The notes beneath the pieces are model-generated. The model had not been told where the DNA came from and made no database searches. It saw nothing but the letters and a program-made list of their open reading frames with translations. A stretch of DNA of 64,000 bases from Mobula birostris (taxonomy: Eukaryota): NCBI RefSeq assembly GCF_030028105.1, contig NC_092370.1:65645638-65709637 (forward strand), given 5' to 3'. Below, piece after piece: positions 1-64,000 of this stretch. The stretch's first letter is position 1; each line of letters opens with the position of its first letter. The translations under genes and the position numbers were made by a program.

Positions 1-397
1 GACCTTCTGCTGTGTGAAGGTTCACTCTCTTTAAAGACAGCCTAATCGGCCTCTGAGACAGATATCACAGGGTCACCAGTTGCAGCAGGGATCTTCACTG
101 CTGTAGTTGTATTCTCTCTTTCAAAGTGGGCATAGAAGGCATTGAGTTCATCTGGTAGTGAAGCATCTCTGCCAATCATCTTATTGGATTTCCCTTTGTA
201 GGAAGTAATGTCTTGCAAACCCTGCCAGAGTTGTTGTGGATCTGATGTCACCTCCAACCTCATTCAAAATTGTCTCTTCGCCCTTGAAATAGTCCCCCAC
301 AAATCATACCTGGTTTTCTGGTACAGGCCTGGGTCGCCAGACTTGAATGCCGCAGATCTAGCCTTCAACAGACGACGTGCCTCCTGCTTCATCCACT
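1..397 (-). mobile_element. Rex1/Babar-type LINE fragment (EN-RT linker), continues off the window edge
   Basis: Minus-strand translation WMKQEARRLLKARSAAFKSGD...LWQGLQDITSYKG...SLPDELNAFYAHFE, typical of Rex1/Babar; in-frame stop present. Confidence 0.8.
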
Positions 398-2975
398 GAT
401 TTCCCAGTTCTCAAAATGGTAATCTCATTGCCCCCACCCTAGATTAATGCAAGGTCAATCACCGCACACTCTATTTAATTGAATAGGAGACTTTGGCTTC
501 AGGAAAAAGGTATATAATCTTCCTTTATTATTTATTGATATTATTTTCAATGTTCTTAAATGATATGAGGAGTGTGACCATTTGTTTTGTAGAATGTAAG
601 TGCAAAACAAAATTAGCCATCTTTTTGAATGTCTAAGTCTCATTAATATGGACATCTCTGTCAGTCTGTGAGCCTGGGGATTGAGCTCTGTGAATGCCTT
701 TAGCAATCTTCACTGAGAGAGATACTGTGCTACGCAGGGTGATGCTAAATTGTAGAAGCCAGACATCCAGTGGATGATGGGGTCACAATGGAACAAAAAG
801 CATAGCAATGTGGAGTCTGTCATCAGTTCTAGGCCAGCAGAAGATCTTGATCATGCTTTGATAAGGTTAAGTGCAGAAAGTTTTGGGTAGCATAAACATC
901 AACATGCATTAAGTGGACTAAATAACTTGTTTCAGGTCCAAAATAGTGAGTAAAATCATGTAACATAGCACAAAATTATGTGAGAATATTCTGTCAAGAG
1001 GTCAAAAAATGCTGCACATTCCAGGACTCACTATTTGAAAGGGACTGATTAGATTAGCATAACTATTCTTCCCCTCTGGAAAACTGGGATGCTGGAATTA
1101 TTTTTCATATGTGAGGAAAGGGTGAGCCAAAATTCCAAAAGTGTTTCAAACCAGTGATTCATCATGGTAAGTGTGAACATCAGCAAGACCAGGATCTGAC
1201 TTATCTGCATAATCAACCTTAGAACTGTATTCTGCTTTTGAAATCTCAGCTTGATTACCAGCCAGCAACCAAGCAAACATACTCCAACACAAATTAATTT
1301 CGTTAGGAGGGGAGTGAGGAAAATACATCAGCAGTATCAGCTTCAAAATATGTTAATGAAGAAAATCAAAACTGCATGTGAAGTATTTGATCTTCCTTGC
1401 TTTTGTGTTTGGCCACTAAGAGAGATAGATTTGATAGGCATGTTATACATGAACATAGTGCAGTGTTATGACATTTATGTATTTAGTATAATCGCAACAA
1501 ATCTTGCTGTTCTGACAAATTTGCTGATATTGCAACAAAAGAAGCAGCTCTAAAGCCATTTTCGAGGTTTAATATTCTAATCAGCACTTTCAATTTTATA
1601 ACTTGCTAACCATTTTACACACCACTGATTGAAAGACATTAAATTTGCATAAAATTTAAATTTTAATTTTTAAAGATTAAATTTAGTGCTTTCTCATAAT
1701 GATCCATATTAACATAAACTACATGTATTGGACTAATTCTGCAGTATATGAATTTTTTGATCAAAGAGTTTTGTTTTTGTGTTTACACAGTGTGAATATT
1801 TTCTTTAATTCACACTTCAGCTTACAAATGAAAACATCACAATTTGTTCCCCTCAGCCAATTTGCCGACCAAATTGAATTTTTCTATTTATATTAGTCTT
1901 GATTTCAATCACTGCCTTAGAAACTTGGTGATACCTTCATTAACATTTAAAAGCAAGTTCCTTTGTTATAGAATTTAGTGATCACACAATGTATGAAAAT
2001 ACCAAATATTCTACATGGAGCTTAATATACAAAAATAAATTGCTCTAGGTATGCTCATGTATTTCAGACCATTCAGTTTTTGAAGATGTATAATAAATGT
2101 GGTGTGCTACATTCTGCACAAGTAATAGAATGGACTGGAGCCATTGCAAGGTAATGCCACTTAGTTCTCAATGCATTGAAGAAGGTGACCAGATTAGATA
2201 GTTCATACATAAGGTTCAGAAGACCATTATTTTAACAACTGTTTTTCTTGATGTAATGTTTAATTATATCTTAAGGTGAAATTTCTTTTTAACAAATTAT
2301 TTTGAGAAGATGTTTCAAAGCGTTACTAAAGAAGAGAGAAACTGAATTATTACTGCAGTTCCACTTTGTCATGAAATGGAATGACATTTTCTTTTCCATT
2401 GCTAGATTTGAAAATGAACATTTTAGTTCTGCAGTCGTACACTTTAAGATTGGCTGATTTTAGTTGAGCTATTTTGTCAAGTAATGTGTAAGAAGGTTTG
2501 TGTTTGGACATGGCTGCCCAACCTGAGCTCAAAAGGGCCTTCCCTTCTGTGCCTGACATCCCACTTCCCCATCAGATTAAGGTGACCCACCAGCATTGTT
2601 GCATATGAAGAGTAACTTCATGAAGGCTGTGATTGAAAACAAATGCAAGAATTCGACAAGTGCAGGGTGAAGAGTGGCCTTGTTTAGCAAATCCTAGATC
2701 AAGCCCCAGTTGTATACCTAAACAAAGCTCTACAGTTTATGCCACTGTTCATGACCTTAGGAAACTCCTAGATAGTTTTAACCCTCAAAGTAGTTTAGAA
2801 TGAAGATCCTATTGCACTGTCAGAAGCTTGGCAATCAATTACAAAAACAACAGTATGGTACCGATTCTGTTCTGTGATGGTATTGGTGTGATGCCTAAAT
2901 GCAGGTTATGGTGCTATGAAATTGGCTTTTTGAATTACGTCTGCTGAGACAGTATTTCATCTAAAAGACAGAACC

Positions 2976-3107
2976 TTCTGATGAAGGGTCTTGGCCCAAA
3001 ATGTCGACTGTTATTCCCATCCACAGGTGCTGCCAGACCTGCTGAGCTCCTTCAGCACATTGTGTATATCGCTTTAGACTTCCAGTGTCTGCAGTGCCTC
3101 TTGCGTC
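2976..3107 (+). mobile_element. Penelope-like 3' repeat (pLTR) fragment with decayed hammerhead
   Basis: CTGATGA-AGGGTC-TTG-GCCC-AAAA-TGTC-GACTG followed by the ~100-nt tail shared with other copies (gacctgctgag...ccagtgtctgcag). Confidence 0.75.
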
Positions 3108-4299
3108 ATGAACCTTCAACTTGTTGGTAATCAAACAAAAACCTGCTGGTTCTAGGAGTCTAAAACATAAGTAGAAACTGCTGAAAATACTCACAGGTCA
3201 GACAGTAGCTGTGGAAAGAAAACGCAATCTGGCTTACTGAGTATTTCAGCATTTTCTGCTTTTACCTTTCATCTTAAGTTGCCTCAGATCTCCGTATCTT
3301 TTTTTCTTTTTGATCTCACACACACAAAGGAAAATCTCTAAGAGCCTTTCAATGGCGCAACTGCTACTACTGAACTTTGCTGTGGCTCCCCAACAAAAAG
3401 CATAGGTAGCATGTCCTTTATAAATGTTTAAAGTATCACCCTTCTGAGGTGACAAATTTCTAAACCATCCGAATTTATAGGGTAGTGACACATTGGCAAT
3501 AGTTTTTACACTGTAAGAATATGCCCGACTATACTGGGCATTTATTATAATATAAATATGCTGGTTGGTTATAACCAACTTTGTACTTATAATCTTCAGC
3601 TCTATTGCAAACACTGTGGTGTATTTACAATATTTACAGTATTTGTTTAGTTCTGTACTTGGATAATATATTCCATGTTGTGGTTGCAAATGTGTGATAT
3701 CTAATTTGATAAAAGGTGTATGTATGGAGCAGCTATTCCAGTTTGAGTTTACTCTTACGTGTAAGAAATGGCAAGTGAGTTATTTCCTTAATAAACTAAA
3801 TTTGTTTATTTGAGTAATTCTGGCAGTTCAAATATATTCCACGTGATGAGCATCTAGCTGAGTAAAGGATACCCAAGACACAACAATGCTCCTGCAAACA
3901 CTTGCTCCAAAACATAATGTGCATAAGAATCAACCATCTGGGAGCCATTTTCTGAATATTAAATTATTGTCTCAGCAATTACTCATATTCCCAATAGCCT
4001 TATATTTTTCATGTGAAATTGTATTGCAAGATTCTGTTTTACTCCTGGCTTCTCATCTAGCATGCATGAAGATTTTTATTGTCACAGATGGTAACATTCA
4101 AAGTTGTAAAAGGCTGAAAATTGGGAATCAAGACTGTATTCAAAGAAAGAAGCAGTTAATTCTGAAAACTCCAACAGGATGTAAATCTATCTGATTTTTC
4201 TCTTTTATCAGAAAATATGAGGACATGTTAATGAAGATTATTATTTCTCTTTGATTATCTACCCCAGTTCTAATTTTTGCCCTTTGCCTTTTTGCTCAG

Positions 4300-4407
4300 C
4301 TGCACAGCTGCTTGAATCTGATTGATGCAGTTGCACATATATTTTACATGAGATTGAACACTTTAAAGTTAGAAGACACAAGCAGTGGTCAAATTCAAAC
4401 AGCCTTA
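4300..4407 (+). CDS. Candidate exon of an unidentified gene (108 nt, phase 0-0; LHSCLNLIDAVAHIFYMRLNTLKLEDTSSGQIQTAL)
   Basis: Long polypyrimidine tract plus CAG at 4297-4299, GTGAGT donor at 4408, only one open frame, non-repetitive DNA. Peptide not recognised. Confidence 0.35.
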
Positions 4408-4565
4408 GTGAGTTATATATTTTGATATGAGCTGGTATTGTAAAGATTCCCTAAGTGCAGTGCATTGTATAGTTTGTTGTGTTGACTGCAGACGGGATAT
4501 TCCTGCCATGAGCCAAAGTTTAGATAGTATGGACTAGATTCTCTTACAATATTTTGTTTTTGCAG

Positions 4566-4613
4566 GTCCTTGGTTGGTCACTTGATAACTTGGCAGGGGA
4601 AAATTGCATTAGG
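4566..4613 (+). CDS. Weak candidate exon (48 nt; VLGWSLDNLAGENCIR in phase 0)
   Basis: Good acceptor ttttgtttttgcag; weak donor GTAGAA; in frame with 4300-4407. Confidence 0.2.
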
Positions 4614-4930
4614 GTAGAATAAAAATTAATAATAGATTCTCAGGATTAGCAAATTTAGTAAATATTCTTATGAAAAGTAAGCATGCATATCCACAAACAG
4701 AAGGCTAAATAGTACTTTAGCCATATTGCTGATAAATTCTACATATTAGATCTGATCATCTACATTTACAAAATTAAGACCATTGATAACAACATCTTGG
4801 GTTTCTTGAACCTTAATGAAGACTTACTCAAGCACTTTAGATATTAGTGAGCCACACCTCCTGGAGTAAGTCCCATTTTGCATTTCCTACTATTGATAAT
4901 GTCAAAATTGAACCCACCCAGGGCTCACAG

Positions 4931-5560
4931 GTAAGACATAAGACAGAGGGGTAGAATTAGGACATTTGCCCAGTAAGTTTACTCCACCATTCAATTATGG
5001 CTGATTTATTATCCTTCTCAATCCTATGTCTTTTCCATGTAACCTTGGACACCCTTCCTAATCAAGAAACTATCAAACTGTCACAATTAATTCTTCCGAT
5101 TTACTACCCTATGGCAAAAGAAATGCCGCCTCATCTCTGTTCTAAAGGTACATCATTCTGTTGTGCGGCTGTGCTCTCTGATTCTAGACTCATCCACTAT
5201 AGGAAACATCTTTTCCCTGTCCACTCTACATGGGACTTTAAATATTTGAAAGGTTTCAATAAGATCCCCACTCATTCTTCTAAAATCCAGCAAGTACAGG
5301 TGCACAGCCATCTAATGCTGCTCATATGTTAACCCTTTCATTCCTGGGATCAGCTTAATAAGCCTCCTCTGGACACTTTCTTCGATAAGGGGCCAAAAAC
5401 TGTTCACCATATCCCAAGTGCAGTCTGACCAGTGCCTTATAAAGCCTCAGTGTTACATCCTTGCTTTTATATTCTAATATTCATTTGCCTTCTTTACTGT
5501 GAGTCAACATGCAAGTTAACCTTTAGTGAATTCTGCACTAGGATTTCCAAGTTTCTGACA
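4931..5560 (-). mobile_element. CR1 LINE 3' fragment
   Basis: Reverse-complement CR1 tail (cataagac...agaattagg) and RT C-terminal motif LYKALVRLHLGYGEQFLAP on minus. Confidence 0.8.
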
Positions 5561-6060
5561 CCAAAGGAGTGGATGGAAAGCATGGTAGCACTAGAAAGCT
5601 ATCCCACTGCTGGATGATGGCTTATGAATGCTGAGTGGCCCTGGTAAAGCCGTTCTGGGATTCGGGCTTCTCATACTTTTATTCCACTTTTATTCCAACT
5701 ACAATCCAACTTTCCTACTCCCATTCCTTGTCATATCACCTGGGGCAAGCGGAATTACTTTTGTGGTGAAAACTAGCATAACTGCTAACTTTTGTATCTT
5801 GAGTAGACTTCTAATAATTCAAGTGTAATAGTAGTTATGATGTTGGGTTTGTATACTTGAGCACTAGATTCTTTGTATGTGGATGATATTCTGTACAACT
5901 TATGAGGCCCTAAAGCATTCCAGCTGAAGACTCTCCAAGACTGGTCATGCTTCTTGTCAAGCTGCTTCAGTGCAGTTACACCATGGCATCAACTCTTGAT
6001 TGTAGAGCATTTCCCAAGTTTGTCATGTTCATAAACGCAAGACAAATCCAATCAGAATCA

Positions 6061-6219
6061 GACTCCTCATCTTGCTCTCTCAAGTCCTGATAAAAGGGTC
6101 TCGGCCTGAAATGTCAACTGTACTCTTTTCCATAGATGTTGTCTGGCCTGCCGAGTTCCTCCAGCATTTTGTTTGGGTTGCTTGGATTTCCAGCATCTGT
6201 AGATTTTCTCTCGTTTAAG
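6061..6219 (+). mobile_element. Penelope-like pLTR fragment with decayed hammerhead, inserted in a Rex1 tail
   Basis: agtcCTGATAA-AAGGGTCTCGGCCT-GAAA-TGTC-AACTG; flanked by AATCAGAATCA at 6050-6060 and 6220-6230. Confidence 0.75.
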
Positions 6220-6332
6220 AATCAGAATCAAGTTTGATATCATTGACATATGTTGTGAAATTTGCTGTTTTATGGCAGCAGTACATTGCAATACATAACA
6301 ATAAAACTACAAATTACAATAAGTATATATTT

Positions 6333-7259
6333 TGTGACGAGAATACACATAGATTAAGATGTTAACTGGCCTGGGCTGGCATCAGCGGGATCAGCAGTTG
6401 GTCTGCCACCTGTCTTCAGGAGAAAGAGAGATAAAGAAAACAATGGAGCAGCATTTGGAGATGTTAATGAAGGGATGGGAGAGTTTAACGGAAGGAGAGC
6501 TGTCAAGATCGGCTCCCCCTTTGAACCCTGAACTGTTTGAAGTGATAGGCGATACCCCAGCAGGGGGATAAAAAGGGACAGGTTCGCTAAGGCAGGACAG
6601 ACATGAAACCCCGAGGTAACAAGACCCTGGAAGCGATGCATCTCCCACAAGTCGGTGGGAAGTTTTGGATGGCTGGTCGCGGGATCAAGCCATAGACGCA
6701 CAGGGTGGAAAGGCAGGATCGGCGGGAACCTGGTGTGCGTCCACTCTTGCCTGGGTGCCAGGTTCACCGCAGAGAAACGATCGTATCTGGAAACGGAAGG
6801 GTCACAGTCGGTGACTTCAGATGACATCACAAAGGGCTTGCACGAAAGCTGACTGCGAAGAATATCGAAGGTCATTGTGGAAGTCGTTTGAATATTCATT
6901 CGTTTTGCTCTCTCTCTCCTTACCCCACACTGTCCATCTCCCACGGCAGCGATTACTGCGAACTGAACTGAACTAAATTGAACTGAACTTTGCGTCACTT
7001 TGAAACATGCAAGTTAATCGTTGCTGGGTTAAAACTGGTCATTTACCCCTAGACAACGATAGAGCTTGATTGATCCTGTTATCTTAATACTGTGTATATG
7101 TGTGTTTATCATTGCTGAACTGTTGCATTTATTATCCTTTTGATTAGAGTACTGTGTTGCTTGTTTCTTTAATAAAACTTTCTTAGTTCTAGTAATCCAG
7201 ACTCCAACTGAGTGATCCATTTCTGCTGGTTTGGCAACCCAGTTACGGGGTACGTAACA
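6333..7259 (+). repeat. 5' LTR of element 1 (927 bp)
   Basis: TG...CA ends; AATAAA at 7171-7176; direct repeat of 10477-11234 with about 30 substitutions over ~755 aligned nt (manual count). Confidence 0.95.
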
Positions 7260-7263
7260 TAAG

Positions 7264-7281
7264 TGGGGGCTCGTCCGAGAT
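7264..7281 (+). promoter_or_regulatory. Primer-binding site, tRNA-Pro
   Basis: TGGGGGCTCGTCCGAGAT, 17/18 match to the complement of the tRNA-Pro 3' end (TGGGGGCTCGTCCGGGAT), 4 nt after the 5' LTR. Confidence 0.93.
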
Positions 7282-7356
7282 TTTGAACGCTAAATTTGGG
7301 ATAGAGTAAATGATTGGGTTAAAATTCCCGAAAGAAAGAAAAGACAAACAGCAGAA

Positions 7357-9850
7357 ATGGAGGTTGAGGGATTTATAAAGGCGCCGACCTTGGAGGCATT
7401 AGAGGATGCCAGGAAAGCGGAATTGGTAGCTGTGGCCAAACGGTTGAATCTTGCTAAGGGGAAGTCGACAATGAGGAGAGAGGAGATACACAGAGCTATC
7501 GTAGAGCACTATGTATCTAAAGGTGTGTTTCCCCAAGGGGAGCTGGAGGTGGTGTCTATTGAAAAACCTGCTAGAGACGCGGTACAGGTGCAGCTTGAAA
7601 AACTGAGACTCGAGCACGAGTTCTGGGTACGGCAGTTAGAACACGAAGAGAAGCAGTTAGAAAGGCAGGAGAGAGAGTTAGAAAGGTGGGAGAAAGAGAG
7701 AGAGTTAGAAAGGTGGGAGAAAGAGACAGAGTTAGAAAGGCAGCAGAGGGAGAGAGAGACAGTTGGAGCGAGAAGAGAGGCAGTTGGAGAAACAGAGGGA
7801 AAGGGAATTTGAGCTGGAGAAGTTAAAGATAAGGGCAGAGCAGGGGCCCATGCCGAACCAAGGTGGAGGGTTCAGGGTGACCCAGGAGGTTAGGCTGGTT
7901 CCCCCATTTGATGATACCGACGTGGATCAGTACTTTCTCCATTTCGAAAAAGTTGCTACAAGTCAGGACTGGCCGAGGGATAAGTGGGCTGTTTTGCTTC
8001 AGAGTGTACTGAAAGGGAAAGCCCAACAAGCTTACTCAGCTTTGTCCGCAGAAGGTGCCCAGAGGTATGAGGTGGTGAAAGAGGCCATCCTCAGGATTTA
8101 TGAGTTGGTCCCGGAGACATACCGGCAGAGGTTCCGGAATGCGAGGAAGCAGTGGGACCGCACGTATTTAGAGTTTGCCCGTGAGATGCAGACATATTGT
8201 GAGCGTTGGTTCGCCTTGAAGGGGGTAGAGGGGGATTATGACAGACTGCTACAGCTGATCCTGATTGAGCAGTTTAAAGGTTGTGTCCCTGAGGGTATGA
8301 GACCCTACCTAGATGAGAAAGAGGCAGCCACGTTAGCCGCAACTGCTAAGTTAGCGGATGAGTATGCGTTGACGCATAAAATGAAGTTTGCCCCGAGTAA
8401 AGGCTACCAGAAGGGTAGTCAGGACGGCGGGGAGAGTCCGCCAGAAAAGTCAGAAAGTAAGCCGGGGACTAGTGAGAAGGATAAGGTAGACCGGGAGCAG
8501 TCTGGTAGGAAGTCTCCTGGGGTCGTCTGTTATAATTGTGGGAAAGTCAGACACTTTGCGTCCAGGTGCTTTGCCCCAAAGAAGGAGACGGGAAAAGGAA
8601 AAACGGCGATTTTGACTGACTGTATCGAGCTGGTAAATGAACCGCTGGGAGAGGACAGGTCTGCCAAAGTTCAGGAAGGGCGTGAGAGGTTTATCTCGGC
8701 CGGATTGGTGTCAGTGAAGAAGGAGTTAAAACCAGTTCCAGTGTGGATCTGGAGAGACACGGGAGTGTGTCAGTCACTGATACCGAAGAGTGTATTAGAG
8801 TTTAGCTCAGAGACCCAGACTGGGGAGGTCAAGGTCAAAGGTATTGGGGAAGGGACAGAGGCAGTCCCTTTGCACCAGATACACTTACAAAGCAACCTGG
8901 TCTCTGGACTAGTCACCATCGGGGTGAGGCCCGAATTACCGATGAAAGGCGTGGAAATCTTGCTCGGTAATGACCTCGCCGGGGGAATCGTGTTCACAGC
9001 CGTGAGATTGACAGGTCAGCCTGCCAGCGTTGAGGCCTCGCCCATGGACTCACAGGTTCATCACGGGACTGTGGAAATAAATTTAGCTGAGATGTTTCTG
9101 CCAGCCTTGTACGAGAAGGGGGTAGAAATTGAAAAGAAGAAGTGTGGTGAAACAAGAGGTAGTGAGGGAGCTGAGACAGACTTAGCATTAGCCAGGAAAG
9201 AATTTGTGCAGGCGCAGGAGCGAGACGAGGGGCTGATGGTTTTGGCGGAGACAGCTCTCTCTGACGCAGAATTAACAAGGGAACCAGTAGGCTATTGTGT
9301 GGAGGAGGAAGTGCTAAGGAAGAAAGGGAGACCAAGTACCGTACCCGCAGATGAGGAATGGAGGGTGGTGCAAAAGAGTTATGGGGATGAGATTTTTAAC
9401 CTGGCCCACAAGGTACCCCTCGGTGGACATGTTGAGGTACTGGAGGAAACAGCTGGTGGTATCATGAAAGAGGTTTACCGGCTGCACCGGAGGAAGAATG
9501 TTATTGATTATGGCAGACGCGAACTGAGACGGTCACAGGCTTTTGATATGCTAACAAACCTAGTCGGTGTTAGCGCGGAAATCAATGAGGCTAGGGTCCC
9601 CCTGATAAGAGAAAAAAACCATTTTGAAAAGGTGAATATGGTATCGACCAGATGGGAGAAGGCTATTGTTTTGGCCAGCTCTGCTGATAAGGTCTCTCCC
9701 TTAATCCCCGAACAAAGCAACTCTTTAGGAGAAGTAATTAAACGGCTCACACACGTGTGTTTGATTGTCCTGAGGCGATGCAAAGAACTGGGACGTTGGG
9801 TGGTGTTTGTTATGCTAGGTAGCCTAGTGAGCAACAACCCTATAGAATGA
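7357..9850 (+). pseudogene. gag-protease-(relic integrase) polyprotein of element 1, one frameshift at ~7750-7760
   Basis: ORFs 7357-7812 and 7763-9850: coiled-coil repeats, capsid VRLVPPF...YFLHFEKVA...LILIEQFKGC, knuckle CYNCGKVRHFASRC, protease RDTG, IN N-terminus AHKVPLGGH. Confidence 0.88.
7645..7800 (+). repeat. Imperfect 21/27-bp tandem repeats encoding the Gag coiled coil (ERELERWEK)
   Basis: Repeated gagagagttagaaaggtgggagaaa units. Confidence 0.8.
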
Positions 9851-10360
9851 GTAATTCAGTGATGAAAGGGCTGACGAACACAGAGGTGTGTATTGGCAAT
9901 GTAATACGGCTGTCTGAAGCCAGCTTGATAGTGAACCTTGAAAAAAATGAGTTCGGCCACACGAAGGTCACTTACCTGGGAATTGTGGTGACACAGGGGC
10001 AGCTGGCAGCAATGCAAGCTAAAGTGCGGGCTATCTCTGACATCCCAACCCTGACAGACAAGAGGGCCCTCAGAAGGCTCTTGGAGATGGTGGGGTACTG
10101 TAGGAAGTTCTGCAATAACTCTGCGGTTACTACCCCTCCCCCTCCTACTAAGCCCTTGCGAGAGAAAACTAAGTCGGAATGGGACGATCCTTGCTATTGT
10201 GTCCGGGACGAAACCCAATGAGAGGTTACATTGATCGCAATTCATCGGTGTTTTTGGCCACTATGAAGTTTGCTAAATTGGAGCCTGGTCTAAGGGATTA
10301 TTAATAACACATATAAAAGGAACAGAAAATGTGATGGCTGACTGTCTGTCAGGTGTTGAC
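9847..10360 (+). pseudogene. RT thumb and RNase H remnants of element 1
   Basis: ORF 9847-10221 (VNLEKNEFGHTKVTYLG...LEMVGYCRKF) with YIDD replaced by CIGN; HIKGTENVMADCLS at ~10310-10350. Confidence 0.85.
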
Positions 10361-10463
10361 AACTTCAAATTCACTGTATTAGCCAAATAGCTGATAAAGA
10401 TGTGTATTTGTGTGTATCAAATAATGTATTCATGTTTGTAATTTTTACCCTGGTAAAAATCCT

Positions 10464-10476
10464 AAAAGGTGGGAAG
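10464..10476 (+). promoter_or_regulatory. Polypurine tract of element 1
   Basis: AAAAGGTGGGAAG directly abuts the TG of the 3' LTR. Confidence 0.85.
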
Positions 10477-11234
10477 TGTGACGAGAATACACATAGATTA
10501 AGATGTTAGCTGGCCTGGGCTGGCCCCAGTGGGATCAGCAGTTGGTCTGCCACCTGTCTTCAGGAGAAAGAGAGATAAGGAAAACAATGGAGCAGCATTT
10601 GGAGATGTTAATGAAGGGACGGGAGAATTTAACGGAAGGAGAGCTGTCAAGATTGGCTCCCCCTTTGAACCCTGAACTGTTTGAAGTGATAGACAGGCGA
10701 TACTCCAGCAGGGGGATAAAAAGGGACAGGTTCGCTAAGGCAGGACAGACACGACAGCCCGAGGTAACGAGACCCTGGAAGCGGTGCGTCTCCCACAAGT
10801 CGGTGGGAAGTTTTGGACGGCTGGTCGCGGGATCAAGCCATAGACGCACAGGGTGGAAAGGCACGATCGGCGGGAACCTGGTGTGTGTCCACCCTTGCCA
10901 GGGTGCCAGGTTCACCGCAGAGAAACGATCGTATCTGGAAACGGAGGGGTCACGGTCGGTGACCTCAGGTGACATCACAAAGGGCTCGCACGAAAGCTGA
11001 CTGCGAAGAATATCGAAGGTCTGTGTGGAAGCCATTTGAATATTCATTCGTTTTGCTCTCTCTCTCCTTCCCCCACACTGTCCATCTCCCATGGCAGCGA
11101 TTACTGCGAACTGAACTGAACTAAATTGAACTGAACTTTGTGTCACTTTGAAACTTTCTTAGTTCTAGTAATCCAGACTCCAACTGAGTGATCCATTTCT
11201 GCTGGTTTGGCAACCCAGTTACGGGGTACGTAAC
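10477..11234 (+). repeat. 3' LTR of element 1 (758 bp; lacks 172 bp present in the 5' LTR)
   Basis: Direct repeat of 6333-7259 lacking 7007-7178, with a 4-bp extra GACA; terminal A not resolved against the following (TA)n. Confidence 0.95.
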
Positions 11235-11254
11235 TATATATATATATATATATA
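11235..11254. repeat. (TA)n microsatellite, insertion site of element 1
   Basis: tatata run; matching tatatat at 6324-6330 on the other flank. Confidence 0.9.
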
Positions 11255-11279
11255 GTGCAAAAAGAGAGGGAAAAATATT

Positions 11280-11410
11280 GAAAACAAGTGAAAGCCTACA
11301 GATGTTGGAAACTTAAGCAACACACACAAAATGCTGGAGGAACTCAACAAGTCAGGCAGCACCAATGGAAAAGAGTAAACGGTTGACGTTTTCGGCCGAA
11401 TCCTTTTGGT
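11280..11410 (-). mobile_element. Penelope-like pLTR fragment, truncated inside the hammerhead
   Basis: acacacaaaatgctggaggaactca...gttgacgttttcggccg; flanked by AGGGAAAA(A)TATT at 11267-11279 and 11411-11422. Confidence 0.75.
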
Positions 11411-12219
11411 AGGGAAAATATTAAGATGCTTCTCATGAATTCATTTTCCATTCAGAAATCTGAAGCTGCTTTTGAAATGATGAGTGTGTGTCTTCAAGCT
11501 CCTGTACCTCCTCCTTAATAGTAACAATGAGAAGAGGGCATGAACTGGGTGATAGGAGTCCTTAATGGTGGATGTCATCTTGTTAAGGCATTGCTTTTAG
11601 AAGGTGTCCTGGATGATAGGGAGACTAGTGCCCTTGATAGAGGTGGCTGCGTTTATAACTAGCGGCAGCTTTTTCTGATCCTGTGCAGTAGCCCCTCCAT
11701 ACCAGGCAGTGATGTAGAATGCTCTCACTTTTACATCTATTGAAACTTGCAAGTGTCTTTGGTAACATACCAATTCTTTTAAAACTCTTAATGAAGTATA
11801 GCCACTGTCATGCCGCCTTTGGGTCAATATGTTGGACCCAGGATAGATTCTCAGAGATGATGACATCCAGAAATTTGAAACTTGAAACCCTTTTCACTTC
11901 TAATCCCTCAATAAGGTCTGAGGTTTCCTTGAATTCTCCTTCCTGTCGTCCACAATCAATTCCTTGGTCTTACTGACATTGAATGCAATGTATTCCATTT
12001 GATTCCTGTATGCTTCCTTGTCATTATCTGAAATTCTGCCAACAAGAGTTGTGTTGTCAGTAAATTTAGAAATGGAATTTGAGCTGTGGCTAGCCATACT
12101 ATTGTGGGTGTAGAGAGAGTACAGCAGTGGTCTAAGTGTGCATCCTTGAAGTGCACCAGTGTTGACTGTCAGTGAGGGGGAGATGTTATTTTCTATCTGC
12201 ACAGACTGTGGTTTCCCAC

Positions 12220-12455
12220 TGATGCACCATGAATAACTCCAAAAGACTGGAAGTAGAATAAATACTGAAAGGCTTTTATTCGCAGTAAAATGTGACCTCC
12301 AGCACGCTGAGTGTCTGCCCCTGGACTGAGAGGAGGAGCCAAGGCCCAATCGCCTTTATTCAGGGGTCTGTTGGAGGAGCCACAGGGGCAGAAAGCAGAG
12401 GGGCCTGTCCAGACAGGTAACCCAGTTACAACATATATACATATGGTTTACCACA
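12220..12455 (-). mobile_element. Short solo LTR (236 bp) with 5-bp TSD
   Basis: TG...CA ends, CCCAC at 12215-12219 and 12456-12460, AATAAA motifs on minus; interrupts the Rex1 RT. Confidence 0.85.
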
Positions 12456-13394
12456 CCCACTGGGGAAGACAAGGATTTAGTTGCAGAGGCCTAGATTTTG
12501 GAGCATGTTGGTTATAATTGAGGGTATGATTGTGTTGAATGTTGAACTGTAGTCAATAAACAGCAGCTTAACATACTGTAGGTATTTCTGTTTTCTAGGT
12601 GATCCAAGGCCAAGTGGAGAACCAGTGAGATTGCAGGCACTATAGACCTATTGCGCAAATTGCAGTAGGTTCTGGTCCTTGCCTAGGCAGGAGTTGATTC
12701 TAGCCAAGGCCAACCACTCAAAGCACTTCATCACAGTCGATGTGATTGCTACTGGCACTCTAATTAGAATAGACCAATTGGTTTATTATTACCAAATATC
12801 CACTCTTAGAGCATTGGAATGTATCATCCACATGCTATCAAATGATACTCACATGCCAGTAATCTGCTCTACTCTGCCAGGACCACTCAGCTCAGTAGAA
12901 CTTATCATGGATGTAATACAAACATGATCCAAAAAGCTCCAGAGATGAGATGAGGGAGACTTTGCTGGATTTAAAGCAGCATTTGACCAAAGTCATGTCA
13001 ATTATCCCTTCTAAAATTTAACTAAATGGGAGTCAGACCAGGAGATTAAGTACCCATAGAGTATTGCCACATCTCCGCAGAGAAAAACAGTGTAAAAGAT
13101 TATTGATGTTGTCTCCTGACTCCATTGCATTTACACCAGCATCTTGTGTTTTTCAAACCATTGTAGCTCATTTTCTATATAAATATTAAGAAGGTTAGAA
13201 ACAGATCTTCTTCTTCAATCTATGGCTTTTGCATCCTGAGAAATACAAATGTGAGCCCAGTGCCTCTCACTGCAGGTGTTCTTGCATAGATCTGCTTAGT
13301 AAATTCAAAGCATGTCCAAACCTAGATGATGCTCTAAAATTGCTGATCTGTGGCTCGATCTGTCAGAGTGCCCATGCCAAACTCCGCCTGTAAT

Positions 13395-13628
13395 AAACAC
13401 AAGAGATTTTGCAGATGCTGGAAATCCAAAGTAACACACAAAAATTGCTGGAGGAACCCAGCAGGTCCGGGAATATCTATGGAGAGGAATAAAGAGTCAA
13501 TGTTTTGGGCAGAGACCCTTCATTGAGGTCTCTCATTAGGTCCTGGTGCAAAATATTGACTCTTTATCCTTTTTCATAGATGTTGCCTGACCTGCTGAGT
13601 TCCACTAACATTTTGTGTGTGTTACTCT
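13395..13628. mobile_element. Inverted pair of Penelope-like pLTR fragments (hairpin centred on the ribozyme)
   Basis: Left arm gtaacacacaaaaattgctggaggaacccagcaggt and right arm acctgctgagttccactaacattttgtgtgtgttac are reverse complements. Confidence 0.8.
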
Positions 13629-13877
13629 GCCTGCCATTGTGCATCTGTGTGGGTAGTCAGCCACAATTGTTAATAATGTAATTTTGTGATTCTTCTGATC
13701 TCACGTCCCATCACCCCCTGTCTAAGTGTTTCACTTGAGTACATACATAACACTGTGATTGCCAGTGCAGGGAATGCTATTAAACCTTGCAATATAAATG
13801 AATATAAATGTCTACCCTGTGATTGAATACACTGCAGTTATGTCTATACTTTTTGCCAATACATTACTATTAACCTT

Positions 13878-13902
13878 TATATATATATATATATATATAT
13901 AT
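13878..13902. repeat. (TA)n microsatellite
   Basis: Pure TA run. Confidence 0.95.
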
Positions 13903-13919
13903 CTTAATATTACTAGACA

Positions 13920-16900
13920 AATAACCTCTTCCCCAATGTCAATAAAACGAGAAAGATGGCTATCGACTTCAAGAAAACCCATACCACTCACAACCTCTTC
14001 ATACTGATGGCTCAGCAGTGGAAACTACAAGGAACCCTCCTGGCAGTGCACATCTCACACAATCTTTCATGGTCTCAGAACAGACACCTATAGTCAAAAA
14101 AGCTCAGCACCACCTCTACTTTCTGAGCAGGCTGAAGAGAGCTGGTCTATGTGCACCAGTACTCATGGCCTTTTACAGAAGTGCAGTGGGGAGCATCCTA
14201 ACATGTTGCATCACTGTGTGCTACAGAGACTGCTCTGGAGTGGACAGGAGGGCTCTACAATGGGTAGTTAAAACAGTACAGTGCTTCATTGGCACCAGTC
14301 TACCCACCATCAAGCACATATTTACAGAAAGATAATGGAAAAGAAACAGCAACAACATGAAAGATCCCATCAATCCTGCAGAGAGATTGCAGGCAACTGC
14401 AGGAAACATAAAGTTGTGGTGGTAGGGGATTTTAATTTTGCATATATTGATTGGGACTCCCATACTGTTAGGGGTCTAGATGGCTTAGAGTTTGTAAAAT
14501 GTGTTCACAAAAGTTTTCTAAGCCAATATATAGAGGTACCAACTAGAGGGGATGCAATATTGGATCTCCTGTTAGGAAACGAGTTAGGACAAGTGACGGA
14601 AGTGTGTGTAGGGGAGCACTTTGGTTCCAGTGATCATAACACCACTAGTTTCAACTTGATCATGGACAAGGATAGATCTGGTCCTAGGGTTGAGTTTCTT
14701 AACTGGAAGAAGGCCAAATTTGAAGAAATGAGAAAGAATCTAAAAAGCGTGGATTGAGATAGGTTGTTCTCTGGCAAGGATGTGATCAGTAAGTGGGAAG
14801 CCTTCAAAGGAGAAATTTTGAGAGTGCAGAGCTTGTATGTTCCTGTCAGGATTAAAGGCAAAGTGAATAGGAATAAGGAACCTTGGTTCTCAAGGGATAT
14901 TGCAACTCTGATAAAGAAGAAGAGAGAATTGTATGGCATGTATAGGAAGCAGGGAGTAAATAAAGTGCTTGCGGAGTATAAAAAGTGTAAGAAAATACTT
15001 AAGAAAGAAATCAGGAGGGCTAAAAGAAGACATGAGGTTGCCTTGGCTGTCAGAGTGAAGGGTAATCCAAAGAGCTTTTACAGGTATATTAAGAGTAAAA
15101 AGATTGTAAGGGATAAAATTGGTCCTCTTGAAGATCAGAGTGGTCGGATATATGCAGAACCAAAAGAAATGGGGGAGATCTTAACTGGGTTTTTTGCATC
15201 TATATTTACTAAGGAAACTGGCATGAAGTCTATGGAATTAAGGGAAACAAGTAGTGAGATCATGGAAACTGTACAGATTGAAAAGGAGGAGGTGCTTGCT
15301 ATGTTGAGGCAAATTAAAGTGGATAAATCCCCAGGACCTGACAGTGTTGAAATGGCAGGGGCCCTGGCAGATATATTTAAAATGTCGGTGTCTACGGGTG
15401 AGGTGCCGGAGGATTGGAGAGTAGCTCATGTTGTTCCGTTGTTTAAAAAAGGATCAAAAAGTAATCCGGGAAATTGTAGGCCCGTAAGTTTGACGGTGGT
15501 AGTGGGTAAGTTATTGGAGGGAGTACTAAGAGACAGAATCTACAAACATTTGGATAGACAGGGACTTATTTGGGAGAGTCAACATTGCTTTGTGCGTGGT
15601 AGGTCATGTTTGACCAATCTATTGGAGGTTTTCGAGGAGGTTACCAGGAAAGTGGATGAAGGGAAGGCAGTGAATGTTGTCTACATGGACTTCAGTAAGG
15701 CCATGGACAAGGTCCCGCATGGGAGGTTAGTTTGGAAAATTCAGTTGCTAGGTATACATGGAGAGGTGGTAAATTGGATTAGACATTGGCTTAGTGGAAG
15801 AAGCCAAAGAGTGGTAGTAGAGAATTGCTTCTCAGAGTGGAGGCCTGTGACTAGTGGTGTGCCACAGGGAGCAGTACTGGGTCCATTGTTATTTGTCATC
15901 TATATCAATGATCTGGATGATAATGTGGTAAATTGGATCAGCAAATTTGCTGATGATACAAAGATTAGAGGTGTAGTGGACAGTGAGGAAGGTTTTCAGA
16001 GCCTGCAGAGGGACTTGGACCAGCTGAAAAAATGGGCTGAAAAATGGCAGATGTAGTTTAATACAGACAAGTGTGAGGTATTGCACTTTGGAAGGACAAA
16101 CCAAGGTAAAACATACAGGGTAAATGGTAAGGCACTGAGGAGTACAGTAGAACAGAGGGATCTGGGAATACAGATACAAAACTCCCTAAAAGTGGCGTCA
16201 CAGGTAGATAGGGTCATAAAGAGAGCTTTTGGTACGTTGGCCTTTTTAATCAAAGTATTGAGTATAAGAGCTGGAATGTTATGATGAGGTTGTATAAGGC
16301 ATTGGTGAGGCCGAATCTGGAGTATTGTGTTCAGTTTTGGTCACCAAACTACAGGAAGGATATTAATAAGGTTGAAAGAGTGCAGAGAAGGTTTACAAGG
16401 ATGTTGCTGGGACTTGAGAAACTCAGTTACTGAGAAAGGTTGAATAGGTTAGGACTTTATTCCCTGGAACATAGAAGAATGAGGGGAGATTTGATAGAGG
16501 TATATAAAATTATGATGGGTATAGATAGAATGATTGCAAGCAGGCTTTTTCCACTGAGGCAAGGGGAGAAGAAAACCAGAGGACATGGGTTAAGGGTGAG
16601 GGGGGAAATGTTTAAAGGGAACATTGGGGGGGCTTCTTCACACAGAGAGTGATGGGAGTATGGAATGAGCTGCCAGATGAGGTGATAAATGTGGGTTCTT
16701 TTTTAACATTTAAGAATAAATTGGACAGATACATGGATGGGAGGTGTATGGAGGGATATGGTCCGTGTGCAGGTCAGTGAGACTAGGCAGAAAATAGTTC
16801 GACACAGCCAAGAAGGTCCAAAAGGCCTGTTTCTATGCTGTGGTTTTTCTATGGTCTCTATGGTTTCTAATCCTGCATATTTATCCCACTCCCATCAGGG

Positions 16901-17056
16901 AAGAAGCTATACAGTACCCATGCCAGGACCACGAGAACATCGTTGTCTTTTTTATGGTTATTGTGTTTTCTTATGCTGCATGGGATCCAGAGTAACAATT
17001 ATTTTGTTCTCCTTAACACTCATGGAAAAAGATAATAAACAATCTTGGGCCTTGAA
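13920..17056 (+). mobile_element. Rex1/Babar LINE 3' fragment (13920-14380 and 16869-17056) split by a CR1
   Basis: IVKKAQHHLYFLSRLKR...FYRSAVGSILTCCITV; resumes at cccactcccatcagggaagaag after the CR1. Confidence 0.8.
14381..16868 (+). mobile_element. CR1 LINE, 5'-truncated ORF2 (EN C-terminus and RT), 9-bp TSD
   Basis: VVVGDFN, SDH, GVPQGAVLGP, KFADDTK; (ttctatggt)n tail; AATCCTGCA at 14372-14380 and 16869-16877; several stops and frameshifts. Confidence 0.95.
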
Positions 17057-18639
17057 ATTAAATGTCCTCACTTTTTCTGAAGCTCAAGCATGCTTTTTCA
17101 AATGGAATAATGCTGTATTAAAGGGCTTAGTCTGACTGCTTTCAACTGTAAGTCCACCGACACAAAAAAAAATCACTCAATGCATGGTATCAAAACAACT
17201 CAAAATTACAGTGGTGCCATAAATTCTTTAGCTTGACAATGGAACCACCAATCATATCTCAAAGCTTTTGACTGTGACTACAGAATATACAGCCAACAAA
17301 AATTCTGAGGGCTCTTGTTTGAAGGAATTTCAATAGCTTCATTAACTGAGACATTGATCGCCTCTGAGGTACTAATAAATTAACTAGCACTTTTGTAGGT
17401 AACTGACCTTAATTCCATCAGCAGGGTAACTTTCTTACTCTTCTGAATATCTGTATTCAGTACACTGTCACTCTCTTTTGAAACTTAAACAATTTTATTA
17501 GAACAGAGAAGCCTTTCTATTCACTCCAAATATTATCATTTTATCAAAATTATTCAGCCTTCAGCCATCTTTCTGTGAGCTCTGCATGATTTCATGACTC
17601 ACAATTTGAGTGACTAAAATTCCACCCTTGGCATTCTCTTTCTTGTGGTCCTGTGAGGTTCCCAGCTCAGATCACTCTCACTTTCTGATGTTCATCTTCA
17701 CTGCCTGTATTGTGGTAGGCTCCTTATGTAGCTTTGTGGCTGATGAACTGAACAGATTTACAAGCTCAGCCAGCATAGCAGGGGTCTCTCCAGACTAGTT
17801 GAGCAAGCCTCTACAGACAATTGCCTGCTTGATGGCACTCACCCTTTTACAGCCAATATTAAATACACTACTGAAACACTAAATAAACATTTGCTGAAAT
17901 TGTGCCACAAAATGAAATGCATCAAAATATCTAACATATAACATTCAACAAACGTTATCAATTAGTAATGCATAATGAACTTAAAAGACCTTGTAGGGAT
18001 CATAAGTATACTCAGCTGCTGAAACTGTATGTAAAGTGCTCTATTCACAGCAGAAATGGAACCTAATCAATTGAATCATAAGAAGATTATCCCTCACACC
18101 AGCAGTTATCAAAGAATGTTGAATGTTGGAAAACACAAAATAAATCCTATTGGGCTGAAAAAAAAATGGAAAAATAAAGGCCTAGAACAAAGTACGGAGA
18201 AGAAATTTAAAATGAAAGGTTCAATGAAGCAGTACCACAGCATAAAGCAACAATAAATAATGCATATTAAATGAAGAACTGCATCATCAGATACTTGGAA
18301 AGCACTTCCCACAATGTTTAATTTATCCTGCTGTGTTAACTAGAATACAAGTATGGTTAACATATTCTATAACAACAGAGGATGACTTGGTTGTGCTTTG
18401 GGTTTGGCATCATTTGTATAATCTGGCTTCAAGCCAAATACAGACTGTTGCAATGTAAGTTACTTTTGCAATTTATTGGGAAGTAGTATCACTGCAGTTT
18501 TACCTGCAGCAGAAACCATTATAAATATCACACTGTTGTCTCCACAGTTCATCAAGGATTTTGATTTTAAAAACAAAGGCCTAAAATATGGAACCATCCA
18601 CCCTGATTTAAAGCTACAGAAAAGCTTAGAGGACTGGGA

Positions 18640-19170
18640 GTTATCAGTCAAAGTAATAAGGAAGCTTAATGTAATCAGAACAAGTCAGCATGAAAGGTAA
18701 ATCATTTGGACAAATTTATAAGTGTTCTTCAAGAATGTAATGAATAGAGTTGATAGAGGGGAAACTATAGATGCTGTATATTTGGATTTCCAGAAGGCAT
18801 ATGTTGCAGAAGAAAAAAGGAGTTGTGTTACTGTAGATCAAAGGCATAGTAGACAGTGAGTCTAAATCAGTGGTTCCCATCTTCTTGTATATGACAGACC
18901 AATAACATTAAACAAGGGATCTGTTTCATTCTGGGTGGATGTAACTTGGGGAGTAGTCCAAGAATCAATTCTTGGCCCTCAATTATTTATCCAATAATAT
19001 TAATGACCAGGAGGAGAGAGCAGAGAGTAAGGTATCCTAGTGTGTTGATCGCATAAACATAGTTGCCAGCAATGTTGCAATGAGGATGTTGTGACTCTGC
19101 AAAAGGATATAGATTTAGTATGTGAGTGAAAAGTTGGCAAATGGAATTTAGTGTGAGCAATTTGTGAGGT
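18640..19170 (+). mobile_element. Old degraded CR1-type LINE fragment
   Basis: Residual DAVYLDFQKA and ESILGPQLF motifs. Confidence 0.6.
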
Positions 19171-20149
19171 TTTACTATCATTAGAGATCAATACTATATT
19201 TCCCATGAATGAATATACTATATGTGTGAAAATTTCATGTTATTTAAGAAAGAAAAATGCGCAAAAGAAAATTCTGCCTTTGCCTCTGAAATGGAGCATA
19301 GCCACAGAACCTGATATCTACCAGAAGTAGTGGATCTAAGGCAGTTGTGATGTTCATAATGACAGGTGTGGAACCCTGTTTCACTAAGATACTGGTGGGA
19401 GAGGTGGGGCAGCAGAAAGAACCCTGCACATTTGGTGGCTCAACAGCCACCAAGAACTGAACTGAAGTTAGTGGGAGGAAATGATCACAGAGCTCTTTGA
19501 GAATTTAGAACCAGGAGTGCAACAAGGTTATGAAGTTCATCCTTGTGGTTAAGATTGTTGAAAGCAGCAACAGATCCCATCTGTCATAAATTCCATCACC
19601 ATATTTCCATATTCAACCTTCACTTACAGGTTAATCTCAGACATGCATCCATGTATTCAAGCATAAGATTTATAACAAAATAAAAACAATCTGCAGAAAT
19701 ATAATGAGCTATTTCATCCATATAATTAGTGAGCTCCTTCCTTTTCATCACTTCATGGCACTTCATTAGCTTTTTATTCACTAATTAAGATCAATTCTAC
19801 AGCTACAGTTCTTTCAAATCAGCACAAATAATTAAGGGCAGGACTCTGGAAATCACTCTTTGACCCAACAGACTAATTAAACTGGTGATGTATGGAGACT
19901 GAAGGAGGAAATTGCACTGAGTGCGGAACAAGGTGCCATGAACTACAAACTGCAGTAGACGAATGGTGGGGATTCTAACCATCTCCCAGTGGCTTAGTCA
20001 ATTGCTGGCTACTATGGACTTGGCTACCACAGAGTGAGTAGCCAGAAAAAGATCAGAGATGATTGAGGATGAGTTGCCCAAGTGCATGTTGTTTGTTCCA
20101 TTGTCTTCTCTGGTGTGGCAGATGCCCAATTGATGAATGAGACTTTGGC

Positions 20150-20312
20150 ATCTGGCTTCTTATCCCCATCCTTTCCAGTCCTTATGAAGGGTCTCAGCCT
20201 GAAATGTCACTGTTTATTCCTTTCAGTAGACGCTGTCTGACCTGCGGGGTTCTTCCAGCATTTTGTGTGAATTACTCTGGATTTCCAGCTCCCGCAGAAT
20301 CTCTTTGTGTTT
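20150..20312 (+). mobile_element. Penelope-like pLTR fragment with decayed hammerhead
   Basis: ccagtc-CTTATGA-AGGGTCTCAGCCT-GAAA-TGTC-actg plus shared tail. Confidence 0.75.
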
Positions 20313-23300
20313 TTGACATGTGCAGCCTCTTTCCAACCAAGTAATTGGTCTGCATCAGTATAGATGTTTGAATTTTGTGATCTCTGGCAGTAAATGATAA
20401 TAAAGAACGTAAAGTAAGTTTAACTTCAAATAAAAATACTGCAGCAAAAATATGTCTGGGATCTTACAGATGACATTTGAAAGTGTTTAAAATAGGTATT
20501 CATAAAATCTATGGAAAAATTCTAAGGCACCGCTAATTGATCTTCATAGCCATGTCCTAAGAGAATTCTTGCTGAATTTTCATATTATTTGATATTCGGC
20601 ACAACATATACAATGTTGTCCACCTGCATCAGCTGAGACCCACACTGAATAATTTAGTGAGGGCAGACTCGAATTATTCCTCAGAAGCAGACTTTCTACT
20701 CTACTGTTTAAATTAGGTTTTAGTTGTCAAATCAATGTGATTAAATTCATAAAACTTGATGAAATTATTTTGTCCATTTTTGTCAGGTTCCAAACACTGT
20801 TTCATTCTGGTTCAATTTTGGATAGCCTCTATTAAATAATCTTACTGCTTTTGCTGGTTTGGAAGACAAACTTGGGACAATAAACTCCAAAATGACCAAT
20901 ATGGGTCATTTGGTCTTGCTTGAGCCTGCAACAGCCTGGGCTGAAGGACAGTAGGGATGAATATGCTTCTTGTCGTTCATTTGGGCCAGTGAGGGGTTCA
21001 ATATCGTGGCTGGTTATGTGCTGTGCCTTGCGCCTTACACTGCTGTGTGAGGGTAGCAAACACAGAGCATTCACCTCTTGTAGGCCTACCTCCTTTACCC
21101 TTGACACATCACAGGTTTAATGAGTCTGATGGATCAAAGAACAACTGCAAGACCCTCATCTTTATTTGGGTTGGCTTGAAAAAACAGTGGCAGTAGGTCT
21201 TACATGGTGAATGGAAAGCTAGTGAAGTGTCATTGAGTGGTGAATAGGAACTGGTTAATTGTACGAATGAGATAGCTCATTTATGTTTCTGTAGAGTATT
21301 CCTTTTGCAGACATGTATTTTCAGTAGTGTTACAAGTGAGACGCAATAATAGAAAAGAAGGGCTCAAAAAGCATAGTGTTTTCTGGTATCCTCTATTTTG
21401 TAGTGTATAACTTGCTAGAATTCTTGGCTGTGGTTGAAAATTGGTTGGGAATATCCAATGTGAATGTTGAGAATATCACTGAACCCAACATAATCCCATT
21501 ATACCTAGTGGGAAGGGAGTGTTCTCATTACTCTTAAATACAGAGAACTAACATTAATGGAATTATTAGGAATTCATGCCTTCAGAAAGGTATAATAATT
21601 AACTGAAAACTTTTCTTATTCCACAATGACTAAGTTCAGCTAGGATCCTTTCCTGATCTCGGTTTTGCTTTTGGAACAAGGCCATTTTACTACTAATAAA
21701 GCAGCTTAAGCACCAAAGAAATGTGGGCCAATGACGGTTACAGTGTAAATGACCTGTTCCTGCAAATTTAATTTGAGTCTGTGAACTTACGTTTTGATGG
21801 ATGGAGGTTAAATTTTGCCTTTATTATGTCAGGAGCATTGTTCACGTTGCAATTTCAGATGCCAATGGAAAAGAAATCTGCCATGCCAATGGTGGAAAAA
21901 GATAAAATAATGGAAGGATAAAGTTGGTTGAGTGATAATAAATAGAACAAAAGTTGTTTTTGTGCTATAAAGGGTCTGAACTATGTTCAGGATAGATGCT
22001 TTCACGATATAAAGGTGAACAGACAGACCAGGATATGGTCATTGAAAAAAGAGCATGAATCTCTCTTATTTGCTGATTGTCTGATTCAGTTGTTAGGCAG
22101 AAGTGAATATTGGTTAACAGTAAAAACACTAATAATTCAGTCATAATTTATGAAATTCATATAAAAGACAAATGATGACAGTATGCAGCATAAAGACCTG
22201 TAGAAGGAATAATGTAGTAAGACAAAATATTGTGCTGTGTTCAATCTTTCACACATTACCTAGAGAAGATAAGTTTATAAACACAAGAGATTCTGTAGAT
22301 CCTGGAAAGATAAGTTTAAGATTATGTCAAAAATGGATGTGGCCGCACATTCTACAAAATTACTATTCTTGTGATTTTCTTCAATGCAGAAAAGAGTATT
22401 GAAGAAAATTACTTTAGAGCCTGACCTCCATTTCCTTCTGCATTACCAACTCCTCTGCAGCCACGGAGCTATTTAAGCGGCTCAAAATCTTGGTCAGAAT
22501 TTCCTCATCAATGAGAAATATTTCTGTCATTTGTCAGCTGGAACTAAAAATCATATTTCCAAATCTTGAGAGAATGCCTCTCTCGCTCTTGCTCTCTCTC
22601 ATTATTACAAAATATTTTTGATGGTGCTCTGCCAGCTCTCTAACAATTCATCTGCATCCATGTATTACTTCCATTCAATGAGATCCAGCCAGGTGTTTTG
22701 GCTGCATTCAAGAAGGTAGAAAATGAATTTTAATTATTGATTTATTTAGGGCATGACAATAAATGTATTCCATAATTAAGTAGCTTTTCCATGGACCTGT
22801 TTTAGCAGTAGGGGGAATACAATGGGTTGAGGTTGCTTGTGAGGCTGAAGATGATGAGCGTCATGACCAGCCTCCTGAAGCACTACGTTATGATGGATGT
22901 CAGAGCCACCGGGCGGTAGTCATTAAGGCACAGTCATGTGGAAATTTGGCTTTTTATTCAGCTGTTTCACTCCCCATAAAAAATAAATGCATCTTCCATT
23001 AGCCTGCATTTGCATTGGTATAATTGTTGATATTTGACAGGATATGTGATTGATTTACTGAACTGGGAAATTAGGTCATTTAACTTTATGCTTCTGTCTA
23101 TTCCAAACTCTCTCACAAAAGTGAACTGTACATTTATCTTCCACTAAATACCATTCATATACCTGCCTAATGAAGAGAAAAGATAGGCAGAGACTGTAAT
23201 CCTTTTATTTAATAGGTAACTGTGGAGGTTCTAATAGAAAACATTAGAATAGTCTGATGAAATATGCACACAATGCCATTTCAATGCTCTTCGGACAGGA

Positions 23301-23795
23301 TGCTACATTTCTGTTTACATTTTTTTAACTTTTATTGGAGTCATTACTCCATTTTCATTTTGCATGGATGTCACACAACAAACTGCAAAAAATATTGTGC
23401 AACAGACACTTATATTTATCGAGTTCTGTTTGTTCATCTCCCTATCCCCAACCATGGCCCACCCAAACCTTGAAAGGCTTAAATGTTTATAGGCATCTCA
23501 AATATGGATGGTTTAAGTTATTAGTCTATGGTTTCATAATATTCCAGAGCTAAGCAACTGAATGAAGATTATTACTGAGTAAGTATTATACTTACATTCC
23601 TCAGGGTCATTGTACTTTTTGGACCCATACTGTTTCTTTTATATCTAATTTGATATTTCTCTTACGGGCTTGAGGCTATGTAGCAATCTGAGCTAAAAAA
23701 AAATGGGTTGCAGCAGATGATCAAACACATAATAACACATCTGGAGGGCAATGGTTTTATTCTTTCAGAATATGTTTGAAAACCCAGCAATTATT

Positions 23796-25915
23796 GAACA
23801 TAGAACATGAAATAGTACAGCACAGTACAGGCCCTTCGGCCCACAGTGTTGTGCCGACCCTCAAACCCTGCCTCCCATATAACCCCCCACCTTAAATTCC
23901 TCCATATACCTGTCTAGTGGTCTCTTAAATTTCACTAGTTTATCTGCCTCCACCACTGACTCAGGCAGTGCATTCCACGCACCAACCACTCTCTGAGTAA
24001 AAAACCTTCCTCCGATATCCCGCTTGAACTTCCCACCCCCTACCTTAAAGCCATGTCCTCTTGTATTGAGCAGTGGTGCCCTGGGGAAGAGGCACTGGCT
24101 ATCTACTCTATCTGTTCCTCTTAATATATTGTACACCTCTATCATGTCTCCTCTCATCCTCCTTCTGTCCAAAGAGTAAACCCCTAGCTCCCTTAATCTC
24201 TGATCATAATCCATACTCTCTAAACCAGGCAGCATCCTGGTAAATCTCCTCTGTACCCTTTCCAATACTTCCACATCCTTCCTATAGTGAGGCGACCAGA
24301 ACTGGACACAGTACTCCAAGTGTGGCCTAACCAAAGTTTTATAGAGCTGCATCATTACCTTGCGACTCTTAAACTCTATCCCTCGACTTATGAAAGCTAA
24401 CACCCCATTAGCTTTCTTAACTATCCTATCTACCTGTGAGGCAACTCTCAGGGATCTGTGGACATGTACCCCCAGATCCCTCTGCTCCTCCACACTACCA
24501 AGTATCCTGCCACTTACTTTGTACTCTGCCTTGGAGTTTGTCCTTCCAAAGTGTGTCACCTCACGCTTCTCCGGGTTGAACTCCATCTGCCACTTCTCAG
24601 CCCACTTCTGCATCCTATCAATGTCTCTCTGCAGTCTTCGACAATCCTCTAAACTATCCACAATACCACCAACCTTTGTGTCGCCTGCAAACTTGCCAAC
24701 CCACCCTCCTACCCCCACATCCAGGTGGTTAATAAAAATCATGAAAAGTAGAGGTCCCAGAACCGATGCCTGCAGTCACAACCCTCCAATCGGAATGTAC
24801 TCCCTCCACCACGACCCTCTGCCTTCTGCAGGCAAGCCAATTCTGAATCCACCTGGCCAAACTTCCATCCATCCCATGCCTTCTAACTTTCTGAATAAGC
24901 TTACCGTGTGGAACCTTGTCAAATGCCTTACTAAAATCCATGTAGATCACATCCACACCACTGCCCTCATCTATATGCCTGGTCACCTCCTCAAAGAACT
25001 CTATCAGACTTGTTAGACACGATCTGCTCTTCACAAAGCCATGCTGACTGTCCCTGATCAGACCATGATTCTCTAAATGCCCATAGATCCTATCTCTAAG
25101 AAACTTTTCCAACAGCTTTCCCACCACAGACGTAAGGCTCACTGGTCTATAATTACCCGGACTATCCCTACTACCTTTTTTGAACAAGGAGACAACATTC
25201 ACCTCCCTCCAATCCTCACCATTCCCATGGACAACAAGGACATAAAGATCCTAGCCAGCGGCTCAGCAATCTCTTCCTTCGCCTCATGGAGCAGCTGGGA
25301 AATATTCCATTAGGCCCATTGGACTTATCCATCCTAATGTATTTTAATAACTCCAACACCTCCTCTCCCTTAATATCAACATGCTCCAGAACATCAACCT
25401 CACTCATATTGTCCTCACTGTCATCAAGTTCCCTCTCACTGGTGAATACCAGAGAGAAGTATTCATTGAGGACCTTGCTCACGTCCACAGCCTCCAGGCA
25501 TGTCTTCCTATCTTTATCTCTAATTGGTCCTACCTTCACTCTTGTCATCCTTTTGTTCTTCACATAATTGAAGAATGCCATGGGGTTTTCCTTTACCTTA
25601 CTCGCCAAGGCCTTCTCATGCCCTCTTCTTGCTCTTCTCAGCCCCTTCTTAAGCTCCTTTCTTGCTACCCTATATTCCTCAGTAGACCCATCTGTTCCTT
25701 GCTTCCTGAACCTCATGTATGCTTACTTCTTCTACCTGACTAGATTTTCCACCTCACTTGTCACCCATGGTTCCTTCACCCTGCCATTCTTTATCTTCCT
25801 CGCTGGGACAAATTTAGCCCTAACATCCTGCAAGGGATCCCTAAACATCAACCAAATGTCCATAGTACATTTCCCTGCAAAAACATCATTCCAGTTCAGA
25901 CCCACAAGTTCTAGC
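23796..25915 (-). mobile_element. CR1 LINE, 5'-truncated ORF2
   Basis: Minus ORFs 25216-25716, 24729-25202 and 23861-24742 ([40 protein letters not shown]); tail at ~23796. Confidence 0.95.
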
Positions 25916-26657
25916 CTTGCTCAACCGTAATTGCCTTTGTTGAGCACTGTTTTGCCACATCCTAGATATAAAAAAACAATTAACTCAGAGTGGATCAATT
26001 ATAAGTGCATTTATTTTACTTGCAGCAAGGGGAGACCATCACGGCACAAATGCCAGTGATTGTCTCCAAAAAAAGCAACAGTATAGTCGCTCCATTATGC
26101 ACAGGTACAGCTACCCATGCCTCATTTCAAGGAAAGGATATATTCTGTGCTTAATCAGTGTATTTGGTATTCTTCCAGTATTGCATATGCTGGTCTGCAG
26201 ATTGTCAAGGACTCAGTCTCAATCAGGAAAATTTTGCACAAACACTATTAGCAAAACACCCTGATATAATAGAGGTTGCATTTTTTTTAGAGATGAAAAT
26301 GCCATTTTGTTACTACCCATAAAGTACATTTCAACACCCTAAAAGTGATAAACCTTTGTAGTCTGTGTTATAGGTTCTTAGCTTGCTTGCTGTTACATAG
26401 GACGTCCTAGGGTTTGAAGGAGAATTTAAGAGTGCTGGGTTACCACTGTCCATTGCCCTTCAGATTAAAGCTGGAAATCTCTCAAATGTTTTGAAAAGTT
26501 GCTGTGTCCATAATGTGTCAGTAGTGGAGGGAGTAACCAAATAATGTGATGGATGGCATATCAAGTGGTATAGTTTGTACTAAATTATATAAACTTCTGA
26601 GGACTGTTTGAGTTTCATTCTAGCAGGCAAATGAAGACGATGAAAAGGATTTATTAG

Positions 26658-26875
26658 GAGACACAGGAGATTCTGCAGATGCTGGAAATTTTGAGCAACA
26701 CACACAAAATAATGGAGGAACTCAGCAAGTCAGGCACCATCTACCGAGGGAAATGAACTGTCAATGTTTTTGATCAATAGAAAGATATCATACCTCAAAA
26801 CATCAACGGATTATTATCCAACATAGATTCTGCCTGACTTATTAGTTCTTCCAGTATTTTGTGCGTCTTGCTCTT
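26658..26875. mobile_element. Second inverted pair of Penelope-like pLTR fragments
   Basis: gcaacacacacaaaataatggaggaactcagcaagtcaggca ... tgcctgacttattagttcttccagtattttgtgcgtcttgc. Confidence 0.7.
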
Positions 26876-27079
26876 AATTTACAGCGTGCTTTAGTAATGA
26901 AGATATACTTAACATGCAGCTTGTTTCTAGCCATTATATACAGTACCTGATAATTAGAATAGTGGGGATTTCTTCTTCAAATTACTTGTTGGATGCACTA
27001 TTGACGTTACCTTCACCCATTTCAACATTTCCACGCTTCATACATTGTTAGATCATGGAGTGTATAATAAAGTCTGAAT

Positions 27080-27400
27080 CAGAATTGAACAACAGCAGAA
27101 AGACTTTGATGAGTAAATGCTGAATAAAATAGACAATAATTTCTTTCCATCCATTTGATCTTTGAGATTAGACTGAATGGGTTGGATATGGCCAGATTAG
27201 ATTTGTCTTGTTTTTTGTACACAGGAAATGGGAGAACATGTTTTACCTTGTTGCATAATTTCCATTGTACTGGAACAGCATAGCTTAGGTACAGTTGGGC
27301 TGTAGCACAGTTCTTCTGCACAATGGTGCTGTTGCTCCCAAAATCTAGTTGCAAACAGCTTCTTTTTGGTGCCATCTAAAATACATCAAGTTTGAAGCTT
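27080..27400 (-). mobile_element. Ancient CR1-group LINE remnant
   Basis: PVYKKQDKSNLAISNPFSLIS resembles the RT N-terminal motif PVHKKxDKSNPxNYRPISLLS. Confidence 0.55.
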
Positions 27401-27666
27401 CTATGATGCGAAGAACCACAAGGAAAGATTGTGATATACCATCGCACTCTACATCATTGCCAGAGTTTCTTGTAATTCTTGGGTGTATCATAAAATTCGA
27501 CATCATATTTTTGAACCATCATTCGATTGATGGAGGAATTTTTTTTTCCCATTGTAAATTTGTTGGACCCATTCTGAGTAGATATATGGCCTTCTGCCTC
27601 CACTTTCTCAAAGCTGTAGGAATACCATCTGGTTTCTGCTGAAGCATGAATTACAATTGCTTGTAG

Positions 27667-27704
27667 CATTCCTGACGAAGGGTCTCAGCCCGAAACGTTG
27701 ACTG
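27667..27704 (+). ncRNA. Minimal type I hammerhead ribozyme (best-preserved copy)
   Basis: Stem I CATTC/GACTG (one mismatch), core CTGACGA 27672-27678, extra A, stem II GGGT-CTCA-GCCC, GAAA 27692-27695, palindromic ACGT stem III, cleavage triplet GTT (family consensus GTC). Confidence 0.75.
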
Positions 27705-27803
27705 TACCTCTTCCTCGAGATGCTGCCTGGCCTGCCGCGTTCACCAGCAGCTTTGATGTGTGTTGCTTGAATTTCCAGCATCTGCAGATTTCCTCGTGTT
27801 TGA
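27668..27803 (+). mobile_element. 136-bp Penelope-like pLTR insertion with 9-bp TSD
   Basis: GCTTGTAGC at 27659-27667 and 27804-27812; several CpGs retained, so relatively young. Confidence 0.85.
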
Positions 27804-27930
27804 GCTTGTAGCGTTATTGGTTGCTGTTTTATTTGCGTGTTTTTTAATACCGTTTATTGTAAGTTTGTTTTCTGTTCCCTAGGGGGGGAAAAATGATTAG
27901 ATTCCTCTTAAAAGAGGATTAAAAATAAAT

Positions 27931-27970
27931 ACTGACTTACCTGTGAGAAAAAAATGGAAAATAGAATGAC
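27931..27970 (-). promoter_or_regulatory. Candidate recursive splice site (AG|GT ratchet point)
   Basis: Minus strand gtcattctattttccatttttttctcacAG|GTAAGTcagt: strong acceptor fused to a consensus donor, in unique DNA. Confidence 0.5.
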
Positions 27971-28410
27971 ATCCCGCTCTCCTTTCCTCTGTCAGCTTGT
28001 TATTTCTTTCATTGAAAACCGTTTGTTACTTTTAAATATCTTGGGTAATGCATTGAGAGCCTGCACATCGTGCCATAGTTGTACATTGACAGCTTAGTTA
28101 TTTTATTTAATCATTTGATTCTAGTTCATTGGCCTGGATCAATCTGGAGAATTTGATGTTCACTTTTGGCTTATTGTTTCCTGATGATATACAGACCTTA
28201 AATGTATTTAACCTCAATTAAACCCATTTAATGTCTGATTTGTTTTGTTGTGGTGCCTTCAAACCAGATCTTATTTCCACATATTGGAATTCTCGAAATT
28301 ATTTCTAGTCTTTCCATCATACTGCTTGGGGAAATAAGGGAAGGATGCCTTTATTAATCTGACTGGAGTCCTTTTTCTTTGTGGATATCATAGCCTCCTA
28401 TATCTTGTAG

Positions 28411-28479
28411 GTGCCTGATTAACCCCATGGTGAAGATATATGGATTAGGAGTGAGGAGAACTTTAGAAACAATCTCTGG
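28411..28479 (+). CDS. Candidate exon of an unidentified gene (69 nt, phase 2-2; CLINPMVKIYGLGVRRTLETISG)
   Basis: tatcttgtAG acceptor, TGG|GTAAGT donor, single open frame. Peptide not recognised. Confidence 0.35.
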
Positions 28480-29344
28480 GTAAGTGATTCTTTAACCACT
28501 CATATTGGCTTTTTTCTTAATCGGAGTGTGTGTAATCACTTATTTTCATCTTAATGAGATGAACTGCAACTGCCCTATAGATGATATCTGGTGAAATTTT
28601 GAACATGGAGAAAAATATGAGGATAAATGTTTTGTGTCAGCATTTAAGAATAAAATGAAGTGCCAACTACAGAGGTTTTCAAAAGAGAAAAAAAATTGAA
28701 AGGTTGTATAGGATACACAAATTTCATGAAGGATGCAAGCTGACAGTGTTCCAGGATTGCTGGGTTTCTCGGATCAGTTCTATTTGTTATCCTGAAGTAG
28801 ACAGTTACTAGACTGCATGAACTATAATTTAAGTTGTATCAAGCAACCAAAAATACTATAATTCACATCCTTTCAAATTTCTATTTAAACACTCATTAAC
28901 CAATTTAATTTGAATTTCCATAGAGTCAGTTGGGTATGGTAGAAATAGCAAGAAGACTGTGATTGATGGTGGATCTTTATGTTCACCACATAAGTGGGCT
29001 GAATCTAAAGCTCTGGAACTTACATGGTATCTAAAGAGTGTATTAATTATCAGAGTGCAGTAGGCCAATAACCAACAAAGGTGTTGAATTCTATTAAGAA
29101 CATAACCCTGAAGTTTTATGTACTACAAGACAGAAGTTACAGGCACTCAAACCCCTTGATTCTGTTCTGTAGTAATTGCCTAGCAATTGACATAGTGTTT
29201 TGGTAGAAAAGGATGGCCAGGCAATTGTTTGAGGAGTTTAGAATTGGTCTTCCAGAGTGGGTTGGGTGAGTGGGAGTTGCACCAACCCAAGGTATAATTA
29301 GGACATCCCGGGAAGGGTAACTGGGGGCATGAGGGGCAGAGATC

Positions 29345-29600
29345 TAGATAGATAGATAGATATACTTTATTGATCCGGAGAGAAATTGGGTTTCATTACA
29401 GCTGCACCAACCAAGAATAGGGCATAAATATAGCAATACAAAAACCACAAACAATCAAACAACAATATGCAAACTATGCCAGATGGAAATAAGTCCAGGA
29501 CCAGCCTATTGGCTCAGGGTGTCTGACCCTCCACGGGAGGAGCTGCAAAGTTCGATGACCACAGGCAGGAACAACCTCCCATTATGCCCAGTGTTGTATA
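29345..29600 (-). mobile_element. LINE 3' end (Rex1-like) with (GATA)n tail
   Basis: tagatagatagatagatatactttatt tail and poly(A) signal on minus, followed by a Rex1-like C-terminus (GRLFLPVVIELC). Confidence 0.6.
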
Positions 29601-30182
29601 ATGGGAAGGAATTTTGTTTAAAAGAGTTGATAGTCCAGCATGGAATTCCATGATCTTCGTAATTCAGTGGTAATGAAGCAGGCCCCACAAGCTATCTGAA
29701 GCCCTGTTTCTGCAGGAATAAGGCAAAATCATGCTGTTATGATTTGGGCATATATTACACACTGTTTTATAAAACTACATACAATTGGGTCCTTCAATGC
29801 AGTAGAGTATGTAAAGTGCATAGAAGATCCATAAAAAAATTGCTGTATCCTAGAAAATGTAGTAAATTTATTGATATCTCTGTACAAACTTATTGAAATT
29901 GTATTAAATAGCAAACATAAATATGCAATCCAACTTCTTGGCCAATTGCTCATGAATGAGAGAATTTTTCAGCAGTTAAGAAGGAAATGACAAGAGGTGT
30001 CCCACAGACATGTTGAATTTTGCTTATAACACTTACATAGAAAACAACATGTTTGGAAAACAGTTTTGCATGAAGAATGTGTATGGCATTAGAATCTCAA
30101 TTATAACTCAAGGTGTATGACATGAATAGGATGAATGAGAAGATACAAATGGGAAAATAGGTTTACTGTTTTGTTTCAATGG

Positions 30183-30815
30183 TGCACACAAATTGCTGGA
30201 GGAACTCAGAAGGTCAGGCAACCTCTGTGGAGAAGAATAAGCAGTTTATGCTTCAGCTGAGACCCTTTGTTAGGACTAGAAAGGAAGGATGAAGAAGCCT
30301 TCCTTAGGACTGGAAAAGACGGGAAGGAGTACAAGCTTACAGGTAATAGGTAAAGCCAGATGAGGGGGAAGGTGGATGGATGGGTGAGAGGAGATAGTGC
30401 AAGGTTGGGAGGTGAGAGATGGAAAAGGTAAAGGGCTGAAGAAGAAGGAATCTGAGAGGAGAGAAGACCGGACCATGGGAGAAAAGGAAGAAATAGGAGG
30501 GCACTAGGGAGTTGATAGGCAAGTGAGGAGAAGAGGGGGGATAAGAGGGGAGCTAGAATGGGGAATGGAAAAAAGAGAAGGGGAAGTGATGAGAAATTAC
30601 CAGAAGTTAGAGAAATTGATGTTCATGCCATCAGTTTGGAGGACACCTAGATGGAATATGATGTGTTACTTCTCCAACCTGATAGTGACCTCATCGTGGC
30701 AGCAGAGGAGACCCATATGGACCAACATATGAAAATGGGAAGTGGAATTAAAATGTGTGGCCACTGGGAAATCTCACCTGCTATGCAGACAGAGTGATGG
30801 TACTCAATTAAGCAG
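30183..30815 (-). mobile_element. Penelope-like element 3' end: GIY-YIG endonuclease C-terminus, pyrimidine-rich UTR, decayed hammerhead, tail
   Basis: Minus translation FPVATHFNSTSH...GLLCCHDEVTIRLEK*HIIFHLGVLQTDGMNINFSNFW* (stop 30599-30597) matches the PLE GIY-YIG C-terminal pattern PVAxHFN...RxxEQHLIFRLGxLQPxGxN. Confidence 0.8.
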
Positions 30816-32329
30816 TGTTTCAACATGTTTTGATAGACATCTCTAGTTTGCCATCTATTGGAAAGTAACAATTATCTTGTAAATAAATTCACATAGGTCC
30901 TGATATTGTGAAATAAAAAACAATGGGATGTCATAGTGGATCACAAATCAAACTCATAGTCTGAACTAATATAAAACTTTGTCGCATTGGTTGGACAAAC
31001 AGGCATATCTTGAAACTGCATTTAAAGTCACCCTGTGTTGAAGTTCTTTGGTTATATAATCTGTTCCATTTAATGCAGTGCATTCGCAGGGTGGTTCAGT
31101 GTTCCCAGCTTAAATACTTAGGATTCATTTCGCTCTCACAAACATCACAGCTTTTCATAAGCATTGCGTTACTCCACTCCTTGTGATGGATGAATTATAG
31201 AATGAAGAAAAAATCTTTCGCAACAACCTGGAGAAATAATCTTGACATGTTTCAAGAGAAATGTTAAGGCTAGAGGGGTTGGTACTCACAGTTGTCTGTA
31301 AACCAGGCCACAGAGAGCACTGATCAAGATTTTACTTTGTTGGTATTCTTACAAAACTAATGGAAGAGGTCTTCAGTAGCATATTGTTACTGCTTTAGAA
31401 GGACCAGTGGTTCTCAAAGAGACCACTGGCTTTGGTTTCTCCTTTTTGCCAGCAGGCTGCTTCCAGGCTGCGTTGGTCTTTACTTGCAAGATATGATCAA
31501 CATATTAGGATTGCAATGGACACCAATATCAAGAATGAGAGGTCTACAGTGAGCAACATTCTTTATGTCATGATAAACACACTCATATAGCTCTAAAGAC
31601 ACTACAAAAGAAGCCTGGATTTAGATGACCATTGAGAGCCTGCATGTCACCATTATTTCACTGATGTGTAATCATCATAAAGGTATGTGAGTCACTGCAA
31701 TACTGTGACCATCAACATGTCTTTTAAATTTTTCCTGATGTCCAGAGCAAGACCACTAGAACACAAGGAATACCTCTTCCAAATTTGAATAATATGCGTT
31801 ATCTAAACAACACGTGTAAAGCAAGCTATGGGAAGCACAAAGCAACATTTTATGTGTTTTTCTTGCTTGAGGGGCTTACAGCAATGTAGCAAATATAAGC
31901 ATGCCAACAATAAGCATGCCATTTGTTGGATTGTGCACAAATGACATTAAGGTAAAACAGCACTTTTATTGTCTTCTCTCTGAATCATCCCTATCGGAAA
32001 GAGTATTAACAGTGTTTATAGATTTTTATTCACACTCTTAATTTGGCATTTGAGGACTTTGAAACAGTTAGTGTCCTTTCATTCTGACAGCACATAAAGA
32101 GATTCAAGAGAAGAAACCACAGGTCAAAGCAGTGGGTGTATAATGGTATTAATTATCATTTCTAACACAATACTGGCGAACACCATTTATAATATTAGTT
32201 GATGATGAGGTGAGGAATCAGACTTGCAGATATTCTAAGGAAAGGCAGTAAGTGACATTCCTGCTGAACAACTGCCATTCCATATTTCCATTAATCTGTA
32301 GTAAAGCAGCCTGCAGATTAAAATAGCAG

Positions 32330-32480
32330 GAGCTGTAAATCTGAAATAAACACATGAAATGCTGGCAACAGTCAGCAAATCACACATCTGTGAAAAGGGT
32401 CCTCAACCTGAACTATTAATACTGTTTCTCTTTCCATAGCTGCTGTCTGACCTGCTGTGTGTTTCTGGCACTTTCTTCTA
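32330..32480. mobile_element. Degraded inverted pair of Penelope-like pLTR fragments
   Basis: aaatgctggcaacagtcagcaaatca ... tgacctgctgtgtgtttctggcacttt. Confidence 0.55.
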
Positions 32481-33517
32481 TTACTGAAGATGAGTGATTT
32501 TTGTGAAAACTTCTGTGCACTGACTCCTTCAGTCTATCCAAGATAGATATTCACTCCTCCATGCAGTTTCAAGCCCCGAGACTACATGTCAGCTACTTGA
32601 GCTACCATTAAAAGCAATAGTAGCTTTGAAGCTTATGTCCCTGGAGAGTGTTAGACACATCAAGATAGACTGCAGAATGCTAATGCTGTGAGGGTTGACC
32701 TATAGACCAGTCACAGATTCTTACAATCATAGTCATAAAACTCCTGTACGTGCTTCACTTAAGTTCTGAAAAGGCAAGGTTTAAAAGCAGCTGCTCAAGG
32801 TGCATGTGTGGAAAAACAGATCCTTTTCCAATGCTTCGGAACAATCCTCATCTGAACCTGGAGAGAATTTACAGTCCCACGACTTGATGACAGCTATCTC
32901 TGCCACGAGTAGCTGAGTTATCTCTGCCATTATTAGCTGCTGTTGAGCAGTAGAGCTGGGTATTTCATTACATTGCAATAAAACTAAATCAATTAATATG
33001 TGAATATTTCAGTTTTCTCATAAGGATTCAATTTTTCAATGTCCGTTAATAAAGGCTATAATGACCAAAGAAATAAATTTAGTATCGTGTAAATGAAAAG
33101 CTAAATAGAACCAAATGATGCTAGTGACAGTACTACATATTTATGTATTTCTCTGAGGTTCATTATGATGTACAGATAATATTCAGATACCACCTTCATT
33201 GTACACCTTAAGAAATCTCATCATGATTAGTGTTACAGGATCACTAACCTTGACTACTTGTTCCTTCTTGAACAGTACCATTGGCCCATGTGATCCTCTT
33301 CCAATATCTTTTGTTTGTATGCTGCCTTGTCTTTCAGAGGTCAAGGGGAAATGTTAATTGAGGGCTTAAGAGATGTATGAGGCTTTGATTAAATTTATAA
33401 ATGCAAAATGTGAGTCAAGTAAGAGACAATCAGAATGTGTTGGATCAAAAATAGGTAAAGAACATAATGAGGAAAGAAGTACGAAGGCAAATAATTATTG
33501 CTTAAAGACTAAAAAGA

Positions 33518-33986
33518 CTATGGTGTGTCTGAATTTGGAGAAAATTAGAAGTGCAGTTTATGACCCTTCTATTAAGTTTGAAAAAATTTGGAGGCCATTT
33601 ATTCAGCATTTTCATTTGATGTAATTTGATCATTTCCAAACTGGTTTTATTTCTCTGTACTGTTGTTGGAGGGGAGTGGAGGCGTCGACGCTGAGGTTTT
33701 CTTCTTTTCCATTTTTAAGTTGTTAGTTTTGCCCAAGTCTTTTAGTTTAGTTTAGTTTTTTTTTCTTTTGGGATGGGTTTTTTTTTTCTTTTTTTTGTCT
33801 TTTTCCTTTTTTTTTGCTTTATATTATCCGTGATCAGTTCTACATGTATGGGAGTTTTGGTAATTTCCACTATTTGGTTTTGCAATTACTCTTTTTTTAA
33901 ATGTAACAATACATCTCATATTATTTGTATTATTGCTATGTTTTGTTTCTATATTTTGAAATTAATAAAAAGATTGAAAAAGAAAG
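33518..33986 (+). mobile_element. 5'-truncated L1-type LINE with 14-bp TSD
   Basis: ORF2 C-terminus LNLEKIR...KFEKIWRPFIQHF*, T-rich 3'UTR, AATAAA, (GAAA)n tail; AAAGACTAAAAAGA at 33504-33517 and 33987-34000, preceded by TT. Confidence 0.88.
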
Positions 33987-34254
33987 AAAGACTAAAAAGA
34001 ATAAACGATGTTGGTGGGAACCCAAGGAAGAGATGGATGTGTGTCTGCAAAGGGAATGTGAAGTAAAATAATGTAGGCTGGCTGAAACAGGTGTTGGGGA
34101 GCAGGGAATTGCTGGTAGGGTGTGAGGCAAAGGACTTTTCAATCTTGTGTATGTTCTTATGTTGTGGGTTCATCAATATGCTTTCTGTGATTACTGTTTT
34201 TTTCTGGATGGCCTCCATCCAAGCCATGCTCTCTTCTTGCTGCTGCCATAAGAA

Positions 34255-35410
34255 AGAATATCCCTCACCACCAGGTTCAGGAACATTTATTACCCTTCAA
34301 ACATCAGGCTCCATCTGATTCCACAACCTATTTACTCACTTTTAAAAACTCTAAAACTCATGTTCTCAGTAATATTTATTCACTTATTTGCTTATTTATT
34401 ATTATTATTATTTGTTTCTTGTAATTCATGTTCACATTTATCTGGCTGTATGCATATATATAATAAATAAATAAAGTAGATAAATAAATAATACTGAGAA
34501 CATAAGTTGTGGAGTTCTTGAAAGTGAGTAGCTAGGTTGTGGAATCAGTTCAAAGTTCAGGTGAGCAAACTGGAGCCTGATATTTGAAGGTTAATAACTG
34601 TTCCTGAAGCCTAGTGGTGTGGGATGTAAAGCTCCTGTATACCTCCTTTCTTATGCGTGTGTGCATATGTATATAATTAATATTTTGGTTTATGTGCTAT
34701 GTGTGCTGTATGCTATGTGGGTGTACTGTGTTCTGGAGGATCATTGTTCCATTTTTCAGTTGGTTGTGTATGTATATATACATTACTATAAATACGTTAA
34801 CCAAATATAGTTCAAAATGCACATAGTAAAGCACAGCACAGGTAAACAGTAAACAGTTTGCTATCATAGTAATGGCAGTGGATTCATTAGTTTCACAGCC
34901 TGAGAGAAGAAGCTGTTATCCAATCCGGCAGTTCTAGTCCTCATGCTTCTGTACCTCCTTTCTGATGGTAGTGAGTTAAAAATATTGTGAGATGGGTGGT
35001 AGGGATCCTCAACAATACTATGGACTCTTTGTCTGCAATGCTCCCAGTAAAGGTTATGATGAGCAGGGGGAGGGAAAGTTCAATGATCCTCTCAGCGTTT
35101 TTATTGGCCTCTGTGGGAACTGCGGTCCAATGCTTGCAGCTTCTGTACCACACAACAACTCAGCCAGACAGGACACTCTCAATGGTGCTCCTGTAGAAAG
35201 TTGTTAGAAAGAGGATGGGGAACCTTCACACCTCATTCTCCTCAGAAAGTGTAGATGTTGCTATGCAGTTTTGCACAGCTTCTCTTCTTTTGCACATTGG
35301 ATGCTTGTCAGTCTTTATTTCTGTGTAGTTTTTCATTGATTCTATTGTATTTCTCCATTCTGCTGTGAATAGCTGAAAGAAAATGAACCTCAGGGCAGTA
35401 TAATGTGACA
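34255..35410. mobile_element. Patchwork of Rex1/Babar 3' fragments in both orientations
   Basis: Recurring Rex1 3'UTR phrases (gagcctgat...aataactgttcctgaa, ctcctgtacctcct) and RT C-terminal remnants. Confidence 0.6.
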
Positions 35411-35412
35411 GA

Positions 35413-35968
35413 GACTCAGTTACTTTCTTAGGGACACCAGTACACCTGCTTGATAATGCAAATATCTAATCAACCAATCATGTGGCAGCAACTCAATGCA
35501 TAAAAAACATGCTGACATGGTCAAGAGGTTCAATTGCTGTTCAGACCAAACATCAGAATGGGGAAGAAATGTGATCTAAGTGACTTTGACCATGAAATGA
35601 TTGGTGCCAGACGGCATGGCTTGAGTATCTCAGAAACGGCTGATCTCCTGGGATTTTCACACATAACAGTCTCTAGAGTTTACAGAGAAAAGGGCAACAA
35701 ATGAAATAACATGCAGTGGCAGTTCTGTGGGCAAAAACCTCTTGTTAATGAGAGATGTCAGAGGAGAATGGCCAGACTGTTTCCAGCTGACACAAAGGCG
35801 ACAGTAACTCAAATAACCACACTGTTGTGGTGTGCAGAAGAGCATCTCTGAACACACAACATGTCAAACCTTGAAGAGGATGGGCTATAACAGCAGTTGA
35901 CCAGGAACATACATTCAGCGGTCAATTTATTAATTACAGGACGTACCTATTAAAATGACTACTAAGCG
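35413..35968 (+). mobile_element. Internally deleted Tc1-like DNA transposon
   Basis: From ATG 35558: MGKKCDLSDFDHEMIGARRHGLSISETADLLGFSHITVSRVYRE (HTH) ...KSISEHTTCQTLKRMGY; no DDE domain; decayed TIRs; TA at 35969-35970. Confidence 0.85.
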
Positions 35969-36348
35969 TATACCTACTTTGATAATAAATTTACTTTGAA
36001 ATTTGAAATTCTTTCCATTCTTGTAAGGTCATCAGTATGCTTCTGCACTGAATGCATCTGAAGATAAGAAAGAAAGCAATCTTTATCCATGCTTGGTGGA
36101 TAGATTTTGATGCCCACCTTATAATGAGCACCCAGACTTCAAAGAAGCCTGTCTTTGGCTGCTTTGGTGAGCTTTGAACTAATATCAAACCTAAACCTCA
36201 AAATCTAGCCTGAAGGCAAAGTCAAAAGTCTAATTCTCAAGATCAGCTCTTCAGTCACTAATTCCCTTATGTATGGCCCTTTCTCTGTAGATGTGCAGCA
36301 CAGAACTCCCAAGTTGCTGGGTAACATCAAATGATCATTTCAAAAGAA

Positions 36349-36380
36349 CTGATGAAAGGTCATCAGCTTGAAATATTGAC
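36349..36380 (+). other. Isolated decayed hammerhead motif of the Penelope repeat
   Basis: CTGATGA-AAGGTCATCAGCTT-GAAA-TATTGAC. Confidence 0.45.
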
Positions 36381-37123
36381 ATTTATATTTTAATTTAATT
36401 CAGAGACAGCATTTTACTTCCACAAAGAAGGTATATGCACTTATATATTTTTTTCAAGACAGACATAACATCAGGATTTCAGTGTAGAGGTTCAAGATTC
36501 ACAATTTTTTAATGTCCTTTCCAGTACACAGGTGTAATGAAGAACATAATAATTGTTACTCTGGATCTACTACAACACAAAAAAATCATAATAAAATAAG
36601 GAACACAATAATAAAAAGCACAAAAAATATAAATACATGAGATAGCTTATATACATAGATTGATTTTATGTCCATAATAGATCAGGAATGTCTGTACATA
36701 AAGTGACTGACAGAAAAAGGTAAAGTTGTGCTGGTGGGAGGTGTAACAATATGGGTTAGTGTTGGAGGGCTTGATCAGCTTTACTGCTTAGGGAAAGTAA
36801 CCATTTTGAGTCTGATAGACCTGGCATGGCCTCTTCCCTGATGGGAGTGGAACAAACATTCCATGAGCAGGGTGCTTGGGATTCTTCATGATATTAGTGG
36901 TCCTTTTTCCAGTACCTTTCTTTATACATGTCCTTGAAGGCAGGTAGGTTGGTGCTACTGATGCATTGTTCAGTTTTGATAACCCGTTGTAAAACCTTCC
37001 TGTCTGCCATAGTGCAGCTTCTGTACCATACATTGATACAGAATTTAGGATGCTGTCTACCGCAGAACTGTACAATGACATGTGTATAGGTGTGCATCGT
37101 CCAAATCTCTTCAGTCTCCTTAG

Positions 37124-38015
37124 TGTCACGTGACCGGCAACAATGAATATATCAATCGAGTCAGGTTTTATAAACAAATAAACATTTATTAAACTCTGCT
37201 CAATATTAGTAAACAGATAAACAAACGAAAACCTTAACCAGAAATAGACTGCTACGCGGCCATTTAACAAACCGCCAAAAGTACTAGTTCTTAAAGCAGT
37301 AAATGCGAACACAGTCTTAAAGTGGTAAATTAGAACACAGTTCTTAGAATGGTAAATTTGAAAGTCCAAGAGATTTATACAGTCAATTAGGAGAGACTTT
37401 CCTGAAGTAAAGAATTCCAAGAAGACTTGACGTTACTGCTGATCCCATCCGGAACCTGCCTTGTCCACAGGATTCACGACGACGGAAATAAAACGGTTTA
37501 AAGGAACTGACCTTTTCCTCTGTAGAATATACACTGCACAACCTTTTCTGCTTTAGCAGAGGTTATCTCATGCAGATCACTCTTTCTTGAACGAAGATTC
37601 AATAATGGTCGATCCTCTCCAATACCGCCGAACGATATCAGCTTTACTTGACTCCTTCAGGTTCCATACCTTAGTAATGTCCTCACTCTCCAATACTACT
37701 GAAAAGGTACACCAACAAAGCTGGCAGCTACTGTTAAAACTGCCAGCCCAACACTTCTGTACCTTACAATAGAAAGTAAAACTCCGTTCTAAAATTAAAC
37801 TGCATCATGGGACAAATATGCAGCATTTGTGGAGTATCAGACTAACGATTTAAACTGAAACTAACTGCATCACCAGGAGTCTACCCTTATGTACCTGGTG
37901 AGAACTGGTCATCATGTGACCTCACATCGGCGGGAAAATTACATCATGTGACCTCCACAAGCCCATTACATCATCCTCAAAAGACAGTCACAAGATATCC
38001 ATAAGGTATGTAACA
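37124..38015 (-). repeat. 3' LTR of element 2 (892 bp)
   Basis: 37300-38015 is a direct repeat of 43047-43760; PPT GGAGGAAGG (minus) at 38024-38016 abuts it. Confidence 0.95.
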
Positions 38016-38887
38016 CCTTCCTCCAAAAAAAGAAATTTTGGTCCTTTTAGGAGCAAAATTTTAACAATTAACTATTTACCAAAAAAATACAAATGTATAA
38101 AATTTACAACATACACAGTATACACAGTATTATCATACAGCATTTTGCAAACTAATATACAGTAGGATTGTTACAAAGGTTAAAATACCACTCCATAAAA
38201 AATTTACATTGTGCATTTAACATCTAGATAGACAATCAGAAATCACATTCCCTTTACCTTTAATACGAGTTATCAAAATATTATACTCCTGTAACATCAA
38301 ACTTCAATTTAGTAATCTTCTATTTTTGTTTTTCATCTTATTCAAAAACACTAACAGATTATGATCGGTGTAAACTATGAGTGGTTTCTGAGTGATACCA
38401 ACATACACTTCAAAATGTTGTAAAGCCAAAACAAGAGATAATAATTCCTTTTCTATAGTTGAATAATTTCTTTGATGGGTATTAAATTTCTTAGAAAAGA
38501 AAGCTAGCAGACAATCAACTTCATCATCCTCATCCCTTTGAAGTAACACTGCTCCTACAGCTTCATCACTAGCATCTACAGCTACTGAAAATGCTTTTTC
38601 AAAGTCAGGGGATTTGAGCACAGGTTGACTACATATTATAGTTTTCAATTTATCAAATGCTTCCTGACAAGGTTCTGTCCAAACAAACTTTTCATTTTTC
38701 TTCAAGAGGTTAGTTGATGGAAGAGCAATGTTCACAAAATGTTCACAAAATTCTTACAAAATTTTCAGTAATATCCTACCATACCCAAGAATCTTCTGAG
38801 AGTTTTCTTACTAGTTGGAGTGGGTACTTCTAAAATTGCCTGAACAGGAGCTAATTTTCCTTGACCCACAACATAACCAAGGTAGGT

Positions 38888-39113
38888 TACCATGGCATGA
38901 CCAAATTCACTTTTAGCTAAGTTAACAGTTAAGTTAGCTTTTGAAAGAGTCTCAAATAGTTTCTCCACTATTAGCAGGAATATGTGCTTTCCAAGTATTA
39001 TACCATGGCATGACCAAATTCACTTTTAGCTAAGTTAATAGTTAAGTTAGCTTTTGAAAGAGTCTCAAATAGTTTCTCCACTATTAGCAGGAATATGTGC
39101 TTTCCAAGTATTA
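38888..39113. repeat. 113-bp tandem duplication inside RT
   Basis: 38888-39000 and 39001-39113 are identical except one base (aacagtt/aatagtt). Confidence 0.95.
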
Positions 39114-40647
39114 TTTCCTGTAAATAAATCATCAATATAGGCATCTGTATCTTTTAACCCATGAATCGTACTATTAATCATCCTCTGGAAAGTACCTGGT
39201 GCATTCCTCATCCCAAATGGAAGAACATTATATTCATATAACCCAGATGGGGGTTACCAATGCAGAAATCTCCCTACCTCTATCTGTCAATGGAACACAC
39301 CAATAACCTTTTAACAAATCAATCTTTGTCAGGAAGTTTGCTTGTCCAACTTTATCCACACAATCATCCACCCTAGGGATTGGATATGCATCAATTTTTG
39401 TCACAGCATTCACCTTCCTGTAATCTGTACAAAACCTAATATTATTATCTACCTTAGGCACCATAACACACAATGAACTCCAATTCAAATTAGAAGGTCT
39501 AATAATATTATTCTCTAACATATACTTAATTTCTTGTTCAGCAAGTTCACATTTTTCCCTGTTCATCTGATACAGATGTTGTTTTATAGGTTTTCAGTCT
39601 CCGACATCTACATCATGTGAAGCTACAGTGGTTCTTCTAGGAACGTCTGGAAATAAATCCCTATATTTAAAGATTAACTGTTTCATCTGTTCTCTCTGCT
39701 CTGGCTGTAAATGAGCTAATTTCTCTTCAGTATTTTCCAGAATTGTTGAAGTTGATAACCTGGCTGAAATAATGTTGGGTTTAAAATGAGTTTCAGATGA
39801 ATCATCCATTAAGTTTTTAGAAAGACCAGACTCATTATTGACCACAACAGTCATAGTAGCAGCCTCTATCTCATCATACAGTTTTATCATATTTATATGA
39901 CACAGCTGTGTTGGCTTTCTTCGATCTGGGGTTGTTATCACATAATCCACATCATTTACTTTAGATTTAATCTCATAAGCACCATGAAATTTAGCTTGTA
40001 ATGGTTTGTTTGCACCAGGAAAAGAACCAACACCTTACCAACAGGCTTAAATGACCTCATTCTAGCTTCCTTATCATACCAAGTTTTCATCTTCTCCTGA
40101 GCCAATTTTAACTTTTCCTTAGCTCAGGTACAAGCTTTACATAATTTTTCCTTGAATTTTAAAACATAATCCAGCAAATTAGTGTGTACCTCTTTATTAA
40201 TCCACTGTTCTTTCAACAAGGCCAAAGGTACTCAAACTCTATGCCCAAACACAAGTTCAAAAGGACTAAAGCCTAATAATTCCTGTACTGCCTCCCGTAC
40301 TGCAAAAAAGTAGTAAATATACGCCTTCATCCCAATCCTTTTCTTTTTCCACACAATACGTCGTAATCATATTTTTGAGGGTAGAATGGAATCTCTCCAA
40401 GGCTCCTTGCAATTCTGGATGATATGCAGATGAGGTAATCTGTTTTGCTCCCAGTTTATAAACTATCTGCTGAAACAATCCAGACATAAAATTACTACCT
40501 TGATCCGATTGTATTTCCTTAGGCAACCCAAAATAAGTAATGAATTTTATAAGAGCCTTTGTCACAGTTTTGGCTGTTATATTCCTAAGAGTTATTGCCT
40601 CTGGTAACCTAGATGCTGTGCACATGATGGTCAGCACATATTGATGT

Positions 40648-41565
40648 TGTCATGTACCCCATGACGGGTTAAAGAACCAGCAGAGATGGAAAACACTTTG
40701 GAGTCCAGTATTGGTATTAAATAATAATAATATTTATTTGTAACTACGCAATACAGTAATATAAAATCAAATATATAAAACAGGTTAGCAATGATTATAT
40801 ATAAGTAAGTATATCAGTAATTGTGGAAATATATGAAAATCAAGCTTCTTCAAGTCTAGGGGTAAAAAGATACAGTCTTACGATGATGAGTAAAGTTCAG
40901 TTCAGTTCGTGGTATTGAGTTGAGTAGTGATGGAGAGAGAGGGGGGAGAGATTTGAGTCTTCAATTGAGCTGACCCCGTCAATCTTCTCGTTGTCCTCTG
41001 AAATTCTTTAAAAGTCACCGACTATTGACCACAACAAAGGGGACACTTTTTCTGTGGTGGAGCTATCAATCCAGGCAAGGGTGGACACATGGACAACTCC
41101 CCACCGGTCACTCCTTTTCCTCACTGCAAGAACCACTGATCAATCCACCTGATCGATTCTCCAAAAAAGAACACCTTTTCTGCGAGCACAACAAAGCTTA
41201 TTCAGTGTCCAAAAACATGTGCCTGAGGTCTATGTCATCTGACCTCCTACTTATCTCACCGTACTGAGTACCAACTGTCATTCAAGTAATTCCTCCTTCC
41301 TGTTTCTGTGTAAGAAATGTACAAGCAGGCAAATGTTCTTGGAAGTATAAACAAGCTGCCGAAAAATCATAACATCGGTTTTCCAGCAAATAACGCTGCC
41401 CTCAGTCACCATAGCGACTTACAAGCTGCTCGGTGCCCTCTCTCTCTCCAACTCAGCAGAAATCCAAAAGTTCCTCATGCCTTAAAGTGACAGTCAAAAA
41501 GTTAGTCTTCGTCTCTCTCTCTCTCTTTCTTTCTCTCTCTCTTTTCAAAACAACATGGTGTTAAA

Positions 41566-41603
<38 letters not shown>

Positions 41604-41667
41604 CAAAACCACAGTTCATAGGGATAATCGAGCACAGTTCATAGGGGTAATTCAGGACCCCGTCACA
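40648..41667 (-). mobile_element. Solo LTR (1020 bp) inserted in the integrase of element 2, 4-bp TSD ATGT
   Basis: TG...CA ends; ATGT at 40644-40647 and 41668-41671; removal restores KTGHQYVLTIMC; (CT)n at ~41512-41600. Confidence 0.92.
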
Positions 41668-43046
41668 ATGTCCAGTTTTATTTTTTTGCAATGGGCCTAC
41701 ACAATCTATAATAATTTTGGAAAACAGCTCACCAAATGCTGGAATCGGTTGCAGTAGGGCCACTGGAGTAACTTGATTAGGTTTACCCACAATTTGACAT
41801 GTATGACATGTTCTGCAAAATGTCATCACATCTTTTCTTAAACTAGGATAGTAAAAATGTTTAGAAACCTTGTTCATAGTTTTCTTTACACCTAGATGGC
41901 CACCCAAAGGCATACTATGAGCCATAGTTAAAATCTCATTTTGATAAACTTTAGGAACTACTACCTGGTGATTAACTTACCATTCCTCACTTGCAGGAAT
42001 TGTAGGTGATCTCCACTTTCTCATTAATACTCCCTTTTCAAAATAATATCCTGATGCCACTTTCTCAATCTCACTATCTGGAAGAGCTTGTTCCTTTAAT
42101 TTGACCATTTCAGGATCTCTAACCTGCTCTGCTATCATCTCCTTCTGAGATAAAGATAAATCTTCATGGTCAGACTTACTACCAAAATCCTGATCAAATA
42201 GTGAACGTAAGAAAGTTTCTGACACATCCTCAAAATTCACATCCCAAGTTTAACAGTCATGGGTAACAACCTCAGCCTCTACTTCAGTCTTTTTAGCCAT
42301 AGCTCGGGTTACTACACAGGAAAAATCTGTGTTAGAATCCCTCTGAGGTTTCTCAGAAATAGGCTTTATTGTCAAATGCACTTCAGGAAAAACTCGTCCA
42401 TCTGCTAAGTAATTCCCTAATAAAAGAGAAACATCATTCATGGGTAAACTGGGTTGTAGTCCTACTTTAAAAGCCTCTGTAACTAACCCTGACCTTAAAT
42501 TTACTCTATGCAAATGTACCAGCATAAGGACACTCCCAACTCCTCTTATATAGTTTACCTCAACAATGTCAGACTCATCACTAAACTTTAGAACACTGTC
42601 TAACATTAGTGATTGGGAAGCTCCAGTATCTCTAAAGATTCTTATTGGTACTGGATTGGATCCCTGTTTCAAGGATACAAATCCCTCGGTTATAAAGTGT
42701 TCATATCCCCTCTTAACTTGGTCAGACTCTGACAAAACTTCATTGGTATTTATCAAACTCTGTGGATTTACAGGTGTTTCAGTATGCTGCACACAAGCAT
42801 CTGGTACTGCTTCCTTCTCTTTCTTTTTCAATTGAAAACAGTTAGCTATTACATGTCCAGGTTTCACAATAATTACAAATAAAACCAAAATGTCTTTCCT
42901 TCACGCCTCCCTTCATCCTTACCTTTCTTACTAAGTTCAGATTTAATTTCTGGTTTACCTTGACTCTCTGCGCTATTTTTCCTTTTAAAAAAGTCCTACC
43001 TGGAGAAAATTTATTCTTATGAATTAAAGCATACTCATCAGCTAAT

Positions 43047-43760
43047 TAAATGTGAACACAGTCTTAAAGTGGTAAATTAGGACATAGTTCTTAGAATGGT
43101 AAATTTGAAAGTCCAAGAGATTTATACTGTCAATTAGGAGAGACTTTCCTGAAGTAAAGAATTCCAAGAAGACTTGACGTTACTGCTGATCCCATCCGGA
43201 ACCTGCCTTGTCCACATGATTCAGGATGACGGAAATAAAACGGCTTAAAGGAACTGACCTTTTCCTCTGTAGAATACACACTGCACAACTTTTCTGCTTT
43301 AGCAGAGGTTATCTCATGCAGATCACTCTTTCTTGAACGAAGATTCAATAATGGTCGATCCTCTCCAATACCGCCGAACGATATTAGCTTTACTCAACTC
43401 CTTCAGATTCCGTACCTTAGTAATGTCTTCACTCTCCAATACTACTGAAAAGGTACACCAACAAAGCCGGCAGCTATTGTTGAAACTGCCAGCCCAACAC
43501 TTCTGTACCTTAAAATAGAAAGTAAAGCTCCGTTCTAAAATTAAACTGCATTATGGGACAAATATGCAGCATTTGTGGAGTATCTGACTGATGATTTAAA
43601 TTGAAACTAACTGTGTCACCAGGGGTCTACCCTTATATACCTGGAGAGAACAGGTCATCACGTAACCTCACATCGGTAGGAAAATTGCATCTGTGACCTC
43701 TGTAAGACCATTATATCACCCTCATAAGACAGTCACAAGATATCCATGAGGTATGTAACA
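43047..43760 (-). repeat. Truncated 5' LTR of element 2
   Basis: Matches 37300-38015 only; TATA box TATATAAG (minus) near 43632-43639; joined directly to mid-gag. Confidence 0.93.
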
Positions 43761-44229
43761 TTAGAAAGTAGAGGCATTGTGTACTTTCCTGATTGTATGC
43801 AATGTGTTCTAAGACCACGAAAGGTAGTGTGGGTTGTGCTCTCGCAGGCGTTTGAAGCTGCTCACAGTTTCACTGCTGTGCTGCCAATCTAAAGAAGGAT
43901 GAGCGTGCTGTGAGTTCTCCTGAAGTCAATAACCATCTCCTTTGTTTTGTTGATATTGAGGAAGAGGTAATTTTCCTGCTACCAAATCTCTGTAAACCGC
44001 CTCGTCGTTTTTGGTAATGAGTCCTACCACTGTTGTGGTATCGGCAAGCTTGACAATGTGATCATTTGTGTGCTTGGCTGTGCCATCATGTGTAAGCAAA
44101 GTGTATAGCAATGGGCTCAGCACACAGTGCTTAGCAAATACACGTGTTTTAAGTTATGGGAAGTGGAAGGGGTATGATATGCAGACCAAAATGTCAAGGT
44201 TAAAATTTTGTTATACAATTGGATTTGAA

Positions 44230-44553
44230 GATTCCCTTAGCATTATTGTTAATTTGTACATAGAAATATTGAAACATCAAGCAAAATCTATAATTTACAT
44301 CGACAACCAACACAGGCCAAGCACATCCTGAGGCAATCTCCAAGTGTCCCCACTTTCCGCCACCAACGTAGCTCGCCCGCGACTTTCTAACCCTAACCAT
44401 TATGTCTCTGGAATGTGGGAGGAAATCAGAGAAAGCTGAGGAAACACACGTGGTCACAAGGAAAACATAGAACTTCATTAGAGAAAGCAGAGGGAATCGA
44501 ACTCTAATTGTTGGCACTGTAAAATATGCACTATCCACTATGCTACTGTGCCA
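44230..44553 (-). mobile_element. tRNA-derived V-SINE (HE1-like)
   Basis: Minus strand A-box-like GGCACAGTAGCATAGTGG, B box GTTCGATTCC, V-domain phrase GTTTCCTC...TTTCCTCCCACATTCC. Confidence 0.75.
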
Positions 44554-44785
44554 CGCAGCTTTCTCTCCTCCTCTCCAAAATCCACCAATTCCATACAAAG
44601 AGAAAAATAAGACATATTCAAGCAAAGAGAAGCAAACACTTCTAACGTAGGGAAGTAGAGAGATTATCTGAAATAGTTAAATTCGATAGTAAATACCTAT
44701 CATAAATTACAAGTTACGAAGTTTTGAACATTTCTGTGGTACCCATGGAGCATACTTCCAGCATTAAGGACAAGTAATTAGGAGC

Positions 44786-45230
44786 ATGATAAGATGTAGA
44801 AGCAGAATAAGACCATTCAGCCCATAGTCATTTCTCTACCATTCAAACATGACTTTTTGTTTTCAAACCCATTTTCCTGCCTTCTCTGCACAAACTTAAC
44901 CCTCTTACCTATATAGAAACAAACAATTTTTGCCATAAATACACCCAATAACTTGGCTTTCACAACCGTCTGTGGCAAAAAACAAATTCCATAGATTCAC
45001 CCCCCTCTTGCTGAAGAAATTCTTCCTCCTCTCAGTTCCAAAAGGACATCACTTTATTCTGAGGTGACAGTTTCCTACAAAAGGAAACATCTTCTCCATG
45101 CCCACTCTATCAAGACCTTTCAGATTCCAGTAAGTATCAATGAGATTGTCCTTTGTCCTTCCGAACTCCATACAGTCCCAGAGACAAACATTCCTTGTCC
45201 ATCAATAGAGGAAGAAGCAACAGCACACGC
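44786..45230 (-). mobile_element. CR1 LINE 3' fragment
   Basis: Reverse-complement CR1 tail and aaattccatagattcacc...gaagaaattcttcctc motif. Confidence 0.75.
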
Positions 45231-45351
45231 AGTTATGGCAAGGTCTGTACCTGTACACCATCGCAGACTTCAAAGCTAAACGCAGTGGAGTTTCCAACAT
45301 TGTTGCCTCTCTCCCAGAACAGCTAAAACTTTTTTACCCTCAATTTGATGT

Positions 45352-46926
45352 TGCCAACACTGATGAGCCCGAGAGGAAGGCTGATGTGACCCACAGCTTT
45401 GTCATCTCTGAGGCTAAAGTATGCAGGTGTTTTCCGCGAGTGGACAGTCATAAAACTGTGGGACCGGATGTCATCCCAGGGCAGGTACTCAGAGTGTGCA
45501 TGGCACAACTGACTGGTGTGCTTACAGGCATTTTTAATCTCTCCCTCTCCCAGTGTAGAGTGCCCTCCTGCTTCAAAACATCCACCATTGTTCCTGTACC
45601 AATAAAGACCAAGGTAACGTATCTGAATGGCTGGCGTCCTGTCGCACTCAACTCTATAATAAGCAAATGCTGTGAGGAGCTGCTCAAGGACTACATCTGC
45701 AGCATGCTACCACCACCCTGCACCCCTTACAATTCACTTACCAACACAACCAACCAACAGATGATGCAATAGCCACAGCTCTTCACACCGTTCTTACACA
45801 CCTGGAGAAGAGGGATGCTTATGTGAGAACCTGTTCTTGGACTACAGTCCAGCCAAATCCTTAATTCCCTCCTGGCTCGACAAGAAGCTCAGAGACCTTG
45901 GCCTTCACCCTGCCTTGTGCAGCTTGATCCTGGACTTCCTGTCAGATCGCCAGCAGGTGGTAAGAATGGGGTCCCTCACCTCTGCCCCTCTGACCCTCAA
46001 CACACGTGCCCCTCAGGGCTTTGTCCTAAGCGCCCTCCTTTACCCTCTATATACCCTTTACTGTGTCGCCACCCATAGCTCCAATCTGCTAATTAAATTT
46101 GCTAACAACACTATACTGATTGGCCTAATCTCAGATAATAGTGAGACAGCCTGCAGAAAAGAAGTCATCACACTGACACAATGGTGTCAAGAAAACAACC
46201 TCTCCCTCAATGTCACAGAAACAAAAGAGCTGGTTGTGGACTACAGGAGGAAGGGAGACAGACTAACACCTATTGACATCAATAGATCTGGGGTTGAGAG
46301 GGTGAACAGCTTTAAACTCCTCAGCATAAACATCGCTGAGGGTCACACCTGGTGTGTACGTACCAGCTGTGTGGTGATAAAAGCATAATAGCCCCTCTTT
46401 CACCTCAGATGGTTGAAGAAGTTTGGCATGTGCCCCCAAATCCTAAAAACTTTCCGCAGGGCACAATTGAAAGCATACTGACTGGCTGCATCACTGCCTG
46501 GTATGAGAACTGTACTTCCCTCAATGCAGAGAGTGGTGCGGACAGCCCAGCGCATCTGTAGATGTGAACTTCCCACTATTCAGGACATTTACAAAGACAG
46601 GTGTGCAAAAAGGGCCTGAAGGATCATTGGGGACCTGAGTCACCCCAATCACAAACAGTTCCAGCTGCTACCATCCGGGAAACGGTACTGCAGCATAAAA
46701 GCCAGGACCAGCAGGCTCCAGGTTAGCTTCTTTCACCAGGTCATCAACCTGATTAATTCATGCTGATACAATTGTATTTCTATGTTATATTGACTGTCCT
46801 GTTGTACATACTATTTATTATAAGTTTTTATAAATTGCACATTGCACATTTAGATGGAGACTTAACGTAAAGATTTTCACTCCTCATGTAAATGAAGGAT
46901 GTAAGAAATAAAGTCAATTCAATTCA
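45352..46926 (+). mobile_element. Rex1/Babar LINE, RT domain plus 3'UTR, disrupted
   Basis: GPDVIPG...FNLSL...WRPVAL, APQGFVLSALLY, IKFANNT, ETKELVVDYR; aataaagtcaattcaattca tail. Confidence 0.9.
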
Positions 46927-47349
46927 CTATAATGGATAATTTTTTGCCTTTTTCATATCTGGAATAAAAGTAATACCTGTTCATTAAGATACTTATTGTA
47001 ACACATCATCCTTTATCACTTTTTACTGCAGAAGACATAGAATATAAAATTTTGCATCTTTACAAGGCACTGGTGAAAGTGTACAATTTTGATCTGCATG
47101 TTTAAGTAAGAATCTACTGCACTGAAAATTAGTAAATTGCACATTGAAAATATAAAATAAAGTTAGAAATACTGGAAACAATCAGCAGTCAACACAAGAA
47201 AAGCAGTTTCTTGTCAAAGATTATTCATCAGAACTTGAAAAGTGAATAAAACAAATTAGCTTTAGTTCCAGACAAGTGGGGGAGGGTTAGAAACCATAAG
47301 GGCTAAGGAAATATCTCTGATAGGGTGAAACTTAATAAATCTGCTTAAT

Positions 47350-49030
47350 GAATGGATGAGGACAGTTGGGAGCTTAACATCCAAGGATACACATTGTTTT
47401 GAAAGCACAGGCAGGTAGGCAGAAGGGTTTGGGTGACAAACCAAACACTTAGGATCAGAAGATTTAGAATCCTTGTGGGCAGAGTTTAGAAACTGCAAGG
47501 GTAAAAATACCCTGATGGGAACTATATATAGGCCTTCAAACAATAGCCTGGATATGGGCTGCAACTTAGAGTGAGAGACAGGCAAAGCATGTGAAAAGAG
47601 CAATGTAACAATAGTGATGGGGGATTTCAACATGCAGATAGATTGGGAATATCCAGCTGGTTCTGGATCCTAAGAAAGAAGATTTGTAGAATGGCAATGA
47701 AATGGCTTTTTAGAGCAGCTTGTGGTTGGGTCTGCTAAGGGAATGACAAACCTGGAGTGGGTAATGACCCAGAGTGAATTACAAGGCTTAAGATAAAGGA
47801 GATAGTGATCATAATATGACAGAATTCACCCCGCACTTTCAGAAAGAACAGCTAAAATCAGAAATAATAGTATTACAGTGGAGTAAAGGGAATTACAGGG
47901 CATGAGAGAGGAGCTGGCCAGAGTTGATTGGAAAGGGACACTAGCAGGTATGATGGTAGAAAAGCAATGGCTGGTGTTACTGGAAGCAATTCAGAAGGTG
48001 CAGGAAAGGTACATCACAAAGATAAAGAAGTATTCTAACGGGAGAATGAGGCAACTGTGGCTGACAGGGGAAGTCAATGACAGCAGAAAAGCAAAAGAGA
48101 AGGCATATAATACAGCAAAAATTATTGGGATGTTAGAGGATCTGTAAACTTTTAAAAACCAACAGAAGGCAACTAAAAAAGCCGTGAGGATAGAAAAGAG
48201 AAAATATGAAGGTAAGCAAGCTAATAATATAAAAGATACAAGTAGCTTTTTCAGATATACTGTATAAGCAGTAAAAAGAGATGAGTGTGAATATGGGACC
48301 ACAGGAAAATGACACCAGAGAGATAGTAATGGAGGACAACGAAATAGCAGAGAAACATAATAAGTATTTTTTATCAGGCTTCACTGTGGAAGACACTAGT
48401 AGTATGCCAGAAATGCGAGAGTGTCGGGACAGAAGTGAGTGTCGTTGTTATTACTAAGGAAGCTGAAAATTCTGAAGGTAGAGAAATCACTTGGACCAGA
48501 TGGACCACACCACAGCGTTCTGAAAGAGGTAGCTGAAGAGATCATAGAGACATTAGTACAGAGCTTTCAAGAATCACTAGATTCTGCAGTGATTTCTGAG
48601 AACCAGAAAACCGCAAATGCCACCCTACTTTTTGGGAAAGGAGGGATGCAGAAGAAAGGAAATTATAGACCAGTTAGCCTGACTTCAGTGGTTGGAAAGA
48701 TGCTGGAATCTATTATTAAAGATAAGGTTTCAGGATGCTTGGAAGCATGTAATAAAAAAAGCCCAAGTCAACATGGTTTTCTAAAGGGAAAATCTTCCCT
48801 GACAAATTTGTTGGTATTCTTTGAGAAAATGACAGGCATAGACAGCTGTGTAGGCCAAATTATTGGGTATATTTAAGAAAGAAGTTGATAGGTTCTTGAT
48901 TAATCAGGCCATCAAAGGTAATGGGGAGAAGGCAAGAGAATGAGGTTGAAAGGGAAAATAAATCAAACATGATTTAATGGCGCAGTAGACTCAATAGGCC
49001 AAATGGACTAATTCTGCTCATAGGTCTTCC
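47350..49030 (+). mobile_element. Degraded CR1 LINE (EN to RT start, internally deleted, then 3' end)
   Basis: GTIYRPSN, VMGDFN, NYRPVSLTSVVGKMLES; jumps at ~48845 to the 3' terminal region. Confidence 0.85.
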
Positions 49031-49862
49031 AATCAAAGGGAGGAACAATACATAACGGGACATGTCAAAGCTGTGAAATGTTGATCAGTGTTGTTCAAAT
49101 GTGTTGGTAAAAGAAAATGCCCAGCAGATCAAGCAGTATCTATGGAGACAGGAACACGAAGGTATGATTGTTGAATAACCTTAAAGTAGAGCCGGCCAGC
49201 TCTTACACAAAGAGAAAAAGTGAGTTATATTGATTTCCAAAGGCTACTAGGTACCTCAACAGAAACTGAGGTGTCATTACTCAACTATATATTGGGCATT
49301 GCTGGAAGAATACAGGAAGCTGTAGCTAGATAATCAAAGTAGAGAAAAGAATTAAAATGCCAGACAACTCGAAACTCAGAGGTTTCAAAGTAGACTGAAC
49401 TCAACGTGCTGTGCATTTTCTTTATTGCACATGTATTTCCATTTTTATACTTGCCATTCAATGAGAGTTCATTTGGTTAACTTCCAAGATGAAAGAGTTG
49501 ATGCTTGAAGAACATCTGGGTTTAGACTTTCGAAGAATAAATTGTAACCTTATGGAAGCATAGAAGGAATCCAAAAGGGTTTGACAAGATGAGTGTCATG
49601 AAGATGTTTATCTCTTAGGAGTATATTGAACAATGGATAAGCTCAAAGTATAATTTGATTTACTCCAATCCCTGTCTCGTATACACTTCCAATATTTTTG
49701 TACATACTTAAATTCCCAAAGTATGAGAAGGCTGATGATTAAAAATTCATCTCACTATTGCAATTCCTATAACATTTTCTCCTAGATATCCTGAATATTT
49801 TACCAAGATCCACATTAACATTTAAATGTGTTTGAAAAATACTGAGCAGTATTTAATTTTAG

Positions 49863-52800
49863 ATCATAAGCTATAAGAGCAGAATTAGGTAATTTGGCCC
49901 ATGAAGTCTGCTCCACCACTTAATCATGGCTGATTTATTTTCCTTCTCAACACCATTCTCCTGCCTTTTCCTTGTAACCTCTGTTGTCCTTACTAATCAA
50001 GAACCTATTAACTTCCACAATAAATTCCAAAAATTCTTCAACCACTGACTGTAGAAATTCCACCCCCCCCCCCCAATCTCTGTTCTAAAGGGATGTCCTT
50101 CTTTTCTGAGGCTGTGCCTTCTGGTCCTAGCCTTTTCCATTATTGGAAGCATTTTTCCACATCCACTCAATCTACGCCTTTCAATATTCAATAGGTTTCA
50201 ATGAAATTATCCCCTCCCTGCATTCCTCTAAATTCCAGGCTGTACAGGCCTAGAGCCATCAAACACTCTGCATACGCTAACCATTTCATTCCAGGGATTA
50301 TTCTTATAAACCTTTGTTATCCAAATTATTGACATATAACATGAAAAGAAGTGGCCTCAACACCAATCCCTGCAGGACTAATAGCCGGCAGACAACCAGA
50401 AAAAGATCCCTTTGTTCCTATTATTTGCCTTCTGTCAGATGGCCCATCTTCTATCAATGCTAGTATCTTTCCTGTAATACCATGGGCTCTTATCTTGTTT
50501 GGCAACCTCATGTACAGCAGTTTGTCAGACCTTCTGAAAATCTGAGTAAACAACATCCACTGACTCTCCATTGTCTATCCTGCCTGTTATTTCCTCAAAG
50601 AATTCTAACAGATTTGTCAGCAAGATTTCCCCTCAGGGAAACTAGCTCAAATAGACTGGCAAATGATACTTAAAAGGTTGATGGTGGATATGCAATGGCA
50701 AGCATTTAAAGATCGCATAGATAAACTACAACAATTGTTTATCCCAGTTTGGCAAAAGAATAAACCAAAGAAGGTAGTGCACTCGTGGCTGACAAGGGAA
50801 ATTAGGGATAGTATCAATTCCAAAGAAGAAACATACAAATTAGCCAGAAAAAGCGGCACACCTGAGGACTGGGAGAAATTCAGAGTCCAGCAGAGGAGGA
50901 CAAAGGGCTTAATTAGGAAAGGGAAAAAAAGATTATGAAAGAAAACTAGCAGGGAACATAAAAACTGACTGTAAAAGTTTTCATAGATATGTGAAAAGAA
51001 AAAGATTGGTTAAGACAAATGTAGGTCCCTTACAATCAGAAACAGGCCAATTGATCATGGGGAACAAGGACATGGCAGACCAATTGAATAAATACTTTGG
51101 TTCTGTCTTCACTAAGGAGGACATAAATAATCTTCCAGAAATAGTAGGGGACCGATGGTCTAGTGAGATGGAGGAACTGAGGGAAATACATGTAAGTAGG
51201 GTAGTGGTGTTAGGTAAATTGAAGGGATTGAAGGGAGATAAATCCCCAGGGCCAGATGGTCTGCATCCCAGAGTGCTTAAGGAAGTAGCTCAAGAACTAG
51301 TGGATGCATTAGTGATAATTTTTCAAAACTCTTTAGATTCTGGACTAGTTCCTGAGGATTGGAGGGTTGCTAATGTAACCCCACTTTTTAAAAAAGGAGG
51401 GAGAGAGAAACCGGGGAATTATAGACCGGTTAGCCTAACATCGGTGGTGGGGAAAATGCTGGAGTCAGTTATCAAAGATGTGATAACAGCACATTTGGAA
51501 AGCGGTGAAATCATCGGACAAAGTCAGCATGGATTTGTGAAAGGAAAATCATGTCTGACGAATCTAATAGAATTTTTTGAGGATGTAACTAGTAGAGTGG
51601 ATAGGGGAGAACCAGTAAATGTGGTATATTTGGATTTTCAAAAGGCTTTTGACAAGGTCCCACACAGGAGATTAGTGTGCAAACTTAAAGCACACGGTAT
51701 TGGGGGTAAGGTATTGATGTGGATAGAGAATTGGTTGGCAGACAGGAAGCAAAGAGTGGGAATAAACGGGACCTTATCAGAATGGCAGGCAGTGACTAGT
51801 GGGGTACCGCAAGGCTCAGTGCTGGGACCCCAGTTGTTTACAATATAAATGACTTAGACGAGGGAACTAAATGCAGCATCTCCAAGTTTGCCGATGACAC
51901 AAAGCTGGGTGGTAGTGTTAGCTGTGAGGAGGATGCTAAGAGGATGCAGGGTGACTTGGATAGGTTAGGTGAGTGGGCAAATTCATGGCAGATGCAAATT
52001 AATGTGGATAAATATGAGGTTATCCACTTTGGTGGCAAAAACAGGAAAACAGATTATTATCTGAATGGTGGCCGACTAGGAAAAGGGGAGGTGCCATGAG
52101 ACCTGGGTGTCATTGTATACTAGTCATCGAAAGTGGGCATGCAGGTACAGCAGACGGTGAAAAAGGCGAATGGTATGCTGGCATTCATAGCAAGAGGATT
52201 CGAGTACAGGAGCAGGGAGGTACTACTGCAGTTGTACAAGGCCTTGGTGAGACCACACCTGGAGTATTGTGTGCAGTTTTGGTCCCCTAATGTGAGGAAA
52301 GACATTCTTGCCATAGAGGGAGTACAAAGGAGGTTCACCAGATTGATTCCTGGGATGGCAGGACTTTCATATGATGAAAGACTGGATTGACTAGGCTTAT
52401 ACTCGCTGTAATTTAGAAGATTGAGGGGAATCTTATTGAAACGTATAAAATCCTAAAGGGATTGGACAGGCTAGATGCAGGAAGATTGTTCCCGATGTTG
52501 GGGAAGTCCAGAACGAGGGGTCACAGTTTGAGGATAAAGGGGAAGCCTTTTAGGACCGAGATGAGGAAAAACTTCTTCACACAGAGAGTGGTGAATCTGT
52601 GGAATTCTCTACTACAGGAAACAGTTGAGGCCAGTTCATTGGCTTTATTTAAGAGGAAGTTAGATATGGCCCTTGTGGCTAAGGGAATCAGGGGATATGG
52701 AGAGAAGGCAGGTACAGGGTTCTGAGTTGGATGATCAGCCATGATCATACTGAATGGCAGTGCAGGCTAGAAGGGCTGAATGACCTACTCCTGCACCTAT

Positions 52801-53635
52801 TTTCTATGTTTCTATGTTCTCTATGCTGACTCCTGGCCTATGTTATTGTGTGCCTCCAAGTACCCCAAAACCTGATTCTTAATAATGGACTCTAGCATCT
52901 TGTCAACACTAAATTCAAGCTATCTGGCCTATAATTTTCCATTTTTGCCTCCCTTCCTTCCTAGAAAGAGGAATGATAGTTGTAATTTTCAAGTTATCCA
53001 GAAACATTCCAGAATCTAGTGATTTTTGAAAAATCACTACTAATGCCTCCACAGTTTCTTCAGATGCCTTTCAGAAAGCTGGTGTCAAGCTGGTCCAGGT
53101 GACTTATCTACCTTCTGGCCTTATGGCTTCCCAGGCACCTTCTCCTTAATAATAGCAACAAACTCACTCCTCCACCCACCCCCCCCCCCCACCAATTGAT
53201 ACTTTTAAGTTTTGGGCACACCGTTGATAACTTCCACAGTGAAGACTGACACAAAATACTTCTTCAGTTCATTTGCCATATCTGTTTTCCACATTACAAC
53301 ATCTCCACCATCATGTTCCAGCAACCCAATTTCCATTCTTATCATTCTTTTACACTTTATATACAATATCTGAAAAACTCTTGGTATCTTTTTTCATATT
53401 ATTAGCTAGCTTATCTTTATATTTCATCTTTTCTCTCCTTTTTTTTAGTTGCCTTCTGTTGGTTTCTAAAAGCTTCTCACTCACCTCTGCTATATTGTCT
53501 GCCTTCTCTTGCTTTTATGCTGTCTTTGACTTCCTTTGTCATCCACGGTTGCCTCATCCTCCCTTTAGAATGCTTCTTCATCTTAGAGATGAACCAGTCT
53601 TGCATTCTCCAAGTTACTCCCGTAAACTCCAGTCA
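49863..53635 (-). mobile_element. Older CR1 LINE (49863-50644 and 52821-53635) split by a younger CR1
   Basis: Host phrase gatttcccctcagggaaa|ctatgctgac is continuous across the insert. Confidence 0.8.
50645..52820 (+). mobile_element. CR1 LINE, 5'-truncated, relatively young
   Basis: ORFs 50663-50938, 50991-51848, 52133-52390 and 52462-52725 (YLDFQKAFDKV, GVPQGSVLGP, KFADDTK); (tttctatg)n tail. Confidence 0.95.
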
Positions 53636-54324
53636 CCATTAAAACTATGATGTTAGAAGTCATTTGCTTCATGAATTATTCCTAGCATAATTACAAGTGT
53701 TATTTTCACATTTTGTTTCTTTTGTCTAAGTTCACCATTCATTATGTAGTGACCACATTCATTAGTTTTGCATTGACCTATTATTTTAAGTATGGCACAT
53801 TTGTAAATGTCATGCAGGCTGTTAATAACTGCCTCCAATGTCTGAAAACACAAAGCTCCAATAAAGAGTTTGCAAATTTAAATAGAGACTAATTAACAAT
53901 TGCTATTTGTTCATCAAGAAAATAGTTTGAATATCCATGCAAGGCACTTGTGTTTGTTTCTTTATTCCAAATTATCCTATGTTCATTTTATGTATCTGCA
54001 ACACTTGTATTCTGTTCAACACAGAATATTTTTTTTCCTGATCTGATATGGGAATCATGTCTGAAAGTCAAAACTTTGGAATCCCATCAGAAATTATTCA
54101 TTCAGAAGTGATAAAAGGTCATCACCCAAAAATATTACTTGTTTTCTCTTTCACCTGACCTGCTTTCATTTTAGATTTCCATCATACATTGTATTTTCCA
54201 AATGCTTAGTTGCAGTTTATGTACTTGCCTTTTAAGAGCATGACATAATGTACTCCGAATTCCTACAGCACTGTGATGTAGGAAAAGAAATTCAGATATA
54301 TCAAGATCACAGAGTGAGATTTAG

Positions 54325-55360
54325 AGGCATAGAAAAGTACAGCAGAGAAGCAGGCCCAATGCTCCATCTGGTCTGTGCCAAAACATTTAGCTCCATCGAC
54401 CTGTACCCTCCATTCCTTACCGTCCATATACCTATCCAAACATCTCTTAAACATTGAAATCGAACGTGCATGCACGATTTGCACAGGCAGCTTGTTCCAC
54501 ACTCTCATGAGCTTCTGAGTGAAGATATTTCCCAACATATTCCTCTTACACATTTTACCTTTCACCCTTGACACACGACCTCTAGTTGTAGTCACACTCA
54601 TCCCCAGTGGAAAAAGTAGGCTTGCATTTAACTTATCTATACATCTCATAATTTTGTATTCCAAATCTCCCCTCAGTCTTAAATGTTCCAGGGAATAAAG
54701 TCCAAACTTATTCCTTCAATCTTTCCTTATATCTCAGGTCCTCCTGGTCTTGGCAACATCGTTGTCGATTTTCTCTGTACTCTTTCAACCTTATTTGCAT
54801 CTTCCCTGTAGGTAGAAGACCACGACTGTACACAATGCCCCAAATTAGGCTTTACCAACATTGTGTACAACTTCAATGTAATATCCCAAGTCCTGCTTTG
54901 ATTTCTTAAGGCCAATCTGCCAAAAGCTTTCTTTCCAACCCTACTTTTGAATTCTGGACCTGTATTCCCAGAGCCCTTTGTTCAATGGCACTCTTCAGTG
55001 TCCTACCATTTGTTGCGTTAGAGCTACCGTGGTTGGTCCTGCTGAAGTGCAACATCTCGCACTTGTCTGCATTAAATTCCATCTGCCATTTTTCAGCCCA
55101 CTTTTCCAGCTGGTCCTGATCCCACTGCAGTGGGTAGTGTTTCTTGCTGTCCACCACACCCCCAATCTTGGTGTCATCTGCAAATTTGCTGATCCAGTTA
55201 ACCACATTATCATCTAGATCATTGATAGAGATGACAAACCACAACGAACCCAGTACCGAACCCTGCAGCATACCACTAGTCACAGGCCTCCAGTCAGAGA
55301 GGCAACCCTTGACTACCACTCTCTGGCTTCTCCCACAAAGCCAATATCTAATCCAATATG
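54325..55360 (-). mobile_element. CR1 LINE 3' fragment, same subfamily as 14381-16868
   Basis: WRPVTSG...INDLDDNVVNWISKFADDTKIGG (ORF 54906-55319). Confidence 0.9.
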
Positions 55361-55574
55361 TGAGAAATGCCTTGCCTTCCTAGGTATTGAAATCTTCTAG
55401 TGTTTGAATATCTGCCTGGCCCATATTTTCTTTTTTTTTATCCTTTTTTCTGATTTATTATGTTCCCATTAATGTTGTATTTATTCTACATGCCTTTAAA
55501 AATAATTAAATAACACACTTTGTACTTTCTGAACTGATCTTGATTGGTTGGTTTGATGCCAACAATGGAGCTGC

Positions 55575-55680
55575 TCCATCTATCTTCTGTGAGGATGTGA
55601 AAGTGCCAATGTCGTTATTTGAAGAAGAGCAACAGAATTCTCATCCCTTGGCTGATGAGTATACTTCAACCCACAACTAC
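55575..55680 (+). mobile_element. Possible Deu-domain SINE remnant (SacSINE1/AmnSINE1-like)
   Basis: ggatgtgaaagtgccaatgtcgttatttgaagaagagca...ttctc...ctggc resembles the Deu core as recalled; compared by eye only. Confidence 0.4.
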
Positions 55681-55839
55681 AAGGTAATCTTGGCTGAGGA
55701 TCCAGGAATTAGGATAGCAGTGAAAGAGTATTAGCTCCAGAGTGTGAATTGAGCTGGAGCCAACAGAGCAAGCCACAAAGCAAGAACAACAATATCTTGA
55801 GTTTGGAGTTTACAAAGATGTAGATGAGCATCACAGCAT

Positions 55840-56200
55840 TAGTTCAAAGTTCAAAGTTAATTTATCATCAAAGTATATATATGTCACCATATATGACCCA
55901 GAGGTTCATTTTCTTGCAGGCATTCACATTAAATACAAAGAAATACAATAGAATCAATGAAAGACTGCAAGTAAAACCAAAATGGAAAAGACAACAAACT
56001 GTGCAAATACAAAACAAAAAGAAAAAGTAATAAATAAGCATTAAATATCGAAAACAGGAGGTGAAGAATCTTTGAAAGTGAGTCCTTAGGTTGTGGGATC
56101 TGTTCAGTGATGGGGCAGGTGAAGTTGAATGAAGTTATCCCTCTGGTTCAAGAGCTTGATGGTTAAGGGTAAATAACTGTTCCTGAAGCTGGTGGGGTGT
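55840..56200 (-). mobile_element. Rex1/Babar 3'UTR fragment
   Basis: gttcaaagttcaaagttaatttat tail; gttcaagagcttgatggtt...aataactgttcctgaa. Confidence 0.7.
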
Positions 56201-57187
56201 AAGGTTTCAATTTCATCTAACCAAAGAGGCTTGGATTAACAGAAGATCCAGAATCAAAGTACTTTTATCCCTGTTATCAATGTGTGCTCTGATGTTGGAC
56301 TTGCATTGGGAACCAGTACAGTCACAAATGCTGAGACTACCAAAAATGTCACTTGCATTCACAAAATACCTTGCACATCTTTATGTTGATAATTCCATTG
56401 TACTTCAGCAGAATTTTCAAAATAAATTTTGAACTCTTGACCAGCTGCAACATTATAGGCCTTTTCTGATTATTTACTTAATTAAACAACTCGGGTTAAT
56501 ATGAAAAAAATGTGGATTTTTTTACTGAAATAAATGCCAGTAATGTAACCAGAAATGGGCTTGCTGCTTTGAATGAGCTTGACAGACAGGATCAAAAGTG
56601 TGTGGCAACCCGTAGATGGATTAAACAGTGGGGAGTAATAAAATGGACTGATGCACTCAATGTACCAACAAAGCCTGGAGAAAGGAATAGGAAATGATTG
56701 GGTTCCCTAAGGCAACACCATGCTCAATTCTGTATGACAATGAAAGGCTGCACTATTCATTATCTCTGATTGCTAATTACCCCTCTGAATGATTCAGCTG
56801 TGTCTGCTGCTGGATAATTAGCTTAGGAATTTATAGTTACAGTTCAGAACAGTGTTTCCATTGCAAAGATTCTTGATATCTGATTTTAAAATATTCTTCT
56901 TTTCTTTCCTGCTTCAATTAACCCTTTAAATCAATCACATTTCTATGGTGACTCCCGGCCAGTCAGTCGGATGTCCTGAACTGATTTTAAAATTCATTTC
57001 CCAAATCATGTTTCCATTTCAAAAGTTAATCAATCGTTATTGAAAATTGATAGCTACTTGCTGAAATTATATCTTTGACTAGTTTGGAGAGGCAAGGAAG
57101 GAATATTTTTAGATTGTATGTTTAAGAGAACGAGCTGTATATTTGCCAGAGTCTGTTCCCAATTTAAGCAATTATAGTCATAAAATA

Positions 57188-59632
57188 TTTCAACATACAG
57201 GTCAATTTAGAAAATCAGATTGGAAGTGGATCCCAAGAGAGTGAGTTTGATGAATGCCTATGAGATGGCTTTTTAGAGCAGTTTGTTGTTGAGCCTACCA
57301 GCTATACTGGATTGGGTGTTATGTAATGAACCGGAGGTGATTAGGGAGCTTATGATAAAAGAACATTCAGGAGGCAGTGATCACAATATGATTGGGTTCA
57401 ACTGAATATTTGTTAAGGAGAAAGTAAAGTCTGATGTAGCATTATTTCATTTTAGTAAAGGAAATTACAGTGGTGTGAGAGAGGAATTGGCCAAAGTAAG
57501 TTGGAAGGATACGCTGGCAGGGATGACAGCGGATCAGTAAAATGGCATGAGTTTCTGGGAAAAATCATGAAGGTGCAGGATAGATGTATTCCAAAAACAA
57601 AGAAAACCTCAAATGGCAAAATGGTCACCGTGACTGACAAGGGAACTCATAGCTAATGTAAAGGCAAAGGCGAGGGCATACAACAAAGCAAAAATTAGTG
57701 GGAAGACAGGGGATTGGAAAGCTTTAAAAACCTACAGAAAGCAACAAAAAGAATCATTGGGGGAAAAGATAAAATATGAAAGCAACCTAGCAAACAATAT
57801 CAAAGTAAATAGTAAAAGCTTTTTCAAGTATATAAAAAATAAGAGAGATGAGAATGGATATAGGACCATTAAAAAATGAGGCCAGAGAAATAATAATGGG
57901 AGTCAAGGAGATGGCAGATGAACTAAATGAGTATATTGCATCAATCTTCACTGTGGAAGACACCAGCAGTGTGCCAGATGTTGAAGGGTGTGAGGGAAGA
58001 GAAGAGAGTGTTGTTACTATTACAAGGGAGAATGTGCTCAAAAAGCTAAAAGACCTAAAGTTACATAAGTCACCCAGGCCAGATGAAGTGTACCCTAGGG
58101 TTCTGAAAGAGGTGGTGGTAGAGATTGTGAGGCATTAAAAATGATCTTTCAAAAATCATTGGACTCTGGCATGGTGCCAGAGGACTGGAAAATTGCAAAT
58201 GTCACTCCACTCTTTAAGAAAGGAGGCAAGCAGCAGAAAGGAAATTATAGACCAGTTAGCCTGACCCCTCAATGGTTGGGAAGATGTTAGTCAATTGTTA
58301 ATGATGAGACAATGGAGTATTTGGTGACATCGGACAAGACAGGTCAAAATCAACATTGTTTCCTTAAGGGAAGATCTTGCCAGACAAAACTGTTAGAATT
58401 CTTTGAGGAGATTACACATAAGACAGAAAAAGAGGATGCAGCAGAATTTGTATATTTGGACTTTCAGAAGGCCTTTGACAAGGTGCTACACATGAGGCTG
58501 CTTAGCACATTAAGAACCCATGGTATTACAGGAAAGTTACTAACTTGGTTAGAGCATTGGTTGATTGGTAGGAGGCAGCGAGTGGGAATAAAAGGATCCT
58601 GGACTGGTTGGCTGCCAGTGACTAGTGGTGTTCTGCAGGGGCTGGTGATGGGACTGCTTCATTTTATGCTGTACCTCAATGATTTAGATGATGGAATAGA
58701 TAGCTTTGTTGTCAAGTTTGCAGATGATACGAAGATGGGTGGAGGAGCAGGTAGTTTTGAGGAAACAGATAGGCTGCAGAAGGACTTAGATTAGGAGAAT
58801 GGGAAAGAGAGTGGCAAATTAAATACAATGCTGGAAAATGCATGATCATGCACGTTGGTAGAAGAAATAAATGTGCAGGCTATTTTCTAAACGGGGAGAA
58901 AATCCAAAAATTGGAGATGCAAATGGACTTGGGAGTCTTTGTGCAGAACTCCCTAAAGATTAACTTTAGAGTTGGTGGCGAGGAAGACAAATGCAATATT
59001 AGCATTCATTTCAAGAGGTCTTGGATACAAGTGTGGAATATGATGCTGAGGGTTTATAAGACACTGTTGAGGCCTGACCTTGAGTATTGTGAACAGTTTT
59101 GGGCTCCTCATCTAAGAAAAGATTTGCTGGCACTGGAGAGTGTTCAGAGGAGGTTCACAAATATAATTCCGGGAATGAAAGGGTTATCATACGAGGAATG
59201 TTTGATGGTTCTGGGTCTGTAATAACTGAAATTTAGAAAGATGAAGGAGGATCTCATTGAAACCTCTCAAATGTTGAAAGGCCTAGACAGAGAAGATGTG
59301 GAAAGGATGTTTCCCATGATTGGTGAGTCTAGAACAAGAGGGTATGGTCTCAGGATAGAAGGGCATCCATTTAAAACAGAGATGAGGAGAAATTTCTTTT
59401 AGCCAGAGGGTAGTGAATTTCAGTAATTTATTACCACAGGCAGCTGTGGAGGCCATATTGTTGGGTTTACTTAAGGCAGAGCTTGGTCGGTTCTTGATTG
59501 GACATGGCATCAAATGTTACAGGGAGAAGGCTGTGGAGTGAGGCTGAGAAGGATAGAAAAGAATCAGCCATGAATGAATGGTAGAGCAGACTCGATGGGC
59601 CAAATGACCTAATACTGCTCCTATGTCTTATT
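57188..59632 (+). mobile_element. CR1 LINE, 5'-truncated, degraded
   Basis: SDHNM, NYRPVSLT, YLDFQKAFDKV, VKFADDTK, LLRPDLEYCEQFWAP; 3' terminal motif ctgctcctatgtctta. Confidence 0.93.
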
Positions 59633-60435
59633 ATTATTGAAGCCTACTGGATAAAAATGTGTGGCCACTTGATGATGGGCTTAACATCAAAAATGTGAAC
59701 AATTGTAAAGTGACCCAACGCAATCCAGAAACAAGGCAAAAGCAGAATGTTTTAAAGGGAGCAAGACGGGAAAGTTGTTCCCACAAAGGGTCATGGTTAT
59801 GTGGAATGAGTTGTCAGAGGCAGTGACAGAGCTGGGTACAATTTCAACTTTTAAAAGACATTGGGCAGGTACACAGATGAGAAATTATAGAAGGATTTAG
59901 ATGAAACACTGGGAAATATGACTAATTCTGGTAGAAAACTTGGTTGTCATGGATGAGTTGCTTTCAAAACCAGACTTCTTCAATATCTATCAGGTAGGAG
60001 ACATGGTCCACTCTGTTTGGCTTTGCCTACATGTGACTGCATTTCCACAGGGAAGAATTGGCCAACTATAAAGAAGTTGACATTCCTTCACATACTGCAA
60101 AGAAGTAAAGATCACCAGTAAAGCAGATTCATTATCATCTTCTCAAATGCAATTGGGAATAATCAATAAAAACAGCTTATCTAGCCGTCTACATTCCCAG
60201 AAATTCTACATTTCACCACAAAACAGTTGTTTGGTAGAGATGGGGAAATCCCTGTTTCTGGTAAAGTTTTACATGTCGAAAATGGCAGAAAAACAGCATA
60301 TAAACCAGATATTTGTAATGTAGAATCTATTAAGTAGAGCCTTTACTTCACTTTAGCATTTGTGATATTCTGTTTGTATGTGCTCAGTCATAACCAGAAA
60401 ATCAGAAACACTGATATCAGATGAATCTCCTAACC

Positions 60436-60830
60436 TGAGCAACACACACAAAATGTTGCAGGAACTCAGTAGCCAGACACCATCAATAGAGACAAATATG
60501 CAGTGTTCTGGCTAAGGCCCTTCATCAGGACTGGAAAGGAAGGGCAGAAGCCAGAATAAGAAGGTGAAGGGAGGGGAGGAATACATGCTGCCAGATGATA
60601 GGTGAAATCAGGTGAGGGGATGGGTAGGTTGGTTGGGAAGGGGGATAAAGTGCAAAGCTACATGAAAGAAATAAAAGGGTTAAGAAGAAGGAATCAGATA
60701 GGAGAGGACAAAGGAATAAAAGGAAGGAAGTGGGGAACCAGAGGGAAGTGATGAGCAGGTTGTGAAGTTGGGGAAAGAGGAGAGAAAGCATAAGAAGGCC
60801 ACCAGAATACAATAAAAAGGGTAAGGGTGA
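60436..60830 (-). mobile_element. Penelope-like 3'UTR and pLTR with partly deleted hammerhead
   Basis: Minus ccagtc-CTGATGA-AGGGCCTTAGCCA-GAACACTG; purine-rich block homologous to 30280-30590. Confidence 0.75.
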
Positions 60831-60834
60831 ATGG

Positions 60835-61420
60835 CAACCTTTCAGCCCTTTGTTTATCAAAAATATATCTCCTTCTGTTTTAAGAATGTTCAATAGCCCT
60901 TTGAGAGAAAAAGCCTCCATTTCTACCCTAACTGAGCAATGTGTTAGATCTAAACAACTATTTTCAGATCTACCCAGAAAAGAAAACATTCTCTCCACAT
61001 CAGTTCTGTCATTTACCCTCAGGAGCTTGTATCTTTCATCCAAGTACCCTCTCACTCCTCTAAACTGCTGCATATACAAACCCAGCTTGTTGACTCTTTC
61101 TTCATGAGACAAGCCACCAATTCTAGGTATTATGCCAGAAATTCTCTGAGCTGTTTCTAATGTATTAACATTCATGCTTAAATAACAAGACCAATACAGT
61201 ATATGACATTCCATTTGTGATCCCACCGATGTTCTATATAACATAAGTGGAATATCCCTGCCTACATATTCAATTACTCGAGCAATAAAAAGTAAAATTT
61301 TGATATCTTTCACAATCACTGTCTGTACTTACATATCAGCCTTCTATGAATTATACATTAGGACACCAAGACTCCTCTCCAACTCAGAGCTTTCTAATCT
61401 CTCAACAGTCTACTCACATG
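60835..61420 (-). mobile_element. Old CR1 LINE 3' fragment
   Basis: FIARVIEY...LYRTSVGSQMEC...GLSHEERVNKLGLY (ORF 60525-61319). Confidence 0.75.
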
Positions 61421-64000
61421 TTTTAAATATTTTTTACCAATAACTTTGTAACTTAGAAATTGATTGTTGAGTTTGAAGCAGTGAAAAATATTTCTAATCA
61501 CTTGTTTTTCCAGTGCCTGTTGATTTGAAAAGGCTTCTTAATATCTTTTCAAAGCGTATTAAATTACCTCCAATAATAATTTGGAATCTTTCAAAATTTT
61601 TTAAAGGTTTGAACATGCTATGCACCTTACACATTGTAAATGTTTTGGAAAATTATTCTAACACTGTAAAAGGCTCTGACATGTTTTGAATGACTGATGG
61701 CTAATGCTTATTAGTAAGCAGATTTGTGCAATCTTATTCTGAGATGCTGGCACAGAAGTTTCAAAATGGCCTTGCTGTCAAAATACTGCTCACGCAGACA
61801 CTAATGTTTATGCCTACTTTGCGTTATTTCCTCCTGCAACTTCCTGTCCACTATAAAGTAAATACAACTGTGCTGCTGCATGCCACTAATGTGGGTGAAA
61901 AAGTAGGTTGGTGCAGTGGAAAAGCTATTTACATAAATAAATTGGGTTTTCTTTGAATTTATGGTGAAGTTCCAGTGAGAGCAATAGCAGCCCTGAGAAA
62001 TTCCTGAAGTACCATGCTGCAAGGAATGAAAAATCCAGTCAATGTGAAGAAGCCTTGTGAAATTGATGGTTGTGGTGGCATCTTGGAAGTTCAGGAAAAT
62101 AAATAGCTGTTCTTATATAGCATCTTTCACATCACACTCAAGATATTTCCTTATTGTTTACAACCAATGAAGAACTTCTGAAATACAGCACTAAACATTT
62201 TGCAAGATTGAGGCTATGGTCTACCATGACTGATTTTCATGACAGTCAAAAAGCTGAACAACTGAAAGTTCCACTGTGTGTTCTCCATGGCCTTAACTGT
62301 CTTATCCAGCTTTCTCAGTCTTACATATTAACATTCAGTTTTGTGCAAATCAAATGGTGTGCTGAGGTGGTGAAGCCAGCTGATTCATGAGGGATCATCG
62401 GAATTTCTGAAGCAAGAAATAAGTTTTCTCTATCCCAATGATCTATAGATCTTACGTTTAAATGGAAGTCAATGATTCTCAATGTGATCATGGAAATAGC
62501 AATTAATAATATGGCTTTATATTGCTAAATATCAAATAGAAAAATAGGTTTGTAACTTTACAGTTGAAAGACTAAGAAGTTAAAATTCTTTTATATCTGA
62601 AACAGTTTTGTTTAAAAATACCTTAGTAGAAACATAGTTGGTTTTTGTAAAAGATATGAGCTGTTGTAGGTGGGATTGATGTTCTTCCAAATAAACCAAA
62701 CACATGATGATAAATGAGCTTTGAAATGTGTTCCTCCAAATATCTAATATTGTGTCTTGGAAGCAGAAAAAAAACTGAGGAAACAAATAAATGTTTACAT
62801 ATTAGAACCGTGGAATAACAGCACATGCCCTTTGGCAACCAAACCTTTGTGCTGTCTTTGTCCGTCCTGCAGCAATGCAGTATGAAGGCACCATGGTCAA
62901 ATTCCCCTTAGAGAGCACATTGTCTTTTATTTATATGTGGTGACTATGAGAGTAAAATCAAGTTTCTGTGTATCATTACTTTTTTTCTCTCTCTACTGTT
63001 TAGCCAGTTCATAGTTAAAATTTAGTGACTAATCTTTCAACATAGTAAAGGTTGGACACATACCATTTTAATAAAGGGAGTTTCGTCGATGGGATGTATG
63101 TTCCACAGCCACAAGTTCCAGCATCTTTGAGGCTCTGTGAACAGGCAGTATTAGCTCCGGATTATAAGTTATAGTAGTTAATTTATTTTTGAAAATTGCA
63201 GCCTTTTTATCTCAGGTTTATAGTACAGGAATAAGAGCAAAAGTTGAAACATGGCCAGTGTCCTGGTGCTGGTGCTCAGTGATCAGGTTACTGCTGACTG
63301 GGTGGTGAGAAAGTTCTTCTAGCACTGACTACAGCAGTAGGGACAGTTTCATGAAAGGGGAACTGAGCTGAAGGTGATTCAGTGCCCTCTATACTCACTT
63401 CCAGCAAAAATATTTGTAAATTAGAGTTCCAAAGAGGGCAGTCATTTCACCCTCCTCCTTACCTTCACTCCCATTCTTCAGGACAGAAAGCGCAGAAGTG
63501 CTTGCAGGCTATAATATGTTCTTCTGTTTCCTCAATAAGGGCTTCCTGACTTTAATTCCACTTCTGTTCAAACTAAACCCGTCTCTTGTCACTCCCTGCA
63601 CCTTTTACTATCCCACCATGCAATTCCATTCTCTGCTCCCTCTCTGTAGCTTTCAACACAAGTTATTCTGATCTGATTCTTCCCTTGCCCCCGAGACCTT
63701 TCAATGTCCTGTCCATTCTAATCCCACTGACTACTCTCTCTTTGTGCCCTTCAGTATCTCACCTATTCTATTGCTTAGCTACCTTAACTTCCTGAACCTT
63801 CCAATACCGCACTAATACCTCCATTTACTTCCTCTGCCCTCTATATTCAGGTCAAATTTGAGCATCAGTAGTTTTGCCTCCAGTGCAGATGCACCACCAC
63901 AGTCAATTAGTTTTTGTGTCACGGTTTGCAGTAGTAAATATGTCCGTATATATAGGGGAATGAGTTTGGCAGATTGGGCCATTATGGGTGAATTTATTCA

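What the first reader, a model, noticed from the sequence alone, without database searches (positions are those of the whole stretch)
27659..27812. Near-intact minimal hammerhead ribozyme carried by a 136-bp insertion with its own TSD
Seen: CATTC-CTGACGA-A-GGGT(CTCA)GCCC-GAAA-CGTT-GACTG at the very start of a short element flanked by a 9-bp duplication. Across copies the consensus is CAGTC-CTGATGA-AGGGTCTCGGCCC-GAAACGTC-GACTG. Established: CUGANGA/GAAA/NUH is the hammerhead core, and Penelope-like elements carry minimal type I hammerheads whose tiny palindromic stem III (ACGU) is thought to work as a dimer. Inference: this is a young, possibly still self-cleaving copy, moved as a SINE-sized unit, and it would place a cleavage cassette in any + strand transcript here.
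Basis: partly seen in the sequence, partly recalled or inferred. Interest (0 to 1): 0.72.

Follow-up and report, generated by a model that had tools for sequence, protein, structure and literature searches.

The report
Penelope stump with hammerhead cut fossils
This is an ordinary truncated end-piece of a very abundant Penelope-type jumping gene whose small self-cutting RNA motif is likely crippled in this copy, but about 30 other copies in the genome are joined exactly at the predicted cut site, which likely records the motif cutting RNA in living cells.

Summary
The motif and a target-site duplication (TSD) are real, but this is no SINE. It is the 5'-truncated end (pLTR plus tail, 133 bp) of an autonomous Neptune-like Penelope element (RT, Zn-finger linker, GIY-YIG; at least 70,183 exact 31-mers). 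The TSD is 12 bp with one CpG-type mismatch, so three of five 5' bases of stem I are target DNA. With C17U, no intact partner in the window and no host gene found, this copy is likely inert. Family level: 19 of 100 copies begin 2-5 nt before the core (likely a transcription start), none at the cut site. In 92 genome-wide direct-repeat junctions into that end, 31 (29 loci, several subfamilies) join exactly at the predicted cut nucleotide, against 11 matches at the next position. This fits reverse transcriptase jumping onto the ribozyme's 5' product, evidence of in vivo cleavage that the papers read lacked. Against it: microhomology slips elsewhere are as common, and these junctions favour the weaker-folding variant. 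The scan had already noted the 5' hotspot and cut-site starts in other genomes; this junction class was not in the notes retrieved.

The parts
27659..27670 (+). Left TSD copy, 12 bp; A at 27668 is a likely CpG transition; T at 27670 is shared with the element's -2 base (microhomology)
27671..27803 (+). 5'-truncated Neptune-like PLE end: pLTR segment from -1 (numbering: C of CTGACGA = +1) through the tail to +132
   Evidence: 91% to the pLTR of tandem copy L184
27667..27671 (+). Apparent stem I 5' strand; 27667-27669 likely target-derived; U-C mismatch at 27669
27672..27679 (+). Hammerhead core CUGACGA plus the unpaired A between positions 9 and 10.1
   Evidence: motif features from PMC4209133
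27680..27691 (+). Stem II, 4 bp, G10.1-C11.1 kept, 4-nt loop with one CpG-type change at 27687
27692..27699 (+). GAAA core, ACGU palindrome (27695-27698, dimer stem III) and N17 = U at 27699 (C in 27 of 28 in-register relatives); predicted cut after 27699
27700..27704 (+). Stem I 3' strand
27767..27803 (+). About 36-nt PLE 'tail' between the two 3'-end clusters of the family (+90..99 and +120..139)
   Evidence: tail defined in PMC11167929 and PMC8557442
27804..27815 (+). Right TSD copy, 12 bp
2978..3094 (+). Older decayed pLTR end, GAAA broken
6083..6219 (+). Older decayed pLTR end, core broken
11282..11399 (-). Older decayed pLTR end
13395..13521 (-). Older decayed pLTR end, core lost
20176..20312 (+). 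Older decayed pLTR end (nearest same-strand copy, 7.5 kb upstream), core broken
26661..26769 (-). Older pLTR end truncated inside the motif
30185..30773 (-). Older PLE 3' piece: 171 bp matching the element's ORF end/3' region (30603-30773) and a broken motif (30185-30278)

Best explanation
This is a 133-bp, 5'-truncated end of a Neptune-like Penelope retrotransposon flanked by a 12-bp target duplication, and its minimal hammerhead is likely inert at this site. Shown: it matches the pLTR plus tail of an autonomous RT/GIY-YIG element, ends at the tail end (+132) and starts in the family's 5' hotspot. Inferred mechanism: the element's endonuclease nicked the target, RT started at the internal site at the tail end (as shown in vitro for the anole Poseidon) and copied uncleaved RNA to its 5' end. 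That end is likely a pLTR transcription start at the A of -4 (minor start at -8). The cDNA was then joined by 1-nt microhomology, trimming stem I. In the active element the hammerhead sits in the 5' leader (long-ORF ATG at +167) and likely cleaves a minority of transcripts as a dimer or with protein help. The likely record is 29 loci where RT jumped from the RNA 5' end onto a 32-36-nt RNA ending at C17 (about 55% for this last step).
For: Element identity: GIY-YIG and RT frames upstream of long copies; tandem pLTR-ORF-pLTR copy L184, unit 3,724 nt, ATG at +167; Pfam GIY-YIG E 1.3e-4, RVT_1 E 9.7e-4; CX4CxxC linker. Architecture in 100 position-ordered copies: 3' ends 39 at +90..99 and 53 at +120..139; inverted partner upstream in 44. 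5' ends: 19 at -2..-5, 0 at +29 (binomial p 1e-13). Hand tally of 100 of 8,009 matches: 25 end at -3, 31 at -4, 11 at -5, 3 at -6, 6 at -7; deconvolved, about 65 true ends at -3/-4. Of 19 hotspot copies, 10 join an inverted half and 7 of the other 9 have a 12-16-nt TSD abutting the element. This copy: stem I pair probabilities about 0.4 vs about 0.75; dimer -9.1 vs -17.9 kcal/mol. Junctions: 31 of 92 at +28 by hand; by script 27 of the 46 fetched loci, on five haplotype backgrounds. At most 4 exact joins per position at +43..+69 (hand tally, 100 of 118 listed). The upstream unit starts within -8..+16 in 44 of 46 loci.
Against: No empty site was seen, so the 12-bp TSD rests on parsimony (one search did not bridge the locus). 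No transcription start was measured, and the -4/-8 ends coincide with the AG dinucleotides of a splice-acceptor-like tract. GUU still obeys the NUH rule and target bases restore 2 stem I pairs, so low activity is not excluded. For the cleavage record: slips with 2-3-nt microhomology at +9 and +13 are as common as +28. +31 (11 matches) and +35 (8) also peak. The +28 class is depleted of the better-folding G10.1-C11.1 variant (2 of 31 vs 16 of 61, Fisher p 0.027; vs background 2 of 27 vs 18 of 87, p 0.15). The short upstream unit also fits recopying of the same RNA. A cap-derived G is not supported in the control junctions (17 of 48 G before the join vs 33% expected; hand tally).
Confidence: 0.85

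Rival explanations
1. One reading: a SINE-sized mobile unit carrying a still-active hammerhead that would cut host + strand transcripts.
For: Core and stem II intact; GUU is a permitted NUH triplet; target bases restore two stem I pairs; thousands of copies start at nearly the same point (8,009 cores with non-element sequence at -9).
Against: Same sequence is the terminus of coding elements, and 45 of 100 copies extend upstream. Single copy without an intact partner. Single min-HHRs showed no cleavage (PMC4209133) and the anole motif needed its protein (PMC11167929). No host gene found.
Confidence: 0.07
2. The +28 junctions are template slips set by RNA or cDNA structure (base of stem I, or pairing of +25..+28 with +3..+6) and record no cleavage; the family ribozyme may be silent in vivo.
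For: Other positions also peak (+31, +35; slips at +9 and +13). The class is enriched in the weaker-folding U11.1 variant. CGTC-AG is the reverse complement of the core's first six bases. Frangieh et al. found no RNA-seq ends at the cut.
Against: +28 to -4 has no microhomology. The one-switch product expected from that self-complementarity occurs once among 75 matches vs 8 for the +28|-4 form. The site was predicted beforehand from hammerhead chemistry. Starts at +29 are also raised: 21 of 100 vs 0-5 at +27, +28 and +30..+34, although +24..+26 have 10-18 and 9 of the 21 have GAC/GACT microhomology.
Confidence: 0.4
3. The -4/-8 hotspot is not a transcription start but comes from splicing-related processing at tandem AG acceptors, or from an RT stop at the edge of stem I.
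For: Long copies carry a branch-point-like motif, a pyrimidine tract and two AGs at -8/-7 and -4/-3. In D. virilis Penelope the intron ends at helix I and lies 46 bp after the start.
Against: Ends include the AG, whereas an exon would begin after it. No upstream exon is joined in 30 hotspot loci (direct matches only in two long copies and one old-copy target). TSDs abut the element. The exact stem I snap-back junction is 1 of 100.
Confidence: 0.3

Closest known systems
Minimal type I hammerheads (min-HHR) in pLTRs of metazoan PLEs, including Xena, Poseidon and Neptune of fishes (Cervera and De la Pena 2014, PMC4209133; parts 1-2 of 4 read, supplements not seen)
   Same: Core, extra nucleotide between 9 and 10.1, G10.1-C11.1, palindromic 15.2-16.2, 4-5-bp stem I, location in both pLTRs, thousands of dispersed single motifs from truncated PLEs.
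   Different: Stem II is 4 bp (7-8 bp in their Schistosoma family); at least 41,613 exact cores here (+34) vs about 4,000-9,000 motifs reported for coelacanth and Xenopus; this copy has lost half of stem I; the dominant subfamily has G10.1-U11.1.
EN+ PLEs of the Neptune/Nematis type (Craig et al. 2021, PMC8557442; 12 of 25 passages read)
   Same: RT plus C-terminal GIY-YIG, CX2-5CxxC linker, partial tandems, inverted 5'-truncated partner, 30-40-bp tail, hammerhead in the pLTR.
   Different: No tree built; a sharp 5' end hotspot at the ribozyme edge is not described in the passages read.
Poseidon element PAc of Anolis carolinensis (Frangieh et al. 2024, PMC11167929; parts 1-2 of 4 read, supplements not seen)
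   Same: Two internal RT start sites bounding the tail; uncleaved RNA is the main template.
   Different: Other clade; there the ORF starts in stem II, here at +167; they found no RNA ends at the cut site, whereas here rare genomic junctions fall on it.
Non-LTR retrozymes (bioRxiv 10.64898/2026.07.22.740005, part 1 of 5 plus passages; PMC7229834, listing only)
   Same: Type I hammerhead, PLE ancestry, non-coding short units.
   Different: Retrozymes are tandem arrays; this is a single TSD-flanked truncation product. The 2-3-unit, 32-36-nt mini-tandems at other loci are shorter than the 51-972-bp retrozyme consensus range quoted.

Membership tests
EN+ Penelope-like element, Neptune/Nematis type | RT domain in a single ORF upstream of the 3' pLTR | tested here: met
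   YIDD-bearing RT frames in many copies; Pfam RVT_1 E 9.7e-4, below the curated cut-off; the copies seen carry frameshifts
EN+ Penelope-like element, Neptune/Nematis type | C-terminal GIY-YIG endonuclease | tested here: met
   Pfam GIY-YIG E 1.3e-4, 22.6 bits = cut-off; frames
EN+ Penelope-like element, Neptune/Nematis type | CX2-5CxxC linker between RT and EN | tested here: met
   C-x4-C-xx-C in the frames; feature
EN+ Penelope-like element, Neptune/Nematis type | pLTR tandem, inverted 5'-truncated partner, 30-40-bp tail | tested here: met
   L184 tandem; inverted partner 44 of 100 and bimodal 3' ends
EN+ Penelope-like element, Neptune/Nematis type | RT phylogeny places it in Neptune rather than Nematis | not tested
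EN+ Penelope-like element, Neptune/Nematis type | Spliceosomal intron in the pLTR (some PLEs) | tested here: inconclusive
   acceptor-like tract before the motif; no spliced copy in 30 loci; contig runs uninformative
Minimal type I hammerhead (min-HHR) | CUGANGA, GAAA, NUH, extra base before 10.1, G10.1-C11.1, palindromic 15.2-16.2 | tested here: met
   (N17 is U in this copy)
Minimal type I hammerhead (min-HHR) | Continuous 4-5-bp stem I, in this copy | tested here: not met
   2 bp + U-C mismatch + 2 bp; met in the family: 31 of 100 copies have the whole motif intact
Minimal type I hammerhead (min-HHR) | Mg2+-dependent cleavage as dimer or with protein | not testable with these tools
   needs bench work; genomic junctions are indirect
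Rfam hammerhead families | Match to a covariance model | tested here: not met
   0 hits at gathering score and at E<=10 on 701 bases
SINE | Self-contained unit distinct from the end of a coding element | tested here: not met
   45 of 100 copies continue upstream into a PLE ORF
SINE | Pol III internal promoter or tRNA/5S/7SL head | not tested
   no dedicated scan; Rfam found no such RNA
Non-LTR retrozyme | Tandem array with a hammerhead in each unit | tested here: not met
   single copy between TSDs

The most novel reading that the evidence does not exclude
The genome holds a fossil record of Penelope hammerhead cleavage in the germline. pLTR transcripts start at the first base of stem I (-4 or -8). 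Some are cut at C17, and the element's RT, having copied one RNA to its 5' end, jumps onto the 32-36-nt 5' product of its dimer partner, leaving +28|-4 mini-tandems at about 30 independent loci. The hammerhead would then act as a leader-removing switch on the mRNA, not as the cutter that frees the transposition template.
Probability: 0.55. Interest if true: 0.62.

Novelty: new member of a known kind. Interest (0 to 1): 0.4.

Why it matters
The copy itself is routine and probably inert. The family data touch an open question. [quoted passage not shown] If the +28 junctions are cleavage fossils, they give in vivo evidence, map the RNA's 5' end to the ribozyme's first paired base, explain why these genomes are strewn with SINE-sized PLE stumps, and offer a purely computational assay (junction spectra) for ribozyme activity across PLE subfamilies and species.

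Tried and rejected
Rfam scans: nothing. Fold of the 154-nt region: no hammerhead fold, z -0.19. An apparent second 5' hotspot 1.4 kb upstream was only the reference copy's own truncation. One search hit the wrong part of the element and was not used. The 3'-end column was a script error, redone. 3' ends at +28 followed by plain flank (RT starting on the cut end) are rare: only 75 cores genome-wide are disrupted at +25..+33, mostly by small indels. Splicing: no exon joined in 30 hotspot loci. Sequencing runs: no RNA holder listed; the contigs laid showed no interpretable start, splice or empty site. Cap-derived G: three TSD-bounded cases and 7 loci of the '+27,G' class fit, but the control junctions show no G excess. 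Single-source amplification of the +28|-4 junction: rejected, its haplotypes mirror the family background. Host gene: 40 open frames in unmasked DNA gave no Pfam hit above cut-off, one PDB search was empty, the Atlas gave no result. Lunse et al. on dimer cleavage of PLE hammerheads is not held; known only through a review passage and reference list, so its text and supplements may bear on novelty.

Full report
Numbering: the C of CTGACGA is +1 (window 27672); the base before it is -1; the predicted cleaved nucleotide N17 is +28 (27699).

Observation. The motif is present as described, and the exact 9-bp duplication is real. It is the only intact core of its family in the 64 kb; seven older relatives have broken cores. 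Rfam does not detect it, and the 154-nt region does not fold into a hammerhead (z -0.19). The duplication extends to 12 bp (27659-27670 / 27804-27815) with one CA/CG mismatch, the usual CpG transition. The 9-bp reading needs a transversion and two chance matches (about 0.09) and is not excluded, because no empty site was seen.

What it is. The genome (G000, 4.0 Gb) has 9,297 exact matches to a 33-letter core pattern, 70,183 to a 31-letter downstream pattern and 41,613 to a 26-letter core; reversed controls gave 0. Longer copies continue upstream through a pyrimidine-rich UTR into a GIY-YIG endonuclease and an RT. L184 is a pLTR-ORF-pLTR tandem (unit 3,724 nt including an internal duplication; ATG of the long frame at +167). 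Pfam: GIY-YIG at cut-off, RVT_1 below cut-off. The C-x4-C-xx-C linker marks the Neptune/Nematis type according to Craig et al. (passages). I took the first 100 matches along contig C1, all 100 analysed. Their 3' ends cluster at +90..99 (39) and +120..139 (53), and 44 have an inverted partner upstream. That is the tail and inverted-pLTR architecture of PLEs. The finding is thus a truncated PLE end, not a SINE. The host is probably a cartilaginous fish; this rests on recall and on earlier scan notes, not on a call.

This copy's ribozyme. It differs from the in-register majority at -5 and -3 (target-derived), +16 and +28 (CpG-type), and a few further sites; its nearest relative is 97% identical. 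Stem I pairs at about 0.4 against about 0.75 in an intact C11.1 relative. The modelled double hammerhead is -9.1 against -17.9 kcal/mol, and in both cases a non-catalytic dimer is more stable. GUU is allowed by the NUH rule (passages); that U17 is slower than C17 is recalled. Single min-HHRs did not cleave and dimers cleaved weakly (PMC4209133); the anole motif needed its protein (PMC11167929). No host gene was identified. 31 of the 100 copies have the entire motif intact, so this copy is not special. It is likely inert.

5' hotspot. Of 100 copies, 45 extend at least 58 nt upstream, 19 begin at -2..-5 and none at +29 (p about 1e-13). Among 100 listed of 8,009 cores with a non-C at -9, my hand tally of match length gives 8, 5, 25, 31, 11, 3, 6 and 11 for -1 to -8. 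Correcting for chance matches leaves about 65 true ends at -3/-4, almost none at -5/-6 and a small second peak at -7. Ten of the 19 hotspot copies join an inverted half; 7 of the other 9 have a 12-16-nt TSD that abuts or overlaps the first element bases. A sharp template end is implied. The A bases at -4 and -8 lie in initiator-like contexts (consensus recalled), and Penelope has an internal pLTR promoter (PMC2377424, passages), so a transcription start is the likely cause. The same AGs also end a splice-acceptor-like tract, but no joined exon was found in 30 loci. Combined with internal RT initiation, a start at -4 predicts exactly the SINE-sized stump seen here.

Junctions at the cut site. 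A pattern for direct repeats joining the motif to the hotspot gave 92 matches, all listed. Hand tally by the last base of the upstream unit: +28 clear 31 (29 loci), +27 followed by G or joined to -3 10, ambiguous +28/+29 or +27/+28 12, +31 11, +32 3, +33 2, +34 6, +35 8, +26 or less 9. The 12-nt gap limit undercounts joins beyond +31 into -8. I fetched 46 of these loci, chosen for the +27..+29 classes. By script 19 are +28|-4, 5 are +28|-8, 3 are +28|-9 and 7 are +27,G; the +28|-4 loci lie on five haplotype backgrounds in about the family's proportions. The upstream unit starts within -8..+16 in 44 of 46; L292 and L309 are exceptions on reading. Control at +43..+69: about 65 loci over 27 positions, at most 8 per position and at most 4 exact joins (hand tally, 100 of 118 listed). 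With one anchor over +9..+39 (100 of 234 listed), +28 is the top blunt join (7 exact), but microhomology slips at +13 (about 9) and +9 are as common. The fold-back product expected from self-complementarity occurs once against 8 of the +28|-4 form among 75 matches. Starts at +29 are also raised (21 of 100 listed of 1,987; 0-5 at +27, +28 and +30..+34; 10-18 at +24..+26; 9 of the 21 have 3-4-nt microhomology). Against my reading, the +28 class is poor in the better-folding C11.1 variant (2 of 31 vs 16 of 61, p 0.027). The simplest account is an RT jump from the 5' end of one RNA onto the 3' end of a cleaved 32-36-nt leader; I put it at 55%. Such events are rare (about 30 among tens of thousands of copies), in line with uncleaved RNA being the main template.

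Comparison and novelty. Element and motif are a new member of a described kind (PMC4209133, parts 1-2 of 4; PMC8557442, passages; PMC11167929, parts 1-2 of 4; retrozyme preprint, part 1 of 5 and passages; PMC6765202, passages; no supplements seen). Searches returned no paper whose title or abstract start reports genomic junctions at PLE hammerhead cut sites. The library lacks most subscription papers, and Lunse et al. could not be read. Earlier scan notes from other genomes already mention the 5' hotspot and starts at the cut site, and judge single seams at the cut to be slips; these are unchecked AI notes, not support.

Verdict. The finding as written is real but ordinary, and this copy is probably dead. 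The interest lies in the family's junction spectrum, which makes the question of in vivo cleavage directly testable. Interest 0.40.

Noticed in passing
L146, L184 and other long copies, -30..-3 before the core: Branch-point-like motif, pyrimidine tract and two tandem AGs directly before stem I, resembling the intron end at helix I in D. virilis Penelope; no spliced copy seen.
   Followed up: partly
family-wide, position +20 (window 27691): The dominant subfamily has U at 11.1 (67 of 87 in-register copies), breaking the conserved G10.1-C11.1 pair and folding worse; this copy keeps C.
   Followed up: partly
L228, L291, L298, L303, L307: Three-unit mini-tandems of 32-36 nt, each unit a near-complete hammerhead; natural same-strand dimer candidates and possible seeds of retrozyme-like arrays.
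   Followed up: partly
loci: Joins into -8/-9 are more often on the subfamily with C at +46 (6 of 8) than joins into -4 (2 of 19), suggesting subfamily-specific start sites.
   Followed up: partly
L184, L189, L225: About 200-bp tandem duplication in the N-terminal part of the PLE ORF in several long copies, absent from L223 and L224.
   Followed up: no
window about 6300-11200: LTR-type element with a SCAN-domain ORF (7736-9850, Pfam E 5.5e-12) and similar ends at about 6350-7010 and 10500-11160.
   Followed up: no
window 14758-16056, 23861-24775, 50913-51848, about 38800-42900: LINE-type RT fragments and a broken Gypsy-like pol on the minus strand.
   Followed up: no
window 27100-27441 and 27841-28400: Both flanks are present at about 92-94% identity in contigs of another organism (run X24); the contigs do not bridge the insertion.
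   Followed up: no
L007, L016, L024 and this copy: TSDs of several short copies end in ATT, the triplet the anole PLE endonuclease prefers in vitro; these copies were selected by similarity to the query, so the sample is biased.
   Followed up: no
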